In this document: positions 1 to 64,000 of the stretch, piece after piece
How the letters are laid out: the number at the start of each line of letters is the position of its first letter
Position numbering within the stretch: the first letter of the stretch is position 1
DNA from: Flavonifractor porci
Lineage (GTDB): Bacteria > Bacillota > Clostridia > Oscillospirales > Oscillospiraceae
DNA: 64,000 nt
Assembly (NCBI RefSeq): GCF_037572415.1
Contig: NZ_JBBHLB010000005.1
Location: 150,050 to 214,049, forward strand
Reading direction: 5' to 3'
The notes under the pieces: generated by a model
What the model was told of the DNA's origin: nothing
What the model saw: the letters and a program-made list of their open reading frames with translations, nothing else
Database searches by the model: none
Made by a program: the position numbers and the translations under genes

Positions 1-110
1 AACAGGAACCAGCCGGAGATCCCGATGGCCGCAATACAGAGAGCCAGGACGATGTAAAATCCCTTTCCCTCGATAAAGTCGCTGAAATGGTGGTAGAATG
101 ATTTTTTCAT
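1..110 (-). CDS. hypothetical membrane-anchored protein, N-terminal fragment (gene runs off window start)
   Basis: ATG at 110-108 with GGAGGT RBS (revcomp of 121-126). Translation MKKSFYHHFSDFIEGKGFYIVLALCIAAIGISGWFL contains one hydrophobic segment and stays open to the window edge. Confidence 0.5.
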   Translation of the reverse strand, partial: MKKSFYHHFSDFIEGKGFYIVLALCIAAIGISGWFL

Positions 111-197
111 ACGCTTCAGCACCTCCGATCCTTATTTTGGACAGGCCGGAGAGGGCTTATACACATTGCTCGGAAATTTCTGTATTCTAAATGATAA

Positions 198-238
198 CCC
201 CCGCCCCGCAGAGTATATCTGACTCTGCGGGGCGGGGG
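198..238 (-). terminator. terminator hairpin after SLH-protein gene
   Basis: Perfect 17-bp inverted repeat CCCCCGCCCCGCAGAGT / ACTCTGCGGGGCGGGGG located 16 nt downstream of the stop at 254. Confidence 0.6.
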
Positions 239-253
239 TATTTCTTCTGAGGC

Positions 254-2143
254 TTACCGGGCCACGATCACGCGGATCCGGCCGCCGGCGCTCTCGCTCT
301 TGTCGCACCAGCCGGTGAGGGTATAGTCTCCTTCCGTCACCTTGGACAGGCTGGAGAGCAGATACTCGCCCTTATCATAGACGTAAACCACCACCTGCTC
401 GGAAAGAGCATACTGTCTCCGGTCGGTGCCCACGGCAAAGTTCCCGCTGACACTGACGCTGTCCAGCTTCTGCTCATTCAGGCTGTACAGGCGCTCCACA
501 TTGGTATCACTGTCCATCTTGACCTGGCAGGGGCCGGTCTTCAGATTGTAGATTTTGGAGTCGGAGCCAAACACCAGCTCCTTACCGCCCACATCATAAG
601 TATAGGCGGAGGAGATCTGGAAGCCGCCGGTGGGCAGGCTCACATTGACCTCATTCACATCGGTAATGATGCCATACTGGTGCAGATCGCCGGTCACATC
701 GTTGAGGATCAGATGGCTGATCTCCCCGTCGCTGTTGAGGGCATAGTAGCGCACCATGCTGCCGGTCAGTTCCACCCCCGCCAACCGGCTGGGATAGACC
801 CGCACCGGTGTACGGGATTCATAGGTATCAATGATCTGCACATCGTCTGCCAGCACATAGCCGCCCAGCTTGCTGCCGTCGGAACCGACCTTGCCGGTCA
901 GCTTGACGGTGCTCAGCCGCTTCACCTGGACGCTGCTGTCGCCGGTGATGACCTGGACCAGGTCCCCCTCCTCCAGGCTCTTTTCGCTGCACTGGTAGCG
1001 GTAGCTGCTGCCGTCGGTGGCTGCCACCGTCACCGTGCGGGCGGTATAGGAACCGTTATTTCCGTCATCATAGGGCAGGTTTTCCACTTTGGTGATCACA
1101 CCGTAAATCAGCGTGCCTTCGCCGGGCCCCTCACCCAGGGCGGCCACGCCGCCGTTGCGGCCCAGCAGCAAGGTGACCTGATCGCCCACCGCATAGCTGC
1201 CCAGGTCGGACAGCGCATAGGCGGCGGAGGTGGTCTCAATGGCATAGGTTTTGCCCGCCACTGTCACCGAAGTGGGCGCGGAAGCGGAGGGGCTGAGGGC
1301 CTCCAGGGTACCGGTGGCCTTATCTGAGTAAGCCCACACCGTCCGCATGGATTTGGACCAGTAGAGCACGTCCTGGGCCTGTATGCTGCCCAGTGTGGCC
1401 GCCTTGCTGTTGCGGTATACCGTGGCAGCGGAGGCATTAAAGGGCAGGGCACCCTGCCAGTTGGCGGAGGCCACCACCGGCCCCTCCATGGCAGAGTTGA
1501 TGAGAGCCACCCGGTCCAGTTCGCCGGCCGCATTCACCAGATTCAAGGTGGGTTCCAGCACATTCAGGTGGTAGACCCCCTCCTTGTTCTTGGTAATCAT
1601 CAGATTGTAAAACAGGTACAGGGCGTCCCGCCGGGTCATGTTCTCACTCTGAGCGCAATTTACGCCCTCGTCCAGATCCAGGGCCCGGTACTGAGCCATC
1701 TGACCGGCGGGCCAAACCCCGGTAAAGTCGCTGTCGGTATAGCCCAGCAGCCGCAGTACCATAGTGACCCCTTCCGCCAGGGTGATCTTCCGGTCTGGGT
1801 TGAAGTTGCCATACAGATCTCCCTGAACCAGGCCCAGGTCCACAGCGGCTTTCACATAGGGAGCCGCCCAGTGGGTCTGGGGCACGTCCGGATAGGGCTT
1901 GACAGCCACCGTATCCCCTACCGTATCCCGGCTGGTGGAGGCAGCCACTGTCATTTTGGTGAATTCCGCCCGGGTGATGGTGCGGTCCAGAGCCAGATCA
2001 CCATTTTCGTCTCCTACCATAATGTCCAGCGCGGCCAGTACCTGGGCAGCCTCCTCCTCGGCCGGAGGGGCCGCCAGCGCCGCAGGAGCCAGTCCCAATA
2101 CCAAAACCAGGGCCAGCAGTCCGGATAACAGTCTATGTTTCAT
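254..2143 (-). CDS. SLH-domain cell-surface protein
   Basis: 629-aa ORF with AAGGAG RBS. Signal peptide MKHRLLSGLLALVLVLGLAPAALA. N-terminal SLH-like repeats (ITRAEFTKMTVAA, HWAAPYVKAAVDLGLVQGD, ITLAEGVTMVLRLLGY). The remainder is uncharacterised. Confidence 0.8.
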   Translation of the reverse strand: MKHRLLSGLLALVLVLGLAPAALAAPPAEEEAAQVLAALDIMVGDENGDLALDRTITRAEFTKMTVAASTSRDTVGDTVAVKPYPDVPQTHWAAPYVKAAVDLGLVQGDLYGNFNPDRKITLAEGVTMVLRLLGYTDSDFTGVWPAGQMAQYRALDLDEGVNCAQSENMTRRDALYLFYNLMITKNKEGVYHLNVLEPTLNLVNAAGELDRVALINSAMEGPVVASANWQGALPFNASAATVYRNSKAATLGSIQAQDVLYWSKSMRTVWAYSDKATGTLEALSPSASAPTSVTVAGKTYAIETTSAAYALSDLGSYAVGDQVTLLLGRNGGVAALGEGPGEGTLIYGVITKVENLPYDDGNNGSYTARTVTVAATDGSSYRYQCSEKSLEEGDLVQVITGDSSVQVKRLSTVKLTGKVGSDGSKLGGYVLADDVQIIDTYESRTPVRVYPSRLAGVELTGSMVRYYALNSDGEISHLILNDVTGDLHQYGIITDVNEVNVSLPTGGFQISSAYTYDVGGKELVFGSDSKIYNLKTGPCQVKMDSDTNVERLYSLNEQKLDSVSVSGNFAVGTDRRQYALSEQVVVYVYDKGEYLLSSLSKVTEGDYTLTGWCDKSESAGGRIRVIVAR

Positions 2144-2231
2144 CTTTTTTCTCCTTCCTACGGAAACGGGCCTTCGTTACCGTAAGTATATACCCCCTGA
2201 AGGCAGGAGGCAAGAGGTTCATCCCCAAGCG

Positions 2232-3458
2232 TCAATCGTATCGCAGCGCATCGATGGGGTTCAGTTTGGCCGCCTTGTTGGCAGGCAGGTAGCCGAACAG
2301 GACGCCGATGCCCACCGATACGCCAAAAGATACCAGGATGCCGCTGAGATTGGGAATGGCGGCAAAGCCCTCGGCGTCGCTCATCACCGCCCCCACTATC
2401 ACAGTAAACAGATTGGCCAGCAGGATACCCAATAGGATGCCGATTACGCCGCCGATGGCGGAGGTGGTACCTGCCTCAATGATAAACTGGCTGCGGATGT
2501 CCCGGCCCTTGGCACCCAGAGATTTTCGAATGCCGATCTCCCGGGTGCGCTCGGTCACCGATACCAGCATAATATTCATAATGCCGATGCCGCCTACCAC
2601 CAGGGAAATCGCGGCGATGACCACCAGAATGGTCATGAGCACGCCCAGCATGGAGTCCATCATTTCCATCATTTCCGCCGAGGTCATAACGAGATAGGCG
2701 CTGCTGTCCCCATAGATCCGAAAGAGCATATTCTCAATAACGCCCTTGGCGGCGGAGGAGGTATCCTTGCTGGTGCTGGTGACCAGATAAGAATTCATTC
2801 CAATGCCGCCGCTGGCGGCATTGATTTGCTCCACCAGCCCGTAAGGCAGATAGATCTGATCATCGCCGCTGCCCTCGGTGGAATCCGCCTTCTGGGCCAG
2901 CGTACCAATGACAGTATAGGGTACGCCCCCTATGGTCAGTGTCTGTCCCAGGCCCTGACCTCCAAACATATCCTCATTGAGGTAGCTGCCGATCACACAC
3001 ACCTTTTGATTCTTTTCCACATCCACATAGCTGAGAAAGCGCCCCTCCTTCAGCTTGTCACCGGTGGCCGTCTGACCCTTCTGGCTGTTGTACATGGTTT
3101 CACTGACGCCGTAGACTTTGGTGCGCTCATACTCCTGTGCGCCCTGCCGGACAATGGTGGTGGCGCTGAGATAGGGGCTCACCGAATCGATGTACTGTGG
3201 GTATTTCTCTGCCAGTGTGTAAAAATCATCCGGCCCGGCTTCCCGGTTTCCACCGTAGGAATAGATCCCCACCTGGATCATATTGACGCCGACCTGCTCA
3301 AACTGGCTGTTCATGTACTGCTGCATCCCATTGCCCAGGGAGACAATGACGATGACTGCCGCCACGCCGATGATGATACCCAGCATGGTAAGCAGCGCCC
3401 GCACCTTACTGGTCATTAGGCTTTTGATGGCCAACCGGAAGGATTGCCCTATCTTCAT
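2232..3458 (-). CDS. ABC transporter permease, MacB/FtsX family
   Basis: 408 aa with an N-terminal TM, a large extracytoplasmic loop and a C-terminal FtsX-like 3-TM bundle (SLGAKGRDIRSQFIIEA motif). The 4-nt overlap with the upstream ATPase gene is typical of an operon. Confidence 0.9.
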   Translation of the reverse strand: MKIGQSFRLAIKSLMTSKVRALLTMLGIIIGVAAVIVIVSLGNGMQQYMNSQFEQVGVNMIQVGIYSYGGNREAGPDDFYTLAEKYPQYIDSVSPYLSATTIVRQGAQEYERTKVYGVSETMYNSQKGQTATGDKLKEGRFLSYVDVEKNQKVCVIGSYLNEDMFGGQGLGQTLTIGGVPYTVIGTLAQKADSTEGSGDDQIYLPYGLVEQINAASGGIGMNSYLVTSTSKDTSSAAKGVIENMLFRIYGDSSAYLVMTSAEMMEMMDSMLGVLMTILVVIAAISLVVGGIGIMNIMLVSVTERTREIGIRKSLGAKGRDIRSQFIIEAGTTSAIGGVIGILLGILLANLFTVIVGAVMSDAEGFAAIPNLSGILVSFGVSVGIGVLFGYLPANKAAKLNPIDALRYD

Positions 3459-4210
3459 AGATTCAGCACCTCCCTGGCTCCGCCGAGCTCCTCCTCCAGC
3501 TCGGGCTGGACCACGGCTTTAGGATCACGAGCGTCTCCGTCATAGATGATCCGGCCGTCCTGAAGGCGGACAATACGTTTGGCCCTTACTGCAATAGAGT
3601 TATCATGGGTGATGAGGACCACGGTATCTCCCTCGGCGTTCAGTTTCTGAAGGAAGCCCAACACCTCCCGGCCGGTACGGGAATCCAGCGCGCCGGTGGG
3701 CTCGTCGGCCAGGATCACCGAGGGATTTCCCGCCAGAGCACGGGCAATGGAGACCCGCTGCTGCTGACCGCCGGAGAGCTGGCTGGGCAGGTTTTTCCGT
3801 TTATCCACCAGCCCTACCCGCTCCAGAGCCTGGAGGGCCCGCTCCCGGCGCTCGCTGCCAGGTACGCCGGCATACAGCAGAGGCAGCTCCACATTTTCCA
3901 GTACATTGAGCTTGGGTATGAGGTTATACTGCTGGAAGATAAAGCCCAGCATCTTGTTGCGGATCTCGGCCTGCTGGTCATCGTCCATGGTGGACACATC
4001 CACCCCGCCCAAATGATAGGTGCCGGAGGTGGGCACATCCAGGCAGCCGATGATATTCATAGCGGTAGACTTGCCGGAGCCGGACTGACCCACGATGGCC
4101 ACAAATTCCCCCTGATCCACCGTCAGGGAGACGCCGTCCAGGGCGTGGACGGTCTCCTCCCCCATCTGGTAGATTTTATAGACGTCTTTGAGTTCAATGA
4201 GGTGTTCCAT
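3455..4210 (-). CDS. ABC transporter ATP-binding protein (MacB-type ATPase)
   Basis: Walker [10 protein letters not shown], signature [15 protein letters not shown] and Walker [12 protein letters not shown]. Confidence 0.95.
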
Positions 4211-4213
4211 GGC

Positions 4214-5878
4214 TTAACCCATCCCCATCATAGCTTCCATCATATTGGACCCCTGGGGACTGGGGGCCAGGATCACTTCCCCCGCCTCCAGACCGTCCAC
4301 GATCTCGATGTAGCTGTCGTCGTTGCGGCCCAGGGTGACCTGCCGTGCCTCCGCGGCGGTGATGTCCACCACGTTTCCTTTTTCATCCAGGCACTCAGGG
4401 GTAGCCACCAAAACAGTGTTCCCCCGCTCCACAGCTTCCACCGGAAGGACAAGCACATTGCCCACCTCTTCCACAATGATCTTGGCGGAGACGTTCATAC
4501 CGGGATACAGCTCTTCAGGGGAGCCGTCCACCAGAACCGTGACCGGATAGCTGGTGTGTCCGCTGGCGGTGGTGCCGTTGATGTTGATCTTATCCACCAC
4601 GCCGGTGAAGCTCTGCCCATCCAGGGCGTCGGCGGTGATCTCCACCTTCTGACCCACCTGGATCTGGCTGATATCCTGCTCGTCGATATCCATCTCAAAG
4701 GTGAGCTGGGAACGGTCATAGATCACGGCGGGATAGGTCACGGTCGTACCGGAGTTTGACATTCCGCTGATGTTATCTCCCACATCCAGATTCTTTTCAA
4801 TGACCTGGCCGTCAATGGTAGAAGTAATAGTATAGTCATCCAGCTTCTCCTGGGCATTTTTCAGGGAGAGCTGAGCATTTTCCAGAGCGATCCTGGCATT
4901 CTCGATCTGGGTGTCCAGATCCGCTTCGGCAATCACGCCGATGACCTGCCCCGCACTGACACGGTCCCCCTCTTTCACATGGAGCACATCCAGGTCGCCG
5001 GAGGCCTTGGCCGTGATCTGAGCGGAGGCGGCATAGGTAAAGTTGGAACTGGCCGCGCAGGCTGCGCCGCCAATGGAGGCGGTACCCTGGCTGGTCTCAG
5101 ACAGCACACCCGGGTTGTTGACCTGAATGGTTACCTGGCGCACCAAAGTGCCGCCCGCTCCCACCTCATCGGTGGCGGCGATCTCAGCCACTGTACCGGT
5201 CAGGGTGGAACCGGTGCCGTTCACTGTCACCGTGGCGGTCTGTCCCACATAGAAGCCGGCGGCGTCCGCCCCATGGAAGGGTACCTTCAGCTTCATGTGA
5301 TCCCGGTCCAACACATCGGCGATCACAGTGCCCGCCGTAACAGTGTCCCCCTGCTCCACGTGCAGCTCGGTGATGACTCCGGCGTCCTTGGCGGTGATGT
5401 TCCGATCCTTCTGGTTGTCGCTCCGGGTCTTGAGCAAATCATCCAGGGCCAGCTGGGCCGAACGGACATTGAGGTGGAGCTGCTCAATGTTGTTTTCCAC
5501 ATCCTTGGCGTCGATGCGGAAAAGTACGGCGCCCTTATGTACCGTCTGACCTTCCTCAAAGGGAGCCTCCAGGATCTCGCCGCTGACCAGGGTAGTTACC
5601 TTGTAGGACTGGATGGGCTCAATGGTGCCGGTACCCGACACGGACACCGTCATATTCTGCATGGAGGCCGTGTAAGGCAGATAGGCGCTGCTGATGATCT
5701 GTTTGCCCGCACCCATACAGCGGGAGAGCATAAAGACAATGATCGCCGCGATCACCGCCAGAACGATCACCCGCTTGACCCACTTGCGCTTCTTTTTGGG
5801 CGCCTTGAACTCCGGGAGCTTCTTCTGCTCCTCCTTCGGCGCCACTGTGGTTTCCGATTTTACTTGGGTTGCTTCCAT
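4214..5878 (-). CDS. efflux transporter periplasmic adaptor (HlyD/MacA family)
   Basis: 554 aa with an N-terminal TM anchor and coiled-coil plus barrel-sandwich pattern. It sits directly upstream of the MacB-type ATPase/permease pair. Confidence 0.85.
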   Translation of the reverse strand: MEATQVKSETTVAPKEEQKKLPEFKAPKKKRKWVKRVIVLAVIAAIIVFMLSRCMGAGKQIISSAYLPYTASMQNMTVSVSGTGTIEPIQSYKVTTLVSGEILEAPFEEGQTVHKGAVLFRIDAKDVENNIEQLHLNVRSAQLALDDLLKTRSDNQKDRNITAKDAGVITELHVEQGDTVTAGTVIADVLDRDHMKLKVPFHGADAAGFYVGQTATVTVNGTGSTLTGTVAEIAATDEVGAGGTLVRQVTIQVNNPGVLSETSQGTASIGGAACAASSNFTYAASAQITAKASGDLDVLHVKEGDRVSAGQVIGVIAEADLDTQIENARIALENAQLSLKNAQEKLDDYTITSTIDGQVIEKNLDVGDNISGMSNSGTTVTYPAVIYDRSQLTFEMDIDEQDISQIQVGQKVEITADALDGQSFTGVVDKININGTTASGHTSYPVTVLVDGSPEELYPGMNVSAKIIVEEVGNVLVLPVEAVERGNTVLVATPECLDEKGNVVDITAAEARQVTLGRNDDSYIEIVDGLEAGEVILAPSPQGSNMMEAMMGMG

Positions 5879-5893
5879 GGTCGTTTCTCCTTT

Positions 5894-6511
5894 TCATTGC
5901 TGTCCCCAGCCGGGCGCGGCCTCTTTGGCCGCCACACCTCGCTGTAAGATCCCCAGAATACGGATCAGCCTGGCTCTGGCCTGCTCCACACCACCATCCT
6001 GCGCTGCTGTCAGCATGGTCCCCGCTACCGCGGAGATCAGCAGATGAAACAGATCTGGCAGATCGGTCTCGCTGCGCAGATCCAGCCGGGACAGCTCGAT
6101 CTTGTCCCGCAGGCGGTCCACAATGGCGCAGGGCCCCTGTCGACTGAGGATGAGTCCCGGCTGGAGCCGCTGATTACGGCGGAGTATCCCCGCCATCTCC
6201 CGGAAGTTGTCGCTGTTCCGGTTGGCCTGCAAATAGTCAAACAGGTCCAGAAAGGCCTGAAACAAATCGCCCCCATCCCGGTCCAGCCATTCCTCCACCT
6301 GTTCCACCAACTGCTGGCCATAGGACTCCATGAGATAGTGGAACAGGTCCTCCTTATCGGTAAAGTACATATAGAAGCTGCCCCTTGGAATACCCGCATC
6401 CCGGATTATCCGGTTGATGGAGGCATCCTCATAGGGCACCCGAACAAATTCCGCCCGGGCCGCCGCCAGCAGCCGCTCCCGTTTTTCTGCCGGCAGATGG
6501 AAAAAAGTCAT
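5894..6511 (-). CDS. TetR/AcrR family transcriptional regulator
   Basis: N-terminal HTH region AEKRERLLAAARAEFVRVPYEDASINRIIRDAGIPRGSFYMYF. The ATG at 6511 is preferred over the track TTG at 6544. First gene of the efflux operon. Confidence 0.85.
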   Translation of the reverse strand: MTFFHLPAEKRERLLAAARAEFVRVPYEDASINRIIRDAGIPRGSFYMYFTDKEDLFHYLMESYGQQLVEQVEEWLDRDGGDLFQAFLDLFDYLQANRNSDNFREMAGILRRNQRLQPGLILSRQGPCAIVDRLRDKIELSRLDLRSETDLPDLFHLLISAVAGTMLTAAQDGGVEQARARLIRILGILQRGVAAKEAAPGWGQQ

Positions 6512-6538
6512 ACTTGGCACAGTGGTTCCCTCCAGACC

Positions 6539-6585
6539 TGACAACCTGTCGCATTATCTTAATCCGACAACCTGTCATATGTCAA
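6539..6585 (-). promoter_or_regulatory. candidate promoter with two TetR-type operator repeats
   Basis: Minus strand reads TTGACA (6585-6580), 18 nt, TAAGAT (6561-6556). The motif GACAACCTGTC (GACA/TGTC arms) occurs twice on the plus strand, at 6539-6549 and 6566-6576. One copy lies between -35 and -10 and the other just downstream of -10. Confidence 0.55.
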
Positions 6586-6724
6586 CAGGGCGGGAACAGA
6601 ATTCACAATTTGTTCCCAACCACTTCGCTGGATAGCATAACAGACCCGTCTCAAATCTTCCATAAAAAAAGGATGAAATTTTTCTAAAAAATCACAACCG
6701 ATGGCAGCCCTTCCATTTTTCATG

Positions 6725-6757
6725 CAAAAGGGGCGCTGCACAGCAGCGCCCCTTTGA
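6725..6757 (-). terminator. intrinsic terminator after ackA
   Basis: GGGGCGCTG / CAGCGCCCC stem flanked by A/T runs, about 20 nt after the ackA stop. Confidence 0.75.
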
Positions 6758-6775
6758 AAAGATGCTTTGTTTTTC

Positions 6776-7972
6776 TTACTTGCCCACGATGGCGGCAGTA
6801 TCCATGGCGATCATAAGCTCCTCATCGGTGGGGATGAGCAGGACCTTTACCTTGGAATCGGCGGCGGAAATAACCTTCTCCTTGCCCCGGACATTGTTGG
6901 CCTCGGCGTCCATCTTTACGCCCATGAACTCCAGACCGGAAGCAGCAGCCATACGGGTGTTGGCATCGTTCTCGCCCACGCCGGCGGTGAACACGATGGC
7001 GTCCACACCGCCCATAGCGGCGGCATAGGCGCCGATGAGCTTCTTCACGCCGTACTGGAAGGCCTCCAGAGCCAGAGCAGCCTGCTGGTTTCCGTCATTG
7101 GCAGCATTTTCAACATCGCGGAAGTCGGAGGACACGCCAGAGATACCCAGCACGCCGGACTTCTTGTTGAGGACATTCATCATTTCCTTCATGTCCCAGC
7201 CATATTTGTTCATCAGGTACTCCATGATGCCGGCGTCCAGATCACCGGAGCGGGTGCCCATGGGCAGACCGGCCAGGGGGGTGAAGCCCATGGAGGTGTC
7301 CACGCTCTTGCCACAGTCCACAGCGGCCACGGAAGAGCCGTTGCCCAGGTGGCAGGTGATGATCTTCAGCTCCTCAATGGGCTTGCCCAGCATAGCGGCG
7401 GCACGCTGAGACACATAGCGGTGAGAGGTGCCGTGGAAACCATAGCGGCGGACCTTGTCTTTCTCATAGTACTCGTAGGGCAGAGCATAGATGTAGCTCT
7501 TGGCGGGCATGGTCTGATGGAAAGCGGTGTCAAACACGCCCACCATGGGCACGCCGGGCATGACCTGCTCACAGGCCTTGATACCGGTGATGTTGGCGGG
7601 GTTGTGGAGCGGGGCCAGGGGGATGCACTCCTCCAGAGCGGCCATGACCTCATCGGTGATGCGCACGGAGCCGGCGAACTTCTCGCCGCCGTGGACCACG
7701 CGGTGACCCACAGCATCGATCTCAGAGGCGCTCTTGATCACACCGTGCTCGCTGGAGAGCAGAGCGTCCAGCACAGCCTGAATGGCCTCGGCATGGGTGG
7801 GCATGGGGATCTCAAACTCATACTTGGCGTCCTTGGCGGGGACCTTGTGGGTCAGGCGGCCGTCGATGCCGATGCGCTCACACAGACCTTTGGCCAGCAC
7901 CTCTCGGGTGCCGGGGTCCATGAGCTGATACTTGAGGGAAGAGCTGCCAGCGTTGATGACCAGAACTTTCAT
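6776..7972 (-). CDS. ackA: acetate kinase
   Basis: [18 protein letters not shown]-terminus. The internal ATG at 7972 has a GGAG RBS, and the track extension to 8050 is non-homologous. Full-length AckA motifs are present, including HLGNGSS. Confidence 0.95.
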
Positions 7973-8143
7973 CGTTCCATCTCTCCTTACTTTTCCTGAT
8001 AAACTATGGCTTGAGAGCCAGGCGTTCCCGTAGTACAATAACAGAAACATATCGGTTTTATTTTATCCCTTTTTGACACAAAGAACAACCCACATTTTTA
8101 CTGAAAGGGAGAAAAATTTTACTCTTGTTCTGGAGGAAAAGCC

Positions 8144-9310
8144 ATGAGGGCCGTCGGCATCGTTGCGGAATACAATCCATTCCATCTGGGTCACGCCTGG
8201 CACATCGCCCACACTCGCCGCCTGTTGGGGGAGGACCGTCCCGTGGTGTGCGTTATGAGTGGCCACTGGGTCCAGGGGGCGGACTGCGCCGTTACGGACA
8301 AGTGGACCCGGGCGGAGTTTGCCCTGAAGGGGGGCGCCGATCTGATTTTGGAACTTCCCACCCCCTGGGCCATGTCTTCGGCTGAGACCTTTGCCCGTGG
8401 GGCGGTATCTATTCTTGCCGCTACCGGGGTGGTGGATACTCTCTCCTTCGGCAGCGAGTGCGGCAGCACTGATGAACTGCGCCATGCGGCGGAGGCTCTG
8501 GATTCCCCAGACTATCCGGCCAGACTGCGGGCTGCTCTGGACAGAGGGTTGTCCTTTCCAGCCGCCCGGCAGGAGGCTGCAAATTGTTCCTGCCTGTCCA
8601 CCCCCAACAACAACCTGGGGGTGGAGTACCTGCGGGCGCTCCGCCATCTGAACGCCTCCATGGAGGTGGTGACGATATCCCGCCGGGGGGCGGAGCACAA
8701 CGGAAGCCAGACGGTGGAGGGTTTTGCTTCCGCCACCCAGATCCGCCGGCTGCTGCGGGCGGGGCGGTACCAAGACGCCGCCCCGCTGGTCCCCGCAGGC
8801 ACCCTGGAGCAGCTTGGGGCAGCCTCCTCCCTGTCCCATATCGAGCGGGCCATTTTGGCCAAACTGCGCACCATGGATGCTGAACAGTGGCGCATCCTAC
8901 CTGACAGCGGCGCGGCGGAGGGCCTTCCGGAACGGCTGATCCACGCCGCCCGACAGGCTTTCTCCCTGGATGAATTCTATTCCCTGGCCAAGACCAAACG
9001 GTACACCCATGCCCGGCTGCGGCGGCTGGCTCTGTCCGCCTTTTTGGATCTAACGACAGACCGCCCTGTCCTCCCCCCTTACGTCCGGGTGCTGGGGTTC
9101 AATGGCCAGGGGCAGGTGTTGCTGAAGGACATGAAAAAACGCTGCACTCTGCCCATGCTCACCAAGCCCGCCCATGCCAAAATCCTTACCGGCCCCGCCC
9201 GGCAGCTCTTTGAGGCGGAGGTCCGGTACACTGACCTATATGGGCTGTGCTTCTCCACCCCAAAGCCCTGTGGGCTGGAATGGACCTCCACCCCAGTCAT
9301 CATGAAATAA
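8144..9310 (+). CDS. tmcAL: tRNA(Met) cytidine acetate ligase (YlbM/TmcAL family nucleotidyltransferase)
   Basis: N-terminus GIVAEYNPFHLGHAWHI (HxGH nucleotidyltransferase motif); 388 aa, the size typical of the family. Confidence 0.85.
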   Translation: MRAVGIVAEYNPFHLGHAWHIAHTRRLLGEDRPVVCVMSGHWVQGADCAVTDKWTRAEFALKGGADLILELPTPWAMSSAETFARGAVSILAATGVVDTLSFGSECGSTDELRHAAEALDSPDYPARLRAALDRGLSFPAARQEAANCSCLSTPNNNLGVEYLRALRHLNASMEVVTISRRGAEHNGSQTVEGFASATQIRRLLRAGRYQDAAPLVPAGTLEQLGAASSLSHIERAILAKLRTMDAEQWRILPDSGAAEGLPERLIHAARQAFSLDEFYSLAKTKRYTHARLRRLALSAFLDLTTDRPVLPPYVRVLGFNGQGQVLLKDMKKRCTLPMLTKPAHAKILTGPARQLFEAEVRYTDLYGLCFSTPKPCGLEWTSTPVIMK

Positions 9311-9345
9311 AAAAGTGTCGCGGGAATTCCCGCGACACTTTTTTA
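9310..9345. terminator. bidirectional intrinsic terminator (tmcAL / rsfS convergent)
   Basis: AAAAAGTGTCGCGGG-AATT-CCCGCGACACTTTTT. Confidence 0.85.
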
Positions 9346-9350
9346 TTGCT

Positions 9351-9713
9351 TTAGTTTTCAGTGAGCACACCGGACAGATCCACGGGGGTAGCATCGCTCC
9401 ACAGGCGCTCCAGATCGTAGAACTCTCTGGCCTCCTCATTGAAGATGTGGACCACCACGGAGGAGAAATCCAGCAGGATCCAGATGCCGCCCCGGTGGCC
9501 CTCCACATGGTGGGGGGGCTCGCCGGCATCCTTCAGCTCCTTCTCACAGACATCGGCCAGGGCCTTGATCTGAGTGGTGGAGGTAGCGGAACACAGCACA
9601 AAATAGTCGGCCAGAGTGGTCAGATGACCGGTCTCCAGTACCTTGATATCCAGGCCCTTCTTGCTGTCCAGAGCTTTGGCGGCCAGCAGGGCAATTTCCT
9701 TGGGTGTTAACAT
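9351..9713 (-). CDS. rsfS: ribosome silencing factor
   Basis: 120 aa with motifs LADYFVLCSATSTTQIKALAD and WILLDFSSVVVHIF, in the conserved nadD-yqeK-rsfS neighbourhood. Confidence 0.9.
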   Translation of the reverse strand: MLTPKEIALLAAKALDSKKGLDIKVLETGHLTTLADYFVLCSATSTTQIKALADVCEKELKDAGEPPHHVEGHRGGIWILLDFSSVVVHIFNEEAREFYDLERLWSDATPVDLSGVLTEN

Positions 9714-9725
9714 AAAATCTCTCCT

Positions 9726-11237
9726 TTATTCCACAGGCGGCATTCCCGGGCCAATCTCCGGGGTCGGTTCCGGAGCGGGTGTGGCTGCCGGCGTAGGCGC
9801 TGGCGTAGGGGTGGGCACCGGGGTCGCAGACGGCTGAGCGCTTGCCACCGGGGTAGATGTGGGCACCGGGGTTGCCGAGGGCTGAGCACTGGCCGCCGGG
9901 CTGTTACTGGGCTTGGGGGTAGCAGTTACCTCCGGCTTGGGGGTACTGCTGGGCTTGGGGGTGGAGGTGCCGGAACCGCTGGAACTGCTCGAACCAGAGG
10001 AACCGGACGAACTGCCGCCCTGAGGCTTGGCAGCGTAGCTATCCTCCACATATCCTCTGGTGGAGGACAGGGACCCATCATCGTTCACACTCATCAGGTC
10101 CAGCTGATCCAGCCGGATGTCTTCCAAATAGGGATTAAAGTAGGTGTTGATCATCTCCAGGGTCTGATTCTGGATGGGGGTCACATAGGACTGCTTGTTG
10201 CCTACCGTCCGGCTGTATACCCAGGCGCCCTCACAAGGCAGAGTCATGAAGTTGACGTTCTCCATGCTCAGCCCGCCCAGAATGGCCTCCTGGGCAAACC
10301 AGGCCAGGTTATTCACGGTAAGGGTACCGCGGGTATCCACATTGTTAAAAAAGATCTGGGCCAGGGCGGGGATCTTGTCCACAGTCAGGTTGTTCAGACA
10401 GGTCTCGATGACCGCTTTCAGGAAATCCTGCTGGGTCTGAATGCGGCCCAGATCGCCGGAGGGATAGCCGCCGTAGACGATCAGCTTGCCGTTTTCAATC
10501 TTGTTGTTCTTCCGCCAGCGCAGCAGCTGCATGGCCTCGTCACCGTCGATCTCCTGGGGACCGGCTTTCAGATGGATGTAGAGATCCTGAGTGCCGTCAT
10601 CATAATTCATATCATAGGGCACGTCAAACCACACCGGCCCGATGGCGTCCACCAACTCGCCCACAGCCTCCCATTCCACCACCATGGTGAAGTCGGGCTG
10701 GAATCCGATGAGGTAGGAGATCTCCTCCTTCAAATAGTCGATGCCGTCCTTGTCATACTTGGGAGCCCAGTTGTAGACGGAATTGATCTTCTTCACGTCC
10801 CAGGGCACATTGACCATGGTATCACGGGGAATATTCAGCACATTGAGCTGCTGGTTGGGAATGTCGTAGGACATGACCATAATGGTGTCGGTGTTGCCGC
10901 CGCCGCCGGTATCCCGTCCCACCACCAGGAAGGTGTAGAACTCCTCCTTCCGGTCGCCGGACAGTTTGGGTCCCGTCATCTCCATTCCGGCAGAGGCCTG
11001 AGCGTCGGGCGGGGTCACACTGGGAATCTGCGGCTTGACCACCAGGAGTTTATAAGCGACGAACAAAACCACAATCAGTGCAGCGATGACCGTCAATACA
11101 ATAAAGAAAATGCGCAGCGCCTTTTCCTTTGGGGAGCGCTGGGGCTTCGGCTTTTTCTGCTTGGGGGCTTTGGGCGGCTTTTGCTCTTTCGCGAGCCGGG
11201 CGCCGCCGCGGCTGTTCTTTTTCTCTTCCGGGTTCAT
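9726..11237 (-). CDS. LCP (LytR-CpsA-Psr) family cell-envelope phosphotransferase with Pro/Thr/Ser-rich tail
   Basis: N-terminal TM followed by FLVVGRDTGGGGNTDTIMVMSYD...LNIPRDT, the LCP core. The C-terminus carries a PT-rich tandem repeat (ASAQPSATPVPT, two copies). Confidence 0.85.
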   Translation of the reverse strand: MNPEEKKNSRGGARLAKEQKPPKAPKQKKPKPQRSPKEKALRIFFIVLTVIAALIVVLFVAYKLLVVKPQIPSVTPPDAQASAGMEMTGPKLSGDRKEEFYTFLVVGRDTGGGGNTDTIMVMSYDIPNQQLNVLNIPRDTMVNVPWDVKKINSVYNWAPKYDKDGIDYLKEEISYLIGFQPDFTMVVEWEAVGELVDAIGPVWFDVPYDMNYDDGTQDLYIHLKAGPQEIDGDEAMQLLRWRKNNKIENGKLIVYGGYPSGDLGRIQTQQDFLKAVIETCLNNLTVDKIPALAQIFFNNVDTRGTLTVNNLAWFAQEAILGGLSMENVNFMTLPCEGAWVYSRTVGNKQSYVTPIQNQTLEMINTYFNPYLEDIRLDQLDLMSVNDDGSLSSTRGYVEDSYAAKPQGGSSSGSSGSSSSSGSGTSTPKPSSTPKPEVTATPKPSNSPAASAQPSATPVPTSTPVASAQPSATPVPTPTPAPTPAATPAPEPTPEIGPGMPPVE

Positions 11238-11238
11238 C

Positions 11239-12447
11239 TCAAGGTTCCTTTCTGCTGGATTTGCTCCTCAGCCAGTCCCTGGCCTGCAGCGTGTTGCCGT
11301 GGACCGGCAGGCCCCGGTCCTTCATCTCCTGAATACTCATCTCGCAGCCCAGCAGCACGGCCTGGTCCAGATCCTCATAGGCCAGCTTCCGCAGCTTATC
11401 CACACCGGGGAAATCCCGGTTGGGCTCCATGTAGTCGGCAATGTACAGAATCTTCTCCAGCAGCGTCATATCCGCTTTGCCGGTGGTATGCCAGAAAATC
11501 GCATTGTAAATATCGTCGCTCACTCCATACACATCCCGGGCCACACACGCCCCGGTTTTGGAATGGAGCAGCTTGACAGCACGCTGTTCCAAATCATCCA
11601 GTACGATACCATATTTATGGCATAATTGCAACTGCTCGTCCATCTCCAGATATTTTGTAATATCATGGAGGATACCCGCCCGGCGGGCCTTTTCTTCGTC
11701 GGCGCCCCAGCGGCGGGCCAGACGCACCGCCTCTTCTTCGGTGCCCCGAATGTGGGCGATCCGCTTGGCCCGGATCATGGAGCAGGCGCAGGCCCGCAGT
11801 TCCCGGTCAGGCAGCTGCTTGAGGTCATAGTGAACACCGTAGAGTCCGTGACGGATGATATATCCATATACCGCCGGAGACAGATACTCCTGTCCCTCTC
11901 CCCGGGCCAACAGTTCCCGCAGCTGGGTGGAGGATACGTCTACAATATGGGGCAGCTGGAGCACACAGGTCTTGGCTCCAAGGGTCTTTTGCAGATACTC
12001 CGCCTGGATGTTCAGTGCCTCGCCACTGTCGCTCTGGGTACGGGCAAAGGTACATACCCCCGCCAGGCGGGTGATCCGCTCCGGCTCCCGCCAGTTCTGC
12101 AGGGTAAGAAACATATCGGTACCCATCATCAACCACAGTTCCGCGTCGGGATGCTGTGCGTGGAGCTGCTCCAGGGTATCGGCCGTATAACTCTTCCCGG
12201 GCCGGGTCAACTCCAGATCACTCACCCCGATCTGGTCAGGCAGCAGCAGGCTGTCTGCTGCCAACTCCACCATAGCCAGCCGTTCCCGGGGGCCGGGGCT
12301 GCCCTCAGGCAGTTGCTTGTGGGGCGGCAGCGCCGCTGGAACAAACTGTAAACGGTCCAGTCCCAGCACGTCCATTGCCGCCTGAGCCGAGGTCAAATGC
12401 CCCAAATGGGGTGGATTGAAGGTCCCGCCATAGATGCCCAGCTTCAT
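11239..12447 (-). CDS. nadD: fused nicotinate-nucleotide adenylyltransferase (NadD) and HD-domain Ap4A hydrolase (YqeK)
   Basis: N-terminal half has GIYGGTFNPPHLGHL (NadD). C-terminal half has the HD-domain pattern (ILHDITK, HSKTGA, FWHTTG) of YqeK. One uninterrupted ORF. Spacing from the GAGGGGGG RBS favours the ATG at 12447. Confidence 0.85.
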   Translation of the reverse strand: MKLGIYGGTFNPPHLGHLTSAQAAMDVLGLDRLQFVPAALPPHKQLPEGSPGPRERLAMVELAADSLLLPDQIGVSDLELTRPGKSYTADTLEQLHAQHPDAELWLMMGTDMFLTLQNWREPERITRLAGVCTFARTQSDSGEALNIQAEYLQKTLGAKTCVLQLPHIVDVSSTQLRELLARGEGQEYLSPAVYGYIIRHGLYGVHYDLKQLPDRELRACACSMIRAKRIAHIRGTEEEAVRLARRWGADEEKARRAGILHDITKYLEMDEQLQLCHKYGIVLDDLEQRAVKLLHSKTGACVARDVYGVSDDIYNAIFWHTTGKADMTLLEKILYIADYMEPNRDFPGVDKLRKLAYEDLDQAVLLGCEMSIQEMKDRGLPVHGNTLQARDWLRSKSSRKEP

Positions 12448-12467
12448 GACCATGCCCCCCTCGTTTA

Positions 12468-12791
12468 TTATGCTTTGCGCTTTTTGTCCGATACCAGAAT
12501 GATCTTGTCTTTCTTATCCTTTTTGTGGGTTGGACGATACAGAACAAATTTTGTTCCGATCACCTGCACCACATCGCTGCGGGTAACAGCGGCCAGTTCC
12601 TCCGCCGCCTCCCGGCTGGTGAGCATACAATTCTCCAGCACTTTGCCCTTGATGAGTTCCCGGGCCTCCAGCGCGTCGTCAGCCTGCTTCACCAGGTTGT
12701 CGCCGATGCCGTCCTTGCCTATGTGCAGGATGGTGTCAATGCTGTTGGCCAGGCCCCGCAGCTGGGCCCGCTGTTTACTTGTCAATTCCAT
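12468..12791 (-). CDS. yhbY: YhbY/CRM-domain RNA-binding protein (ribosome assembly)
   Basis: LTSKQRAQLRGLANSIDTILHIGKDGI...GKVLENC matches the CRS1/YhbY family pattern. Confidence 0.85.
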   Translation of the reverse strand: MELTSKQRAQLRGLANSIDTILHIGKDGIGDNLVKQADDALEARELIKGKVLENCMLTSREAAEELAAVTRSDVVQVIGTKFVLYRPTHKKDKKDKIILVSDKKRKA

Positions 12792-13374
12792 TCAGATAAT
12801 TCTCCAATTCTGTTTTAAATTTATTCAGTGCATTTCCCCGGTGGGAAATGGCATTCTTCTCTTCTGCGGTCAGTTCCGCAAAGGTCTTTTTCAGTCCCGG
12901 GATAAAGAACACCGGGTCGTAGCCGAAACCGCCCTCGCCCTTGGGGGCGTAGGCGATGGTGCCGGTGCACTCTCCTCTGGCCTCCACCTTGTCCCCATTG
13001 GGGAAGCAGCAGCAGATGGCGGAGACAAATTTGCCCCGCCGGTCCAGCTGGCCCCGCAGATTCTCCAGCAGCAGCTTGTACCGCCCCACGTCGTCCAGCT
13101 CGGGACCGCCGTAGCGGGCGGAGTACACGCCGGGGGCACCACCCAGAGCGTCCACACACAGGCCGGAGTCGTCGGCAATGGCGGGCAGGCCGGAGGCCTC
13201 ACATACCGCATGGGCCTTCAGCCAGGCATTCTCCTCAAAGGTAGTGCCCGTCTCCTCCACATCCACGTCCACGCCCACTTCGGACTCCAGCACCACGTCC
13301 ACCCCCAGCTGGGAGAGGATGGTCTTCATTTCCACCAGCTTGTGGGCGTTCTTGCTGGCCAATACCATTTTCAT
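12775..13374 (-). CDS. rdgB: dITP/XTP pyrophosphatase (RdgB/HAM1)
   Basis: ASKNAHKLVEMKTIL, ETGTTFEENA, ADDSGLCVDALGGAPGVYSARY and GFGYDPVF motifs. Confidence 0.9.
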   Translation of the reverse strand: MKMVLASKNAHKLVEMKTILSQLGVDVVLESEVGVDVDVEETGTTFEENAWLKAHAVCEASGLPAIADDSGLCVDALGGAPGVYSARYGGPELDDVGRYKLLLENLRGQLDRRGKFVSAICCCFPNGDKVEARGECTGTIAYAPKGEGGFGYDPVFFIPGLKKTFAELTAEEKNAISHRGNALNKFKTELENYLNGIDK

Positions 13375-13377
13375 GTC

Positions 13378-14079
13378 TCAGCCCTCCAGTACGTTTTTCT
13401 GGATGGTCTGGAGCTGGGCGATGCCCTTGGCGCACAGATCCACCAGAGCCCGCTGCTCCTCCAGCGTGAAGGCCCGGCCCTCGCCGGTCCCCTGGAGCTC
13501 CACCAGTCTGCCGTCCCCAGTCATCACGCAGTTCAGATCCACCTGAGCGGAGGAGTCCTCCTCATAGCACAGGTCCAGCAGCAGCTGGTCATCCACAATG
13601 CCGGCGGACACCGCAGCCACCTGATCCACCAGAGCGTCAGCAGCACCCACCTTCTTCAGTGCCAGGGCCAGGGCCACATAGCCGCCGGTGACGCTGGCGG
13701 TACGGGTGCCGCCATCCCCCTGGAGCACGTCGCAGTCGATGGTTACAGAGCGCTCACCCAGCTTTTTCATATCCACGCAGGCACGGAGGGACCGGCCCAC
13801 CAGCCGCTGGATCTCCGCCGAGCGGGGAGACAGCTTCAGCTTGGACACGTCCCGCTTGGACCGCTCCCGGTTAGCCCGGGGCAGCATGGAGTACTCGGCG
13901 GTGACCCAGCCCTCCCCCTCGGGAACGTGGGGCGGAGTGCGCTCCTCCACGCTGGCGCAGCACAGCACCTGGGTGTTGCCGCAGCGAATGAGGCAGGAAC
14001 CCTCGGCAAATCTGTTGAAATTAGGAATGATCTCTACAGGCCGCAGCTGGTCCGCCGCCCGTCCGTCAATTCTGGCCAT
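13378..14079 (-). CDS. rph: ribonuclease PH
   Basis: RIDGRAADQLRPV...AEGSCLIRCGNTQVLC...LQGDGGTR motifs; 233 aa. Confidence 0.95.
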   Translation of the reverse strand: MARIDGRAADQLRPVEIIPNFNRFAEGSCLIRCGNTQVLCCASVEERTPPHVPEGEGWVTAEYSMLPRANRERSKRDVSKLKLSPRSAEIQRLVGRSLRACVDMKKLGERSVTIDCDVLQGDGGTRTASVTGGYVALALALKKVGAADALVDQVAAVSAGIVDDQLLLDLCYEEDSSAQVDLNCVMTGDGRLVELQGTGEGRAFTLEEQRALVDLCAKGIAQLQTIQKNVLEG

Positions 14080-14094
14080 ATCAGATAACCTCCC

Positions 14095-14994
14095 TTAAAT
14101 CAGCGCTTCCACAAAGGCCTCCGCTTCAAAGGGCATCAGATCGTCAATGCCCTCGCCTACGCCGATGTACTTCACCGGCACCTGGAGCTCCTGAGCGATG
14201 GCGATGACGATGCCGCCCTTGGCGGAGCCGTCCAGCTTGGTGAGGACGATACCGGTGATACCGGCAGCCTCCTTGAACTGCTTGGCCTGGATCAGGCCGT
14301 TCTGGCCGGTGGTGGCGTCCAGCACCAGCAGAGTCTCCCGGTCGCAGCCGGGCAGCTCCCGGTCCACCACCCGGGAGATCTTGTTGAGCTCGTTCATCAG
14401 GTTCTGCTTGTTGTGCAGCCGGCCGGCGGTGTCGATGAGGATGACATTGGTGCCTCTGGCCTTGGCGGCGGTGAGCGCGTCAAAGACCACGGCGGCGGGG
14501 TCGGCCCCCTCATGCTGGCGGACGATCTCCACCCCGGAGCGCTGGCTCCAGATCTCCAGCTGGTCGGCGGCGGCGGCCCGGAAGGTGTCGGCAGCAGCCA
14601 TCAGCACCCGCCTGCCCTCCCCCTTCATTTTGGCGGCCAGCTTGCCGATGGTGGTGGTCTTGCCCACGCCGTTCACACCGATGAACAGGGCCACCGAGGG
14701 GGTGGTGGTGAGGTGGAGCTCCGGCTCGCCCACCTGGAGCATCTCGGTGAGCACCCGCCGCAGGCAGGCCCGGGCGGAGTCCATATCCTTGATTTTCTCC
14801 TCCTTCACCCGGCGGCGCAGCTCTTCCACCGCCTTCAGGGTGGTGTCCACGCCCATGTCGCCCAGGATCAGGGTCTCCTCCAGCTCGTCGTAGAAGTCGT
14901 CGTTGAGCTCACCGGCAAACAGCTGGTCGATGGAGTGCCCGATGTTCTCCTTGGTGCGGGTCAAACCCGCCTTGATCTTTGCAAAAAAGCCCAT
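14095..14994 (-). CDS. ftsY: signal recognition particle receptor
   Basis: Internal ATG at 14994 (MGFFAKIKAGLTRTKE). SRP GTPase motifs GVNGVGKTTT, DTAGR and TKLDG. The upstream part of the track ORF covers repeat DNA. Confidence 0.95.
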   Translation of the reverse strand: MGFFAKIKAGLTRTKENIGHSIDQLFAGELNDDFYDELEETLILGDMGVDTTLKAVEELRRRVKEEKIKDMDSARACLRRVLTEMLQVGEPELHLTTTPSVALFIGVNGVGKTTTIGKLAAKMKGEGRRVLMAAADTFRAAAADQLEIWSQRSGVEIVRQHEGADPAAVVFDALTAAKARGTNVILIDTAGRLHNKQNLMNELNKISRVVDRELPGCDRETLLVLDATTGQNGLIQAKQFKEAAGITGIVLTKLDGSAKGGIVIAIAQELQVPVKYIGVGEGIDDLMPFEAEAFVEALI

Positions 14995-15035
14995 ATTGAT
15001 TTTGGTTCCTTTCGGTTGTTGATAAAACTGCCGCC

Positions 15036-15095
15036 TTATTTGATATGCAGTTCTTTTTCCACATCGTTCAGGTTGATGGTGAGCATCCGGCTGAT
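15036..15095 (-). pseudogene. orphan second copy of the smc 3' terminus (19 codons plus stop)
   Basis: Encodes ISRMLTINLNDVEKELHIK* against VSRMLTINLNDVEKELHIK* for the functional end at 15258-15317. There are 8 nt differences: 6 synonymous, 1 Val/Ile and 1 TGA/TAA. Confidence 0.85.
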
Positions 15096-15257
15096 CCCCC
15101 GCCCAGCCAAGGCTGGGCGGGGACCCCTTGATTTTACTCAAATCGCCGGAAATGAATCCCGGCGATTTCAAGGTTTTTCCCCAGGGCAAAACACTTGACG
15201 GCGCAAGCGCCGCCCCGCCTTCGGCGGGTGGGCGTCAGCCACCAACCCGTAAAGATA
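15096..15257 (-). repeat. multi-hairpin repeat element, copy 1 (3' of smc)
   Basis: Shares the conserved core with copies at 21858-22005, 42821-42940 and 47183-47332 (GGGGTCCCC, a TTCAT-loop hairpin, a GTTTT/AAAAC hairpin). It contains GGGCGTCAGCC (15230-15240), the reverse complement of smc 15311-15321. Confidence 0.85.
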
Positions 15258-18200
15258 TCACTTAATGTGCAGTTCTTTCTCCACATCGTTCAGGTTGATA
15301 GTCAGCATCCGGCTGACGCCCTGCTCCTGCATGGTGACGCCATAGAGGACATCCGCTTCCTCCATGGTACCGCGGCGGTGGGTGATGACGATAAACTGAG
15401 TCTTGTCCGCCATCTGCCGCATATAGTGGGCAAAGCGCACCACGTTGGCGTCGTCCAGGGCGGCCTCGATCTCGTCCATCACTACAAAGGGAGTGGGCCG
15501 CACCTTCAGAATGGCAAAATAGAGGGCGATGGCCACGAAGGCCTTCTCGCCGCCGGACAGCAGGGAGAGCACCTTCAGCGCCTTGCCGGGGGGCTGCACC
15601 TTGATCTCGATGCCGCAGTTGAGGATATCATTGGGGTCCTCCAGCTCCAGAGTGGCCTTACCGCCCTGGAACAGCTCCGTAAAGGTCTGCTGGAAAGACT
15701 CGTTGAGCACGGCAAACTGCTTGGCAAAGATAGCGCGCATCTCCTCCGTGATATCGGCGATGATGCCCTCCAGCTCCTTTTTGGACTTCTGCACATCGTC
15801 CCGCTGGTCGGTGAGGTAGGTATAGCGCTCGTTGATACGCTGGAACTCGTCGATGGCGTCCAGGTTGATGTTGCCCAGAGAGGAAATGGACTTTTTCAGC
15901 TCTCCCACCCGGCGCTGGGCCTTGGGGACGCTCTCCAGCTCCACCCGCTGGGCCATGGCCGCCTGGTGGGACAGCTCGTAGGTCTCCCACAGCTTCTCCA
16001 GCAGGTTCTTCTCCTCCATGGCGGCGGCAGCCTTCTTCTGCTCCAGCACCGACACCTCCCGCTCCAGGTTGAGCAGGGCGCTGTTCTTGTCCCGGGCATC
16101 CTTGTCTGCCTGGTTGCGCTGGGCCTCCAGGGCCAGTTTCTCGTCGTTGATGCGGCTGATGGCGGCCTGGCGGTCCTGGTTTTCCAGTCGGATGTCCTGG
16201 AGCTGACGCTCCTTCTCCGCAATCTCCCGCTCCAGATCGGCGTTCTTCTCCTGGAACTGGGTAAGCATCCGCTCTCGCTCGGCCTTGTCGCCGGTCAGAT
16301 CCCGGCGCAGCTCTTCCAGTTCGGTCATGGACTTCCGGGCGGCCTGGGCCTCCGCCTCCAGGGCGGCCAGACGCATATTCAGTTCGGCAATGGCCTCGCC
16401 CAAAGCCGTAGCCTTCTCCTGGGCTTCGCTCTGGCCTCTGGCCTTACCCTCCGCCTCGGCCCGCAGGGCGGCGGCGGCTCCCTCCAGGGACTCCACCCGG
16501 GCGCGGGCGGCACGGGTATCCGCCTCGATCTGGGCAGAACGTGCCTGGAGCTGTTCCAGCTCACTCTTCTGGTCGGCACGCTGCTTCTTCAAATCGGCCA
16601 GCTGGGTATCCAAATGGCCCAGGCGCTCCTCCAGCTTAAGGATGTCGTCCTCATGGCGGCGCTGCTGGGCCTGAGCCGTCTCCATCTCGTAGGCGGCGGC
16701 GGTAGCCTCCCGCTTGGCCTCCTCCATGACGTGGGCCGCGTCGGCCAGCTGCTGGGCCACGCCGGTGCGCTGCTGAGCCAGCCGCTCCAACTCGTTGGCC
16801 CGGCTCAGAATGCCCGCGCTGCGGGACGCCGAACCGCCGGTCATGGAACCGCCGGGGTTGAGCACCTGGCCGTCCAGAGTGACGATCTTAAAGCGGTAGT
16901 TGTATTTGCGGGCCATGGCAATGGCCTTGTCCATATCCTCGGCCACCACGGTGCGGCCCAGCAGGTTGGAAAAGATCTTCTCATACCGGGGATCGAACTG
17001 GATGAGTTCGTTGCCCAGGCCTACAAAGCCGGGTTCCCTGCGCACGCCCTGATCCCGGAAGTCGGAGGGCCGCATGGAGGTCACGGGCAGGAAGGTGCTC
17101 CGGCCGCCGTCCCGGCGCTTCAGGTACTGAATGGCGGCCTTGCCGTCCTCCTCCCGCTCCACCACAATATGCTGCATGGCGCCCCCCAGGGCGATCTCGA
17201 TGGCTACCGTACAGGCGTCAGGCACATGGATGAGTCCGGCTACCGGGCCGTGGATGCCCCGAAGCTGGCCCTTCTTGGCCTCCCCCATCACCAGCTTTAC
17301 CGCTTTGGAGTAGCCCTCATACATCTTTTCCATCTCGGAGAGCATATGGATGCGGGAGTTCAGGGCGTTGTCCTCCATCTGGAGTTTGACGTGGCGCTCC
17401 TCCGCTTCCCTGGCCTTCCGCTGCCGGGTCTCCAGCCGCAGGGCGTAACCGCTGATGATGTTCTGTAAGCTGTCCCGGTCCTCCCTGGCCTGGTCCAGCT
17501 CCTGGGCGGCCTGACGGCGGGTCTCCTCCGCCTCATGGAGCCGCTCCTCACCGGAAGCCAGCTCCTGACGCATGGCCTCGTCCCGGTCCAACACCTCCTG
17601 GGCGGCAGCGGCCAGGGCGGAAATGAGGGCCTTGGCGTCGGCGGCGGAGGCGTTCTCCACCGCCTCCTTCCGGCGCAGGTCCTCCAGCTCCTGGGCAATG
17701 GCCCCGGCGGAGCGGCTGGCGGAGGCAGCCTCATTCTGGCGGTCAGCCAGCTGCTGCCGCAGGCCGGCGGTCTGGCCTTCCAGCTCCTCCAGCCGGGTCT
17801 TGCGCTCCCCGATCTGGGCGGCGATGGAGTCAGCCCGGCCCTCCTGCTGCTCCAGCTCCCGCTGGATGCGGTCCCGGTTCTCCAGGTTGTTCTGAATATT
17901 GGTTTTGAGGACGGCGATAGCGTTTTCCAGGCTGTTGGCATCGGCCTCCCGCTGCATCATTTGGAAGCGGACGCCCTCGGTCTCCACGTCCTTGTCCCGC
18001 ATCTGAGCGGAGAATGCCTCAGCGGCGGCGTACAGGTCCTCCACCTGCTGCTGGACCTCCCCCTTCTGACGGAGGGCATTCTCGTAGTCGGACAGGGTCT
18101 TGCGGGACCCGGAACGAATCTTCTCCAGCTGGTCCAGCCACAGGGAAATCTCCAGCCCACGCAGCTCGTCCCGCAGGATGAGGAACTTCCTGGCCTTCTC

Positions 18201-18827
18201 GCTCTGCTGGCGGAGAGGTTCTACCTGGAACTCCAGCTCATCGATCTTGTCGGTGATACGCACCAGGTTCTCCTGCGTGCGCTCCAGCTTGCGCTCGGCC
18301 TCCTCCTTCCGGTGGCGGAAGCGGGAGATACCGGCGGCCTCCTCAAAAATCTCCCGGCGATCGCCGCTCTTCACCGACAGGATCTCGTCGATACGGCCCT
18401 GACCGATGATGGAATAGCCCTCCCGGCCCAGGCCGGTGTCCATGAACAGCTCGTTCACGTCCTTCAGGCGGACGGAACGGCGGTTGATGTAGTACTCACT
18501 CTCGCCGGAGCGGTAGTACCGGCGGGTGACCATGACCTCGCTCTCCTCCAGCGGGAAGATGTGGTCGGTATTGTCCAGCACCAGGGACACCTCGGCAAAG
18601 CCCTGCTGCTTGCGCAGGGCGGTACCGCCGAAGATCACATCCTCCATCTTACCGCCACGGAGGGCCTTGGTGGACTGCTCCCCCATGACCCAGCGGATGG
18701 CGTCGGAGATATTCGATTTTCCGCTGCCGTTGGGACCAACGATAGCGGTGATGTCCTCCCCGAAGGAGAGGACCGTTTTATCCGGGAATGATTTGAATCC
18801 CTGGATCTCCAGCGCTTTTAAATACAA
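15258..18827 (-). CDS. smc: chromosome segregation protein SMC
   Basis: N-terminal LKALEIQGFKSF...GPNGSGKSN, a long coiled coil, a hinge, and C-terminal LSGGEKA...DEIEAALD. The TTG at 18827 with a GAGGTG RBS is favoured; the track start at 18845 is the alternative. Confidence 0.95.
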   Translation of the reverse strand: MYLKALEIQGFKSFPDKTVLSFGEDITAIVGPNGSGKSNISDAIRWVMGEQSTKALRGGKMEDVIFGGTALRKQQGFAEVSLVLDNTDHIFPLEESEVMVTRRYYRSGESEYYINRRSVRLKDVNELFMDTGLGREGYSIIGQGRIDEILSVKSGDRREIFEEAAGISRFRHRKEEAERKLERTQENLVRITDKIDELEFQVEPLRQQSEKARKFLILRDELRGLEISLWLDQLEKIRSGSRKTLSDYENALRQKGEVQQQVEDLYAAAEAFSAQMRDKDVETEGVRFQMMQREADANSLENAIAVLKTNIQNNLENRDRIQRELEQQEGRADSIAAQIGERKTRLEELEGQTAGLRQQLADRQNEAASASRSAGAIAQELEDLRRKEAVENASAADAKALISALAAAAQEVLDRDEAMRQELASGEERLHEAEETRRQAAQELDQAREDRDSLQNIISGYALRLETRQRKAREAEERHVKLQMEDNALNSRIHMLSEMEKMYEGYSKAVKLVMGEAKKGQLRGIHGPVAGLIHVPDACTVAIEIALGGAMQHIVVEREEDGKAAIQYLKRRDGGRSTFLPVTSMRPSDFRDQGVRREPGFVGLGNELIQFDPRYEKIFSNLLGRTVVAEDMDKAIAMARKYNYRFKIVTLDGQVLNPGGSMTGGSASRSAGILSRANELERLAQQRTGVAQQLADAAHVMEEAKREATAAAYEMETAQAQQRRHEDDILKLEERLGHLDTQLADLKKQRADQKSELEQLQARSAQIEADTRAARARVESLEGAAAALRAEAEGKARGQSEAQEKATALGEAIAELNMRLAALEAEAQAARKSMTELEELRRDLTGDKAERERMLTQFQEKNADLEREIAEKERQLQDIRLENQDRQAAISRINDEKLALEAQRNQADKDARDKNSALLNLEREVSVLEQKKAAAAMEEKNLLEKLWETYELSHQAAMAQRVELESVPKAQRRVGELKKSISSLGNINLDAIDEFQRINERYTYLTDQRDDVQKSKKELEGIIADITEEMRAIFAKQFAVLNESFQQTFTELFQGGKATLELEDPNDILNCGIEIKVQPPGKALKVLSLLSGGEKAFVAIALYFAILKVRPTPFVVMDEIEAALDDANVVRFAHYMRQMADKTQFIVITHRRGTMEEADVLYGVTMQEQGVSRMLTINLNDVEKELHIK

Positions 18828-18967
18828 GGCGGCACCTCGCAACACATATACTTCTGAATAAAGTATTATATCAAGGAATGGAGGCTATTGCAAATCCTTT
18901 TGCCCCCGAAACACATAAAACAGGACTGCGGATGATCCGCAGTCCTGTTTCTTTCCAGTTGATGCCC

Positions 18968-19639
18968 TCAGCCCTTCAGCTTCTCGATGGCGGCCTTGGC
19001 TGCTGCCTGCTCTGCCTCTTTTTTGCTGCGGCCCTTGCCCTGGCCGATTGGGGTACCGTTCAGGTCCACCTCCACCGAGAAGATCTTGGCGTGATCGGGG
19101 CCCTCGGCGCCGATGAGCTGATAGCCCAGCACCTGGCCACTCTCCCGCTGGACCAGCTCCTGCAGGGCAGTTTTGTAGTCCCGGCTGGCGCTCTTCTCCT
19201 CTTCCCGGTCCAGGATAAATTTCTGGATGATCTTACGGGCGGAGCCGATGCCGCCATCCAGGTAGACAGCAGCGATCACCGCCTCCACCGCGTCGGCCAC
19301 GATGGAGGGCCGCTCCCGGCCGCCGCCAGCATCCTCACCCTTGCCCAGTTTCAGGTAGGCCCCCAGGTCCAGCTGCTGGGCCACCTCCACCAGGCTGCCC
19401 TCGCACACCAGAGCTGCCCGGGTGCGGGTCAGATCCCCCTCGGGCAGATCGGGATGGGTGCGGAACAGGTAGTCCGCCGTCACCATACCCAGCACGGAGT
19501 CTCCCAGAAACTCCAACCGCTCATTGCTCTGGCACCCTCTCGCTTTATTCTCGTTGGCATAGGAGCTGTGGGTCAGAGCATTTTCCAACAGGGCCCGCTG
19601 GTTGAAGCGGTAACCCAGCTTTTCTTCCAAGGCTTCCAT
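18968..19639 (-). CDS. rnc: ribonuclease III
   Basis: ERLEFLGDSVL signature plus a C-terminal dsRBD (GPDHAKIFSVEV...GKGRSKKEAEQAAA). Confidence 0.95.
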   Translation of the reverse strand: MEALEEKLGYRFNQRALLENALTHSSYANENKARGCQSNERLEFLGDSVLGMVTADYLFRTHPDLPEGDLTRTRAALVCEGSLVEVAQQLDLGAYLKLGKGEDAGGGRERPSIVADAVEAVIAAVYLDGGIGSARKIIQKFILDREEEKSASRDYKTALQELVQRESGQVLGYQLIGAEGPDHAKIFSVEVDLNGTPIGQGKGRSKKEAEQAAAKAAIEKLKG

Positions 19640-19703
19640 GGCCGTCCCTCCCTTTCATGACAGGAGCCCCGCCGTCGGCGGGGCTCCCCAGTCTGATCCT
19701 GTG

Positions 19704-19943
19704 TCAGTCTTCCAGTTTGGACTTCAGATAGCGGACCAGGTCGGCCACGGTGGCAACGCCGGACAGGTCATCCTCGTCCATATTCTCCAGGCCGAACTCC
19801 TCTTCCACCGCCATGGTCAGTTCCACGATGTCCAGAGAGTCGGCGCCCAGGTCCTCGAAGGAGGTGTCCATGGTAATGCTGTCGGTTTCCACACCAAACT
19901 GCTCGGACAGCAGACCGGCAATCTTCTCAAAAATCATGTTCAT
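19704..19943 (-). CDS. acpP: acyl carrier protein
   Basis: 79 aa with the DLGADSLDIVEL phosphopantetheine attachment motif. Confidence 0.95.
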   Translation of the reverse strand: MNMIFEKIAGLLSEQFGVETDSITMDTSFEDLGADSLDIVELTMAVEEEFGLENMDEDDLSGVATVADLVRYLKSKLED

Positions 19944-19983
19944 CTACTCCTGTCGCATCCGTCGTCCGACGGCGTCTTTGCAT

Positions 19984-20005
19984 TTGCACTATGATAATAG
20001 TGCAA
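19984..20005 (-). promoter_or_regulatory. perfect 22-bp palindrome overlapping a candidate acpP promoter
   Basis: TTGCACTAT-GATA-ATAGTGCAA. The minus strand reads TTGACA, 18 nt, TATTAT, and the palindrome covers the -10 element. Confidence 0.5.
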
Positions 20006-20031
20006 GTCTTGAGGGCCTGTCAATAGGTAAC

Positions 20032-21069
20032 TCAAATTTTTTCCTCTGCGTTGGTAGGCAGGCGCATATATTCGATATTGTCCACCAGATCGTCGATCAT
20101 GCCGGAGGACGCAAAATCCCGGGCCTGACGGATGGCGTTCTTGATGGCGTAGTCATTAGAGGAACCATGAGCCTTGATCACCGGCTTGGAAATGCCGATG
20201 AGAGCGGTACCGCCCACCTCGCTGGAGTCCATCTTCTTTTTAAACTGCTTCAGTCCGCCGGACACCAGCACCGCAGCCAGCTTGGTCAGGAAGCTTTTCT
20301 TGAACATGGCCTTCAGTTCCTTGGCCATATACCCAGCGGTGCCCTCCATGGTCTTGAGGAAGATATTGCCCGAGTAGCCGTCGGACACAATGACATCTAC
20401 CTGGCCAAACACCGCCTCACGGGCCTCCACGTTGCCCACGAAGTGGATGCGCCCGGCCTTGTCGGCGGCGGTGAGCAGGGCGTGGGCCTCCCGCTGCAGG
20501 TCGGTGCCCTTGGAGGGTTCAGCGCCAATGTTCAACAAGCCCACCTTGGGCTCGGGGCGCTTGAGCACCCGCTCGGCGTAGTAGGAGCCCATAAAGGCGA
20601 ACTGGAGCAGGTACTCCGGAGTGCCCTCAGCGGTAGCGCCGCAGTCGATGAGCACCGCCCCGCCGGCACCGGTGGGCACCACAGGAGCCAGGGCGGCCCG
20701 GCGGATGCCGCGCACCCGCTTGATCATCAGGGTGGCGGCGGAGAGCAGGGCGCCGGTGCTGCCGGCGGACACGAAGGCATCGCCGTCCCCGTTTTTCAGC
20801 AGGTTGAGGCCCACGGTGAGGGAGGAGTCCTTCTTCTCCCGGAAGGCGGTGGCAGGGTTGCCGCACATCTCCACCACCTGGCTGGCGTGGGCGATCTCCA
20901 GGCCGGGAGGCAGCTCGTTGATACCGTCGTCCTTCAGGACCTTGAGGATATCCTCTCCCCGGCCCACCAGAATGACCTCCACCCCCAGCTCACGGACCGC
21001 GGCCAGTGCGCCCCGCACATTGGAAGCCGGCGCGTTGTCGCCCCCCATGGCGTCTACGATGATCTTCAT
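20032..21069 (-). CDS. plsX: phosphate acyltransferase
   Basis: MKIIVDAMGGDNAP N-terminus; 345 aa; adjacent to acpP. Confidence 0.95.
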   Translation of the reverse strand: MKIIVDAMGGDNAPASNVRGALAAVRELGVEVILVGRGEDILKVLKDDGINELPPGLEIAHASQVVEMCGNPATAFREKKDSSLTVGLNLLKNGDGDAFVSAGSTGALLSAATLMIKRVRGIRRAALAPVVPTGAGGAVLIDCGATAEGTPEYLLQFAFMGSYYAERVLKRPEPKVGLLNIGAEPSKGTDLQREAHALLTAADKAGRIHFVGNVEAREAVFGQVDVIVSDGYSGNIFLKTMEGTAGYMAKELKAMFKKSFLTKLAAVLVSGGLKQFKKKMDSSEVGGTALIGISKPVIKAHGSSNDYAIKNAIRQARDFASSGMIDDLVDNIEYMRLPTNAEEKI

Positions 21070-21125
21070 ATGGTTCTCCTCTTCTTTCTATGTTCTTTCC
21101 GTATCTGGTATGGGGCAAATCCGGG

Positions 21126-21203
21126 ACGGGCGACCATAAAGGTCGCTCCTACGGGGAAGTTCCGTGCCTCTGCTCGTAGGGGCGACCCTTGTGGTCGCCC
21201 GCG
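21126..21203. repeat. REPIN-like doublet of GGGGCGACC-type palindromic units
   Basis: Unit at 21175-21203 is CGTAGGGGCGACCCTTGTGGTCGCCCGCG. An inverted, slightly diverged copy lies at 21126-21156. The same unit recurs at 23329-23359. Confidence 0.75.
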
Positions 21204-21209
21204 TTCCCC

Positions 21210-21461
21210 TTACCGCCCCTGCTGCCCGTCTGTCAGGGGACGGGGTTCGTCAATCAGGCCCAGCAGATAATCCGCCGACACATTGTAATGCTCACACAGC
21301 TGGGCCAGTTTGGCAAAGGTTGACGCTTTCCGTCCATTTTCCATTTCACCGATCTGATTTGGTTTGATCCCCAGCAATTCTGCCAGCTCCTGCTGAGTCT
21401 CGCCCCGCAGTTTTCGCAGTTCCTTCAACCGTATGCCAAATAACTCGTTGGAGTACACCAA
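21210..21461 (-). CDS. XRE-family helix-turn-helix transcriptional regulator
   Basis: 83 aa. IRLKELRKLRGETQQELAELLGIKPNQIGEMENGRK is the HTH_3 pattern. Confidence 0.85.
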   Translation of the reverse strand: MVYSNELFGIRLKELRKLRGETQQELAELLGIKPNQIGEMENGRKASTFAKLAQLCEHYNVSADYLLGLIDEPRPLTDGQQGR

Positions 21462-21469
21462 ATCCCCCC

Positions 21470-21518
21470 TTGACGACCCCCACTAATAGCGTGTATAATA
21501 AATACACGCTATTAGTGG
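21470..21518 (+). promoter_or_regulatory. promoter plus perfect 18-bp inverted-repeat operator in a divergent intergenic region
   Basis: TTGACG (21470-21475), 18 nt, TATAAT (21494-21499). The inverted repeat CCCCACTAATAGCGTGTA-TAATAAA-TACACGCTATTAGTGGGG overlaps the spacer and -10. Confidence 0.65.
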
Positions 21519-21527
21519 GGTTGTGAT

Positions 21528-21767
21528 ATGAACCTTTTGATTTCCGACCTGTTCTCCCTGTCTCAGGAGCATTTCCCCGCCGTCCCCGACGCTGAGGACT
21601 CCTCCCGCCAGCGGCTGCTGTCCCGGCATCTGGATGCCGTCAGGGGCAGTCTGGGGGAGGATTTTGTGGACAAGCTACGGGACCTCACGGATGAGCAGGG
21701 CCTGCGGGATCAGGAGGCCGCCTTTCTCCAGGGCCTGAGGCTGGGCCTCTCCCTCCACCGTCTGTAG
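21528..21767 (+). CDS. small helical hypothetical protein paired with the XRE regulator
   Basis: 79-aa ORF directly downstream of the promoter/operator. The C-terminal EAAFLQGLRLGLSL resembles, from memory only, the F-x-x-G-[FL]-R-L-G tail of small proteins often encoded next to XRE genes in Clostridia (possibly DUF6809-like). Confidence 0.5.
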   Translation: MNLLISDLFSLSQEHFPAVPDAEDSSRQRLLSRHLDAVRGSLGEDFVDKLRDLTDEQGLRDQEAAFLQGLRLGLSLHRL

Positions 21768-21788
21768 GGGCCGATGCCCTCATCGGCC

Positions 21789-21860
21789 CTCCACATCCAG
21801 TCCCGCCAGCGCTTCCAAGGCTCGCTTACTCAATTCAGCGTTCTTGTTCCGCTTGTTCCC
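21789..21860 (-). pseudogene. orphan diverged copy of the trmFO 3' terminus
   Basis: Encodes GNKRNKNAELSKRALEALAGLDVEGR* against GKRNKNAELSKRALEMLAGLDVE* for the functional end at 22006-22080. Most differences are synonymous. Confidence 0.8.
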
Positions 21861-22005
21861 CACGGAAATCATATTTCCGTGGGAGCCCCGATCCTTAAAT
21901 CTGCTCGGGCGAAGTGAATTCGCCCGGCATCAAGATTTTGCTTCGCAAAATACTTGGCGCCGCACGGCGGCGGGTCGCTTTCGCTCCCGGGCAAGCGGAC
22001 GCGCC
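21858..22005 (-). repeat. multi-hairpin repeat element, copy 2 (3' of trmFO)
   Basis: Core matches the other copies, with compensatory stem changes. GGGCAAGCGGA (21989-21999) is the reverse complement of trmFO 22068-22078. Confidence 0.85.
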
Positions 22006-23310
22006 TTATTCTACATCCAGTCCCGCCAGCATTTCCAGAGCCCGCTTACTCAATTCGGCATTCTTATTCCGCTTGCCCTTGACCTTATAGCCCAGAGGCG
22101 GGATGATGCCGAAATTCACGTTCATGGGCTGGAAATCGGTAACGCTCTCATTGCTGATATACAGAGCCAGCGCGCCGGTGGCGGTCTCCTGAGGGAAATC
22201 CACCGGCGGCTTGCCGGTGAGCCGCCGGGCCAGCTCCACCGCCGCCAGGAAGCCGGAGGCGGTGGACTCCACATAGCCCTCCACGCCGGTGATCTGCCCG
22301 GCAAAGCAGATACGCGGGTCCTTCTTCACCCGGTAATACCGGTCCAGCAGCCGGGGAGAATCCAGATAGGTGTTGCGGTGCATGACGCCGTAGCGGACAA
22401 ACTCCGCGTTTTTCAGGGCGGGGATCATGGAAAACACCCGCTTCTGCTCCGGCCACTTCAGGTGGGTCTGGAAGCCCACCAGATTGTAGATGGTGCCGTC
22501 AGCGTTATCCCGCCGCAGCTGCACCACAGCGAAGGGCTCCTTGCCGGTCTTGGGGTCCCGCAGACCACGGGGCTTCAGTGGCCCGTAGCACAGGGTCTGC
22601 TTGCCCCGGCGGGCCATGACCTCCACCGGCATACAGCCCTCAAACACATTCTTGTCCTCAAAACCGTGGACCTCCGCCTCCTGGGCGGCACACAGCTCGG
22701 TCCAGAATGCGTCGTACTCCTCCTCGGTCATGGGGCAGTTGATGTAGTCCGGAGTGCCCTTGTCGTAGCGGGAGGCAAAGAAGGCGCTCTCCATGTCCAC
22801 GCTCTCAAAGGTGACCAGAGGGGCGGCGGCGTCAAAGAAGTTGAGGTAGTGGCTCTCCGGGAAGAAATCCTTAATGGCATCCGCCAGCACGTCGGAGGTC
22901 AGGGGCCCGGAGGCCACAATCACGTTGCCCTCTTCGGGAATCCGGGTGACTTCCTCCTCCACCACTGTGATGAGGGGATGATTGCGGATCTTCTCGGTGA
23001 TGGCCTGAGCAAAGCCGTGGCGGTCCACCGCCAGGGCGCCGCCGGCCTCCACCCTGTGCTCGTCGGCGCAGGACAGGATGAGGGAACCCATCCGCCGCAG
23101 CTCCTCCTTCAGCAGGCCCACCGCGTTCTCCAGCTGGTCGGAGCGCAGGGAGTTGGAGCACACCAGCTCGCCGAACCACTGGGTGTGGTGGGCGGGGGTC
23201 ATTTTGTGGGGCTTCATTTCCTTCAGGATCACGGGGATGCCCCGCCGGGCCAGCTGCCACGCAGCCTCACACCCGGCCAGACCCGCGCCGATCACGCGTA
23301 CAGGTTCCAT
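22006..23310 (-). CDS. trmFO: methylenetetrahydrofolate--tRNA-(uracil-5-)-methyltransferase
   Basis: VIGAGLAGCEAAWQLA FAD-binding N-terminus; 434 aa; conserved topA-trmFO synteny. Confidence 0.95.
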   Translation of the reverse strand: MEPVRVIGAGLAGCEAAWQLARRGIPVILKEMKPHKMTPAHHTQWFGELVCSNSLRSDQLENAVGLLKEELRRMGSLILSCADEHRVEAGGALAVDRHGFAQAITEKIRNHPLITVVEEEVTRIPEEGNVIVASGPLTSDVLADAIKDFFPESHYLNFFDAAAPLVTFESVDMESAFFASRYDKGTPDYINCPMTEEEYDAFWTELCAAQEAEVHGFEDKNVFEGCMPVEVMARRGKQTLCYGPLKPRGLRDPKTGKEPFAVVQLRRDNADGTIYNLVGFQTHLKWPEQKRVFSMIPALKNAEFVRYGVMHRNTYLDSPRLLDRYYRVKKDPRICFAGQITGVEGYVESTASGFLAAVELARRLTGKPPVDFPQETATGALALYISNESVTDFQPMNVNFGIIPPLGYKVKGKRNKNAELSKRALEMLAGLDVE

Positions 23311-23328
23311 AGGTTCTCCTTTTCAGCC

Positions 23329-23359
23329 CGTAGGGGCGACCCTTGCGGCCGCCCCTACG
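23329..23359. repeat. single GGGGCGACC-type REP-like hairpin overlapping the topA stop codon
   Basis: CGTAGGGGCG-ACCCTTGCGGC-CGCCCCTACG. The topA TAG (23357-23355) lies in the right arm. Confidence 0.75.
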
Positions 23360-25676
23360 ATTCCGCTTTCTGTTTGGCGGCAGGCTTCCTGGCCGCCGTC
23401 TTTTTTGTTGTGGTCTTTTTGGCGGCGGCAGTCTTTTTGGCGGCCGTCGTCTTCTTGGTGGCGGTCTTTTTCGCCGCCGTCTTCTTGGCGGGCTTCTTCT
23501 CCTCCTCGGGGGGAGCGCCCTCCGCAGGAGTCTCCGTGGCGGCGGTGGTCTTTTTCTTATAGCCCCGCTGGTCCTCGGGCAGGAAGTTGGGGCACTCGGG
23601 GTTGATGCAGAAGGGCTTCTTGAACCCACGGCCCGACTTCTTAAACAGGGTATGGCCGCACTCGGGACAGTTGTCCTTCACAGGTACATCCCAGGTCATA
23701 AAGTCGCAGCGGCGGGCCTCATCCTTATTGGAGTTGTTCTCGCAGCCATAATAGGCATAGCCCCGCTTGGAGGTCTTTTTCAGAATCTTGCCGCCGCACT
23801 TGGGGCACTTGCCCGGCATCTCGATGACGATGGGCTGGGTGTGGTCGCACTCCGGCCAGCCGGGACAGGCCAGGAACCTGCCAAACCTGCCGGATTTATA
23901 TACCAGATTGCGGCCGCACTTGGGACAGATCACGTCGGACACCTCGTCGGGCACCTTGATGCGCTCGCCGTCCAGGTCCTGCTCTGCCTGCTTCAGTTCC
24001 TTCTCAAAGCCGCCGTAGAACTGGCTCAGCAGACTCTTCCAGTCCACCTTGCCGGTCTCCACCTCGTCCAGCTGCTCCTCCATGTTGGCGGTGAAGGCGG
24101 TATCCACAATATCGGTGAATTTGTCCTTCATCAGGCCGGTGACCACCTCGCCCAGAGGGGTGGGCCGCAGGTTTTTGCCCTCCTTCACCACATACTCCCG
24201 GTCCAGGATGGTGGAGATGGTGGGGGCGTAGGTGGAGGGGCGTCCGATGCCCTTCTCCTCCAGGGCCTTGATGAGGGTGGCCTCGGTGTAGCGGCTGGGG
24301 GGCTGGGTGAAGTGCTGGTCAGGGGTTAACCCCTTCAGCTCCAGGGGCTCCCCCTCCTTCAGGTCAGGCAGGGGGGACTGGAAAGTCTCGTCCTCCTCGT
24401 CCTTGCCCTCCACGTACACGGCAGTGTAGCCGGAGAACTTGAGGGAGGAGTGGGTGGCCCGGAAGGTATAGCCGGCGGACTCCACCTCGATGGACACGCT
24501 GTCATAGATGGCGGAAGCCATCTGGCAGGCCAGAAAGCGGCTCCAAATCAATTTATAGAGCTTGTACTGCTCGGCGGTGAGGGACTTTTTGATGTCCTCC
24601 GGAGTGAGGGCCACGTTGGAGGGCCGGATGGCCTCGTGGGCGTCCTGGGCCCCCGACTTGGTCTTGTACACCCGGGGCTTGCCGGGGTAGTACTGCTCCC
24701 CGTAACGGGACAGGATGAAATCCCGGGCGGCGGCGGTAGCCTCGTCGGACAGACGGAGGGAATCGGTACGCATATAGGTGATGAGACCCACGGTACCCTC
24801 GCCCTCAATGTCCACGCCTTCATAGAGCTGCTGGGCGATGGACATGGTGCGCCGGGGGGTCATGTTCAGCTTGCGGCTGGCCTCCTGCTGGAGGGTAGAG
24901 GTGATGAAGGGGGGCGCCGGGTTGCGCTGCTTGTCCTGGCGCTTGACGCTCTTCACAGAGAAGGGGGCAGCCTGGACGGCCAGGGCCACTTCCTGAACGG
25001 CCTGTTCGCTGTTCAGTTCCATCTTCTTCTCTCTGCCGTAGAAGCTGGCCTTGAACTGCCCCAGATTGGGGGAGATACGGGCCAGATCGGCCTCCAGGGA
25101 CCAGTATTCCTGAGGCACGAAGGCCTTGATGTCTGCCTCCCGCTCACACACCAGCCTGGTGGCCACCGACTGTACCCGGCCGGCGGACAGGCCCCGGCGG
25201 ATCTTTTTCCACAGCAGGGGGGAGATCTGATAGCCCACGATGCGGTCCAGCACCCTTCTCGCCTGCTGGGCATTGACCAGGTCCATGTCGATGGCACGGG
25301 GGTGGGCGATGGAGTCATTGACCACCTTCTTGGTGATCTCGTTGAAGGTCACCCGGTAGGTCTTGTCGTCAGGAATCCCCAGCATCTCCTTCAGATGCCA
25401 GGAGATGGCCTCTCCTTCCCGGTCAGGGTCGGTGGCCAGAAATACTTTATCGCTCTTCTTGGCGGCCTTGGTCAGGTCGTCGATGACCTCTTCCTTGCCC
25501 TTGATGGGCTGATAGTCCACCGTGAAGTCGTTGTCCACATCCACGCCCAGCTTGCTTTTGGGCAGGTCCCGGACATGGCCCATGGAGGCCTTCACCTGAT
25601 AGCCGGGCCCCAGATATTTGCCAATGGTCTTGGCCTTCGCCGGGGACTCGACGATCACCAGATTCGATTTCGCCAC
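23355..25676 (-). CDS. topA: DNA topoisomerase I with zinc ribbons and a Lys/Thr/Ala-rich tail
   Basis: TOPRIM N-terminus (LVIVESPAKAKTIGKYLG), the active-site region, several C4 zinc ribbons, and a C-terminal KKTAAKKTATKKTTAAKK low-complexity tail. Confidence 0.95.
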   Translation of the reverse strand: MAKSNLVIVESPAKAKTIGKYLGPGYQVKASMGHVRDLPKSKLGVDVDNDFTVDYQPIKGKEEVIDDLTKAAKKSDKVFLATDPDREGEAISWHLKEMLGIPDDKTYRVTFNEITKKVVNDSIAHPRAIDMDLVNAQQARRVLDRIVGYQISPLLWKKIRRGLSAGRVQSVATRLVCEREADIKAFVPQEYWSLEADLARISPNLGQFKASFYGREKKMELNSEQAVQEVALAVQAAPFSVKSVKRQDKQRNPAPPFITSTLQQEASRKLNMTPRRTMSIAQQLYEGVDIEGEGTVGLITYMRTDSLRLSDEATAAARDFILSRYGEQYYPGKPRVYKTKSGAQDAHEAIRPSNVALTPEDIKKSLTAEQYKLYKLIWSRFLACQMASAIYDSVSIEVESAGYTFRATHSSLKFSGYTAVYVEGKDEEDETFQSPLPDLKEGEPLELKGLTPDQHFTQPPSRYTEATLIKALEEKGIGRPSTYAPTISTILDREYVVKEGKNLRPTPLGEVVTGLMKDKFTDIVDTAFTANMEEQLDEVETGKVDWKSLLSQFYGGFEKELKQAEQDLDGERIKVPDEVSDVICPKCGRNLVYKSGRFGRFLACPGWPECDHTQPIVIEMPGKCPKCGGKILKKTSKRGYAYYGCENNSNKDEARRCDFMTWDVPVKDNCPECGHTLFKKSGRGFKKPFCINPECPNFLPEDQRGYKKKTTAATETPAEGAPPEEEKKPAKKTAAKKTATKKTTAAKKTAAAKKTTTKKTAARKPAAKQKAES

Positions 25677-25691
25677 AGTACGATACTCCTT

Positions 25692-26915
25692 TTATTCTTG
25701 TTCCTCGAAACGGACGGCGGCGGCAAACCGCCGGCCCGGTAATTCCTTCAGATAGCCCCCAGCCTGCAGCAGGGTGAGGGCGGTATTGACCCGGCGGGCG
25801 GGGATCTCCGTCTGCCCTACGATCTCATCGGCGGTGAGGGGCTTTTCACTGAGCAGGAAGAAAATCTCCCGCTGCTCCTCCCCCATCTGCTCCAGACCGC
25901 TGCGGGGGACCACAGGCAGCCCCTCCTCCTGGGCGGGCTTTGCGGGTTTTGGCTCAGGCTCCGGCGGCGGGGTTGGCATAACCTCCAGCCGCTGGTCCGC
26001 CTCCTCGGCGGTCATAGGCTGGGGCCGGCACAGTTTGTAGGCATATCGCCCCACATACTCACACAGGATATCCCCGGCGGTACGCACCAGTTTGGCCTCG
26101 CCCTGAGCGATGAGCCGGTTGGTCCCGGCGCTGGTGGCGGCATCCACCGGCCCCGGGACCGCAAACACGTCCCGGCCCTGATCCAGGGCGTCATGGGCGG
26201 TGATAAGGGCGCCGCTGCGCTCTCCCGCCTCCACGGCCACCACACCCAGGCACAGACCGCTGAGGATACGGTTACGCAGAGGGAACCGCCAACCGTCCGG
26301 CCGGGTGCCCGGCGGATTCTCCGACAGGATGGCGCCTCGGGCCGCCACATCCTCGTAGAGCCAGCTGTTGCAGGCGGGATAGACCACATCCACACCGCCG
26401 GCCAGCACCGAGACCACAGGTCCACCGCCCTGGAGCGCTCCCTTCAGGGACGCGGCGTCGATCCCCTGAGCCAGCCCGGATACCACCAGCGCACCCGCCC
26501 GGGCCAGGCCCATGGCGATCCGCCCGGCGGTCCGCACACCGTAGGCGGAGCACTGGCGGGAGCCCACCATTGCAATGGCGACTTCTTCATCAAAGCGGAA
26601 CAGCCTTCCCTTGCCGTAGAGCACCAGGGGATAATCGCTCAGCTGGAGCAGCCGCTCCGGGTAGGCTCCATCCTGACAACTGAGCAGAAACAGCCCCAGC
26701 CGGTCGCAGTTCTCCAGAATCCGATTGGTCTGATCCAGAGATTTGTCACACAGGGATCGCCTGGCCTCCTGGGTCAGGCGCAAAGGCTCATAGGCCTCCC
26801 GGTCGGCAAAGTACACCCGCTCGGCACCGCCGAAATAGTCCAGCAGCTCCACCTGGTGCTGCTGAGACAGGCCCCGCCGGGTGGAGAGCCAAAGCAGATA
26901 TTGAATGCCCGCCAC
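25692..26915 (-). CDS. dprA: DNA-processing protein DprA (Smf)
   Basis: Rossmann-like core (AMVGSRQCSAYG...VVSGLAQGIDA...GERSGALITA) plus a C-terminal winged-helix-like extension. Confidence 0.9.
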   Translation of the reverse strand: MAGIQYLLWLSTRRGLSQQHQVELLDYFGGAERVYFADREAYEPLRLTQEARRSLCDKSLDQTNRILENCDRLGLFLLSCQDGAYPERLLQLSDYPLVLYGKGRLFRFDEEVAIAMVGSRQCSAYGVRTAGRIAMGLARAGALVVSGLAQGIDAASLKGALQGGGPVVSVLAGGVDVVYPACNSWLYEDVAARGAILSENPPGTRPDGWRFPLRNRILSGLCLGVVAVEAGERSGALITAHDALDQGRDVFAVPGPVDAATSAGTNRLIAQGEAKLVRTAGDILCEYVGRYAYKLCRPQPMTAEEADQRLEVMPTPPPEPEPKPAKPAQEEGLPVVPRSGLEQMGEEQREIFFLLSEKPLTADEIVGQTEIPARRVNTALTLLQAGGYLKELPGRRFAAAVRFEEQE

Positions 26916-26939
26916 GGCGGAGCCTCCTCTCTTGTTGGC

Positions 26940-27710
26940 TCAGCGGTTTCGCCAGCCCTCCCACAGCACCACGGACGCCGCCACGGCGGCGTTGAGGGAC
27001 TCGCAGCGGTCCCGCATGGGGATCTTCAAGGTCAGGGCGCAGGCGTCCAGCACAGCCTGGGACACTCCTCTGCCCTCGCTTCCAATCACGACCGCGGCAC
27101 GGCTCAGATCAGCCGAGCGCAGATCGGCAGTATCCTCCCGCAGCGCGGTGGCATACAGCGGCAACTCCGCCGTTTTCAAGCGTGCGGTAAGTCCGTCCAG
27201 TCCCGTCTCCCACACCGGCAAACGGAAGCAGGCGCCCATGGTGGAGCGCACCGTCTTGGGGGAAAAGGGTTCGGCACAGCCGGGGAGCAGGAATACGCCC
27301 TCCGCGCCAAAGGCGTCGGCAGTACGCCATACAGTACCCACGTTGCCCGGGTCCTGCACTCCATCCAGCACCAGATAGAGTCCTGGGGACAGCCTCTTTG
27401 GCGGCATCAGGTCGGGAGTACGGCACACTGCCAGCATTCCCTGGGGGGTATCCACGGTGGACATGGACTTGAGCACGTCGGCGGGTACCTCCACCAGGCG
27501 CACACTCTCGGGCAAATTCCCGGGGGGCTCAATGCCTTCGGCCACCACCAGAGTTTCCACCCCGGCGTTCCAGCGCAGGGCCTCCTCCACCAGCTTATGT
27601 CCCTCACAAAGGTAGGCGCCCTCCTTCCGGCGGGTTTTCTTGTCATTTCCCAGCTTCCGCAGCCGGGCCACCAGAGGGTTCTGGCGGCTGGTGATCCGTT
27701 CCATACGCAT
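26940..27710 (-). CDS. TrmH/SpoU-family RNA 2'-O-methyltransferase
   Basis: SPOUT motifs (LVLDGVQDPGNVGTVWRTADAFG, VVIGSEGRGVS, ESLNAAVAASVVLWE). The start at 27710 or 27704 abuts the trkA stop. Confidence 0.85.
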   Translation of the reverse strand: MRMERITSRQNPLVARLRKLGNDKKTRRKEGAYLCEGHKLVEEALRWNAGVETLVVAEGIEPPGNLPESVRLVEVPADVLKSMSTVDTPQGMLAVCRTPDLMPPKRLSPGLYLVLDGVQDPGNVGTVWRTADAFGAEGVFLLPGCAEPFSPKTVRSTMGACFRLPVWETGLDGLTARLKTAELPLYATALREDTADLRSADLSRAAVVIGSEGRGVSQAVLDACALTLKIPMRDRCESLNAAVAASVVLWEGWRNR

Positions 27711-27711
27711 C

Positions 27712-28365
27712 TTACAGATCCTGCAGGCGGTTGATGTCCTCAGTACGGCCCAGGGCCACCACCGCATCACCCGTCTCCATGAGGGTATTGGGGCCGGGAG
27801 TCACATTAAAAGCCTCCTGACCCTTTTTCCGCACGGCAATGATGTTGACCTTATACCTGGCTCGGACATTCAGTTCCATCAGGTTCTTGCCCAGCCAGTC
27901 CCGGGGCACGGTGGTCTCCACGATGCCGAAATCTTCACTGAGTTCGATAAAATTGAGCACATTGGAACTGGACAGGCCCTGGGCCAGCTTGACACCCATC
28001 TCGTGCTCAGGGAATACCACCCGGTCGGCGCCGATCTTTTCCAGTACTTTGCGGTGGACATGGCTCTGGGCCTTACAGATCACCTGACGCACACCCAGCT
28101 CCTTCAGATTCAGGGTGATGAGTGCTGAAGTGCCCACGTCCACACCTACCGCCACCACGGCACAGTCATAGTTGCGCACACCCAGGGCACGGAGCACCGC
28201 CGGGTCCCGGGCGTCGCCGCTAACGGCGTGGGTGACCTTATCGGCCACTTTCTGTACATTCTCCTCGGAGTCGTCCAGAGCCAGCACCTCATGTCCCAGG
28301 GAGCTGAGCTCGGCGGCCACGGCGCTGCCAAAGCGTCCCAGGCCGATGACAACGAAAGTCTTCAT
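27712..28365 (-). CDS. trkA: potassium uptake protein, NAD-binding subunit TrkA/KtrA
   Basis: VIGLGRFGSAVA Rossmann motif plus an RCK_C domain; 217 aa. Confidence 0.9.
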   Translation of the reverse strand: MKTFVVIGLGRFGSAVAAELSSLGHEVLALDDSEENVQKVADKVTHAVSGDARDPAVLRALGVRNYDCAVVAVGVDVGTSALITLNLKELGVRQVICKAQSHVHRKVLEKIGADRVVFPEHEMGVKLAQGLSSSNVLNFIELSEDFGIVETTVPRDWLGKNLMELNVRARYKVNIIAVRKKGQEAFNVTPGPNTLMETGDAVVALGRTEDINRLQDL

Positions 28366-28393
28366 ATGGTTACACGTCCTTCCGACCGGGCCG

Positions 28394-29776
28394 TTACCCG
28401 ATCATGACATTCATTTCCGGATATTTGATTTTCGCCGTCCGGCGGCTGCGGGTAATAAAGGCGATGGAGAAGGAGAGCACGCCCACCCGGCCCATATACA
28501 TCAGCAGGATGATCAGGGACTGGGAAAACACACTCAACCCTGGGGTAATACCAGTGGTCAGGCCCACCGTACCCATGGCGGAAGCAACCTCAAATGCGCA
28601 GTCCAGATAGGGCAGGTTTTCCACCGTGGAGATCATCATGGACCCCACCAGGAACAGAAACAGCATTACCAGCGCCAGCGTCATAGCGTTGAGCACCCGG
28701 CGGTATGGAATGGTGCGCCCCCGGAAGGTGACCTGCTCCCGTCCCGCCAGTCCGGAACGGAGGGCCAGCAGCAGCACCGCCACCGTGGCGGTCTTCAGAC
28801 CGCCGGCAGTGGAGCCGGAGGAACCGCCGATGAGCATCAAAACAGAAGAAAACGCTTTACTGGTATCGCTGAGTCCCCCCTGCCCAATCGAGTCAAAGCC
28901 GGCGGTACGCAGGGTAATGGACTGAAAGACAGAGTTCATGATTTTCTCCCACAGTGTCATATCCCCCAGCGTGGCGGGATTGGAGTATTCCTCCACCAGG
29001 AAGAACAGAGCGCCACCGATAATCAGCACCCCGGTAACAATAAGCACCATCTTACTGTACACCGACAGTCTGTGCCAGCAGCGCTTGTCCAAAATGTCCT
29101 CCCACACAAAAAAGCCCAGGCCACCCACCACAATGAGAGCCCCGATGGTACCCAGCACCAGGGGATTGTCCTGCAGGCCGGCCAGACTGCTGAAGGCGCC
29201 GAACTTTCCGCCCAGCAGGTCGAAGCCGGCGTTGCAGAAGGCGGAAATGGAATGGAATATCCCCCGCCAGATCCCACCCAGGATTCCAAAATGCGGAATC
29301 ATGGCAATACTCAGCAGCACCGCCCCTGTTCCTTCGATCAGGAAAGTGCCCATCAGGGCATGGCGCACCATACGCACCACACCGTCCAGGTCGTTCAGAT
29401 TCAAGGTGGACACCATAATGAGCCGCTCAGACAAACCGATGCGGCGGTGCAGGGCAAAGGACACCAGGGTGAGCACCGTCATAAAACCCAAGCCGCCCAA
29501 CTGGATCATCAGAATAATCACCAGTTGTCCAAAAACAGACCACTGGACCCAGGTATCCACCAGGATCAGTCCCGTAACACAGGTAGACGAGGTAGCAGTG
29601 AACAGCGCCGTAAAAAAACCTGCGCTCTGGCCGTCTCTGGACGCGATGGGCAGGGTGAGCAGCAGCGCGCCCACCAGAATGATAATGGCAAAAGAGGCCG
29701 CCACGATCCGCGTGGCATTCAGGCTTCGGTTGCGAATAAACATATCCCGCAGCCAAAGGGCGAATCGTTTGATCAC
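28394..29776 (-). CDS. trkH: potassium transporter TrkH/KtrB
   Basis: 460-aa polytopic membrane protein with repeated selectivity-filter-like GFxxxG segments (TGL, AGFD, RTAGF, TVGLTTG). Confidence 0.9.
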   Translation of the reverse strand: MIKRFALWLRDMFIRNRSLNATRIVAASFAIIILVGALLLTLPIASRDGQSAGFFTALFTATSSTCVTGLILVDTWVQWSVFGQLVIILMIQLGGLGFMTVLTLVSFALHRRIGLSERLIMVSTLNLNDLDGVVRMVRHALMGTFLIEGTGAVLLSIAMIPHFGILGGIWRGIFHSISAFCNAGFDLLGGKFGAFSSLAGLQDNPLVLGTIGALIVVGGLGFFVWEDILDKRCWHRLSVYSKMVLIVTGVLIIGGALFFLVEEYSNPATLGDMTLWEKIMNSVFQSITLRTAGFDSIGQGGLSDTSKAFSSVLMLIGGSSGSTAGGLKTATVAVLLLALRSGLAGREQVTFRGRTIPYRRVLNAMTLALVMLFLFLVGSMMISTVENLPYLDCAFEVASAMGTVGLTTGITPGLSVFSQSLIILLMYMGRVGVLSFSIAFITRSRRTAKIKYPEMNVMIG

Positions 29777-29827
29777 TGCCAGGACCTCCCGGAAGAAACT
29801 TGATTACCCAAGCCGCCTGCGGAACGC

Positions 29828-29866
29828 AGAAAAGCATACTGAAGGAAGTCCATCCCTTCAGTATGC
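29828..29866 (-). terminator. intrinsic terminator inside the trkH 5' leader (attenuator candidate)
   Basis: Minus strand reads GCATACTGAAGG-GATGGACTT-CCTTCAGTATGC followed by TTTTCT, 52-90 nt upstream of the trkH start. Confidence 0.65.
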
Positions 29867-30187
29867 CCATACGCTCTCCCACCGGAGCCTGCCGCTCCGC
29901 AGGTTCCCAGACTAAACCTGTCTATCATAAAGCACACCTGATCCTCTGCACAAAGGTACATAGATCGTTCCTCATCTCTCCACATTTTCCCGGAGAATAC
30001 CCCGTGGAATCATACAAAGGTAACTATAGCATACCCTCCAAAGATATTCAAGTCAACGATTATTATACGCCTGTCCGTAATTTCTTACCTTATATATAAA
30101 AAGGCAGCGGGTCCTCCCTTCTCCTCTCCTGCATATTTAACAGTTTTCGCCAGCTGTCCATCTGCCCGGCATCCGGTCACGAAAGAG

Positions 30188-30217
30188 TTGAAATTGAAGT
30201 CAGGTACAGGGTATAAT
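30188..30217 (+). promoter_or_regulatory. candidate sigma-A promoter of the zinc-ribbon/SPFH operon
   Basis: TTGAAA (30188-30193), 18 nt, TATAAT (30212-30217). Confidence 0.55.
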
Positions 30218-30277
30218 CAGTTATATGCCTTATCCAGGCGCCCTATCCGGCATTCGGTTACGAAAGAGGGTCACGGT

Positions 30278-31450
30278 ATGTACACAGAGCATCAGGAAAA
30301 GGTGGACCGCCAGGTATGCGCCAATTGCGGCGGGACCATCAAATGGAACATCACCAAGCAGCGTCTGGAGTGTTCCGCCTGTCGAACGTCCCATATAGCA
30401 AAGACCACTGTTGAGCGGGTGGAAGAGCATGATTTTGAGGGATATATCCAGCGGGAGGGCCAGAGGGTCTCCTTTCCAGACACCGCTATCATTGTCTGCG
30501 GCACCTGCGGCGCACAGATCGCTGTGGACGAGCACTGTACTGCTACGGTCTGTCCCATGTGCGGCTCCACCCAGCTGCTGGAAAGCCGCCAGGAGGCCGG
30601 TGTTCCCCCCGACGGCGTGATCCCCTTTCGGGTGGATCAGGAAACTGCTCAACAAAACTTCGCCAAGTGGGTCAAAAGCCGCTGGTTTGCCCCAAATCGT
30701 CTGAAACAGGCCTACCAGGCGGGCAAGCTCCAGGGCATCTACCTGCCTTTCTGGACCTTTGATGCCCAGGTAAGCAGTACATACTGGGGACAAGGCGGTA
30801 ACACCCATACCGTTCGGGACAGCAAGGGCAACACCCGCACGGAGATCCACTGGCGGCCGGTGAGCGGTACCATAGGCGGCTTTTATGACGATTTGCAGGT
30901 GTGTGCAACCTTAAATTCTGTCAGTCAGGTAGTGGAAAAGATCCTTCCTTATAATACCTGCGACAACACACTCCCCTTCTCATCCAGCTATCTGTCCGGT
31001 TTTCTTGCGGAGCACTATGCTATTCCCGCTACCCAGGCGGTTGATACCGCCAAAGAGCAGGTCCGTACCGACCAGATCAATCAGGCAGAAAGCGATATTC
31101 TGTCCCGGGGCTTTGACCATGCCCGGGTCAGTGACATTCACATTGAATACCATAAAATCACCTATAAACACGTACTGCTGCCCGCCTGGTCCTCCGCCTT
31201 TGCCTACAATGGCAAGCAGTATATGTACATTATCAATGGCGAGAGCGGCAAAGTGGGCGGTCAGCGGCCCTACAGCATACCCAAGATCGTGGCGGCAGTG
31301 GCCGCTGCCGCAGCAGCCATCACAGCTGCCGTGATCCTGCTCACCGGCGCATCCGCCCCGCCCACGCTCCAGGCGGAGGAAAGCACACAGCCTCAGGGCA
31401 TCGTAATTCAGGAGGATACTCCCTGGATGACCTGGGCGTATGATCTCTGA
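30278..31450 (+). CDS. double zinc-ribbon membrane-anchored protein (YdjG-like)
   Basis: ATG at 30278 with an AAGAGGG RBS. Two CxxC...CxxC ribbons (CANCGG..CSAC and CGTCG..CPMCG). C-terminal TM (IVAAVAAAAAAITAAVILL). Sits upstream of a YdjI-like SPFH gene, as in the B. subtilis ydjGHI arrangement (recalled, not searched). Confidence 0.6.
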   Translation: MYTEHQEKVDRQVCANCGGTIKWNITKQRLECSACRTSHIAKTTVERVEEHDFEGYIQREGQRVSFPDTAIIVCGTCGAQIAVDEHCTATVCPMCGSTQLLESRQEAGVPPDGVIPFRVDQETAQQNFAKWVKSRWFAPNRLKQAYQAGKLQGIYLPFWTFDAQVSSTYWGQGGNTHTVRDSKGNTRTEIHWRPVSGTIGGFYDDLQVCATLNSVSQVVEKILPYNTCDNTLPFSSSYLSGFLAEHYAIPATQAVDTAKEQVRTDQINQAESDILSRGFDHARVSDIHIEYHKITYKHVLLPAWSSAFAYNGKQYMYIINGESGKVGGQRPYSIPKIVAAVAAAAAAITAAVILLTGASAPPTLQAEESTQPQGIVIQEDTPWMTWAYDL

Positions 31451-31474
31451 GACATAGAAAGGACGGGAAAAGCC

Positions 31475-32527
31475 ATGGCATGGTTTGGTCAGGGAAAGGA
31501 CACCATTGAATGGGACGAATTCCGAGACGACGTACTCTTTTACAAATGGCCCGCCAAGGAGATCAAGCGGGGCTCCCATCTGATCGTGCGCCCGGGGCAG
31601 AAGGCCATCTTCTATTCCGACGGTATTGTAGGCGCGGTCTTTGAAAATCAGGGTAATTTTGATATCTACACCGATATCGTTCCCTTTTTCTCGACGCTGA
31701 AGGGCTGGCTGTCCCTGCGGGGGGACTCCGGCCTGCGTGCGGAGGTCTACTTTGTCAACGCCAAGGAGTTGACCCTGCCCTGGGGCACCCGTCAGCGGAT
31801 CATGATCCCCACTCCAGAAGTGCCCAGCGGCATCCCTGTAGGGTGCAACGGCAATCTGGTCATTGAGTTCCGGGACTACCAGACCTTTATCAACAAGGTG
31901 GCCGGAGTCAAAGCCACCTATTCTCTGGAGGATGTGGCCGACCGGATCATGGGTGAACTCAACCCAGTGGTAGCCGAAGCCATTCTGGGCGGACAGCAGC
32001 AGATGGGACTCAACGCACTGGTGGGTCTTCAGCAGAACAGCCGCAAACTTGGGAGGGCTATTCAGGAGGAGCTGGACAAGGAGCTCAGTGACTTCGGTCT
32101 GGGCGTGGCGGATGTCAATATCCTGGCCTTCAACTATCCCCCCGAAGTCCAGAAGATGGCGGAGAAGGTGGCCGCCCAGTCCTTTATCACCGACATGGGC
32201 AAGTATACCTCCGTCAGTATGGCTGACAGTATGTCCACTCCCGGCAGCGCCGGTTCGGCTGCTGCCTCGGGCATGGGAATGGCCATGGGAATGCAGATGG
32301 CAGCCCAGATGATGGGTCAGATGGCGCAGCCCCAGGCCGCCCAGCCTCAACAGGCCGCCTGTATCTGTGGCTTCTGCGGCTATTCCAGCCCCACCCAGGT
32401 CAAATTCTGCCCTCAGTGCGGCAAGCCTATAGGCCAGCCTCAGCCGGCAGGGGACCGTTTCTGTCCCAACTGCCGCAAAATGGTGGCCGGTAAATTCTGT
32501 CCCGACTGCGGCACACCGACTGTATAA
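31475..32527 (+). CDS. SPFH-domain protein with C-terminal zinc ribbons (YdjI-like, COG4260-type)
   Basis: N-terminus IEWDEFRDDVLFYKWPAKEIKRGSHLIVRPGQKAIF matches my recollection of the YdjI family. The C-terminus carries CGFCG..CPQCG and CPNC..CPDCG ribbons. Confidence 0.7.
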   Translation: MAWFGQGKDTIEWDEFRDDVLFYKWPAKEIKRGSHLIVRPGQKAIFYSDGIVGAVFENQGNFDIYTDIVPFFSTLKGWLSLRGDSGLRAEVYFVNAKELTLPWGTRQRIMIPTPEVPSGIPVGCNGNLVIEFRDYQTFINKVAGVKATYSLEDVADRIMGELNPVVAEAILGGQQQMGLNALVGLQQNSRKLGRAIQEELDKELSDFGLGVADVNILAFNYPPEVQKMAEKVAAQSFITDMGKYTSVSMADSMSTPGSAGSAAASGMGMAMGMQMAAQMMGQMAQPQAAQPQQAACICGFCGYSSPTQVKFCPQCGKPIGQPQPAGDRFCPNCRKMVAGKFCPDCGTPTV

Positions 32528-32608
32528 TACTCATTTAGCCTTTAAATATGATAAAAGGTGGCAGACACAAAAGTGCCTGCCACCTTTTTACGTTGCAGAA
32601 AGTTTGGA

Positions 32609-35600
32609 TTACTCCGCTTTGCTATCCGCAAAGCGCATGAGGATGGTAGCGACCTCAACGCGGGTGGCGGTGCCGGTGGGATCCAGCTTGCCGCCGTCCT
32701 TGCCGGACAGCAGGCCGGAGCCTACCGCCCACTCCATGGCCTCAGCGGCCCAGGAGGAGGTGTTGGCGCCGTCGGCGAAGGTGGTCAGATCGCCCTTGGC
32801 GGACACATCGTAGCCCTTGCTCTCAGCGTAGCGGTACAGGATGGTGGCCAGCTGCTCCCGGGTCACGGTGTCGTTGGGGGCAAACACGGTGTCGCTGTAG
32901 CCCTTGACGATACCCTTGGAGGCGGCCCAGTTCACAGCGTCGGTGTACCACACACCGCTCTCCACATCGGTGAAGGACAAGGTGGCCTCAGCCTTGGGCT
33001 GGCCCTCCAGCCGCCACAGGATGGTGACGATCATGGCACGGTTGGTGATCATGAGGGGAGCGAAGGTAGTGGAGGATGTGCCGTCCATCAGCTTATTATC
33101 GCAGACGTACTTCACGGCCTCATAGAACCACTCGTCGGCCTTCACGTCGGTGAAGGGCGTGTCGGTATCCACGGGGGTATCGTCCTTGACAAATGCTGCT
33201 TTCACGGTGACGGCGGAAGCAGGCATGGCGAAGGTGTACTTTCCGTCGCCCTTGTCGGTGAGCTTGACCTCGCTGCCGTTCTTGTCGGTGACGGTGATGG
33301 TATCCAGCTTGTAGCCCTCGTCAGACTTCACAGTCAAGGTGATGGTGAGACCCTTGGAGGCGCGGGTGCGGCTGGACGTCACAGTGCCATTGTCCGTCTC
33401 GTCCACGGTGATGGCGTAGGAGGTAGAGGGAACACCACCGGAACCATTATCCTCCCACTTGGCGTACAGGGTCATGCTCTCGTTTACAGGATCGCTGAAA
33501 TTCCACTGGGTGGTATATATATTGTCGGTATACCAGCCTGCAAACACATAGCCCTCGCGAACAGGTGCCTCAGGTTCGGCCACAGTGCTGCCGACCTCGA
33601 CCGTCTGTTCAGGTACACTGCTTCCGCCGTTGCTTTCAAAGGTCACCGTAACCGTCTTGGGCGCATTGGGGTCGATGGCATCGGCCCGGATCAGCACCTC
33701 CGCATTGATGTTGGAGATGGTGACATTACCAGTGACAGCGTCGTAAGTATACCCCTTGCCCTGTTCAAGGGCAGTGCCGCCCATGGTCACGGAAATGGTC
33801 TCAGGCAGGATATAGCCCTCGGCGGGAACCAACTTGAAGGTAAGGTCGGTCCCATCCATCACACTGTCTGTCTTGGGGTCCACACTGGCATTGTACAGGA
33901 TGTATTCGATATGGTGCATCACAGCAGTCTCAGTCTTAAAGGTGCAGGATGCGGGCTGCGACTCGTTGCCGCTTCTGTCGTAGGCGGTAACCGTTACCGT
34001 ATACTCTGCGTTGGGAGTCAGGCCGGAGAAGGCGTAGGTGCTGGCCGTGATATCGGCCACCGGGTCAGACGCTCCGTTCAGATAGACACGATAACCGGCC
34101 AGGTCGGCCTCCGCGGAGGGCGTCCAGGTGACCGTGGCGCCGGTCTGCGTGACTCCGGAAGCGGCCAGTCCGGCGGGCGCCGCAGGAGCCGTGGTATCGG
34201 GCCGCTCCACAGTGATGGTCACACCAAGGTCATTCACTGCGTCCAGGGTGCCGTGAATGGTCTGGGCAGCTTCGCTCTCGGCGGCATAATCGCTTTCCGT
34301 CCAGGCCACATTGCATACCACAAAGGTACTGTCGCTCATCTCGACCACAGCCCGAGTGGGCAGACCGAGCTCGGCAAAAGCGGTGCCCTGCTGTGCCGTG
34401 ACAGAAGCCGGGTTCACGGCTGCGGAGACAGCCTTGGGTTCTTCCGTCAGCGTAAGGTGCAGTTCTGCCTTCACACCATCCGTGTTGGTCACGGGGTCCT
34501 GACACTGAAGCGTACCGGTCAGAGTCTGCTCCGCGCTGTTGGAATTATATCCCTCGTCGCTCCAGGTCACATTCAGGGTGATCGAAGTGCCGTCAGCCAG
34601 AGTTGCGGCTACCGTCTCAGGCAGATTCAGATCGCCAAAGGCTGTTCCAAGAACGCCTGTGGCAGTGGCAGGTTTGACCGATTCCACGTTAGGCTCCGCA
34701 GGCGCCACAAACCGGGTACCGGTAACGGTAACTTCTTTCAGGCCGATGCAGGTACTTTCTCTAGGTATAACACTATTGCCCTTCTCAAAATAGAGCCGGA
34801 GATAACGGGTGCCCGCAGGAATGGGCTTTGTAAAGTCCGCCTTGGCCACGCTGTGGGTAGCGCCAGATTCCGTTCCCGACTGCGTCACAGTGGCAATGGT
34901 AGTCCAGGCATTGGCATCCTTTGCGTTTTGGCCGGTGAGAGCCTCTTTATTATTCATAGTCTGATAGAGGTTCTCTTTGCTGTAGTCCTGGGGCGTATAG
35001 TCGCTGCCCGCAACCTGAATCCAATATTCATCGGACCAGGTCTTATTAAAGTAGGACATGGAGATCCCGGTGACATCAGCCACATCTTCCCCAAGATCGA
35101 TCACGATCCAGGCGCCGTTGGAATCTGTCGCCACTTCGGGACCCACCCAGTTGCTGCTCCACCGAGTGCCGGTATCGCCGTCCACACTCTTGCTGGGTTC
35201 AAATCCAGAACTCAGTTCCATACCGGAGGCATAGACGGGGTGCTCCAGAGAAAGATTCTCTTCCGCTCCAACGCCGGCCGAATAAGTCTTGGTACCATTG
35301 ATTTTCAGTTCAGCCACACTGATGCCAGTGGCGCCGGTGGCATACTTGTTGATCTCATTAAACACTACGCACACATACCGACCACTGGTGCCCTCAGGCA
35401 GTACAGTTACCTGATCGTCGTGACCTTTTTGATCGGTAGGATCATAGGACGCGCTGGCAGCCTTTGTACCGCCGCTTACCTTGCCGTCTTGTACCGTAAA
35501 GGGCTCGTCGGAGACGTAGATATCATATTTGGTGGGCCAGGATTTATCTGTGTAGCATTTCAGCGTAATATCGGTAAGCTCATTGGTGCCGCTCAGATCT

Positions 35601-38600
35601 TCTCCGTCTTTGCCGGTGTTCAGATCCACGATGATCCACTCCACGCCCGGAGTCTGAGGCGCATCCACGCTGCCGGTCTCCTTGATGGCAGGACCCGCGC
35701 ACCACCGGTTGCTGGGATCGCCGTCCAGGGCCTTCCAGGACTGAGGATCGTCCGAAGATCCGGAAACACCAGATGCCTGATGGGCCTTATTCAGCGCCAG
35801 ATTACCGGCAAAAGGCTCCTGAGGGGTGGAACTGTCCCGCCGCACAGCGACCACGGCAGTCAGAGCAAAGCCACCGGGATTGGTGATGGTATCGCCCAGG
35901 ACATAGTTGCCCGTTACGGTGTATTCCTTGGCAGCGGTAGGATCATAATCTTCCCCGGACCAGACAACAGGAAGGGTAACCTCTTTGCCGTTGCTCAGGG
36001 TCACAGTACCCTGCGCAGGCAAGCCGGCCCGATCCAATTCGGTGCCAAAGGCCACTTCCACTTCGATTTCCGGATTGGGAGCGGTGTAAATGCTGGGCAG
36101 CGGGAGGGGTGCCTTACCGGCTTCGCCCTCGTCCAGACGTCCGTTGAGCAGGATCTCCGCAATGCTGACATTGCTGCCGGCCGCCCAGGCCACTTTAATC
36201 GCGGAGATATCGCCCAGCTGGGAAGTATCGCCTACCCAGACGGTATTGTCTGCCGTTCCAACAGTCTCCCAGTTATCGCCCACCTTCACGGTCACGCTGG
36301 CATTGGAGACAGAATTCTGAATCACACTGACCGAATCCAGATGGACCGGCTTCTTCAGAGTATAGACCAGCTCGCCGGCAGCACTGCTGTTAAAAGCGGT
36401 CAGCAGATTGCCGTCCATTGCGTTTTGTTCATTTGCGGCGCCGCTGGTAAAGGTTCCGGCAGAGGTGTCTACGGTAAATTCCCGAACGTTGAGCTTGCTG
36501 CTGGAATCTTCTGTCTGGCGCAGCCGCAGGTAGCGGGCACGAATGGCAAGATCAGACAGGGTGATATGAGTGGAATCTACCTCAGGAACCAGGGTAATCC
36601 ACTGGATTCCATCCTGAGAATACTCCAGAGTGGCGTTATGATAATAGTTGCTGTCCTCATCCTTTTCGCCCTGAAGGATAGAAACGCCGCGCACGGTCTT
36701 TTCGATGCCCAAATCCACGCCGTAATAGTCATTGGCCTGCTGCGCAACATCGTACTTGGCGGCGCTGCCGGCATTTCCATCCAGCATTGCGTTGGAAGCG
36801 GTGGCCTCCTGGCGGACCCCGCCGATCACCGCATAGAGGGTGGGCTCGGTATGAGATACCTGCGGGCTCAGCTCTTCAAAAATGCGGGTGGATACACCTT
36901 CCATCAGATCCGTAATGAACGGCTGCAGCCGCTTGGAGCCGCCATAAGTGTTAAGGCTCTTCTTTTCGGTATTGGCAGCATTGTACTGGGCCCAGGCCTC
37001 AGCCAGATTGTCGCTGTTGACCGCAACAGCCGCCTGAAGAGCGGGCTGGATCGCCTGAGCGACTTTTTCCAGATTGCTGAGCCAGGGATTCAATTCACCG
37101 ATCAGTTGAGCGCTGGTGCAGTGTTCCTTAAAATATGCGATCGCTTCCACAATGTGCTGGCATTCATCCCGCAGCTTCACAAAGTCCGGATCCTCAGCGG
37201 TCAGGGTCCCGTTTTTCGTCTTTTCCAGAACTGCCGCCATGGTGTCCTTCAGATAATCAGACTCAGGGAAGGGATTTCTGCCAGGGAAACGGCTGGGCAC
37301 GTTGGAACCAACTGCTGCGCCCACATTCCGGGCAATGGTGAGATAGGCGTCATACACCTCGGGCTGGAGGTACTTGAAGCAATCTTCCCAGATGTCCAGA
37401 TAATTCTCGTCATAGCTTTCATTGTTCCAGTTCCAGCACATCAGCTGGTAGATACCCACCTTACTGACCTGGGGCTTATTGCAGGGGTTTGAGATAATGC
37501 CCAGGTGATGTTTCAGTCCTTTTGCCCATTGCAGATAGGCCTGGCTGTCACCCAGGAAAATGCCCCGGCCACCGGTATGTTCGTTACAGGGATAGTTCAG
37601 CCAGGTTACGATGTCATGTCCGCTGCGATCATACGCATAGTCGTAATTCTTCTGCTCCACGGGAGAATTTACCGTAGCGCCCGTCCAGTAGATTGGAATA
37701 CGGGAGTCCAGATTTTTAAACGATGCCAGCTCCTCGCCGTTGTCTGTCTCCGCACGACCGACATTATAATGCTGCGGGCAGTACACAATGGTTGCACAAT
37801 CACCCTTTTTATCCACATAATCGGTCATGATCCGGTTCAGCAGATTTACCGCATCGGCATGGGTGCCGGAACCGAAATCGTCGTTCAGGATGTGGAATTG
37901 GCGCACACCAATCGCATAGAACTGGTCAAGCTTTTTGGTGAGCAGATCAAAGCGTCTGTTATACTCCGCATAGCCCGCTTCATTACTGGGATCGGTGCTT
38001 ACGCCGCCTTTAAAAAAGCTGCCCAGATGAACAGACCAGACAAATTCCACTTTGGTTTCTTTTCCGACTTCGACAAGCCGTTTAAAGTCCTTCATCTGAT
38101 CCTCTGGATAGAGTTTGTCCCAATCAGAAGTATGATACTTGTCCGTTTTGGACGCATAGACAAAGATGTTCATTTTGACATCCCGCCCCATGCGCATCAC
38201 GCTTTCCCGGTTTTCAACATCCCAGCCGCCATAGAAGCCTTCTATCACACCGCGGTACAGGTTGTTGGAATAGTCCTCGATCTCCACCGGCAGGAACTTC
38301 TGACCGGCAAAGGAGCTGAACATCATCTGCAGGGTGGCCAGACCGTAGTAAACACAGTCTGTATCCTTACCCACGATGGTAACCACTCCGTTGGCGTTGT
38401 TGGTGGTATCTGCCACCAACATATAGGGATCATACTTCCCCATACCGGTACTGTCGCTGTCGTCGAACAGGTCCGTACGAGCGGTGGGAACAGGGTCTGC
38501 AACAGTCTTGTCCTCGTCCCCGTAGACGCCCAACAGGATGTTGGTCTTCCCGGCCACCACCGCACTGGAGGTAGTCATGGTCATGTCATAATCGGCCAGG

Positions 38601-38893
38601 ATTTCTTCCAGAAAATCTTTGGTGTAGCTGTCGATGCCGCTCTCCACCACAACGTTGACTTCTTTGGTCATGGTGAAGGGTACTGCTCCGTCAGGATAGA
38701 CGACCGAATGGGGCACCGGATAAATTTCATAACGACCTTGGTCCTCTGAAAATCCGTTGACAAGACTATCTTCCACCATGCCCTCTTTGGGCGGCTGCAG
38801 CGCAAACGCAGGCGACACGGTGGTAGACAGCATGGTACCGGCCAACAGCAAGGCCAGTACCTGTTTGTTGCCTCTTGACTTCATCCTCTTCAC
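32609..38893 (-). CDS. giant SLH-anchored GH84 beta-N-acetylglucosaminidase with multiple carbohydrate-binding/Ig-like modules
   Basis: 2094 aa with a signal peptide (..TTVSPAFA). GH84 core: YRGVIEGFYGGW...KMNIFVYASKTDKYH and a catalytic-type FHILNDDFG. At least four F5/8-type-C/CBM32-like modules (DGN.., DGDPSNRW, DGDTGTRWSS). Also Big-like repeats, an FN3 (LAASGVTQTGATVTWTPS), a Listeria-Bacteroides repeat (YVFAGWYTD) and three C-terminal SLH repeats. The exact start is ambiguous: GTG at 38893 or ATG at 38884. Confidence 0.85.
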   Translation of the reverse strand: MKRMKSRGNKQVLALLLAGTMLSTTVSPAFALQPPKEGMVEDSLVNGFSEDQGRYEIYPVPHSVVYPDGAVPFTMTKEVNVVVESGIDSYTKDFLEEILADYDMTMTTSSAVVAGKTNILLGVYGDEDKTVADPVPTARTDLFDDSDSTGMGKYDPYMLVADTTNNANGVVTIVGKDTDCVYYGLATLQMMFSSFAGQKFLPVEIEDYSNNLYRGVIEGFYGGWDVENRESVMRMGRDVKMNIFVYASKTDKYHTSDWDKLYPEDQMKDFKRLVEVGKETKVEFVWSVHLGSFFKGGVSTDPSNEAGYAEYNRRFDLLTKKLDQFYAIGVRQFHILNDDFGSGTHADAVNLLNRIMTDYVDKKGDCATIVYCPQHYNVGRAETDNGEELASFKNLDSRIPIYWTGATVNSPVEQKNYDYAYDRSGHDIVTWLNYPCNEHTGGRGIFLGDSQAYLQWAKGLKHHLGIISNPCNKPQVSKVGIYQLMCWNWNNESYDENYLDIWEDCFKYLQPEVYDAYLTIARNVGAAVGSNVPSRFPGRNPFPESDYLKDTMAAVLEKTKNGTLTAEDPDFVKLRDECQHIVEAIAYFKEHCTSAQLIGELNPWLSNLEKVAQAIQPALQAAVAVNSDNLAEAWAQYNAANTEKKSLNTYGGSKRLQPFITDLMEGVSTRIFEELSPQVSHTEPTLYAVIGGVRQEATASNAMLDGNAGSAAKYDVAQQANDYYGVDLGIEKTVRGVSILQGEKDEDSNYYHNATLEYSQDGIQWITLVPEVDSTHITLSDLAIRARYLRLRQTEDSSSKLNVREFTVDTSAGTFTSGAANEQNAMDGNLLTAFNSSAAGELVYTLKKPVHLDSVSVIQNSVSNASVTVKVGDNWETVGTADNTVWVGDTSQLGDISAIKVAWAAGSNVSIAEILLNGRLDEGEAGKAPLPLPSIYTAPNPEIEVEVAFGTELDRAGLPAQGTVTLSNGKEVTLPVVWSGEDYDPTAAKEYTVTGNYVLGDTITNPGGFALTAVVAVRRDSSTPQEPFAGNLALNKAHQASGVSGSSDDPQSWKALDGDPSNRWCAGPAIKETGSVDAPQTPGVEWIIVDLNTGKDGEDLSGTNELTDITLKCYTDKSWPTKYDIYVSDEPFTVQDGKVSGGTKAASASYDPTDQKGHDDQVTVLPEGTSGRYVCVVFNEINKYATGATGISVAELKINGTKTYSAGVGAEENLSLEHPVYASGMELSSGFEPSKSVDGDTGTRWSSNWVGPEVATDSNGAWIVIDLGEDVADVTGISMSYFNKTWSDEYWIQVAGSDYTPQDYSKENLYQTMNNKEALTGQNAKDANAWTTIATVTQSGTESGATHSVAKADFTKPIPAGTRYLRLYFEKGNSVIPRESTCIGLKEVTVTGTRFVAPAEPNVESVKPATATGVLGTAFGDLNLPETVAATLADGTSITLNVTWSDEGYNSNSAEQTLTGTLQCQDPVTNTDGVKAELHLTLTEEPKAVSAAVNPASVTAQQGTAFAELGLPTRAVVEMSDSTFVVCNVAWTESDYAAESEAAQTIHGTLDAVNDLGVTITVERPDTTAPAAPAGLAASGVTQTGATVTWTPSAEADLAGYRVYLNGASDPVADITASTYAFSGLTPNAEYTVTVTAYDRSGNESQPASCTFKTETAVMHHIEYILYNASVDPKTDSVMDGTDLTFKLVPAEGYILPETISVTMGGTALEQGKGYTYDAVTGNVTISNINAEVLIRADAIDPNAPKTVTVTFESNGGSSVPEQTVEVGSTVAEPEAPVREGYVFAGWYTDNIYTTQWNFSDPVNESMTLYAKWEDNGSGGVPSTSYAITVDETDNGTVTSSRTRASKGLTITLTVKSDEGYKLDTITVTDKNGSEVKLTDKGDGKYTFAMPASAVTVKAAFVKDDTPVDTDTPFTDVKADEWFYEAVKYVCDNKLMDGTSSTTFAPLMITNRAMIVTILWRLEGQPKAEATLSFTDVESGVWYTDAVNWAASKGIVKGYSDTVFAPNDTVTREQLATILYRYAESKGYDVSAKGDLTTFADGANTSSWAAEAMEWAVGSGLLSGKDGGKLDPTGTATRVEVATILMRFADSKAE

Positions 38894-39307
38894 ATCTCCT
38901 TTTTAAAAATCGGACCTACTTCCGGCAGGATTGCGTTTACGCCTGCGGATTGGTATCATATCCACCCCTTATTTCTCCCGCCTTTGGCACTCCGGGTCTT
39001 AAAATCTTCGTTCATAACCTCCTTCTTATTTTTCGACACAATAGTCTATATTTAGTTTATCACGGTACCCTACAGCCGCAAGTATGATTTTTTATCATAC
39101 TTTTACTCAGTACAGAACTTTTTTTCAAGGGTATCAAAACTTTAAAACTATTTTAATGAAATTGCTTTCCCATAGTTTTATAGTCGGCATCCATATTCTT
39201 ACCTTAATTGGCCAACCTCTCCCTTGCTTTATACAGCCAGCCTGCGCCTTTCCTTCTTTTCACGCATATCATGTTGCGGGAGCATCTCCCAGAAGGGGGT
39301 AACACGC

Positions 39308-40681
39308 ATGGGTGTTACAAATTCCAACAAACTCACCAATACCGACCACATTGCCTGCGGCGATTCACTGCGTGTAAGCCTGTCCCTGACAGCTGCACCA
39401 GATATTATTTCCAATCCCACTGATATTGTGCTGATTCTGGATCGCTCAGGCAGTATGGCCGGCACACCACTGACCAACATGAAACTGGGTGCAAAAACAT
39501 TTATTGATATCATCGATGAGGCCACCGATAATATGAACGATGGTCAAATCGGTTCCGGCAGCCGCATCGGCATTGTCAGCTTTTCCAGTACCGCTGTGGC
39601 GAACACCCAGCTCATCACCTCAGTGAACACGCTGAAAGACGCTGTGGACAGTCTGAGCGCCTCAGGCCTGACCAACCACGCAGACGCCTTTTCCAAGGCC
39701 ATCCAGCTTTTTGATCCTACCTCCGGCAATGCAAAGGTGATGATCATATTTACCGATGGCAATACTACGGCCGGTGCGCCTCCGGCACCTGTGGCCGCCG
39801 CCGCCCGGGCTGCGGGTATCACCATCTATTGCATCGGCCTGATAGGCTCCGGCGGTCTGGATATTGACGCATTAAACAACTGGGCCACCGACCCGGACGC
39901 TGCACATGTGGCGGTAACGCCCGATGCCGCCGATTTGGAAGACCTTTTCAAAGAACTGGCAGCCAACCTGACCAAGGCAGGCGCAACCAACATTGTAATC
40001 GACGAAATCGTCAACTCCGATTTTATGATCACAAGTATTCTATCTCCCACAAAGGGCTCCGCCGCCATGTTGGACGCACACACTCTGCGGTGGACCATTC
40101 CCGCATTGGGGGTGGATGCCAGCGAGAGCGCTGTGCTTGATTTTTTCATCCGGCATATCGGCCGGGAGCCGGGAACCAAACTGGTCAATCAGTCCATCAC
40201 TTATTCTGATACCGAGGGGAATGTGGTGTCTTTTCCCGCCCCCATGGTAACTGTGGAATGCGACATCGTGGTAACGCCGGAAGCTTGCCCCACGCCAGTA
40301 GATTTTACCGTGGAAGGTTGCACCGACTCGGTCCTGGTCGACCTGGGAGACACCTATTTGGAGTCTCAGGGCCGCATCATACAAACAGACGTCACCATCA
40401 AAAATGTATGTCCCGGAAAACGGATCGCGCTGGCCGCCATTCTCTCGGAAGTGGACGCCAACGGAACAGAATATCCACGGGGCATGAAGGCAATGACCAT
40501 CCCGGCCCACAACTTTCCCACTTGCCGGGACATACAGGTCCGGTGCATCAAATTTGTTGTACCCGAAGACTTGAATGTTTCCGGAACCTCATTTTGCAGT
40601 CCCCGCAGCTTCAAGGCTCGCTTTATCGCCAACAGCATTGATACGGATTACCACTGCTGCGAATCTACGATCACATTATGA
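39308..40681 (+). CDS. von Willebrand factor A domain protein with Cys-rich C-terminal region, no signal peptide seen
   Basis: ATG at 39308 with an AAGGGGG RBS. MIDAS-type motif DIVLILDRSGSMAG plus IIFTDGNT. The C-terminal 150 aa carry about 9 Cys and end in ..YHCCESTITL. Confidence 0.75.
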   Translation: MGVTNSNKLTNTDHIACGDSLRVSLSLTAAPDIISNPTDIVLILDRSGSMAGTPLTNMKLGAKTFIDIIDEATDNMNDGQIGSGSRIGIVSFSSTAVANTQLITSVNTLKDAVDSLSASGLTNHADAFSKAIQLFDPTSGNAKVMIIFTDGNTTAGAPPAPVAAAARAAGITIYCIGLIGSGGLDIDALNNWATDPDAAHVAVTPDAADLEDLFKELAANLTKAGATNIVIDEIVNSDFMITSILSPTKGSAAMLDAHTLRWTIPALGVDASESAVLDFFIRHIGREPGTKLVNQSITYSDTEGNVVSFPAPMVTVECDIVVTPEACPTPVDFTVEGCTDSVLVDLGDTYLESQGRIIQTDVTIKNVCPGKRIALAAILSEVDANGTEYPRGMKAMTIPAHNFPTCRDIQVRCIKFVVPEDLNVSGTSFCSPRSFKARFIANSIDTDYHCCESTITL

Positions 40682-40785
40682 CCCAACTCCCACTGTTTTG
40701 TTTTCACAGCACAGGATCTCTGCTGCAAAACGTTGATCTGCTCTCTTCGCAGGCAATGTCCCCAGTGCAGCATACAAAATAAACA

Positions 40786-40840
40786 AAACGCAGCTACCGC
40801 AAACAGGCAAGCGCCTGATTTCGCGGTAGCTGCTGTTTTT
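40786..40840. terminator. terminator after the vWA gene
   Basis: GCAGCTACCGC ... GCGGTAGCTGC stem (with a nested CAGGC/GCCTG helix) followed by GTTTTT and preceded by AAAA. Confidence 0.7.
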
Positions 40841-41044
40841 GCCCGATAAAGGCGGCTGTAACGGCATGAGATAGGAGCTTCTCAAACGTGTGCGGCGGAC
40901 ACGTAAGGTACAGCGTACAAAGCAAATTTTCACGATACCCTATGCAGCCAGGATATTGTATTGACCGCAGGGCGCTATTAAGATTATTGTGTTGGATTAG
41001 CTTCCTAATTGCAGCAAAAACGGGCGGGTTTCCCCGCCCTTCAA

Positions 41045-41254
41045 TTAGCTTTCATCGTCTTTGATATATTTCATAATATCGCCCACTTCGCAGTCCAGAA
41101 TACGACAAAACACCTCTATGGTATGGGTACTGACACTTTCGTTGCGCTTCAACCTTGTAATCTGTGCCGGGCTGATATTGTATTTCTTTATGAGGGCATA
41201 TTGGGAAATCCCTTTTTCCCGCATGACATTCCATAAGTTGTCGTAAGAAATCAT
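41045..41254 (-). CDS. XRE/Cro-type HTH regulator
   Basis: MISYDNLWNVMREKGISQYALIKKYNISPAQITRLKRNESVSTHTIEVFCRILDC is the HTH_26/Cro-like pattern. A GGGCGGG/CCCGCCC terminator lies at 41018-41045. Confidence 0.8.
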   Translation of the reverse strand: MISYDNLWNVMREKGISQYALIKKYNISPAQITRLKRNESVSTHTIEVFCRILDCEVGDIMKYIKDDES

Positions 41255-41310
41255 AACATTCAAGCCTCGCTCTCTACTTGAATGTTAACCGAAAACGATG
41301 TACAATTAGA

Positions 41311-41328
41311 TTAACCAATATCGGTTAA
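41311..41328. promoter_or_regulatory. inverted repeat operator candidate in the XRE/lipoprotein divergent region
   Basis: TTAACC-AATATC-GGTTAA, with a third TTAACC half-site at 41285-41290. Confidence 0.45.
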
Positions 41329-41353
41329 TATATTTATGTAGGAGGAGACGGAA

Positions 41354-42352
41354 ATGAAAAAAATATTGTTGTTTGTTCTATCAGCGGCTCTCATATTATC
41401 TTTGGCAGCTTGCGGCGGGGACACAACCAGTGACTCCAACGTATCAGGCAGCAATGAAACCAATACGCCAAACAACAGTGGAACACCCGGCAATGATGCT
41501 GATAGCGTTCAAGAAGCAGAGGTACCCAACAACGGGGAGTGGGACGAAATCCTTTGCTCCGGGGACGGCTATCACTTGGTAAAAAAAGAGGTTGATTCCT
41601 ACGATGGCTACAAATTCACACTTGGTGTAGTGGATGATGAGGGCCAGTGGGTACAGGAAATGACCGACACCGGAACTTTTGTAGACGAAGTACGCTTCCG
41701 CGCCGAAGGCAGCAGTGAAACCCTGCGAGACAGTTCCTGCTATATGTATCTGGGAGAAGGCGTGTTTCTTGCTTCTCCAGGTGTGTCCGTATACACAAAG
41801 GACGAAGAACACCGGGTCGGTCCTTGGGAGAACAGCGTATCTTACAGCCCTACTGGACGGGCTGAGGTTGCAATCTGGGAATGCCTTCTTTGGAATGTAA
41901 AAACTAATATGCAGACAGAGATTGACGCATCCAAGATGTCCATGTTCCAGGACGGATACTTGCTGTTCTGCAAAGAGGACGAGTCCGGCAGCGGTACACT
42001 CAGTGCCATGAATACTAACGGCGAAATCACTGAATTCACCTGTAAGTTCTTGCCCAATAAGCCCGGCCACAATTTCCCCGTCTATTCAGAGGGATTGTTC
42101 TATGCCTGCACTGACAAGGGGTCTCGTCCCGGTTTTTTTGACATCTCGGGTAATATGGTCATTGACTTATCGTCGTATGATGTAGGCAGGATACCCTATT
42201 CCAATGAAATGGGAGTAAACGCCCCGTACTTTGAGAATGGGCAGGCTACTATTTTATTCGCCAACAATGCCGGGAGCGTGTTCCAGGCAACTATTGATAA
42301 AACAGGGGCTTTCGTGGGAGAACCTGAAAAAGTAGATGTTTCTGTTTATTAA
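41354..42352 (+). CDS. hypothetical lipoprotein
   Basis: AGGAGG RBS. Signal peptide with lipobox (ILSLAAC-GG). 332 aa with AT-richer codon usage than the flanks. No family recognised. Confidence 0.7.
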   Translation: MKKILLFVLSAALILSLAACGGDTTSDSNVSGSNETNTPNNSGTPGNDADSVQEAEVPNNGEWDEILCSGDGYHLVKKEVDSYDGYKFTLGVVDDEGQWVQEMTDTGTFVDEVRFRAEGSSETLRDSSCYMYLGEGVFLASPGVSVYTKDEEHRVGPWENSVSYSPTGRAEVAIWECLLWNVKTNMQTEIDASKMSMFQDGYLLFCKEDESGSGTLSAMNTNGEITEFTCKFLPNKPGHNFPVYSEGLFYACTDKGSRPGFFDISGNMVIDLSSYDVGRIPYSNEMGVNAPYFENGQATILFANNAGSVFQATIDKTGAFVGEPEKVDVSVY

Positions 42353-42409
42353 GCACAAAAAGAGAGGGCGGTACACCATCAGTGCCGTCCTCTCTCATTT
42401 TGTATTCCA

Positions 42410-42826
42410 TTGTTATCAAGCGCTCTCCTGCTCCTTCTTCTCTTCCTGCTTCTTCTGGAAGCCAGCAAGATCAATCACCTTGGAAGCATTGGAACTAAAA
42501 TCGGGCTGCTCCTTGTACTTTGGGAACTGGGTCTCAAACCAATTCCGCACAAACTTGTAGGGGATGGGCTGCTCCAGGGAGCAGGTCTTGACCACCTCAG
42601 ACTGGGCCAACAGCTCACCAGCATTCTGAAACACGCCCATATACTTCTCCATGTTTGCGCAAGTCAGGTTCTTGTAGGTGCGTTTGCTGGCATTTTTCTT
42701 GATGGTCTTGGTCGCTATCTGAGTACTGGGGAAGTCCTGGCGGTAAGCTCTCCACTCTCTGTATTCAGGAGGGCCGAAGATACGGGTCTGCTTCTTGAAA
42801 GCCTTGCCGTGGTGGGCAATCCCCAT
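42410..42826 (-). CDS. hypothetical ORF whose 5' end is a relic rubrerythrin C-terminus (status uncertain)
   Basis: The first codons, IAHHGKAFKKQTRIFG, parallel the [16 protein letters not shown] end of the neighbouring rubrerythrin. The rest is Lys-rich with no family recognised. An internal ATG (MEKYMGV..) is an alternative start. Confidence 0.35.
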
Positions 42827-42940
42827 GGGACAAATCCCATGGGGACCCCAATGATTTCATCTGCTCGGGCGGAGTGAATCCGCCCGGCTTCGAGGTTTCA
42901 GCTTCGCCAAAACCCTCGGTGACGAGGCCCGCCACGGCAA
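42821..42940 (-). repeat. multi-hairpin repeat element, copy 3 (3' of reverse rubrerythrin)
   Basis: CCCCATGGGA-CAAA-TCCCATGGGG hairpin, GGGGACCCC, a TTCAC-loop hairpin and a GGTTTC..AAACC hairpin. 42921-42940 is the exact reverse complement of rubrerythrin 43022-43041. Confidence 0.85.
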
Positions 42941-42974
42941 AAAAGATCCCGGTCCGTTGGACCGGGATCTTTTA
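42939..42974 (-). terminator. intrinsic terminator of reverse rubrerythrin
   Basis: Minus strand reads AAAAGATCCCGGTCC-AACG-GACCGGGATCTTTTTT, 11 nt after the stop. Confidence 0.85.
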
Positions 42975-42984
42975 GGTATTCAGA

Positions 42985-43527
42985 TTAGCCGAAGTAACGC
43001 TTCAGCAGGCCCTCGAAAGCCTTGCCGTGGCGGGCCTCGTCGCGAGCCATCTCGTGGACGGTGTCGTGGATGGCGTCCAGGTTGTGCTCCTTGGCCAGCT
43101 TGGCCAGCTCGAACTTGCCGGCGGTAGCGCCGTTCTCGGCGTCCACACGCATCTCCAGGTTCTTCTTGGTGGAATCGGTCAGAACCTCACCCAGCAGCTC
43201 GGCAAACTTGGCGGCGTGCTCGGCCTCCTCCAGAGCGGCCTTCTCCCAGTACAGGCCGATCTCGGGGTAGCCCTCACGATGAGCCACACGGCTCATGGCC
43301 AGATACATACCGACCTCGGAGCACTCGCCCTCAAAGTTCATGCGCAGGCCCTGGATGATCTCCTCGGGAGCGCCCTTGGCAACACCGACAACGTGCTCAG
43401 CAGCCCAGGTACGATCGCCACCCTGGAGCACGAACTTCTCCTTGGGAGCCTTACAGATGGGGCAGAAATCAGGGGCGGAATCCCCCTCGTGAACATAACC
43501 GCAAACAGAGCAGACCCACTTTTTCAT
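42985..43527 (-). CDS. reverse rubrerythrin (N-terminal rubredoxin-like domain plus ferritin-like diiron domain)
   Basis: N-terminal [12 protein letters not shown]...CPICKAPK rubredoxin fold, followed by E..EXXH diiron motifs ([32 protein letters not shown]). Confidence 0.9.
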
Positions 43528-43604
43528 GTGATTTTCCTCCTAATTTAATGATTTATTTTATTCAATTTCGGGTTAGCTGGAAGTGCTAATCAGTAATGAT
43601 TATC

Positions 43605-43617
43605 ATTTCTGATATTA
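43605..43617. promoter_or_regulatory. Fur-family (PerR-like) box candidate upstream of reverse rubrerythrin
   Basis: AATGAT-T-ATCATT, a perfect 6-1-6 palindrome about 80 nt upstream of the start. It resembles Fur/PerR-type AT-rich boxes. Confidence 0.45.
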
Positions 43618-43683
43618 AGATAGCACAACTTAACTCTGCCGTCAAGTGTTTTTTTCAAATTCCGAAAACTTTTTTATTTCACC

Positions 43684-43842
43684 TTACTTTTCATGTTTGC
43701 GGCGGTAACGGCGGTGTCCCAGCACCAGAATAAAAACGCCTGCCGCTGCCAGGATTCCGCCCAATACAATCTGGGCGATGATGGGACCATACATGATAGA
43801 TATCACACGATCTATACTACTACTATAAAAGCCGAGATCCAT
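43684..43842 (-). CDS. small membrane protein (52 aa), below the track threshold
   Basis: ATG at 43842 with a GGGGGATAAGGAA RBS, 12 nt after the upstream XRE-TM gene stop. MDLGFYSSSIDRVISIMYGPIIAQIVLGGILAAAGVFILVLGHRRYRRKHEK has one TM and a basic tail. Confidence 0.5.
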   Translation of the reverse strand: MDLGFYSSSIDRVISIMYGPIIAQIVLGGILAAAGVFILVLGHRRYRRKHEK

Positions 43843-43854
43843 TTCCTTATCCCC

Positions 43855-44226
43855 CTATGGCAGACATTCGGGCAACTTCATAAACTCCCACAGGCCATTT
43901 ATGGTCAAAAGCTGCAGCAGCCCCCGTATCAACAGATAGCTCCCCACTGCCAGCGGTAAAATCCCCAGCAGATACCATCTGGGTTCTCTCCTCTCAGGTG
44001 CCGCCTCTGTGGGCAGGCCCGGATCAGGCCTCTCCCCTAACAGCAGCTGGTCTGTTGTGATCCCAAATAGTTTGGCCAAGGCCACGATCTTATCCAATTC
44101 CGGCTGGGCAGCGTCACCCTCCCACTTGCTCACCGCCTGGCGGGACACTCCCAGCAGTTCGGCCAACCCTTCCTGAGACAGGCCCGCGCGTTTGCGGTAA
44201 TTCAGAATCCGCTCTCCCAAGGTCAT
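43855..44226 (-). CDS. XRE-family HTH protein with C-terminal transmembrane segment
   Basis: LGERILNYRKRAGLSQEGLAELLGVSRQAVSKWE HTH motif, followed by WYLLGILPLAVGSYLLIRGLL as a TM. Confidence 0.8.
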   Translation of the reverse strand: MTLGERILNYRKRAGLSQEGLAELLGVSRQAVSKWEGDAAQPELDKIVALAKLFGITTDQLLLGERPDPGLPTEAAPERREPRWYLLGILPLAVGSYLLIRGLLQLLTINGLWEFMKLPECLP

Positions 44227-44416
44227 CCTTGCTCGCCATCCTTTCTCCCGGCGTCACCGGACAGTTCCAGACTATCAAACGATCCGGTTTCATACCATAA
44301 AGTTTGGCTTGAACTTCCACAACCGCTGGTTGTCAAAAGGGTTTTCAAGCAAAATCATCATAACATAGCCTGCCCAGCGTATTCAAGCATCCCTTGGTAA
44401 AGATCCGGCATAACAG

Positions 44417-44453
44417 AAAACGGGCGCGCTGGGATATACAGCGCGCCCGTTTT
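44417..44453. terminator. bidirectional intrinsic terminator
   Basis: AAAACGGGCGCGCTG-GGATATA-CAGCGCGCCCGTTTT. Confidence 0.85.
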
Positions 44454-44474
44454 GAGCGGTTTTTATCAGGCAAT

Positions 44475-45068
44475 TTATGTGTCCGCAAGTGCCTGGGCGG
44501 CAGCCTTGATTACAGCCACGCAGGCATCGATACCGATACGGCTGTTGACGCACAGATCATACTCCCGGCTCTGTCCCCAACGGCCGGTGGCAAAATAATT
44601 ATAATAGGAGGCTCTTGCCTTGTCCTGGCGGATAACATAGCTCTCCAGATTGTTCTCCTGTACACCGTACTCCTCCCGAGCCCGGCGGATCCGCTGATCC
44701 AGAGGTGCATTGACAAATACCTTCAGGCAGCGGGGGTGATCCCGAAGGATATAGTCGGCGCAGCGGCCCACAATGACACAGGATTCCCTGTCAGCGGCCT
44801 CCTTGATAACTTTAGCCTGCGCGATAAACACCTGATCGGGAACCGATGGCGTCTGTACGCTGGTATAGAGATCATAGAGAAAACTATTGGTGGGGCGCTG
44901 ATGCTCGGCATTGCGGATAAAGTGCTCGGAGAAGCCTGTCTTTTTTGCCACATCGGAGATCAGCTGTTTGTCGTAAAATGTGATGCCCATCTCTTCGGAC
45001 AACTGCTTGGCAATAAGCCGTCCGCCGGAACCGTACTCACGACCGATGGTAATGACGATGTGTTTCAT
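44475..45068 (-). CDS. cytidylate kinase-like family protein (P-loop)
   Basis: ITIGREYGSGGRLIAKQLSEEMGITFYDKQLI N-terminus; 197 aa. Confidence 0.75.
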   Translation of the reverse strand: MKHIVITIGREYGSGGRLIAKQLSEEMGITFYDKQLISDVAKKTGFSEHFIRNAEHQRPTNSFLYDLYTSVQTPSVPDQVFIAQAKVIKEAADRESCVIVGRCADYILRDHPRCLKVFVNAPLDQRIRRAREEYGVQENNLESYVIRQDKARASYYNYFATGRWGQSREYDLCVNSRIGIDACVAVIKAAAQALADT

Positions 45069-45305
45069 AAGAACACCTCCTATCCTAATTTAAGTATAAT
45101 GCTTTTTTCTCCTTCCGTCAAAGAGTTTTCATTTTCATATCTTATATTTATTATCCTATGTTAATATGCAAAATTTATTACGGATTTCGATTGACTTTCC
45201 GCCAAACCTGAGTATAATAGTTGCCATCTGGCCCATATGTCCAAAGGGTCTTTTCCCTCCGCAAGGAAACTGAAAAAGAGAGCACAAAAAGAAAGGAGTA
45301 TCCAT

Positions 45306-45509
45306 ATGTTTATTCTGGGTATCATTCTGATCATCGCCGGTATTGGCTGTGCCGGTTACGGTTTTATGCAGAACAACAGCTTGGAGGCCCAGTTCACCAG
45401 CATCATGAGCAGCGGTACCGCTAACCCCGGCACCATGTTTATCGTCATTGGCGTGATCCTGCTGGTAGTCGGTATCATCCTCTGTGTGGTCGGCAAAAAG
45501 AAGAATTAA
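45306..45509 (+). CDS. small two-TM membrane protein (DUF3185-like)
   Basis: AAAGGAG RBS. MFILGIILIIAGIGCAGYGF...MFIVIGVILLVVGIILCVVGKKKN. The track start at 45237 lacks an RBS. Confidence 0.6.
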   Translation: MFILGIILIIAGIGCAGYGFMQNNSLEAQFTSIMSSGTANPGTMFIVIGVILLVVGIILCVVGKKKN

Positions 45510-47120
<1,611 letters not shown>

Positions 47121-47146
47121 GCAACGCCCCCTTATGCTGACTTTCC

Positions 47147-47182
47147 AAGGAGGGACGCGGCAGCGCCGCGTCCCTCCTTTTT
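47147..47182 (+). terminator. intrinsic terminator immediately after gdhA (inside the inserted segment)
   Basis: AAGGAGGGACGCGG-CAGCG-CCGCGTCCCTCCTTTTT. Confidence 0.85.
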
Positions 47183-47332
47183 CGTCGGCCACCGGGGCCC
47201 CATCAAAGATGGGGCGGCGCGCAAGCGCCGTACAAGCGTTTTACCGGCAGGCAAAACCTTAATGCCGGGCGGATTCATTCCGCCCGAGCAGCTCCAATCA
47301 TGGGGTCCCCAACCTGCCCCGCAGGTTGGGGC
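47183..47332 (+). repeat. multi-hairpin repeat element, copy 4 (3' of gdhA)
   Basis: It starts with CGTCGGCCACC, the reverse complement of gdhA 47081-47091. Then come hairpins GCCCCATC/GATGGGGC, GGCGC/GCGCC, GTTTT/AAAAC and CGGGCGGA-TTCAT-TCCGCCCG, followed by GGGGTCCCC and CCCCAACCTGC/GCAGGTTGGGG. Confidence 0.9.
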
Positions 47333-47370
47333 TGGCCGACGCTATGATCTGGCAGGGCGTGTCCTACTAA
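47333..47370 (+). repeat. perfect 38-nt second copy of the gdhA 3' end including the stop
   Basis: 47333-47370 is identical to 47083-47120 (TGGCCGACGCTATGATCTGGCAGGGCGTGTCCTACTAA). Confidence 0.95.
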
Positions 47371-47382
47371 ACTTGAAACAAA

Positions 47383-47420
47383 AATGGCACCCATCCTTTA
47401 CAACGGATGGATGCCATTTT
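47383..47420 (+). terminator. second (presumably ancestral) gdhA terminator
   Basis: ATGGCACCCATCC-TTTACAAC-GGATGGATGCCAT followed by TTTTTC, 13 nt after the duplicated stop. Confidence 0.7.
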
Positions 47421-47471
47421 TCTTTATTTATGATATAATACCAGCATTCTGAGAAATACGAGGACTACTCT

Positions 47472-49055
47472 ATGCTCCGCATCCAAAATATCTCCCTGCC
47501 CCTTGACGGCAGCCAAGGCCAGCTGAAAAAAAAGGCCGCCCGCATTCTTGGCGTTAAACCAGAGGTCATCACCGGGCTGTCTTTGGCCCGGCAGTCCATT
47601 GACGCCCGGAAAAAGAGCGACGTCCACTACGTCTGCACGGTGGATGCAACCGTGGCCGACGAAGGCAAGGTCATGGCCCGGTGCCGGGACAAAAACGTCT
47701 CTCTCCACCAGAGCGCCCCCTATGTTTTCCCAACCGTGCGGCGGACCTCTTCCCTGCCGCCGGTGGTGGTAGGCATGGGCCCCGCCGGGCTTTTTGCCGC
47801 CCTCTTCCTTGCCCGGAACGGCCTGGCTCCCATTGTGCTGGAGCGGGGCCGCCCGGTGGAGGAGCGCACTGACGACGTAGAGCGGTTCTGGTCCACCGGC
47901 TTATTGGACCCCTCCTCCAACGTTCAGTTCGGCGAGGGAGGGGCAGGCACCTTTTCCGACGGCAAGCTGACCACCGGCACCCATGATCCCCGCATCTCCA
48001 CAGTATTCCGCACCCTGGTGGGCGCAGGGGCTCCCGAGGATATTCTGTACCAGCACAAACCCCACATCGGCACCGACGTGCTGCGGGACGTGGTGAAAAA
48101 CATACGACAGGAACTGATCCGCCTGGGCTGCGACGTGCGCTTTGGCCATCAGCTCACCGGCCTTATCCTCCGGGATGTGGCAGTGGCCGGGCTGACGGTG
48201 GAAGGCCCTCAGGGAAGCTACGACCTGTCCTGTGACGCACTTGTCCTCTCCCCCGGCCACTCTGCCCGTGACACTTTCCAGATGCTGCTGGAGGCGGGTG
48301 TCCCCATGGAGCAGAAACCCTTTGCCATCGGGGTACGCATTGAGCATCCCCAGAGCGCTGTCTCTCTGGCCCAGTTTGGTCCGGTTTGGGAGAAACTGCC
48401 CGCTGCCGACTATAAGCTGGCCTGCCACCTTCCTAACGGCCGCTCCGCTTTTACCTTCTGTGTCTGTCCCGGCGGCCAGGTGGTGGCTGCCGCCTCGGAA
48501 AAGGGGCGGTTGGTGACCAACGGTATGAGCCATCGGGCCAGAGATGGAAAAAACATCAACGGCGGTTTTCTGGTGGGAGTGGGTCCAGCCGACTTCGGCT
48601 CCGACCATCCCCTGGCCGGAGTTGCCTTCCAGCAACACTGGGAGGAGGCCGCCTTCCAGTTGGGCGGCGGGACTTACCACGCCCCTGCCCAGACCGTGAA
48701 GGACTTCCTGTCCCGGCAGACCTCCAAAACCCTGGGCACTGTGGAACCGACCTACCGTCCCGGCGTCACCCCCACTGAACTGGACCGCTGCCTGCCCGAT
48801 TACGTCACCGACACCCTGCGGGGGGCGCTGCCCATCTTTGACCGCAAGCTGCACGGCTTCGCCGCGCCGGACAGCCTGCTCACCGGCGTGGAGACCCGTT
48901 CCTCCTCCCCCGTCCGCATCCTCCGGGGGGAAGACTGCCAATCCGCCATCCGGGGGCTCTACCCCTGCGGCGAGGGGGCTGGTTACGCCGGCGGCATCAC
49001 CTCCGCTGCTGTGGACGGCATCCGGGTTGCCGAGGCGGTCGCTTCACAGCCTTAA
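47472..49055 (+). CDS. FAD-dependent protein (COG2509-type uncharacterised dehydrogenase)
   Basis: VVVGMGPAGLFAALFLARNG dinucleotide-binding motif, GGAGTFSDGKL, and C-terminal CGEGAGYAGGI; 527 aa. Confidence 0.75.
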   Translation: MLRIQNISLPLDGSQGQLKKKAARILGVKPEVITGLSLARQSIDARKKSDVHYVCTVDATVADEGKVMARCRDKNVSLHQSAPYVFPTVRRTSSLPPVVVGMGPAGLFAALFLARNGLAPIVLERGRPVEERTDDVERFWSTGLLDPSSNVQFGEGGAGTFSDGKLTTGTHDPRISTVFRTLVGAGAPEDILYQHKPHIGTDVLRDVVKNIRQELIRLGCDVRFGHQLTGLILRDVAVAGLTVEGPQGSYDLSCDALVLSPGHSARDTFQMLLEAGVPMEQKPFAIGVRIEHPQSAVSLAQFGPVWEKLPAADYKLACHLPNGRSAFTFCVCPGGQVVAAASEKGRLVTNGMSHRARDGKNINGGFLVGVGPADFGSDHPLAGVAFQQHWEEAAFQLGGGTYHAPAQTVKDFLSRQTSKTLGTVEPTYRPGVTPTELDRCLPDYVTDTLRGALPIFDRKLHGFAAPDSLLTGVETRSSSPVRILRGEDCQSAIRGLYPCGEGAGYAGGITSAAVDGIRVAEAVASQP

Positions 49056-49070
49056 GTGAATTTTACCCAT

Positions 49071-49104
49071 AAAAAAGTGCCGTCCTTCAGGACGGCACTT
49101 TTTC
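49071..49104. terminator. bidirectional intrinsic terminator
   Basis: AAAAAAGTGCCGTCC-TTCAG-GACGGCACTTTTT between convergent genes. Confidence 0.9.
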
Positions 49105-49110
49105 TATCAT

Positions 49111-50475
49111 TCAGCGCTGATCCATGGGCACATAATCCGTATGGCTGCCCACATACTTATAGGCAGGACGGATGATCTTACCCATATTGATAAGCTCCTC
49201 AATGCGGTGGGCGGACCAGCCAGCCACACGGGCCATGGCAAAGATAGGCGTATACAGCTCCAGAGGCAGATCCAGCATATGGTACACAAAGCCGGAATAG
49301 AAGTCCACATTGGCGGATACGCCCTTGTACATCTTCCGCTCTCCGGAGATGACCTCGGGACCCAGCCGGGCCACCAGGGAATAGAGCTCATATTCCTCAT
49401 TGCGGCCCTTCTCACGGGACAGCTTCTCCACAAAGGAGTGGAGCAGGTTGGCACGGGGATCGGACAGAGAGTAAACCGCATGCCCCATGCCGTAGATCAG
49501 GCCCGCCTTGTCGAAGGCCTGCTTGTTGAGCAGAGCCTGCAGGTAATGACGTACTTCGTCCTCATCTTTCCAGTCCCGCACGGTCTCTTTCATGTCATCA
49601 AACATCTGCACCACCTTGATGTTGGCGCCGCCGTGCTTGGGACCCTTCAGAGAGGCCAGAGCCGCCGCCATACAGGAATAGGTATCGGTACCGGAGGAGG
49701 TGACCACATGGGTAGTGAAGGTGGAGTTGTTGCCGCCGCCGTGCTCGGCATGGAGTGTCAGACAAATATCCAACACATGGGCCTCCCAGAAGGAGTAGGA
49801 AGAATCCGCCCGCAGCAGGGAGAGGATGTTCTCCGCCGCCGACAGTTCCGGCCGGGGGGCGTGGATGTACAGGCTGCTGCCGCTCTTATAGTTCCAGGCT
49901 TGATAGCCATAGACACTGAGCATGGGGAACAGGGCAATAAGCTGGACACACTGGCGCATGACATTGGGCAGGGAGATGTCATCCGCCCGGTCATCATAGG
50001 AGGCCAGATTGAGCACACTCCGGGCCAGGGAATTCATGATATCATGGCTGGGCGCCTTCAGGATCACATCCCGCACAAAGTTGTTGGGCAGGGAACGATA
50101 ATAGGACAGCTGCTTGGAAAAGCCATCCAGCTCCTCCTTGGTGGGCAGCTTGCCCAGCAAAAGCAGATAGGCTGTCTCCTCAAAGCCGAAGCGGCCCTCC
50201 TTCAGAGCGCCTGCCACCAACTGCTCCACGTCCACACCGCGGTAATACAGCTTGCCTTCGCAGGGAATCTCCTGTCCATCCACAACCTTTTTGGCTACAA
50301 TATCAGAGACTTCAGTCAGTCCGGCAAGCACGCCCTTGCCGTTCAGGTCACGCAGGCCCCGCTTCACATCATATTTGACAAAATCGCCCGGATCAATGCA
50401 GCTGTTTTCCTGTGCCAAAGCCGCCAGGCGCTCAAGTTCAGGCGTAGTATTGCAGTAATTCGGATTGCTTGCCAT
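49111..50475 (-). CDS. citrate synthase (citrate/2-methylcitrate synthase family)
   Basis: 454 aa. LHAEHGGGNNSTF and GMGHAVY catalytic His motifs, plus the GPRLARV-like region MARVAGWSAHRIEE. Confidence 0.9.
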   Translation of the reverse strand: MASNPNYCNTTPELERLAALAQENSCIDPGDFVKYDVKRGLRDLNGKGVLAGLTEVSDIVAKKVVDGQEIPCEGKLYYRGVDVEQLVAGALKEGRFGFEETAYLLLLGKLPTKEELDGFSKQLSYYRSLPNNFVRDVILKAPSHDIMNSLARSVLNLASYDDRADDISLPNVMRQCVQLIALFPMLSVYGYQAWNYKSGSSLYIHAPRPELSAAENILSLLRADSSYSFWEAHVLDICLTLHAEHGGGNNSTFTTHVVTSSGTDTYSCMAAALASLKGPKHGGANIKVVQMFDDMKETVRDWKDEDEVRHYLQALLNKQAFDKAGLIYGMGHAVYSLSDPRANLLHSFVEKLSREKGRNEEYELYSLVARLGPEVISGERKMYKGVSANVDFYSGFVYHMLDLPLELYTPIFAMARVAGWSAHRIEELINMGKIIRPAYKYVGSHTDYVPMDQR

Positions 50476-50653
50476 GAAAAACCTCCATTCTCTTCACATA
50501 CCCAGGGGACAACCCCTTTGCCAATCAGTTCATTGCTAACTATTATGGCATAAAAATGTTACCACAATATGAATCGCTCTCGATTTTTTCATTGAAATTT
50601 TTCTTCTATAATGGACCGACCCGCTGCGGCAAGGCCGGACAGCGGGTCGGAAT

Positions 50654-51577
50654 TTAGAACAGGTCTTTCTTCTTCAGGATGATGCCAGTCACCAGAATCA
50701 CGCCCAGAGACAGCACCAGCGGGAACCACCAGAACTGATCCAGGGGCAGATTGGCTACATTCATACCGTAGAAGCTGAAGAAAATATTGGGGATGGTCAG
50801 CAGGATCGTGATGGAGGTCAGCACCTTCATGATCACGTTCAGGTTGTTGGAGATCACGGAGGCAAAGGCGTCCATCATGCCGGAAATAATGGAGGAATAA
50901 ATATTGGCCATCTCAATAGCCTGGCGTACCTCGATAAGCACGTCCTCCAGCAGGTCATGGTCCTCTTCGTAGAGGGTAATGATGCGGCCGCGGAGGATCT
51001 TCTCCAGGGTGACCTCATTGGCTTTCAGTGAGGTATTAAAGTAAACCAGTGACTTTTCCAGGTCCAGCAGCTGGATCAGTTCCTTGTTCCGCTGGGACTT
51101 GTAAAGCTGACGCTCCATGTAGTTGTAGATCTTGTCGATCTGCTTCAGGTATTGCAGGAAGCGTTTAGCCACCTGAAGCAGCATATAGAGGATGAACTGG
51201 GTCCGCTTCTGGGTATCCGCATTGCGTACCAGCCCGTCCTGGAAATCCTTCAGAATAGAGGTCTCTTTCAGGCAAACGGTAATGATGTGCTTCTCAGTGA
51301 CGATGATGCCCAAAGGCAGGGTGGAATACACCACCGCGTCGTCCTTCTCCACCGAGGGAGCGTCAATGATAATGAGGGTCTGCCCCTCTTCGGTATCAAT
51401 ACGGGAGGTCTCTTCTTCGTCCAGCGCGGCCCGCAGGAAAGAGGGCTCCACGCCCAGGGTTACCGCTACCGTATTCAGCTCATCCTCGCTGGGATAGGTC
51501 AGGTTGACCCAGCAGCCGTCCTGCACGGCATCCAGCTTGGTCATTTTCCCATTGATGGTCTTGTGAATGGAAAGCAA
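50654..51577 (-). CDS. corA: CorA-family magnesium/cobalt transporter
   Basis: C-terminal two TMs with the FYGMNV (GMN) motif. A TTG start gives the family-typical MLSIHKTINGK... N-terminus. Confidence 0.9.
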   Translation of the reverse strand: MLSIHKTINGKMTKLDAVQDGCWVNLTYPSEDELNTVAVTLGVEPSFLRAALDEEETSRIDTEEGQTLIIIDAPSVEKDDAVVYSTLPLGIIVTEKHIITVCLKETSILKDFQDGLVRNADTQKRTQFILYMLLQVAKRFLQYLKQIDKIYNYMERQLYKSQRNKELIQLLDLEKSLVYFNTSLKANEVTLEKILRGRIITLYEEDHDLLEDVLIEVRQAIEMANIYSSIISGMMDAFASVISNNLNVIMKVLTSITILLTIPNIFFSFYGMNVANLPLDQFWWFPLVLSLGVILVTGIILKKKDLF

Positions 51578-51860
51578 TTAACTCACGCCTTTCTGGGCGC
51601 AGGGACCAAAAAGGCATAAAAATCCCCGCACACCTATTGTCTCGCCGATCCGCTCCACTTATACCAACGGACCGAAAAAGGGCACAGGCGTGCGGGCGCT
51701 CCCGGTCATGCCGGTCAAACGCCGATCCAATACGCCGTGCCAGTTGTGTTGCATTCTCGACTCAGAGGGTCACCGCTCACGGCGCATATCACTCCCTTAT
51801 GACATAATCTGTCTTTCCAAAACCAGCCGACCAATGTCGCTGGTCCTTGAATCGGTCTTT

Positions 51861-51889
51861 ATTATATGCTACTTTCAGCTGAATTGCAA
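51861..51889 (-). promoter_or_regulatory. strong sigma-A-type promoter about 275 nt upstream of corA
   Basis: Minus strand reads TTGCAA (51889-51884), 17 nt, TATAAT (51866-51861). Confidence 0.65.
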
Positions 51890-52020
51890 GCCTGCACTCT
51901 TGCCGCCTCTCCTTTTCTTCCACAATAACGCCCAGCTCCAGACAAATTCCTTCCTCCAAAATACATTGCTGGACGTCCCGTCCATTCAGCACAGATGGCC
52001 AGCTTATATGATTCTGTCCT

Positions 52021-52707
52021 TTATGGAACTACAAAGCGGTAGCCCAGTCCACGGACCGTCTGGATATATTGGGGCTTGGATGGGTTTTCTTCGATCTTTG
52101 CGCGGATTCGGTTGATATAAACCATAATGGCATTTTCGTCAATGATAGCCGACCCCCATACCAGGTCGTAGATCATATCCTTGGAAAAAATATGATTCAC
52201 ATTGTCCATAAACAGCTTGATCATGGCGTTTTCCTTGGAGGAGAGAACCACCTCTTCTCCGTTTTTATAGAAACGGAGCGTGCTGGTATTATACTGAAAG
52301 GGGCCGGCGGTAATGATCTGATCCGCTCCGGGCAGATTCCCCCGGCTGCGGCGGATCAGCGCTTTTACCTTTGCTGCAAGGGTAACCGGATTGAGGGGTT
52401 TTGTGATATAGTCGTCTGCACCAATATCCAGACCATAGAGGGTATCATAATCCTCTTTGCGTCCGCTGACGATCATAATGGGGATCTTGCCTCCGTTGCG
52501 CCGGATATGCTGGATCACCTGAAACCCATCCATACCGGACAGATTGATATCCAGCAAAAGCAGGTCGTACTTTTTCTTTGCCAGCATCTCAAGGCACTGT
52601 TCCCCGGAATCGGCGGTATCCGCCTGAATGCCGTTGCTGCTGATCACTTTATACAGCATGGTAAGAACAGCTCTGTCGTCATCAACAATGAGTACAAGAT
52701 CCGCCAA
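52021..52707 (-). CDS. OmpR-family response regulator
   Basis: TTG start at 52707 with an AGGGGGA RBS. Receiver domain (VLIVDDD...LLLLDINLSGMDG) plus a winged-helix output (YIQTVRGLGYRFV). The track N-terminal extension is non-homologous. Confidence 0.9.
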   Translation of the reverse strand: MADLVLIVDDDRAVLTMLYKVISSNGIQADTADSGEQCLEMLAKKKYDLLLLDINLSGMDGFQVIQHIRRNGGKIPIMIVSGRKEDYDTLYGLDIGADDYITKPLNPVTLAAKVKALIRRSRGNLPGADQIITAGPFQYNTSTLRFYKNGEEVVLSSKENAMIKLFMDNVNHIFSKDMIYDLVWGSAIIDENAIMVYINRIRAKIEENPSKPQYIQTVRGLGYRFVVP

Positions 52708-52770
52708 GGTGCATCCCCCTTTACACAGCTTGCTTCTTCCAGTATGATATCCAGTATAAAAGACGAGTAT

Positions 52771-54552
52771 ATGTTTGGCAAGGGGAGAATTTACTTGAAA
52801 CCGCCCATCAAACTGGAGCGCAAATTCCTGATGATTATATTGCTGGCTTTCGCCCTCATATTTGCCGGAATTTTTATGGTATTTCGTGTTTTCCACCAAT
52901 ACGAAAATATGATGATCCAAAACGAAGACCGGCAGCTTTTGGGGTTGTCCCGCTCGGTGGACCGCAGTATCACCAGCTATATTCAGCAATTTTCCCGGGA
53001 TCTGAAGCACACGCTGCAGCGCGACGGACTGGAAGAGGCGGAGACTGCTTATCGGAACACTGGAAGCATGGAAGAAATTGCTTTGCAAATCGAGGCAACC
53101 ATCCTTTCAGAGCATCCCTTGACATACGACATCCTGTGTATCGACAACGGAACCATTCTTTACTCCTCCCGCGGAAAAACAGACTATGTGTTTCCGCCAA
53201 ATGCCGGTCTGGAGGGAGACGTCGATATCCGCCCCTGCGTCGATGCGTCAGGAACGATCTACCTCTCCTTCCAGAAAAGCATCCAAAGCGATCTGCGATA
53301 CGCCGTACTGATCGAGCTTACGGAATTTTATCAGGCTGTGGCGGGAAATCTGATCGTCGGTACCCAAGACCGTATTCTGCTTCTGGACGCAGGGGGACAC
53401 ACACTCTTATATCAAACGGAAGAAGGCCCCGCGGCCTCACTTGTCCAGAATGATCGGGAGGGCGTGATCGATCAGGACGAGTTAAATGCGCTTCTGAACT
53501 GCCAAAGCCGCGGGGAAGATGTATCTCTTTTCTACCAGGCTCAGACCAGCAAAGATGCAAAAGCTTATACGGCGCGCATGGCAGCCATTCCGGCCGCCGG
53601 AAACAATGGTGTGTTTGCAGTGGGGGCCTCCCTCAATTATGAAACCATCAAACGTCCCATCCATATGTCCGCCATACGGCTTGCCGCCTACAGCAGCATG
53701 ATCATACTCGGAATTTTACTGTTGGCTGGCTCCATCCTGCTGGTAGCCCGGCGCAATGCGCGGACCCAGCAGGAAGTGATCATGCTGCGGGAACAAAATC
53801 TCGCCCTGGAGGCGGTCACAAAAAAGTCCCAGGCTCTGGCCCACCATCAGCGGCTGGAGATCATTGGCACCCTGACCTCCAGCATTGCCCATGAATTCAA
53901 CAACCTTCTGACCCCCATTATGGGTTACTCCATTCTGGTTCTGGAAAAACTGCCGCCTGACGCCGAAGAGACCTATGACAATGTACTGGAAATTTACGAG
54001 GCTTCCAGAAAGGCAAAGACCATTATCTCCCGCCTCTCAGACCTCTCCCGCAAAAATACCCCCCTCACTTTTCAGTATGTCTCGCCGGATGATCTGGTGC
54101 TGCGTGTTCTGGAGATCGCCGCGCCGGCGAAACCGCCCAAGGTACAGGTCAGCAGCAAGCTTCAGTGCCGGCACCTCTGGGTGCACGGCAATGAGATCCA
54201 GCTGTCCCAAATGCTGCTCAACCTGATTTTGAACGCTTACCAGGCCATGGAGACAGACGGCGGGACCCTTACCGCCACAACTGAACAGGAGGATGACTGG
54301 ATCTGCTTCCATGTGGCCGATACAGGCCCGGGAATCGCCCCCTCGCTGCTGGAAACGATCTTTGAGCCCTTCTTTACCACCAAGGAACGAGGAAAAGGAA
54401 CCGGGCTGGGTCTGGCCATTGTGCAGCAGGTCGTAGAGGAACACCACGGTACTGTCTGCGTCCACAGCGAATTGGGACAGGGAACCACATTCACCGTTCG
54501 TCTGCCCCTCCCCGCCCAGGAGGATGGACACAGCCATAACAGCATATCATAA
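52771..54552 (+). CDS. sensor histidine kinase with a large extracytoplasmic sensor domain
   Basis: TM1 (FLMIILLAFALIFAGIFMVF), an approx. 250-aa loop and TM2. H-box SSIAHEFNNLLTPI. HATPase N/G boxes (LNLILNAYQAM, DTGPGI, GTGLGL). The start is ATG 52771 or TTG 52795. Confidence 0.9.
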   Translation: MFGKGRIYLKPPIKLERKFLMIILLAFALIFAGIFMVFRVFHQYENMMIQNEDRQLLGLSRSVDRSITSYIQQFSRDLKHTLQRDGLEEAETAYRNTGSMEEIALQIEATILSEHPLTYDILCIDNGTILYSSRGKTDYVFPPNAGLEGDVDIRPCVDASGTIYLSFQKSIQSDLRYAVLIELTEFYQAVAGNLIVGTQDRILLLDAGGHTLLYQTEEGPAASLVQNDREGVIDQDELNALLNCQSRGEDVSLFYQAQTSKDAKAYTARMAAIPAAGNNGVFAVGASLNYETIKRPIHMSAIRLAAYSSMIILGILLLAGSILLVARRNARTQQEVIMLREQNLALEAVTKKSQALAHHQRLEIIGTLTSSIAHEFNNLLTPIMGYSILVLEKLPPDAEETYDNVLEIYEASRKAKTIISRLSDLSRKNTPLTFQYVSPDDLVLRVLEIAAPAKPPKVQVSSKLQCRHLWVHGNEIQLSQMLLNLILNAYQAMETDGGTLTATTEQEDDWICFHVADTGPGIAPSLLETIFEPFFTTKERGKGTGLGLAIVQQVVEEHHGTVCVHSELGQGTTFTVRLPLPAQEDGHSHNSIS

Positions 54553-54554
54553 GC

Positions 54555-54597
54555 AAGAGGATGGATGTTTTTCCGTTGGGAAGCATCCATCCTCTTT
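54555..54597 (+). terminator. terminator hairpin after the histidine kinase gene
   Basis: AAGAGGATGGATG ... CATCCATCCTCTT, a 13-bp stem followed by a short T run. Confidence 0.65.
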
Positions 54598-54691
54598 CCT
54601 TAACAAATATTAAGGGTACAGTAATTCCCCATTAAGCAGGGATTGTTATAATTTTGACAAACTCATTCTTGTCACGAAGTGGAGCAGTCAG

Positions 54692-55177
54692 ATGATTATA
54701 ACGATCGCACGAAAGTACGGCAGCGGCGGCCGGGAGATCGGCCAGCGGCTGGCCAAACATCTGGATATTCCCTACTACAACGTGGACGCCCTGCCCCACA
54801 CACAAACCGGGGACTGGCGGGAAGAGATCCTTCTGCTGGCCGATACCGGTCCATGCGTCATGGTGGGTTTTTGCGCCGACCATGCACTGGCTGGGCGGGA
54901 AGGCCTCATGCGTATCTTTATCCACTGTGACATGGAGCATCGCCTCCAGCGGATCATGGCGGAGCATCACCTCTCCAGAGAACAGGCCCAGCGCGAGGCC
55001 CTCTATCAGGACCGGGAGCGGTCCCGGCTGTACGGATTCTACACCGGAGAAAAATGGGCCAATCTGGACCGGTACGATCTGACGGTCAACAGCAGCCTTT
55101 TGGGGACAGCCGGTACCGTGGAATTGCTGGGCCAGTTTGTGGCGCTGAATGTCATGCGTAAACGCAGAGGCCAGTGA
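54692..55177 (+). CDS. cytidylate kinase-like family protein (second, shorter paralog)
   Basis: ITIARKYGSGGREIGQRLAKHLDIPYYN N-terminus, similar to the protein at 44475-45068. Confidence 0.7.
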   Translation: MIITIARKYGSGGREIGQRLAKHLDIPYYNVDALPHTQTGDWREEILLLADTGPCVMVGFCADHALAGREGLMRIFIHCDMEHRLQRIMAEHHLSREQAQREALYQDRERSRLYGFYTGEKWANLDRYDLTVNSSLLGTAGTVELLGQFVALNVMRKRRGQ

Positions 55178-55326
55178 AATGAGAGAAACACGCAAAACAG
55201 TTCGACCGGCTCTGTGCCGGGATGATGTTCCGGCCGTATGCCTGGTTCCCATCGCCGCGGCCCACCAGACCGGTCAGGACCTGATCGCGGCGCAGCTGCC
55301 CTTGGTATCAAACATGGAGGTTTCCT

Positions 55327-55656
55327 ATGCTGGAGAATTTGATTGAAACCGCACTGCCCACCATCATCGCAATTCTGGAGATCATGGGCATCTTCGTAGT
55401 GGTCGTCTCGGCCACCGGCGCGTTTATCCGTTACCTGAAAGGGCTTATCACCCACTCCGGGTCAGACGTCAAGTTTGCCCTGGCCAACGGGCTGGCCATC
55501 AGTCTGGAATTCAAAATGGCCGCCGAGATCTTGAAAACCGTCCTGGTGCATGAGCTCAATGAGCTGATGGTATTGGGGGCGGTCATCCTTTTGCGTGCGC
55601 TGTTATCATTTCTCATTCACTTTGAAATGAAGCAGATACATCACACCGAATCATAA
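55327..55656 (+). CDS. DUF1622-like small membrane protein
   Basis: GGAGG RBS. 109 aa with 2-3 TMs. The ALANGLAISLEFKMAAEILKTV motif matches my recollection of DUF1622. Confidence 0.65.
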   Translation: MLENLIETALPTIIAILEIMGIFVVVVSATGAFIRYLKGLITHSGSDVKFALANGLAISLEFKMAAEILKTVLVHELNELMVLGAVILLRALLSFLIHFEMKQIHHTES

Positions 55657-55673
55657 TTCAGGAGGTACCACAA

Positions 55674-56747
55674 ATGAAGAAACTGCTTGCACTGATCCTG
55701 TCCGGTACGCTGACCATGGGCGCACTGTCCGCCTGCGGCAGCACGGCGGTGGTGGCTGTCCCCCAGCCTGAGGAATCTGCGCCCGCCGTCACCGAACCGG
55801 TTCCGGAACACACGCAAGGTACATCGGATGCCGCGGTCAAAACCGGCCTCTATCTGGGCACCAGCTTGTCCAGCAGCAAAAATGCCGCCGACGGCGAGGA
55901 TGGATACAGCCAGGCCAACGTCGAACTGGTGGCGGTCACTGTGACCGACGAAGGGGTCATCGACTCCTGCGTGATCGACTCCATCCAGGCAAAGGCCTCC
56001 TTTGACGCCACCGGAACCCTGACTGCCGACCTGACCGCCCAGGTGCCCTCCAAAAACGAGCTGGGCAGCAATTACGGTATGGGCCAGGTCAGTTCCATCG
56101 GCAAGGAGTGGAACGAACAGGTTCAGGCTCTGGCCGATTACGTAGAGGGCAAGACGGTGGAGGAGATCAAGGGCATCGCCGTGACCGAGGAGGGCAAGGC
56201 CTCCGACGCGGATCTGGCCGCCTCCGTTACCGTCTCCATCGCCGGCTATCTGGACGCCATTGAGCAGGCGGTTTCCAACGCCACTCATCTTGGCGCCATG
56301 CAGGGAGATCGTCTGGTTCTGACCACCTCCACCAACATTGCCAACAGCAAGAGCGCCACCGCTGAGGAGCCCGGCCAGGTCCAGACCTCCGCCACTGTGG
56401 CCGCCGTTACCCTGAGCGGCGACGTGATCACCAGCTGCTACATCGACGCTGTCCAGGCCAATGTGGACTTTGATGCTGCCGGCGTGATCACCACCGACCT
56501 GACCGCGGCGCCGCCCACCAAAAATGAGCTGGGCGACAACTACGGCATGGGCCAGATCAGCCCCATCGGCAAGGAATGGAATGAGCAGGTGGCTGCCTTC
56601 TGCGCGTATGTGACCGGCAAGACCCTGAACCAGGTGGCGGGGATCGCCGTGACCGAAAAGGGCGCTGCCGCCGACGCAGACCTGGCCGCCTCGGTCACCA
56701 TCGCCATCGGGGAGTTCCAGGCCCTGATTGCAAAAGCCGCCGCCTGA
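55674..56747 (+). CDS. lipoprotein with two tandem FMN_bind-like domains
   Basis: AGGAGG RBS. Lipobox (MGALSAC-GS). There is an internal duplication: aa approx. 80-205 and 225-357 both contain V.VT...G.I.SC.ID..QA...FDA.G....DLTA..P.KNELG.NYGMGQ.S.IGKEWNEQV...V.GKT......GIAVTE.G...DADLAASVT..I. Confidence 0.7.
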   Translation: MKKLLALILSGTLTMGALSACGSTAVVAVPQPEESAPAVTEPVPEHTQGTSDAAVKTGLYLGTSLSSSKNAADGEDGYSQANVELVAVTVTDEGVIDSCVIDSIQAKASFDATGTLTADLTAQVPSKNELGSNYGMGQVSSIGKEWNEQVQALADYVEGKTVEEIKGIAVTEEGKASDADLAASVTVSIAGYLDAIEQAVSNATHLGAMQGDRLVLTTSTNIANSKSATAEEPGQVQTSATVAAVTLSGDVITSCYIDAVQANVDFDAAGVITTDLTAAPPTKNELGDNYGMGQISPIGKEWNEQVAAFCAYVTGKTLNQVAGIAVTEKGAAADADLAASVTIAIGEFQALIAKAAA

Positions 56748-56801
56748 GTTTTTCTTCAGGCAGCAGCTTGATACCCCTGTCATTTGGAAAGTAGAGGTTA
56801 T

Positions 56802-57836
56802 ATGAAGCGAACGGCCACTTTGATCCTCCTGCTGGTTCTGCTCTGCGGGTGCGCAGCAGCCCCCGCAAAGTCTGACGACACTGGACTGAACCGCTATGAG
56901 GCCACATTTCTGACCCTGTTTGATACCGTCACCACCATCGTGGGATATGCCGAAACCGAGGAGGCCTTTACCGACACGGCCCAGGCCTTCCATGATGAAC
57001 TGCTGGAATATCATCAGCTCTATGACATTTACAACGAGTACGAGGGAATCAACAACATCAAGACCATCAACGATCACGGCTGGGAACACCCCATCAAGGT
57101 GGATCAGCGGATCATTGACCTGCTGTTGTTCAGCAAGGAGCTGTATACCCAGACAGAAGGCAGGGTCAACATCGCCATGGGCAGCGTACTCCGCCTGTGG
57201 CATGATGCCCGGGAAACCGGCATAGCCGACCCCAGCCGGGCGGCACTGCCGGACCAGGCTGCCCTGGAACAGGCCGCAGCCCACACGGATCTCGACAGCA
57301 TCCAGATCGACGTGGAAAAACGCACCGTTTTCCTGTCTGACCCGGAGGTCAAACTGGATGTTGGCGCCATTGCCAAAGGCTATGCGGTGGAGCAGGTCTG
57401 CCGGAACACCCCCTCTGGATTGCTCATCAGCGTGGGCGGAAATGTCTGTCCCACCGGCCCAAAGCCGGAAAGCGGCCATCCGTGGGTGGTGGGCATTCAG
57501 GCCCCGGAAGATCCGGATCAATATCTCCATACCATCTATGTGGAAGATGTCTCTGTGGTCACCAGCGGAGATTATCAGCGGTATTTTACCGTGGACGGCG
57601 TTCCATACCACCATATCATAGATCCTGACACCAACTATCCTGCCGGTCACTGGCGCTCGGTCACCATTCTGTGTCGGGATTCCGGTGTGGCGGACGCCCT
57701 CTCCACCGCCCTTTTTACCCTGCCCCAGAAGGCGGGACAGGCCCTGCTGGACGCCTTCCAGGCAGAGGCCATGTGGGTGCGTCAGGACGGAACCATCCTG
57801 TACAGCCCCGGATTTCAGGCGTATATCCGCGTATAG
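56802..57836 (+). CDS. apbE: FAD:protein FMN transferase (ApbE), lipoprotein
   Basis: MKRTATLILLLVLLCGC lipobox. ApbE motifs are present, including DVGAIAKGYA, SGDYQRYF and HHIIDPDTNYPA. Confidence 0.9.
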   Translation: MKRTATLILLLVLLCGCAAAPAKSDDTGLNRYEATFLTLFDTVTTIVGYAETEEAFTDTAQAFHDELLEYHQLYDIYNEYEGINNIKTINDHGWEHPIKVDQRIIDLLLFSKELYTQTEGRVNIAMGSVLRLWHDARETGIADPSRAALPDQAALEQAAAHTDLDSIQIDVEKRTVFLSDPEVKLDVGAIAKGYAVEQVCRNTPSGLLISVGGNVCPTGPKPESGHPWVVGIQAPEDPDQYLHTIYVEDVSVVTSGDYQRYFTVDGVPYHHIIDPDTNYPAGHWRSVTILCRDSGVADALSTALFTLPQKAGQALLDAFQAEAMWVRQDGTILYSPGFQAYIRV

Positions 57837-57867
57837 CCAAAGCGCTCATATCATCGAGGTGGAAAGA

Positions 57868-59175
57868 ATGAGAAAATTGTTTTGGGGTGGTATCCACCCA
57901 GAGGGACATAAAGCTCTCTCCCGGGGTGCATCCCCCATTCCCGCACCCCTGCCGGCGCAGGTCGTCCTGCCCATGGTCCAGCATATCGGCGCAGCCTGCA
58001 CCCCTGTGGTCAAAGTCGGCGATCAGGTCAAAATGGGACAAAAGATCGGCGACGGGGAAGGGATCTGCGCCCCCATCCATGCCTCTGTCTCAGGCAAAGT
58101 GGTGGCTGTGGAGCCCCGTCCCCACCCCGGCGGCAGCGAAGCGCTGTCCGTGGTGATCGAAAATGACTACACAGATACACCGGACGACACCTTAAAGCCC
58201 CATCTGGCCCACCATGACCTCTCCGGAGAAGAGATCCTCCGCATCATCCGGGATGCAGGCATCGTGGGCATGGGCGGCGCCGCATTCCCCACAGACGTGA
58301 AGGCCTTCTCCGCACTGGGCCAGGTGGACTATGTGATCATCAATGCCTGTGAGTGCGAGCCGTATATTACGGCGGACGATACCCTCATCTGTACTTATCC
58401 CGAGCAGGTGATCCGGGGAACGGAGACCCTGATTCATACCCTCACACCCAAGCATACGGTGATCGCCATTGAGGACAACAAGCAGGAGGCCATCCGCATT
58501 CTGAGGGACGCCCTGCCCAAGGACTCATCCATCGAATTGCGGGTACTGCCCACCCGCTACCCCCAGGGCGCCGAGAAGCAGCTGATCCAGGCCGTAACCA
58601 GCCGGCAGGTCCCTCCGGGCAAGCTGCCCGCCGCCGTGGGCTGCGCCGTGTTCAACGCAGCCACCGCTGCCGCCGTCTATCAGGCGGTATACGAGGGCAA
58701 GCCGGTCACCCGCCGCATTGTGACGGTCACCGGCGACGGAGCTGTGGCGCCCAAGAATATGATTTTCCGCATTGGTGCCACCTTCGGTCAGGCCATTGAC
58801 GCTGCCGGCGGCATGGCGGAGGACACCCAAAAAGTGCTGTCCGGCGGTCCTATGATGGGCCTTGCCCAAAAGGACCTGGCCGTGCCGGTTCTGAAGGGCA
58901 CCAACGCCATTCTGTGCCTGAAAGCCACAGTTCCCCAGACCAAAACCCAGACCTGCATCCGCTGCGCCAAGTGCGTGTCCGTTTGCCCCATGCACCTGCA
59001 GCCGCTGTACCTGTACCGCTTTGAACAGGCCGGGAACTGGAAGGAACTTGAGAAGCTGCATTTGACGGACTGTATCGAGTGCGGAAGCTGCAGCTACACC
59101 TGCCCGGCACAGCTCCCGCTGGTGGAGCGGTTCCGTGCGGGCAAACAGCAGCTGAAGGAGGCAAAGAAAGCATGA
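57868..59175 (+). CDS. rnfC: RnfC-like subunit (NADH/FMN-binding, 2x[4Fe-4S])
   Basis: GAGGTGG RBS. GGIHPEGHK...LPMVQHIGAACTPVVKVGDQV N-terminus, GMGGAAFPT, and two CxxCxxCxxxCP clusters (CIRCAKCVSVCP, CIECGSCSYTCP). Confidence 0.9.
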   Translation: MRKLFWGGIHPEGHKALSRGASPIPAPLPAQVVLPMVQHIGAACTPVVKVGDQVKMGQKIGDGEGICAPIHASVSGKVVAVEPRPHPGGSEALSVVIENDYTDTPDDTLKPHLAHHDLSGEEILRIIRDAGIVGMGGAAFPTDVKAFSALGQVDYVIINACECEPYITADDTLICTYPEQVIRGTETLIHTLTPKHTVIAIEDNKQEAIRILRDALPKDSSIELRVLPTRYPQGAEKQLIQAVTSRQVPPGKLPAAVGCAVFNAATAAAVYQAVYEGKPVTRRIVTVTGDGAVAPKNMIFRIGATFGQAIDAAGGMAEDTQKVLSGGPMMGLAQKDLAVPVLKGTNAILCLKATVPQTKTQTCIRCAKCVSVCPMHLQPLYLYRFEQAGNWKELEKLHLTDCIECGSCSYTCPAQLPLVERFRAGKQQLKEAKKA

Positions 59176-60146
59176 AACTGCTTGTAACATCCTCTCCCCA
59201 CATTCACAGCGGGTCCCGTACCAGCCGTCTGATGGGCGCGGTGCTGATCGCGCTGATTCCCGCCCTTGTGGCCGGTGTGTGGTTCTTTGGTATCAGAGCC
59301 CTGGTCCTTACCGCGGTCACTGTGCTGGCCTGCCTGCTCTCCGAGTGGCTCTACCGCATGGTCACCCGGCAGAGCAACACCCTGCCGGACCTGTCCGCAG
59401 CGGTGACCGGCGTTCTGCTGGCTATGACCCTCCCCGCCTCCGCCCCCTACTGGCTGGCGGCTCTGGGCGGTGTCTTTGCCATTGTGGTGGTCAAGGGGCT
59501 GATCGGCGGTCTGGGACAGAACATCTTTAACCCTGCCCTGGCTGCCCGGGCTTTCCTGGTCCTGTTCTGGCCCAGCTGGATGGTCCGCTATGCGGCGCCT
59601 GGTACCGCCCTGGACCCGCTGTCGGTCTCAGTGGACATCGTATCCTCCGCCACTCCTCTGCACCATATGCAGATGCCCGCGCTGCCTACGGAGTCCCTGC
59701 TGGATGTATTTCTGGGAAATATGGGCGGCTGTATCGGCGAGGTGTCCGCCCTGGCCCTGCTGCTGGGCGGCGGATACCTGCTGCTCCGTAAGGTGATCTC
59801 CTGGCGCATTCCGGCGGCCTACCTGGGCGCTGTGGCACTGCTTACCCTGATCTTCTCCAAAGGCCAGGATCCCGTCCTGTGGATGCTCTACAGCCTGATG
59901 GGCGGCGGCGTGCTGCTGGGCGCCTTCTTTATGGCCACGGACTATGCCACCTCCCCTGTTACCCCCAAGGGCCAGCTGATCTACGGCGTGGGATGCGGCG
60001 TACTCACCGTCTGCTTCCGCTGCTACGGACTTTTCCCGGAAGGGGTCACCTATGCCATCCTGCTGATGAACGCCTGTGCCTGGAGCCTGGACCGGCTCAC
60101 ACCCCCCAAGCGCTTTGGCACTGTGAAAGGAGGCGGCGTACAGTGA
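59172..60146 (+). CDS. rnfD: RnfD-like membrane subunit
   Basis: ATGA overlap with rnfC. SSPHIHS N-terminus. A flavinylation-type site DIVSSATPL. Polytopic, 324 aa. Confidence 0.9.
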   Translation: MKLLVTSSPHIHSGSRTSRLMGAVLIALIPALVAGVWFFGIRALVLTAVTVLACLLSEWLYRMVTRQSNTLPDLSAAVTGVLLAMTLPASAPYWLAALGGVFAIVVVKGLIGGLGQNIFNPALAARAFLVLFWPSWMVRYAAPGTALDPLSVSVDIVSSATPLHHMQMPALPTESLLDVFLGNMGGCIGEVSALALLLGGGYLLLRKVISWRIPAAYLGAVALLTLIFSKGQDPVLWMLYSLMGGGVLLGAFFMATDYATSPVTPKGQLIYGVGCGVLTVCFRCYGLFPEGVTYAILLMNACAWSLDRLTPPKRFGTVKGGGVQ

Positions 60147-60682
60147 ACATAAAACAGTTGATCCAGCCTGTGGCTGCCCTTCTCATCGCCGCCCTGGTTT
60201 TGTTCCTGGGCACCACCGTGCTCTCCCCCATTGCTCAGGAAAACAAGGAGCAGGAGCTGCAGTCCATCCTCTCCACCCTTCTGCCCGGCGCAGAGTCCTT
60301 TGTCCAGGAAGAGTACACCGGCGAGGACGAGGCTATCTCCGCGGTCTACAAGGCGGATAACGGCTATGTGATCGAAACGGTCACCGCCGGATATGCCGGC
60401 GATATCACCATGCTGGTAGGCGTCAATCTGGACGGCACCATTGCCGGTCTGGTGGTGCGGGATATGCAGGAGACCTACGGGCTTGGCATGGAGGCCCTCT
60501 CCGACGTATCCTTCCTGTCTCAGTTCCTCTGGAATGGCACCACCTTTACCGTAGGCGAAAATGTGGACGCCCTCACCGGCGCCACCGTTACCTCCAAGGG
60601 GGTGGCCAAGGCTGTTACCTCAGCCAGTGCCTTTGTAACCGGCGCGGATATTGGCTCCAGCGCCACCGAATGGGGAGGTTGA
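60143..60682 (+). CDS. rnfG: RnfG-like FMN-binding subunit
   Basis: GTGA overlap with rnfD and an AAGGAGG RBS. N-terminal TM. Canonical flavinylation motif VDALTGATVTSKGV. Confidence 0.9.
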   Translation: MNIKQLIQPVAALLIAALVLFLGTTVLSPIAQENKEQELQSILSTLLPGAESFVQEEYTGEDEAISAVYKADNGYVIETVTAGYAGDITMLVGVNLDGTIAGLVVRDMQETYGLGMEALSDVSFLSQFLWNGTTFTVGENVDALTGATVTSKGVAKAVTSASAFVTGADIGSSATEWGG

Positions 60683-60686
60683 TGTG

Positions 60687-61124
60687 ATGAAAAATACCTA
60701 TCGTCTGAATACCTTCCTGGCTTTGGTGGCAGGCCTGGTATTTCTGGGCTACCTGGCAGTGCAGGCCTATTCTCCCGCCGCCATTCTTCCTCAGCTGGAT
60801 CTGATGCTGGTCAGCGGGATCTCCCTGGTGGCCCTGATCCTGGAGTATTATTCCGGGAAGCCGGTGGAGCGTCGCAGCTGGCCTGTGACAGCGCTGCTCA
60901 GCGCACTGACGTTCGTTCTGCTGCCTCTGGCGGCGGGTCTGATGTCCGGTCAGGAGCTGCTCCGGTTTGCCCTGGTAAGCTGGGCTGCGTTTATGGTGCT
61001 GACCTTCCTGTTTACCGCCATCTGTCAGCGTCTGGCCTCCGGACCAGCAAGCAAGATCGCTCCCCTGCTCTCTGCCGGAGTCCTGTTCCTGGCGGTTCAG
61101 GGCTGCAGCAGCCTGTTCCTGTGA
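60687..61124 (+). CDS. hypothetical 4-TM membrane protein (last gene of the Rnf-like operon)
   Basis: ATG 4 nt after the rnfG stop. 145 aa with four hydrophobic segments. I see no resemblance to RnfA/RnfE (which have about 6 TMs and about 190 aa). Confidence 0.6.
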   Translation: MKNTYRLNTFLALVAGLVFLGYLAVQAYSPAAILPQLDLMLVSGISLVALILEYYSGKPVERRSWPVTALLSALTFVLLPLAAGLMSGQELLRFALVSWAAFMVLTFLFTAICQRLASGPASKIAPLLSAGVLFLAVQGCSSLFL

Positions 61125-61152
61125 CCCCGCAAGCTTCCTTGCCTTCACGTTT

Positions 61153-61196
61153 AAAAAGAGAAAGCCTTGAAACTGTAGTTTCAAGGCTTTCTCTTT
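61153..61196. terminator. strong bidirectional terminator ending the Rnf-like operon
   Basis: AAAAAGAGAAAGCCTTGAAACT-GT-AGTTTCAAGGCTTTCTCTTT. Confidence 0.9.
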
Positions 61197-61201
61197 CCGT
61201 T

Positions 61202-61615
61202 TTAATAAAACTTCTGCTCCGCTTGTCCGCCATTCCCTTTCTCTGCGGCCATTTGGTTGATTTCCTGCAGCGTATACTCCTTGCCAACACATTCCGTCAT
61301 CCCGCTGCTGCCGGCATCCTGCACCTTTATGTAAATGACTCCGTTTTTCTTGCCAGAAAGCTTTTTCAGCAGTCCGGTCGTCGTAAGCATCGTCTTGTTA
61401 AAGCCGGTTACATCAGGAACAGGGGAGCTGAGGATGCAGCCACACTGTTCACATTTGAACAGGTATAGATTCCCTTCCAACTTCATCTGCATTTTCTGAT
61501 CAATGCTCCAGTGGGGAACCGACGTTCCACACAGGGGACAAGTCTGAACATTGCGGTCAATAAATCCCTGAGGAACACTTCCCGCAAAGCCTTCCATCCT
61601 CTTAAACGCCATCAT
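61202..61615 (-). CDS. hypothetical zinc-ribbon protein
   Basis: 137 aa with CPLCG...CEQCGC (CxxC..CxxC) and then an unassigned C-terminal domain. Confidence 0.55.
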   Translation of the reverse strand: MMAFKRMEGFAGSVPQGFIDRNVQTCPLCGTSVPHWSIDQKMQMKLEGNLYLFKCEQCGCILSSPVPDVTGFNKTMLTTTGLLKKLSGKKNGVIYIKVQDAGSSGMTECVGKEYTLQEINQMAAEKGNGGQAEQKFY

Positions 61616-61629
61616 GAGTCCCCCTTATC

Positions 61630-62004
61630 TTATAGTCCAACCATCATGGAAATGATAAAATACAGCAAGGCTCCCCCTGCAATCGTAAAAATGGTAATAG
61701 CCAGATAGTTGAGCCCGAACTCCTTCGCCCTCGCTTTGTTGGCTTTAACTGCCACAGTGGATGCTTTTACGACAGGGAATCCATTTTCGATCACGACATC
61801 GGCGGTAAAGTCATTTCTGATCATAGCCCCATAACTATTCTGGGAGTCTACAAAACCGGCTATATGGTATCCTCTTGTCTCATCTCCCACGATGGATATC
61901 ATATCAACTGGGAACTGCGCCGATGCCGGGCTTTTGAGTTGGGCACAAATTGCCGGTTTTACAACCTTCATAATTTCTTCGTTGGTCACTTCGATTCCTC
62001 CCAT
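61630..62004 (-). CDS. hypothetical tail-anchored membrane protein
   Basis: 124 aa. The LKSPASAQFP motif is common in small extracytoplasmic domains. A single C-terminal TM (LAITIFTIAGGALLYFIISMMVGL). Confidence 0.5.
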   Translation of the reverse strand: MGGIEVTNEEIMKVVKPAICAQLKSPASAQFPVDMISIVGDETRGYHIAGFVDSQNSYGAMIRNDFTADVVIENGFPVVKASTVAVKANKARAKEFGLNYLAITIFTIAGGALLYFIISMMVGL

Positions 62005-62308
62005 GTTGAACGGATTCCGACAGATGCTTTAAGCCTTCCCGACCGCTCAGGCAAGTATGCCGAAACCTCCTTTGCTGCTCCAAATCCATACAGCTTTTAC
62101 GGATCCATTTCTATTTTATGCCGTTTTTAATAGAAAACAATATTCCAGCTGCATAGTTTTTGCATCTTATGGCATCTATCCCATTTTTGTGTGCCAGCCA
62201 TGGCTTATCCACTGGGAGGGCCGACCGCAGCGAGGAGCACAATCTCCGCACTTATCGTGATTGACAGCGTAATCTGCAACCACATACATACACGGGCAAG
62301 CCTTCTGC

Positions 62309-62683
62309 TCAGATATGGATTTTTCTCAGCAGGTTTTCCACCTCATTTGCTTTCAGAACCTTGCCCATCGTGACCACCCTCTCATTGACCACCAGAGCGG
62401 GAACGCTCATGACTCCATAGCCGACAATCTTGGCCATGTCGGTCACATACTCCACTTCTACATCAAGGCCCATACCCCTCACAGCTTCTTTTGTATTTTC
62501 CAGCAGGGTATGGCAGGAGGCACAGCCTGCACCCAATACCTTGATGGAGCGCACGTCATTGGCAGTGCTGTCCCCTCCTTTCACAACTTTGGAAACATCC
62601 ACCTCGGCGGTGGGGCAGCCGCACTGACAAGCACAGGCAGGCACTTTTTCTTCTTTCTTCTTGCTAAAACCAAACAGACTCAT
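62309..62683 (-). CDS. thioredoxin-fold small redox-active disulfide protein with Cys-rich N-terminal extension
   Basis: ATG at 62683 with a GGAGGT RBS. IKVLGAGCASCHTL is a CxxC motif. The N-terminus carries ACACQCGC. Confidence 0.7.
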   Translation of the reverse strand: MSLFGFSKKKEEKVPACACQCGCPTAEVDVSKVVKGGDSTANDVRSIKVLGAGCASCHTLLENTKEAVRGMGLDVEVEYVTDMAKIVGYGVMSVPALVVNERVVTMGKVLKANEVENLLRKIHI

Positions 62684-62778
62684 TGCAAATACCTCCAAAT
62701 CAAATAAATGTGAAGCAGACTGGTTCACATCCAATCCGCAACATCCAAATCCACATGGCGCTGGATCCTTCTTGTTTC

Positions 62779-63792
62779 CTAAACCAGCAGGAACTGGATC
62801 GCATTGAAAAAATAGCCCACGATGATGATGCCCGCGGTGCAAATGGCGATAAAGGTAGCCAGCAGTTTAGGCTTTACCGCCTTTTTCAGCATGATCATGG
62901 ACGGAATACTCAAAGTGGTAACAGCCATCATAAACGACAGGATCGTACCCAGGCCGGCACCCTTGAACAGCAGGCTCTCCGCCACAGGGATCGTCCCAAA
63001 GATATCAGCATACATAGGAACGCCCACCAGAGTGGCCAGGATAACGGCAACAGGATTGTCGCTGCCCAGAACCATCTCCACCCACTCCTGGGGAACCACA
63101 TTGTGGATAAAGGCGCCGATACCTACACCGATAAAGATATAAGGGGCAACCTTCTTGATGGTTCCCAGCAGCTGTTCTTTGGCAAACCAGACCCGATCGC
63201 GGCAGGTCAACTCCTGACCATCTGCGTCCATGTGCGGGGCGTTTTTGATAAAATCCTCCACATAACGCTCCATCCTGAATCTTTCCAACAAGGTGCCGCC
63301 AACAACAGCGATCACCAGACCGAGGACCACATAGATGACCGCAACTTTGGTGCCGAAAATGCTCATCAAAAGCACCAGAGAACCCAGATCAACCATGGGG
63401 GAAGAAATCAGGAAGGAAAAGGTCACGCCCACCGGCAGCCCCGCGCTGGTAAAACCCATAAAGATGGGAATAGAGGAGCAGGAGCAAAAAGGCGTCACTG
63501 TACCCAGCAGGGCCGCAGCTGAGTTTGCGCCGATACCGTGAAACCGCCCCAGAATCTTCTTGGTGCGCTCCGGCGGAAAATAACTCTGAATGTAAGAAAT
63601 GCCAAAGATCAGTACCGAGAGCAAAATAAAGATTTTAATGGTGTCATAGATAAAAAATTGCAGCCCCCCGCCGATGACGCTGTCAAGGGATAGACCTATG
63701 GCAGTCAGAGCATCACCGATCAGGGCATTCAGCCATTTCATTCCAAGGATCTGATCCTGGAAGAACAGCCAAATTGTATGAATCACTTCCAT
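62779..63792 (-). CDS. permease (ArsP/DUF318-type, conserved CSC motif)
   Basis: 337-aa polytopic protein. TVTPFCSCSSIPIF is a motif typical of this permease family, which usually pairs with the small thioredoxin-like protein and an ArsR regulator. Confidence 0.75.
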   Translation of the reverse strand: MEVIHTIWLFFQDQILGMKWLNALIGDALTAIGLSLDSVIGGGLQFFIYDTIKIFILLSVLIFGISYIQSYFPPERTKKILGRFHGIGANSAAALLGTVTPFCSCSSIPIFMGFTSAGLPVGVTFSFLISSPMVDLGSLVLLMSIFGTKVAVIYVVLGLVIAVVGGTLLERFRMERYVEDFIKNAPHMDADGQELTCRDRVWFAKEQLLGTIKKVAPYIFIGVGIGAFIHNVVPQEWVEMVLGSDNPVAVILATLVGVPMYADIFGTIPVAESLLFKGAGLGTILSFMMAVTTLSIPSMIMLKKAVKPKLLATFIAICTAGIIIVGYFFNAIQFLLV

Positions 63793-63852
63793 AAAGCGTT
63801 CTCCTTTCTCCGGACAAACAGTTCTAATTTTTTCGATTTAATCTTTTGAATA

Positions 63853-63877
63853 AAAGCCATCGTCCCACCGATGGCTT
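63853..63877 (-). terminator. hairpin between the arsR-like gene and the permease
   Basis: AAAGCCATCG-GTGGGA-CGATGGCTTT followed on the minus strand by TTATTC. Confidence 0.5.
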
Positions 63878-64000
63878 TTATGTCCGGCAGACGCAGTCAC
63901 TGCTGCCGCAAGTATTCCTTCTGGTCAGCATCTGCAACAGTTCTTTAGCGTATGCGCTGCCTTCATCACTGATCCCGTAGTATGTCCATTTGCCTTCCGC
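63878..64000 (-). CDS. ArsR/SmtB-family regulator, C-terminal fragment (gene runs off window end)
   Basis: The last 40 codons, ..AEGKWTYYGISDEGSAYAKELLQMLTRRNTCGSSDCVCRT*, show the KWxYY wing motif of ArsR-family proteins and a Cys-rich tail. Confidence 0.55.
   Translation of the reverse strand, partial: AEGKWTYYGISDEGSAYAKELLQMLTRRNTCGSSDCVCRT

Follow-up and report, generated by a model that had tools for sequence, protein, structure and literature searches.

In the solved Rnf complexes, subunits C, D and G form an arm along which electrons pass from the FMN of RnfG to the riboflavin and FMN of RnfD, then to RnfC and finally to NAD+, and RnfC is held by arms of RnfD, not by RnfA or RnfE (PMC12174285, PMC9588780). 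A related two-subunit NQR/RNF-like system fuses an RnfD-like domain to an NqrF-type NAD-binding domain (PF00175), lacks the flavinylated threonine and is found chiefly in Actinobacteria and in the candidate phyla radiation (PMC8238504, PMC11334425). Flavin-based extracellular electron transfer (EET) loci encode EetB, which corresponds to PF07456 (PMC9973259). We analyzed a 64-kb stretch of Flavonifractor porci DNA (hereafter, the window), in which RnfC, RnfD and an RnfG-like subunit (RnfG’) are encoded together with a PplA-like lipoprotein, an arrangement for which we found no published description. Our preferred reading, which we consider probable though far from certain, is that this operon encodes a form of the flavin-based EET system of Gram-positive bacteria that does not depend on quinone.

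Organization and conservation of the operon

The operon spans positions 55327-61196, entirely on the + strand, and comprises genes for a DUF1622 protein, a two-repeat lipoprotein, ApbE, RnfC, RnfD, RnfG’ and a 145-aa membrane protein (Table 1). This tight, co-oriented order had been proposed by a sequence-only reading of the locus, and gene calls and profile matches bore it out. None of the seven ORFs is broken, a Shine-Dalgarno-like sequence lies 5’ of every gene, and translational coupling is present, with an ATGA overlap between rnfC and rnfD and a GTGA overlap between rnfD and the rnfG-like gene. The best start for apbE is 56802 rather than 56784. The very strong terminator noted at the end of the operon is a hairpin common to convergent transcription units, the next genes lying on the opposite strand; no conserved gene was found downstream of the RnfCDG module. 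All operon genes are under purifying selection (dN/dS 0.07-0.36). Compared with the related locus L014, dN/dS was 0.078 for RnfC, 0.086 for RnfD, 0.092 for RnfG’, 0.17 for both the lipoprotein and ApbE, and 0.36 for the 145-aa protein; the value for DUF1622 was 0.14.

Table 1 Features of the operon and its upstream region (window positions)
Feature	Position	Strand	Evidence or motif
OmpR-type response regulator, candidate regulator of the divergently transcribed operon	52021..52707	-	Response_reg + Trans_reg_C
Sensor histidine kinase	52744..54552	+	HisKA + HATPase_c
Cytidylate-kinase-like P-loop protein	54692..55177	+	PF13189
DUF1622 small membrane protein	55327..55656	+	PF07784, E 6.7e-17; directly 5’ of lipoprotein gene
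PplA-like lipoprotein, two FMN_bind-fold repeats of ~155 aa each	55674..56747	+	357 aa, lipobox LSAC
Thr186, proposed FMN acceptor, repeat 1	56229..56231	+	D180-L-A-A-S-V-T186
Thr342, proposed FMN acceptor, repeat 2	56697..56699	+	D336-L-A-A-S-V-T342
ApbE/FmnB-like FAD:protein FMN transferase, lipoprotein	56802..57836	+	PF02424, E 6.7e-64; lipobox LLCGC
RnfC, NADH/FMN domain and two [4Fe-4S] motifs	57868..59175	+	Full length, 435 aa; TIGR01945, 511 bits
RnfD, membrane subunit with covalent-FMN site	59172..60146	+	TIGR01946, 316 bits
RnfD Thr161, predicted flavinylation site	59652..59654	+	D-I-V-S-S-A-T-P-L
RnfG’ (rnfG-like), N-terminal membrane anchor, extracytosolic FMN_bind domain, 15-residue C-terminal tail	60143..60682	+	FMN_bind, E 1.1e-16
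RnfG’ Thr148, canonical predicted flavinylation site	60584..60586	+	D-A-L-T-G-A-T
RnfG’ Thr175, second predicted flavinylation site, in tail	60665..60667	+	G-A-D-I-G-S-S-A-T-E-W-G-G
145-aa protein, five predicted helices, orphan family	60687..61124	+	Directly after rnfG’
Hairpin, perfect 19-bp stem	61155..61196		-28.9 kcal/mol, z = -6.2

The sequence-only reading had noted that rnfE, rnfA and rnfB do not follow. Indeed, tblastn with E. coli queries detected no RsxA, RsxE or RsxB homologue in the window, and within 10 kb of 92 related loci there was no RsxA or RsxE homologue, RsxB yielding two partial ferredoxin-domain matches only. The survey of relatives that it had suggested revealed the same architecture, at 46-94% identity, in at least 39 species-level genomes of Oscillospiraceae and Lachnospiraceae. 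Of the 48 loci for which each flank reaches at least 5.5 kb, 27 encode RnfC, RnfD and RnfG, none of them with Ndh2/Dmk, and 19 are of the canonical flavin-based EET type (Ndh2, DmkA/DmkB), none of them with Rnf. In this lineage, RnfC/D/G thus replaces Ndh2 and DmkA/DmkB, the NADH dehydrogenase and quinone branch. This mutual exclusion, together with the PplA and FmnB positions that homologues of the lipoprotein and ApbE hold in canonical loci, lends support from comparative genomics to the earlier suggestion of a ferredoxin-independent C-D-G unit that passes NADH electrons to an extracytosolic flavoprotein, with the lipoprotein as its partner. EetB is retained 5’ of the lipoprotein gene in 11 of the 27 RnfCDG loci, mostly with EetA; no gene for this FAD exporter was found in the window. 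One locus of the other type, L059, reads Ndh2, polyprenyl synthase, UbiA, NusG_II (EetA), PF07456 (EetB), lipoprotein homologue and ApbE.

Upstream of the operon lies a divergent two-component system, whose candidacy as regulator gained support: at 12 related loci, the RnfCDG-type module has an orthologous response regulator (69-94% identity) as its neighbor. Judging by hydropathy, the histidine kinase has two membrane helices that flank an extracytosolic sensor region of ~230 aa. Coordinates of the response regulator follow the L001 gene call (offset +50686), and the kinase start follows a 602-aa gene call in L002. Between the kinase and DUF1622, the earlier gene list had overlooked the cytidylate-kinase-like gene, which occupies the same position in 3 of the 30 type-A loci whose upstream sequence reaches far enough and is conserved there only in a Flavonifractor-like subgroup. 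DUF1622 also adjoins lipoprotein-apbE pairs that have no Rnf (L044, L065).

Flavoprotein subunits and the 145-aa membrane protein

RnfC matched RnfC_N, Complex1_51K, SLBB and Fer4 in Pfam and aligned over its full length with its A. woodii (405 bits) and C. tetanomorphum (387 bits) counterparts; its two CxxCxxCxxxCP motifs are also found in 39 of 44 relatives. Similarly, RnfD aligned at full length with 7zc6_D (297 bits), and its Thr161 is kept in most type-A relatives. Both subunits retain all cofactor motifs. In one relative, L016, the rnfC following apbE is reduced to its first 51 codons.

RnfG’ scored 62 bits against TIGR01947, below the cut-off of 102, and its residues 13-164 matched 7zc6_G (E 3.7e-12). 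The flavinylation motifs reported earlier, SSAT in RnfD and TGAT in RnfG, were recovered, and canonical motifs are confined to these two proteins across the whole window. The tail of RnfG’ carries an additional motif, Dxx[ST][SGA]AT-x-W-G, which is kept in 39 of 39 type-A loci and is absent from E. coli RsxG; C. tetanomorphum RnfG stops at its terminal helix (PMC9588780). The tail motif is a gained feature, and its sequence suggests that the tail may itself be flavinylated.

The two lipoprotein repeats are 54% identical to each other. Their description as a double FMN_bind-like protein held at the level of the fold, but scans of 48 family members (43 + 5) gave no match to Pfam FMN_bind. In the proposed acceptor motif, D and T are invariant across 43 homologues, and the family presents a natural series at this position (DLASGAT / DLASSAT / DLASSVT / DLAASVT). 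A-S-V-T differs from D-x-x-[ST]-G-A-[ST] at three positions, and in a model substrate the G-to-A and A-to-V changes each cut flavinylation to about 50% (PMC12052999); judged from its sequence, this non-canonical motif is a putative flavinylation site. An apbE gene adjoins the lipoprotein homologue in 75 of 80 genomes. Since homologues of the two proteins hold the positions of PplA and FmnB in canonical flavin-based EET loci, we term the lipoprotein PplA-like and the ApbE FmnB-like. We propose that the lipoprotein is the terminal flavin carrier, of a PplA type, linked to Listeria PplA by locus position and fold.

The 145-aa protein, previously read as having four transmembrane segments, is predicted to have five helices. 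It matched nothing in Pfam or NCBIfam, and its AF2 model (pLDDT 85) matched no fold in the PDB. The family comprises 376 clusters at 50% identity, nearly all of 140-150 aa, and is specific to the RnfCDG-type module, the gene following rnfG’ in 35 of 39 loci with RnfC, RnfD and RnfG. We considered whether it could be a divergent RnfA/E, as the sequence-only reading had cautioned, and think this unlikely: hhalign gave a borderline similarity to TM5-6 of RnfA/NqrE, the C-terminal hairpin of RnfA (probability 28-51%), the cluster-binding cysteines of RnfA are absent, and there is no RnfE partner.

Proposed electron route and alternative readings

The overall route that we consider likely runs from NADH through RnfC, RnfD, RnfG’ and the lipoprotein to outside acceptors. 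RnfC, peripheral at the cytoplasmic side, would oxidize NADH via a non-covalent FMN and two [4Fe-4S] clusters, and RnfD would move the electrons over the membrane by way of riboflavin and of the FMN bound covalently to Thr161. Extracytosolic RnfG’ would receive them, with one FMN bound covalently to Thr148 and probably another to Thr175 of its tail, and would pass them to the lipoprotein, whose two domains are predicted to carry FMN on Thr186 and Thr342. From there, electrons could go to free flavins, to Fe(III), or to extracytosolic flavin reductases whose genes lie elsewhere. The ApbE/FmnB lipoprotein would attach all covalent flavins outside the membrane, and the two-component system probably governs expression upon an external signal. 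We propose that the 145-aa protein serves as a scaffold for the RnfG’ anchor helix, probably standing in for RnfA/RnfE as its membrane docking partner. The subunits would assemble as an autonomous complex, with electrons presumably flowing outward.

The C-D-G’ set might instead join RnfA, RnfE and RnfB from a canonical rnf operon elsewhere, yielding a full ion-pumping isoform with an extra lipoprotein branch, which could also take electrons from ferredoxin. Canonical Rnf is common in Clostridia, and the canonical clostridial RnfC and RnfD very closely resemble those encoded here. Branching outlets via a multi-flavinylated RnfG in RNF clusters have also been proposed (PMC8238504). We nevertheless find such assembly rather unlikely: an RnfC and an RnfD of its own would be superfluous in a unit that only plugged into an existing complex, rnfA/E/B are absent within 10 kb at all 92 loci, and the 145-aa protein sits in the place of rnfE-rnfA. 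Moreover, the one-for-one swap with Ndh2/Dmk in EET loci suggests a self-sufficient route from NADH to the lipoprotein.

Mainly inward flow, from reduced extracellular flavins or low-potential donors through the lipoprotein and RnfG’-RnfD-RnfC to NAD+, seems very improbable to us. Electron transfer from donors at flavin potential to NAD+ (about -320 mV) runs uphill, there is no sign of a coupling module, and the RnfCDG module replaces the NADH-oxidizing Ndh2. Such flow would draw on the reversibility of the C-D-G arm in known Rnf complexes (PMC12174285). We give almost no credence to a functionless, decaying remnant of rnfCDGEAB. The missing rnfE, rnfA and rnfB, the truncated rnfC of L016 and a fragment-like similarity that the 145-aa protein may keep to the RnfA C-terminus would fit decay, but the dN/dS range and the conserved cofactor motifs contradict it, as do the intact, coupled ORFs, an architecture kept across two families and the gain of the tail motif.

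Relation to described systems

The lipoprotein resembles the FMN-bind2 double-domain proteins, whose ~155-160 aa domains are likewise missed by Pfam and occur in twos and fours with an FMN_bind-type fold plus insertions (Huang et al. 2024, PMC11334425); the likeness to the published NTW96865.1 is by description, and that work draws no link to an RnfCDG unit. With the two-subunit NQR/RNF-like system (Meheust et al. 2021, PMC8238504; Huang et al. 2024, PMC11334425) our operon shares the concept but differs in its separate, NuoF-like RnfC with Fe-S clusters, its retained RnfD threonine and its Clostridia hosts. Clostridia also harbor clusters in which eetA/eetB and apbE adjoin rnf genes (Rivera-Lugo et al. 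2023, PMC9973259). As these are defined by the presence of RnfB, they represent complete Rnf; A/E/B are not lost, and no PplA-like lipoprotein is mentioned.

Canonical RnfABCDGE (C. tetanomorphum 7ZC6, A. woodii 9ERI) has the same RnfC, RnfD, RnfG gene order and cofactor motifs, and RnfC and RnfD align with it over their full length (277-405 bits). The operon, however, lacks RnfA and RnfE, which hold the membrane iron-sulfur centre, and RnfB, the ferredoxin entry; its RnfG’ is divergent, with an extra C-terminal flavinylation motif, and it adds a PplA-like lipoprotein. This lipoprotein ties it to the Listeria monocytogenes/Firmicutes EET (FLEET) locus (Light et al. 2018; PMC9973259), where a two-flavin-domain surface lipoprotein likewise stands beside an ApbE-type flavin transferase. 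EetA/EetB are retained upstream in many of the operon's relatives, and lipoprotein homologues (47-53% identity) occur within canonical Ndh2-DmkB-DmkA-EetA-EetB-lipoprotein-ApbE loci. In contrast to the EET locus, the window has DUF1622 and a cytidylate-kinase-like gene in place of EetA/EetB, and the lipoprotein motif is A-S-V-T rather than S-G-A-T. Instead of membrane Ndh2 and DmkA/DmkB, the operon encodes RnfC-RnfD-RnfG’ and the 145-aa protein and, having no DmkA/DmkB, dispenses with the quinone step.

Operon layout and neighbouring genes

Gene calls and domain searches bore out the seven co-oriented genes that the sequence-only reading had placed in this operon. The strong terminator proposed after them corresponds to a hairpin whose 19-bp stem is perfectly paired (-28.9 kcal/mol, z -6.2), and the genes past it lie on the opposite strand, also as described. 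Missing from that reading's list was a cytidylate-kinase-like P-loop gene between the histidine kinase and DUF1622 genes. It is preceded by a promoter-like site and is kept in the Flavonifractor-like subgroup only.

Features of the window, with dN/dS computed against L014, the locus of the closest relative
Feature	Position	Strand	dN/dS	Match or remark
Surface protein gene (2094 aa)	32609-38893	-		GH84 and other domains
Low-GC stretches	38001-46000 and 50001-54000			GC 0.49-0.52 vs ~0.60 elsewhere
VWA-domain protein gene	39224-40681			inside the first low-GC stretch
Promoter-like site	54669-54696			just 5' of the PF13189 gene
Cytidylate-kinase-like gene	54692-55177	as neighbours		PF13189
DUF1622 gene	55327-55656	+	0.14	Pfam/NCBIfam match
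Lipoprotein gene (357 aa)	55674-56747	+	0.17	Pfam/NCBIfam: no match
apbE	56802 (best start)-57836	+	0.17	PF02424, E 6.7e-64
rnfC	57868-59175	+	0.078	TIGR01945, 511 bits (cut-off 246)
rnfD	59172-60146	+	0.086	ATGA overlap; TIGR01946, 316 bits (cut-off 207)
rnfG-like gene (rnfG')	60143-60682	+	0.092	GTGA overlap; FMN_bind E 1.1e-16
RnfG' tail TGADIGSSATEWGG (residues 166-179)	60638-60682			second canonical ApbE motif
145-aa membrane protein gene	60687-61124	+	0.36	Pfam/NCBIfam: no match
Terminator hairpin	61155-61196			
137-aa protein gene	61202-61615	-		Pfam: no match
124-aa protein gene	61630-62004	-		Pfam: no match

The two small convergent genes beyond the hairpin are both retained downstream in close relatives, and the CxxC ... 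CxxC spacing of the 137-aa protein suggests a zinc ribbon. The remaining window content is ordinary chromosome, including genes for SMC, topoisomerase I, MacB/HlyD, SLH-domain surface proteins and a GH84 enzyme. Besides its GH84 beta-N-acetylglucosaminidase domain, the 2094-aa surface protein has F5/8 type C, Big_4, fn3, Listeria-Bacteroides repeat and SLH domains, a make-up that suggests glycan foraging by an S-layer-anchored enzyme.

Rnf-type subunits and the 145-aa protein

RnfC matches the C. tetanomorphum RnfC in length (435 aa), aligned end to end with the solved chains 9eri_C and 7zc6_C (387-405 bits), and carries an NADH/FMN domain and two CxxCxxCxxxCP motifs for two [4Fe-4S] clusters, both motifs being also present in 39 of 44 relatives. 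RnfD aligned end to end with 7zc6_D (297 bits) and retains the predicted flavinylation threonine (T161) within D-I-V-S-S-A-T-P-L. It thereby differs from the published NQR/RNF-like system, in which the RnfD-like protein has lost the flavinylated threonine and its RnfD-like domain is fused to an NqrF-type PF00175 domain (Meheust 2021); here, RnfD (324 aa) contains PF03116 only, and NADH binding belongs to the separate RnfC subunit rather than to an RnfD fusion.

The third subunit, RnfG', scored below the RnfG family threshold (TIGR01947, 62 bits vs a cut-off of 102), with an FMN_bind domain that includes the TGAT site and a match to 7zc6_G (E 3.7e-12). In C. tetanomorphum, RnfG stops at the terminal helix (PMC9588780); RnfG' continues for 15 residues past its own, ending in G-A-D-I-G-S-S-A-T-E-W-G-G. 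The tail motif, Dxx[ST][SGA]AT-x-W-G, was found in all 39 loci examined that carry RnfC, RnfD and RnfG (hereafter RnfCDG-type) and is absent in E. coli RsxG. Terminal tags are the best ApbE labelling sites (PMC12052999), and the RnfG' tail resembles a natural flavin tag at the C-terminus. The canonical flavinylation motifs of the whole window are solely those at RnfD T161, RnfG' T148 and RnfG' T175.

In solved Rnf structures, NAD+ receives electrons from RnfC (FMN and two [4Fe-4S]), which is fed by the riboflavin and covalent FMN of RnfD, and these by the FMN of RnfG; RnfD holds RnfC with its N-terminal and C-terminal arms, and the RnfG anchor helix joins RnfA, RnfE and RnfB helices in a four-helix bundle (PMC12174285; PMC9588780). 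C-D-G is therefore a contiguous arm that could in principle stand alone, but in which RnfG would be without its usual membrane docking partners. By tblastn, searches with E. coli queries from the locus L013 detected no RsxA, RsxB or RsxE homologue anywhere in the 64-kb window, which agrees with the initial observation that no rnfE, rnfA or rnfB follows. Likewise, neither RsxA nor RsxE had a tblastn match in the flanks of 92 loci, and RsxB gave just two partial matches, in the Fer4 region, among 80 loci.

Of the 39 loci with all three Rnf subunits, 35 have the gene for the 145-aa protein after rnfG'. Its product, for which five transmembrane helices are predicted instead of the four originally counted, is a member of an orphan family that forms 376 clusters at 50% identity, nearly all of them stand-alone proteins of 140-150 aa, with no invariant cysteine. 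Searches of PDB sequences found no match, either by phmmer or with a profile of 95 family members (E up to 10). Foldseek with the AlphaFold2 model returned nothing below E = 1, and RnfA/E was absent among the 50 matches listed. In hhalign comparisons, the family reached a probability of 0.2% against E. coli RsxE, and only its last two helices aligned to TM5-TM6 of RnfA/NqrE (probability 28-51%, P 1.5e-4 to 6e-4), at about 30% identity to E. coli RsxA residues 126-191; four control membrane proteins, RnfD, ArsP and EetB among them, gave P of 0.2-0.6. Cys26 and Cys114 of RnfA, which presumably hold the intramembrane iron-sulfur centre of the RnfA-RnfE pair, are lacking. The sequence-only reading had stated that its claim would fall if this protein were a divergent RnfA/E. 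On the absence of PDB sequence, profile and fold matches, the RsxE value and the two-helix extent of the RnfA alignment, we reject such membership and retain a partial likeness to RnfA TM5-TM6, which may hint at descent from rnfA. Possibly, the protein is an RnfA remnant that has been retained to scaffold the RnfG' anchor.

The lipoprotein and a proposed module exchange in Clostridia

The two halves of the lipoprotein are 54% identical to each other. Its description as FMN_bind-like held at the level of the fold, but not at that of Pfam, whose FMN_bind family (PF04205) matched none of the 48 lipoprotein family members scanned. An AlphaFold2 model built from 43 homologues (pLDDT 85.6) was of high confidence except in the signal and linker region, and 3O6U has served as modelling template for the Enterococcus cAD1/PplA precursor (PMC7074142). 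In escaping Pfam FMN_bind, the repeats resemble the FMN-bind2 class, whose domains of about 160 aa are detected by BLAST and occur in twos and fours (Huang et al. 2024, PMC11334425).

Both repeats contain the segment D-L-A-A-S-V-T, with D180/T186 and D336/T342 invariant across the 43 homologues. Elsewhere in the family, the equivalent position reads DLASGAT (the canonical form), DLASSAT, DLASTAT or DLASSVT, and, judged by alignment, D-L-A-A-S-V-T is a flavinylation motif in register. FMN modification is predicted at Thr186 and Thr342, the likely acceptors because the series from DLASGAT to DLAASVT aligns there; Ser184 and Ser340 were ruled out by the same series, and Ser340 is Gly in two homologues. 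The A-S-V-T variant deviates from the consensus D-x-x-[ST]-G-A-[ST], and in a model substrate the G-to-A and A-to-V changes each drop flavinylation to about half (PMC12052999). Longer lipoproteins, with three or four repeats (503-685 aa), are encoded at the related loci L046, L085, L090 (gene from 10001) and L011 (10001-11512), and have fully canonical DLASGAT in alternate repeats.

Scanning species-representative genomes with the lipoprotein alignment yielded 80 loci across Clostridia, which we sorted by tblastn with the window proteins and with neighbour proteins from L059, a locus of Ruminiclostridium sufflavum. There, five genes precede the lipoprotein and ApbE genes: the first encodes a 688-aa Pyr_redox_2 NADH dehydrogenase with C-terminal membrane helices, and the others a polyprenyl synthase, a UbiA prenyltransferase, a NusG_II protein and a PF07456 protein. 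This gene set is the published locus for flavin-based extracellular electron transfer (EET), comprising Ndh2, DmkB, DmkA, EetA, EetB, PplA and FmnB, in which EetB is the PF07456 protein (PMC9973259).

Counts were restricted to loci with 5.5 kb or more on either side of the lipoprotein gene, 48 in all. RnfC, RnfD and RnfG occur together in 27, with Ndh2/DmkA/DmkB in none of these; Ndh2/Dmk occur in 19, with Rnf in none; and 2 are of other types. ApbE adjoins the lipoprotein gene in 75 of all 80 loci. EetB lies in the flanks of 11 of the 27 RnfCDG-type loci; with one exception it is 5' of the lipoprotein gene, and EetA mostly accompanies it. Neither the window nor any RnfCDG-type locus gave a match to the Ndh2 NADH dehydrogenase or to DmkA/DmkB, and the FAD-export components EetA/EetB (PF07456) are absent within the window. 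The simplest reading of these gene contents is a module swap inside one system, whose constant core is the lipoprotein and flavin transferase, and whose electron feed is either Ndh2 with demethylmenaquinone or RnfC-RnfD-RnfG'. The proposal that the upstream two-component system regulates the operon gains support from its distribution: in 12 loci, the RnfCDG-type module adjoins orthologues of both the OmpR-type regulator (69-94% identity) and the kinase, whose extracytosolic sensor region spans about 230 aa; at Ndh2-type loci such orthologues are essentially absent.

Identical DNA is also present in the MAG GCA_022785125.1 and numerous metagenome assemblies. Among named genomes, that of Flavonifractor sp. 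AGMB03687 comes closest (lipoprotein identity 87%), and the module is likewise found in F. plautii ATCC 29863. Among its hosts are Flavonifractor, Intestinimonas, Oscillibacter, Faecousia, Pelethomonas and Lachnospiraceae, and some lipoprotein clusters have hundreds of metagenomic members. Relatives keep the order response regulator, kinase, PF13189, DUF1622, lipoprotein, ApbE, RnfC, RnfD, FMN_bind and 145-aa protein amid wholly different flanking genes, and behind a lipoprotein variant with three repeats comes the same ApbE-RnfC-RnfD-G-small protein set. DUF1622 belongs with the flavinylation side, since it accompanies lipoprotein-ApbE pairs without Rnf at two loci: L044 of Anaerofustis (10001-12369; lipoprotein-ApbE-DUF1622, with neither Rnf nor Ndh2 nearby) and L065 (1685-5988), where EetA-EetB-DUF1622-lipoprotein-ApbE is followed by two separate FMN_bind proteins. 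At L016, from a MAG of an uncultured Merdimonas sp., the genes for kinase, PF13189, EetA, EetB, DUF1622, lipoprotein and ApbE are followed by just the first 51 codons of rnfC (12219-12374) and then unrelated genes, reflecting either a real deletion or a misassembly.

Proposed electron route, alternatives and known systems

Flavin-based EET in Gram-positive bacteria is understood to run from NADH through Ndh2 and demethylmenaquinone to PplA. The present locus suggests a quinone-free NADH route to a flavinylated lipoprotein for abundant gut Clostridia. We consider it probable that NADH feeds RnfC, RnfD and RnfG' in turn, and that electrons would pass from the two flavins of RnfG' to the two of the PplA-like lipoprotein and on to external acceptors, with ApbE attaching five covalent flavins outside the membrane.

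The main rival holds that RnfA, RnfE and RnfB are supplied in trans and assemble with the operon products, which we regard as unlikely. That the electron route operates in reverse is much less probable still. Least credible is a dead remnant: dN/dS values of 0.078-0.36 against L014 speak against it, and the operon is therefore not decaying. A bolder version of the NADH-to-lipoprotein route, unlikely in our view, is that RnfC-RnfD-RnfG' and the 145-aa protein form an autonomous half of Rnf. It would represent a new class of transmembrane electron exporter, driven by NADH, with the RnfG' flavin tag as swinging arm and an RnfA-derived remnant as scaffold, and might still move Na+ or H+ via RnfD. 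If true, quinone-free gut Clostridia would have an extracellular respiration that is energy-linked, and the coupling site in RnfD would be set apart from the one in RnfA/E.

The locus offers a natural dissection of Rnf, with the NAD(H)-side arm (C-D-G) apart from the ferredoxin-side arm (B-A-E). This split makes testable the stability and activity of C-D-G alone, and ion translocation by RnfD by itself. The RnfG' tail and the A-S-V-T variant site of the lipoprotein are new candidate ApbE substrates.

The individual parts are known; the combination of RnfCDG, a PplA-like lipoprotein and ApbE was not found described in the literature searched. The Meheust 2021 supplements that were searched show no Flavonifractor, PF13375 or PF07784 entry. 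An earlier comparative study stated that cad-apbE pairs are confined to genomes without rnf, and the ApbE-NosR system of a soil Clostridium (PMC13134045) is different from the operon described here. The main survey defined RNF operationally by RnfB, EET by a membrane Ndh2, and NQR/RNF-like systems by the RnfD-PF00175 fusion (Meheust 2021), definitions that would leave this cluster unclassified. The operon is best classed as a hybrid between the EET system and Rnf, and not as a new kind of system.

Follow-up and report, generated by a model that had tools for sequence, protein, structure and literature searches.

A lipoprotein encoded beside an ApbE flavin transferase in Flavonifractor porci is most likely a non-canonical substrate of ApbE flavinylation, predicted from its sequence to be an analogue of PplA and probably of the 'FMN-bind2' subtype described in 2024. 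We consider it fairly probable that the two modules of this protein are flavinylated by the adjacent ApbE and that it serves as a two-flavin extracytosolic electron carrier, the counterpart of PplA. Less certainly, its electrons would come from a truncated Rnf. The gene lies in a stretch of 64,000 nucleotides, here called the window, of contig NZ_JBBHLB010000005.1 (assembly GCF_037572415.1, positions 150,050 to 214,049 of the forward strand).

An internally duplicated lipoprotein next to ApbE

The open reading frame, whose existence was confirmed in the translation, comprises a signal peptide, a tether and two modules, each with one candidate attachment motif (positions are those of the window).

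55674..56747, + strand: lipoprotein ORF, 357 aa
55674..55736, + strand: signal peptide with lipobox L-S-A-C (Cys21), read from the translation
55737..55838, + strand: low-complexity tether, aa 22-55, ~35 residues, predicted to be disordered in the AlphaFold model
55839..56288, + strand: module 1, aa 56-205, FMN_bind-like, of the enlarged 'FMN-bind2-like' type
56211..56231, + strand: motif 1, D180-L-A-A-S-V-T186, aligned with DAISGAT of 2KZX; predicted FMN acceptor Thr186
56310..56744, + strand: module 2, aa 213-357, a repeat of the module 1 domain, as shown by their alignment
56679..56699, + strand: motif 2, D336-L-A-A-S-V-T342, in the same register as motif 1; predicted FMN acceptor Thr342

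The protein starts with MKKLLALILSGTLTMGALSAC, in which the lipobox and Cys21 are read from the translation. Cys21 is conserved at 90% or more in 42 full-length homologues, among which Thr186 and Thr342 are both invariant. A sequence-only reading of this DNA had called the product a lipoprotein encoded directly upstream of ApbE, and this is correct on both counts: signal peptide, lipobox and Cys21 are present, and ApbE begins 37 nt 3′ of the lipoprotein ORF. In the full-length AlphaFold model (pTM 0.81), pLDDT is below 50 at residues 1-7 and 9-49 and above 90 over the modules and the linker between them. With moderate confidence, the model predicts a single rigid unit made up of both modules.

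The modules arose by the tandem duplication that the same reading had recognised. Local alignment of module 1 with module 2 gives a BLOSUM62 score of 377, compared with 38 ± 6.6 for 300 shuffles (maximum 60), and the two are 52% identical in protein sequence. All the shared strings quoted earlier (KNELG.NYGMGQ.S.IGKEWNEQV, GIAVTE.G and DADLAASVT) are found in the ORF; of the two repeats of ~125 aa that had been described, the number stands and the length does not, the modules measuring about 145-150 aa. Their DNA shows 73-77% identity in two stretches, of 167 nt and 94 nt, at a spacing of 468 nt, and the conserved peptide stretches show synonymous differences throughout. We therefore reject a duplication or gene conversion of recent date at the DNA level, given this degree of identity and the many synonymous differences; since these run through the conserved stretches, the likeness of the modules is kept at the protein level and is no fresh copy.

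Fold and motif register of the modules

Scans of the lipoprotein against Pfam and NCBIfam and a single-sequence search of the PDB returned noise only, with no meaningful match to either family collection. With hmmscan, Pfam FMN_bind (PF04205) gave no match at E ≤ 10 to the whole protein or to single modules, modules with S-G-A-T included. A family profile, A1, was made from an alignment of 30 modules, and the AlphaFold2 model of module 1 obtained with this alignment has a pLDDT of 95.9, with strands at residues 2-10, 22-35 and 41-55 and a first helix from residue 72. Its fold is that of solved FMN-binding domains; 100 residues were aligned with 3O6U, the module measuring 150 aa against 122. 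A Foldseek search of the PDB with the module model gave nothing significant.

The A1 profile matches 2KZX with E = 4.7 × 10−7, placing DLassvT on DAISGAT; besides the motif position, Y-x-M and E-W-x-E-Q (E-W-x-E-Q-A in the profile) are common to the family and to this Clostridium thermocellum protein (A3DHT5). The aligned 2KZX segment scores 25.9 bits with Pfam FMN_bind, for which the gathering cut-off is 22. When the module profile was compared by hhalign with shallow FMN_bind alignments (35 RnfG orthologues; four fused canonical FMN_bind domains), the E-values were insignificant, 0.08 and 0.14, and the comparison with the four fused domains, though insignificant, recovered the same motif register. 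The FMN_bind-like layout seen in the sequence-only reading is thus backed by the structure and by the 2KZX intermediate. The profile comparison with FMN_bind (PF04205) that had been set beforehand turned out insignificant when made directly, by hmmscan or hhalign; profile and model support a homology traceable through 2KZX only, plus structure.

Earlier, D-L-A-A-S-V-T had been read as the equivalent of D-x-x-S-G-A-T, and this register agrees with the A1 alignment on DAISGAT of 2KZX and with the DLASGAT and DLASSAT modules of the family. The Asp and the final Thr are kept and S-G-A is replaced by A-S-V, as had been noted, in both modules. A register shifted by two residues, with D-A-D-L-A-A-S on D-x-x-S-G-A-T and Ser as the acceptor, was rejected: some modules have Gly at that place (DLSAGVT), it is the final Thr that falls on the acceptor in the 2KZX alignment, and only the final Thr/Ser is invariant.

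A large clostridial family outside the FMN_bind model

More than 4,000 relatives of the lipoprotein were retrieved by a word-indexed search, and the modules of none of them bear a Pfam domain. A HMMER scan with A1 found 1,831 clusters (50% identity) at E ≤ 10−3 and 1,348 at E ≤ 10−10. Relatives are encoded in at least 570 species genomes, nearly all from Clostridia, and the family is common in gut Clostridia (Flavonifractor, Oscillospiraceae, Lachnospiraceae); the closest locus, in Flavonifractor sp. AGMB03687, has a module identity of 88%. Family proteins mostly contain 2 module copies, and proteins with 3, 4, 5 and 6 also occur. Pfam FMN_bind (PF04205) matched 7 of the 121 family representatives scanned, and the 4 of these that were checked singly have a canonical FMN_bind domain fused N-terminal to two modules. 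Surveys of ApbE flavinylation relied on Pfam FMN_bind matches and on an [S/T]GA[S/T]-like motif (PMC8238504); they were blind to this lipoprotein family because it is invisible to both.

A relaxed motif with a conserved final Thr/Ser

Motif residues were counted in 333 modules, taken from the 150 best representatives at 50% identity; 13 modules are gapped at the last position, which leaves 320 scored.

Position 1: D 253, E 39
Position 2: L 280
Position 4: A, S or T
Position 5: S 179, G 75, T 30
Position 6 (−1): V 178, C 88, A 38
Position 7 (last): T 292, S 27, N 1

The family-wide site is [DE]-L-x-[AST]-[SGT]-[VCA]-[TS], a relaxed form of D-x-x-[ST]-G-A-[ST]. At its last position, 319 of the 320 modules have Thr or Ser, 1 has Asn and 0 have Asp. 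Canonical-looking modules (DLASGAT, DLSSGAT and DLASSAT) occur inside the family, their architecture otherwise unchanged. The motif of the window, set against the canonical one, shows three simultaneous departures: S/T to A, G to S and A to V.

Part of the Thr/Ser conservation could be structural, through helix capping. Thr and Ser are good helix-capping residues, and Asp and Asn also cap well. Capping alone would therefore admit Asp and Asn, yet these are nearly absent (0 and 1 of 320), which argues against it as the sole cause; exclusive Thr/Ser at the position aligned with the flavinylated residue is as expected of a functional acceptor. Substitution data summarised in a 2025 review of ApbE (PMC12052999) bear on the departures. 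There, G-to-A and A-to-V changes in the canonical motif are said to lower flavinylation only to ~50% and T-to-A to abolish it (Bertsova 2019), and D-to-A has minor effects on the flavinylation of the Klebsiella fumarate reductase; all of these are single changes, in another protein and with another ApbE.

The sequence-only reading had offered two possibilities, a non-canonical ApbE flavinylation site or a flavin-free derivative of the domain. The family-wide data favour the former, because the last position is almost without exception Thr/Ser and because ApbE is a conserved neighbour. A flavin-free derivative would have kept the FMN_bind-like fold, lost its flavinylation and served beside ApbE as a lipoprotein for structure, docking or ligand binding. 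It would account for the change of S-G-A to A-S-V in both modules, for their escape from the Pfam FMN_bind model and for the bulkier Val or Cys at position −1 in 266 of 320 modules. A dead site is expected to drift, however, and the kept acceptor, together with Asp or Glu at position 1 in 292 modules, counts against this explanation. So do the DLASGAT, DLSSGAT and DLASSAT modules in the same family, the position of the gene adjoining ApbE at the PplA place in the EET-type clusters of 29 species (see below) and the tolerance of ApbE for A-to-V and G-to-A in another substrate, as given in the review cited (PMC12052999). We regard a flavin-free protein as unlikely. If, as we prefer to think, ApbE does flavinylate the V-type site, its recognition motif needs a wider working definition, and many proteins now called 'hypothetical lipoproteins' can be predicted to be redox carriers.

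Gene neighbourhoods

In the window, the lipoprotein gene is part of the following cluster.

55327..55656, + strand: DUF1622 membrane protein, whose gene immediately precedes that of the lipoprotein (Pfam PF07784, E = 7 × 10−17)
56784..57836, + strand: ApbE flavin transferase, itself a lipoprotein (…LLLVLLCGC…; Pfam PF02424, E = 7 × 10−64, profile positions 2-265 of 266)
57868..59175, + strand: RnfC, the NADH/FMN-binding and 4Fe-4S subunit (Pfam RnfC_N, Complex1_51K, SLBB and Fer4)
59172..60146, + strand: RnfD (Pfam PF03116, E = 3 × 10−113), with a canonical D-I-V-S-S-A-T read from the translation
60146..60682, + strand: RnfG (Pfam FMN_bind, E = 1 × 10−16), with a canonical D-A-L-T-G-A-T site
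60647-60667, + strand: second motif of RnfG, D-I-G-S-S-A-T, in the C-terminal tail, which surfaced in the hhalign comparison with RnfG orthologues
60651..61124, + strand: 157-aa membrane protein (M157), last gene of the cluster, with no Pfam match and no family assignment

M157 has few conserved residues in an alignment of 26 orthologues, and the genes beyond it in the window are on the opposite strand and have no Pfam match.

Gene neighbourhoods were compared in 80 species loci with 10-kb flanks. In 71 of them the next gene after that of the lipoprotein encodes ApbE, and 3 of the 9 exceptions stop at a contig edge. A DUF1622 homologue is found in the flanks of 15 loci, mostly directly upstream of the lipoprotein gene and in two just downstream of ApbE. 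Two cluster types stand out. The Ndh2/quinone type (29 loci) has the order Ndh2-DmkB-DmkA-EetA-EetB-lipoprotein-ApbE, with Pfam identities, checked on locus L021, of polyprenyl synthase, UbiA prenyltransferase, NusG_II and Hpre_diP_synt_I. The Rnf type (37 loci and the window) has the order [EetA-EetB]-[DUF1622]-lipoprotein-ApbE-RnfC-RnfD-RnfG, where brackets mark optional genes; EetA and EetB are not nearby in the window and in 21 other loci of this type. M157 follows RnfG in 26 of the 80 loci, all 26 of the Rnf type, as well as in the window. In both cluster types the V-type motif is usual, being present in 48 of the 51 modules of the Ndh2/quinone type.

Adjacency to ApbE alone is no proof that the lipoprotein is a substrate, because ApbE is needed anyway for RnfD and RnfG. 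Two marks of an ApbE substrate, an extracytosolic lipoprotein signal and an association with apbE, are present.

A tblastn search for RnfA/E with E. coli RsxA (an approximate query) found none in 36 of the 37 Rnf-type loci, within 10-kb flanks, or in the 64-kb window. The single exception, L080, has RnfE and RnfA homologues after RnfG, in conventional rnf order, and served as a positive control for tblastn. Genes for RnfA, RnfE and RnfB may be present in other parts of the genome. A literature search on 'RnfCDG' returned ordinary Rnf operons only.

The tail motif of RnfG, VTGAD-x-x-S-[GS]-A-T-x-W-G-G, is canonical, lies four residues from the C-terminus and is kept in ~35 of the 37 RnfG proteins of RnfCDG-type clusters, whereas the RnfG of L080 lacks it. 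This distribution suggests that the tail may be a flexible flavin arm.

A further alternative accepts that the lipoprotein is flavinylated and makes it an accessory of an ordinary Rnf, only feeding or buffering RnfG in a normal ferredoxin:NAD+ oxidoreductase for which RnfA/E/B are encoded elsewhere. RnfC, RnfD and RnfG are indeed in the window cluster; in L080 the lipoprotein gene stands beside RnfC, RnfD and RnfG, which RnfE and RnfA homologues follow; and eetB is co-localised with Rnf genes in 572 Clostridia genomes (Rivera-Lugo et al. 2023, PMC9973259), which has been read as a sign that it supports Rnf maturation. Three observations nevertheless make an ordinary Rnf accessory rather improbable: the lack of RnfA/E within 10 kb in nearly all Rnf-type loci, as judged with the approximate RsxA query; the lipoprotein-ApbE pair in 29 Ndh2/quinone-type clusters that have no Rnf genes; and the extra C-terminal motif of RnfG, which belongs to the truncated clusters and is missing from L080.

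Quite improbable, finally, is a non-covalent handler, itself unmodified, that passes FAD or riboflavin from an EetB-type exporter to ApbE or holds a free flavin shuttle: the gene does lie between EetA-EetB and ApbE in many loci, EetB is described as the subunit that binds the substrate in an FAD exporter (PMC9973259) and the conserved aromatics Y79 and W91 (module numbering) would suit flavin stacking, covalent or not, but such a role leaves the hydroxyl residue aligned with the flavinylated Thr unexplained, the substrate of Listeria FmnB is the lipoprotein PplA (PMC8906456), and the window and 21 other Rnf-type loci manage with neither EetA nor EetB nearby.

Proposed function

Our preferred reading remains that of a flavinylated carrier. 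The lipoprotein would be anchored in the membrane and face outwards, its two FMN_bind-superfamily modules packed as one unit. The adjacent ApbE probably joins FMN covalently to Thr186 and Thr342, a prediction made with moderate confidence, and the product would act as an extracytosolic two-flavin carrier in flavin-based extracellular electron transfer, in the part that PplA plays. With lower confidence, we propose that the truncated Rnf is the electron supply in the window: NADH would be oxidised at RnfC, and electrons would cross the membrane through RnfD (DIVSSAT) to RnfG, with its second flavin motif on the tail. M157 possibly takes part in the transfer from RnfG to the lipoprotein. With no RnfA/E/B return path encoded in the cluster, electrons would leave via the lipoprotein, whose flavins would pass them to an external acceptor; both this direction and the acceptor are inferred.

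We also put forward, tentatively, a broader possibility, which we rate below the carrier function itself. The unit of lipoprotein, ApbE, RnfC, RnfD, RnfG and M157 may represent a kind of extracellular electron transfer (EET) in Gram-positive bacteria that does without quinones, in which a one-way Rnf without RnfA/E/B replaces NDH-2 and demethylmenaquinone, and in which the flavin on the RnfG tail feeds a two-flavin lipoprotein with an out-of-consensus motif, drawn from a substrate family of at least 570 species that surveys have missed. Many clostridial Rnf-containing clusters appear as RnfCDG-only units paired with this lipoprotein, which suggests quinone-free electron export in abundant gut anaerobes. 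This proposed RnfCDG-only context is the higher-value part of the finding.

Comparison with known systems

The solved relatives nearest to the modules, 2KZX and 3O6U (CPE2226, Clostridium perfringens), differ from them in being single FMN-binding domains of 122-131 aa. Moreover, 2KZX has the canonical D-A-I-S-G-A-T and a segment recognised by Pfam FMN_bind, whereas the lipoprotein modules are not recognised. Huang, Meheust, Barquera and Light (mSystems 2024, PMC11334425) place 3O6U under InterPro IPR007329 and give it as an example of the flavinylated 'FMN-bind1' domain. The FMN-bind2 domain of the same paper, as described there, is ~160 aa long, with one insertion separating strand 1 from strand 2 and another separating strand 3 from helix 1; proteins carry two or four such domains, two modules being predicted to form one two-site unit, and its example NTW96865.1, from an Erysipelotrichaceae bacterium, has no InterPro entry in the table of that paper. 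Our modules are likewise enlarged (145-150 aa), by extra sequence at the same two places, and the proteins are multi-copy (2 in most, 3-6 in others), with a confidently modelled linker (pTM 0.81). The modules are probably FMN-bind2, matched here by the published description only. That paper predicts flavinylation sites, and its accessible text mentions neither an A-S-V-T or S-S-V-T consensus nor the PplA-position and RnfCDG contexts (PMC11334425).

In the eight-gene EET locus of Listeria (Ndh2, DmkB, DmkA, EetA, EetB, PplA, FmnB and FmnA; PMC8906456, PMC9973259), the ApbE homologue FmnB flavinylates the L. monocytogenes lipoprotein PplA at Thr143 and Thr265 (PMC8906456). Like PplA, the window protein is a lipoprotein with two flavinylation-type sites, here predicted, encoded beside an ApbE homologue, and in 29 of the 80 species its relatives hold the PplA position in Ndh2-DmkB-DmkA-EetA-EetB clusters. 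The two differ in the distance between sites, 122 residues in PplA and 156 in the window lipoprotein; PplA was compared by spacing and context, and its shorter spacing implies a smaller domain type. They differ also in their surroundings: of Ndh2, DmkA, DmkB, EetA, EetB and FmnB, the window has only the ApbE counterpart, with RnfC, RnfD, RnfG and M157 instead.

The truncated Rnf resembles, in logic and by analogy, the NQR/RNF-like two-subunit systems of Meheust et al. (eLife 2021, PMC8238504), and does not resemble them in composition. Those are likewise partial Nqr/Rnf complexes with one of the two membrane-crossing paths, for which a one-way flow was proposed since one path only is kept, NAD(P)H being the donor and an extracytosolic flavin the acceptor. 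In them, however, an RnfD-like domain without the RnfD flavinylation site is fused to an NqrF-type NAD-binding domain, whereas the window cluster encodes RnfC, RnfD and RnfG as separate and otherwise ordinary proteins, the flavinylation site of RnfD included; and the two-subunit systems belong mainly to Actinobacteria and the candidate phyla radiation, whereas the window cluster type is found in Clostridia. In the accessible text of Rivera-Lugo et al. (PMC9973259), where the co-localisation of eetB with Rnf genes is reported, the lipoprotein and the missing RnfA/E/B go unmentioned. We would class the protein with a known kind, the PplA-like lipoproteins associated with ApbE, here with FMN-bind2-like modules; its variant feature is a family-wide motif outside the accepted consensus.

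Gene content around the lipoprotein

The Rnf set in the window consists of RnfC, RnfD and RnfG only, the sequence search having covered RnfA/E. RnfA/E homologues were found neither in the window nor in 36 of the 37 loci with a similar lipoprotein–ApbE–RnfC–RnfD–RnfG arrangement. The relevant features of the window are as follows.

55327-55656, DUF1622 membrane protein gene, directly upstream of the lipoprotein gene
57868-61124, RnfC, RnfD and RnfG, then a 157-aa membrane protein
~60146-60682, RnfG gene
60647-60667, second RnfG motif, D-I-G-S-S-A-T, in the C-terminal tail; by sequence a canonical flavinylation motif

This RnfG has two canonical flavinylation motifs, D-A-L-T-G-A-T within the FMN_bind domain and D-I-G-S-S-A-T in the tail, where four residues separate it from the C-terminus. 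The tail consensus, VTGADxxS[GS]ATxWGG, is kept in ∼35 of the 37 RnfG proteins from these RnfCDG-only clusters. It is absent from the RnfG of L080, the sole related locus in which RnfA/E homologues follow RnfG.

The 157-aa membrane protein encoded after RnfG has no family assignment, and comparison of 26 orthologues revealed few conserved residues. A DUF1622 homologue lies in the flanks of 15 of the 80 related loci, mostly directly upstream of the lipoprotein gene, as in the window, and in two loci just downstream of ApbE.

Module architecture of the family

The number of modules per protein reaches six (for example, P0121, 991 aa). In four family proteins (P0131, P0153, P0177 and P0223), a Pfam-positive canonical FMN_bind domain is fused N-terminal to two family modules; such fusions are predicted to be three-flavin proteins. 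The family-wide motif census also revealed a Cys immediately preceding the putative acceptor Thr in 88 of 320 modules (for example, D-L-L-A-G-C-T). The thiol of such a Cys would adjoin the putative site of flavin attachment and may be relevant to redox function.

Module identities were compared family-wide in 133 two-module representatives. Paired modules inside one protein share a mean identity of 48%. Between different proteins, identity is 39.5% among first modules, 37.8% among second modules and 37.4% when a first module is set against a second. Modules of the same protein are closer to each other than equivalent modules across proteins, a sequence pattern suggestive of concerted evolution, of a symmetric pair whose halves co-evolve, or of duplication that has occurred repeatedly.
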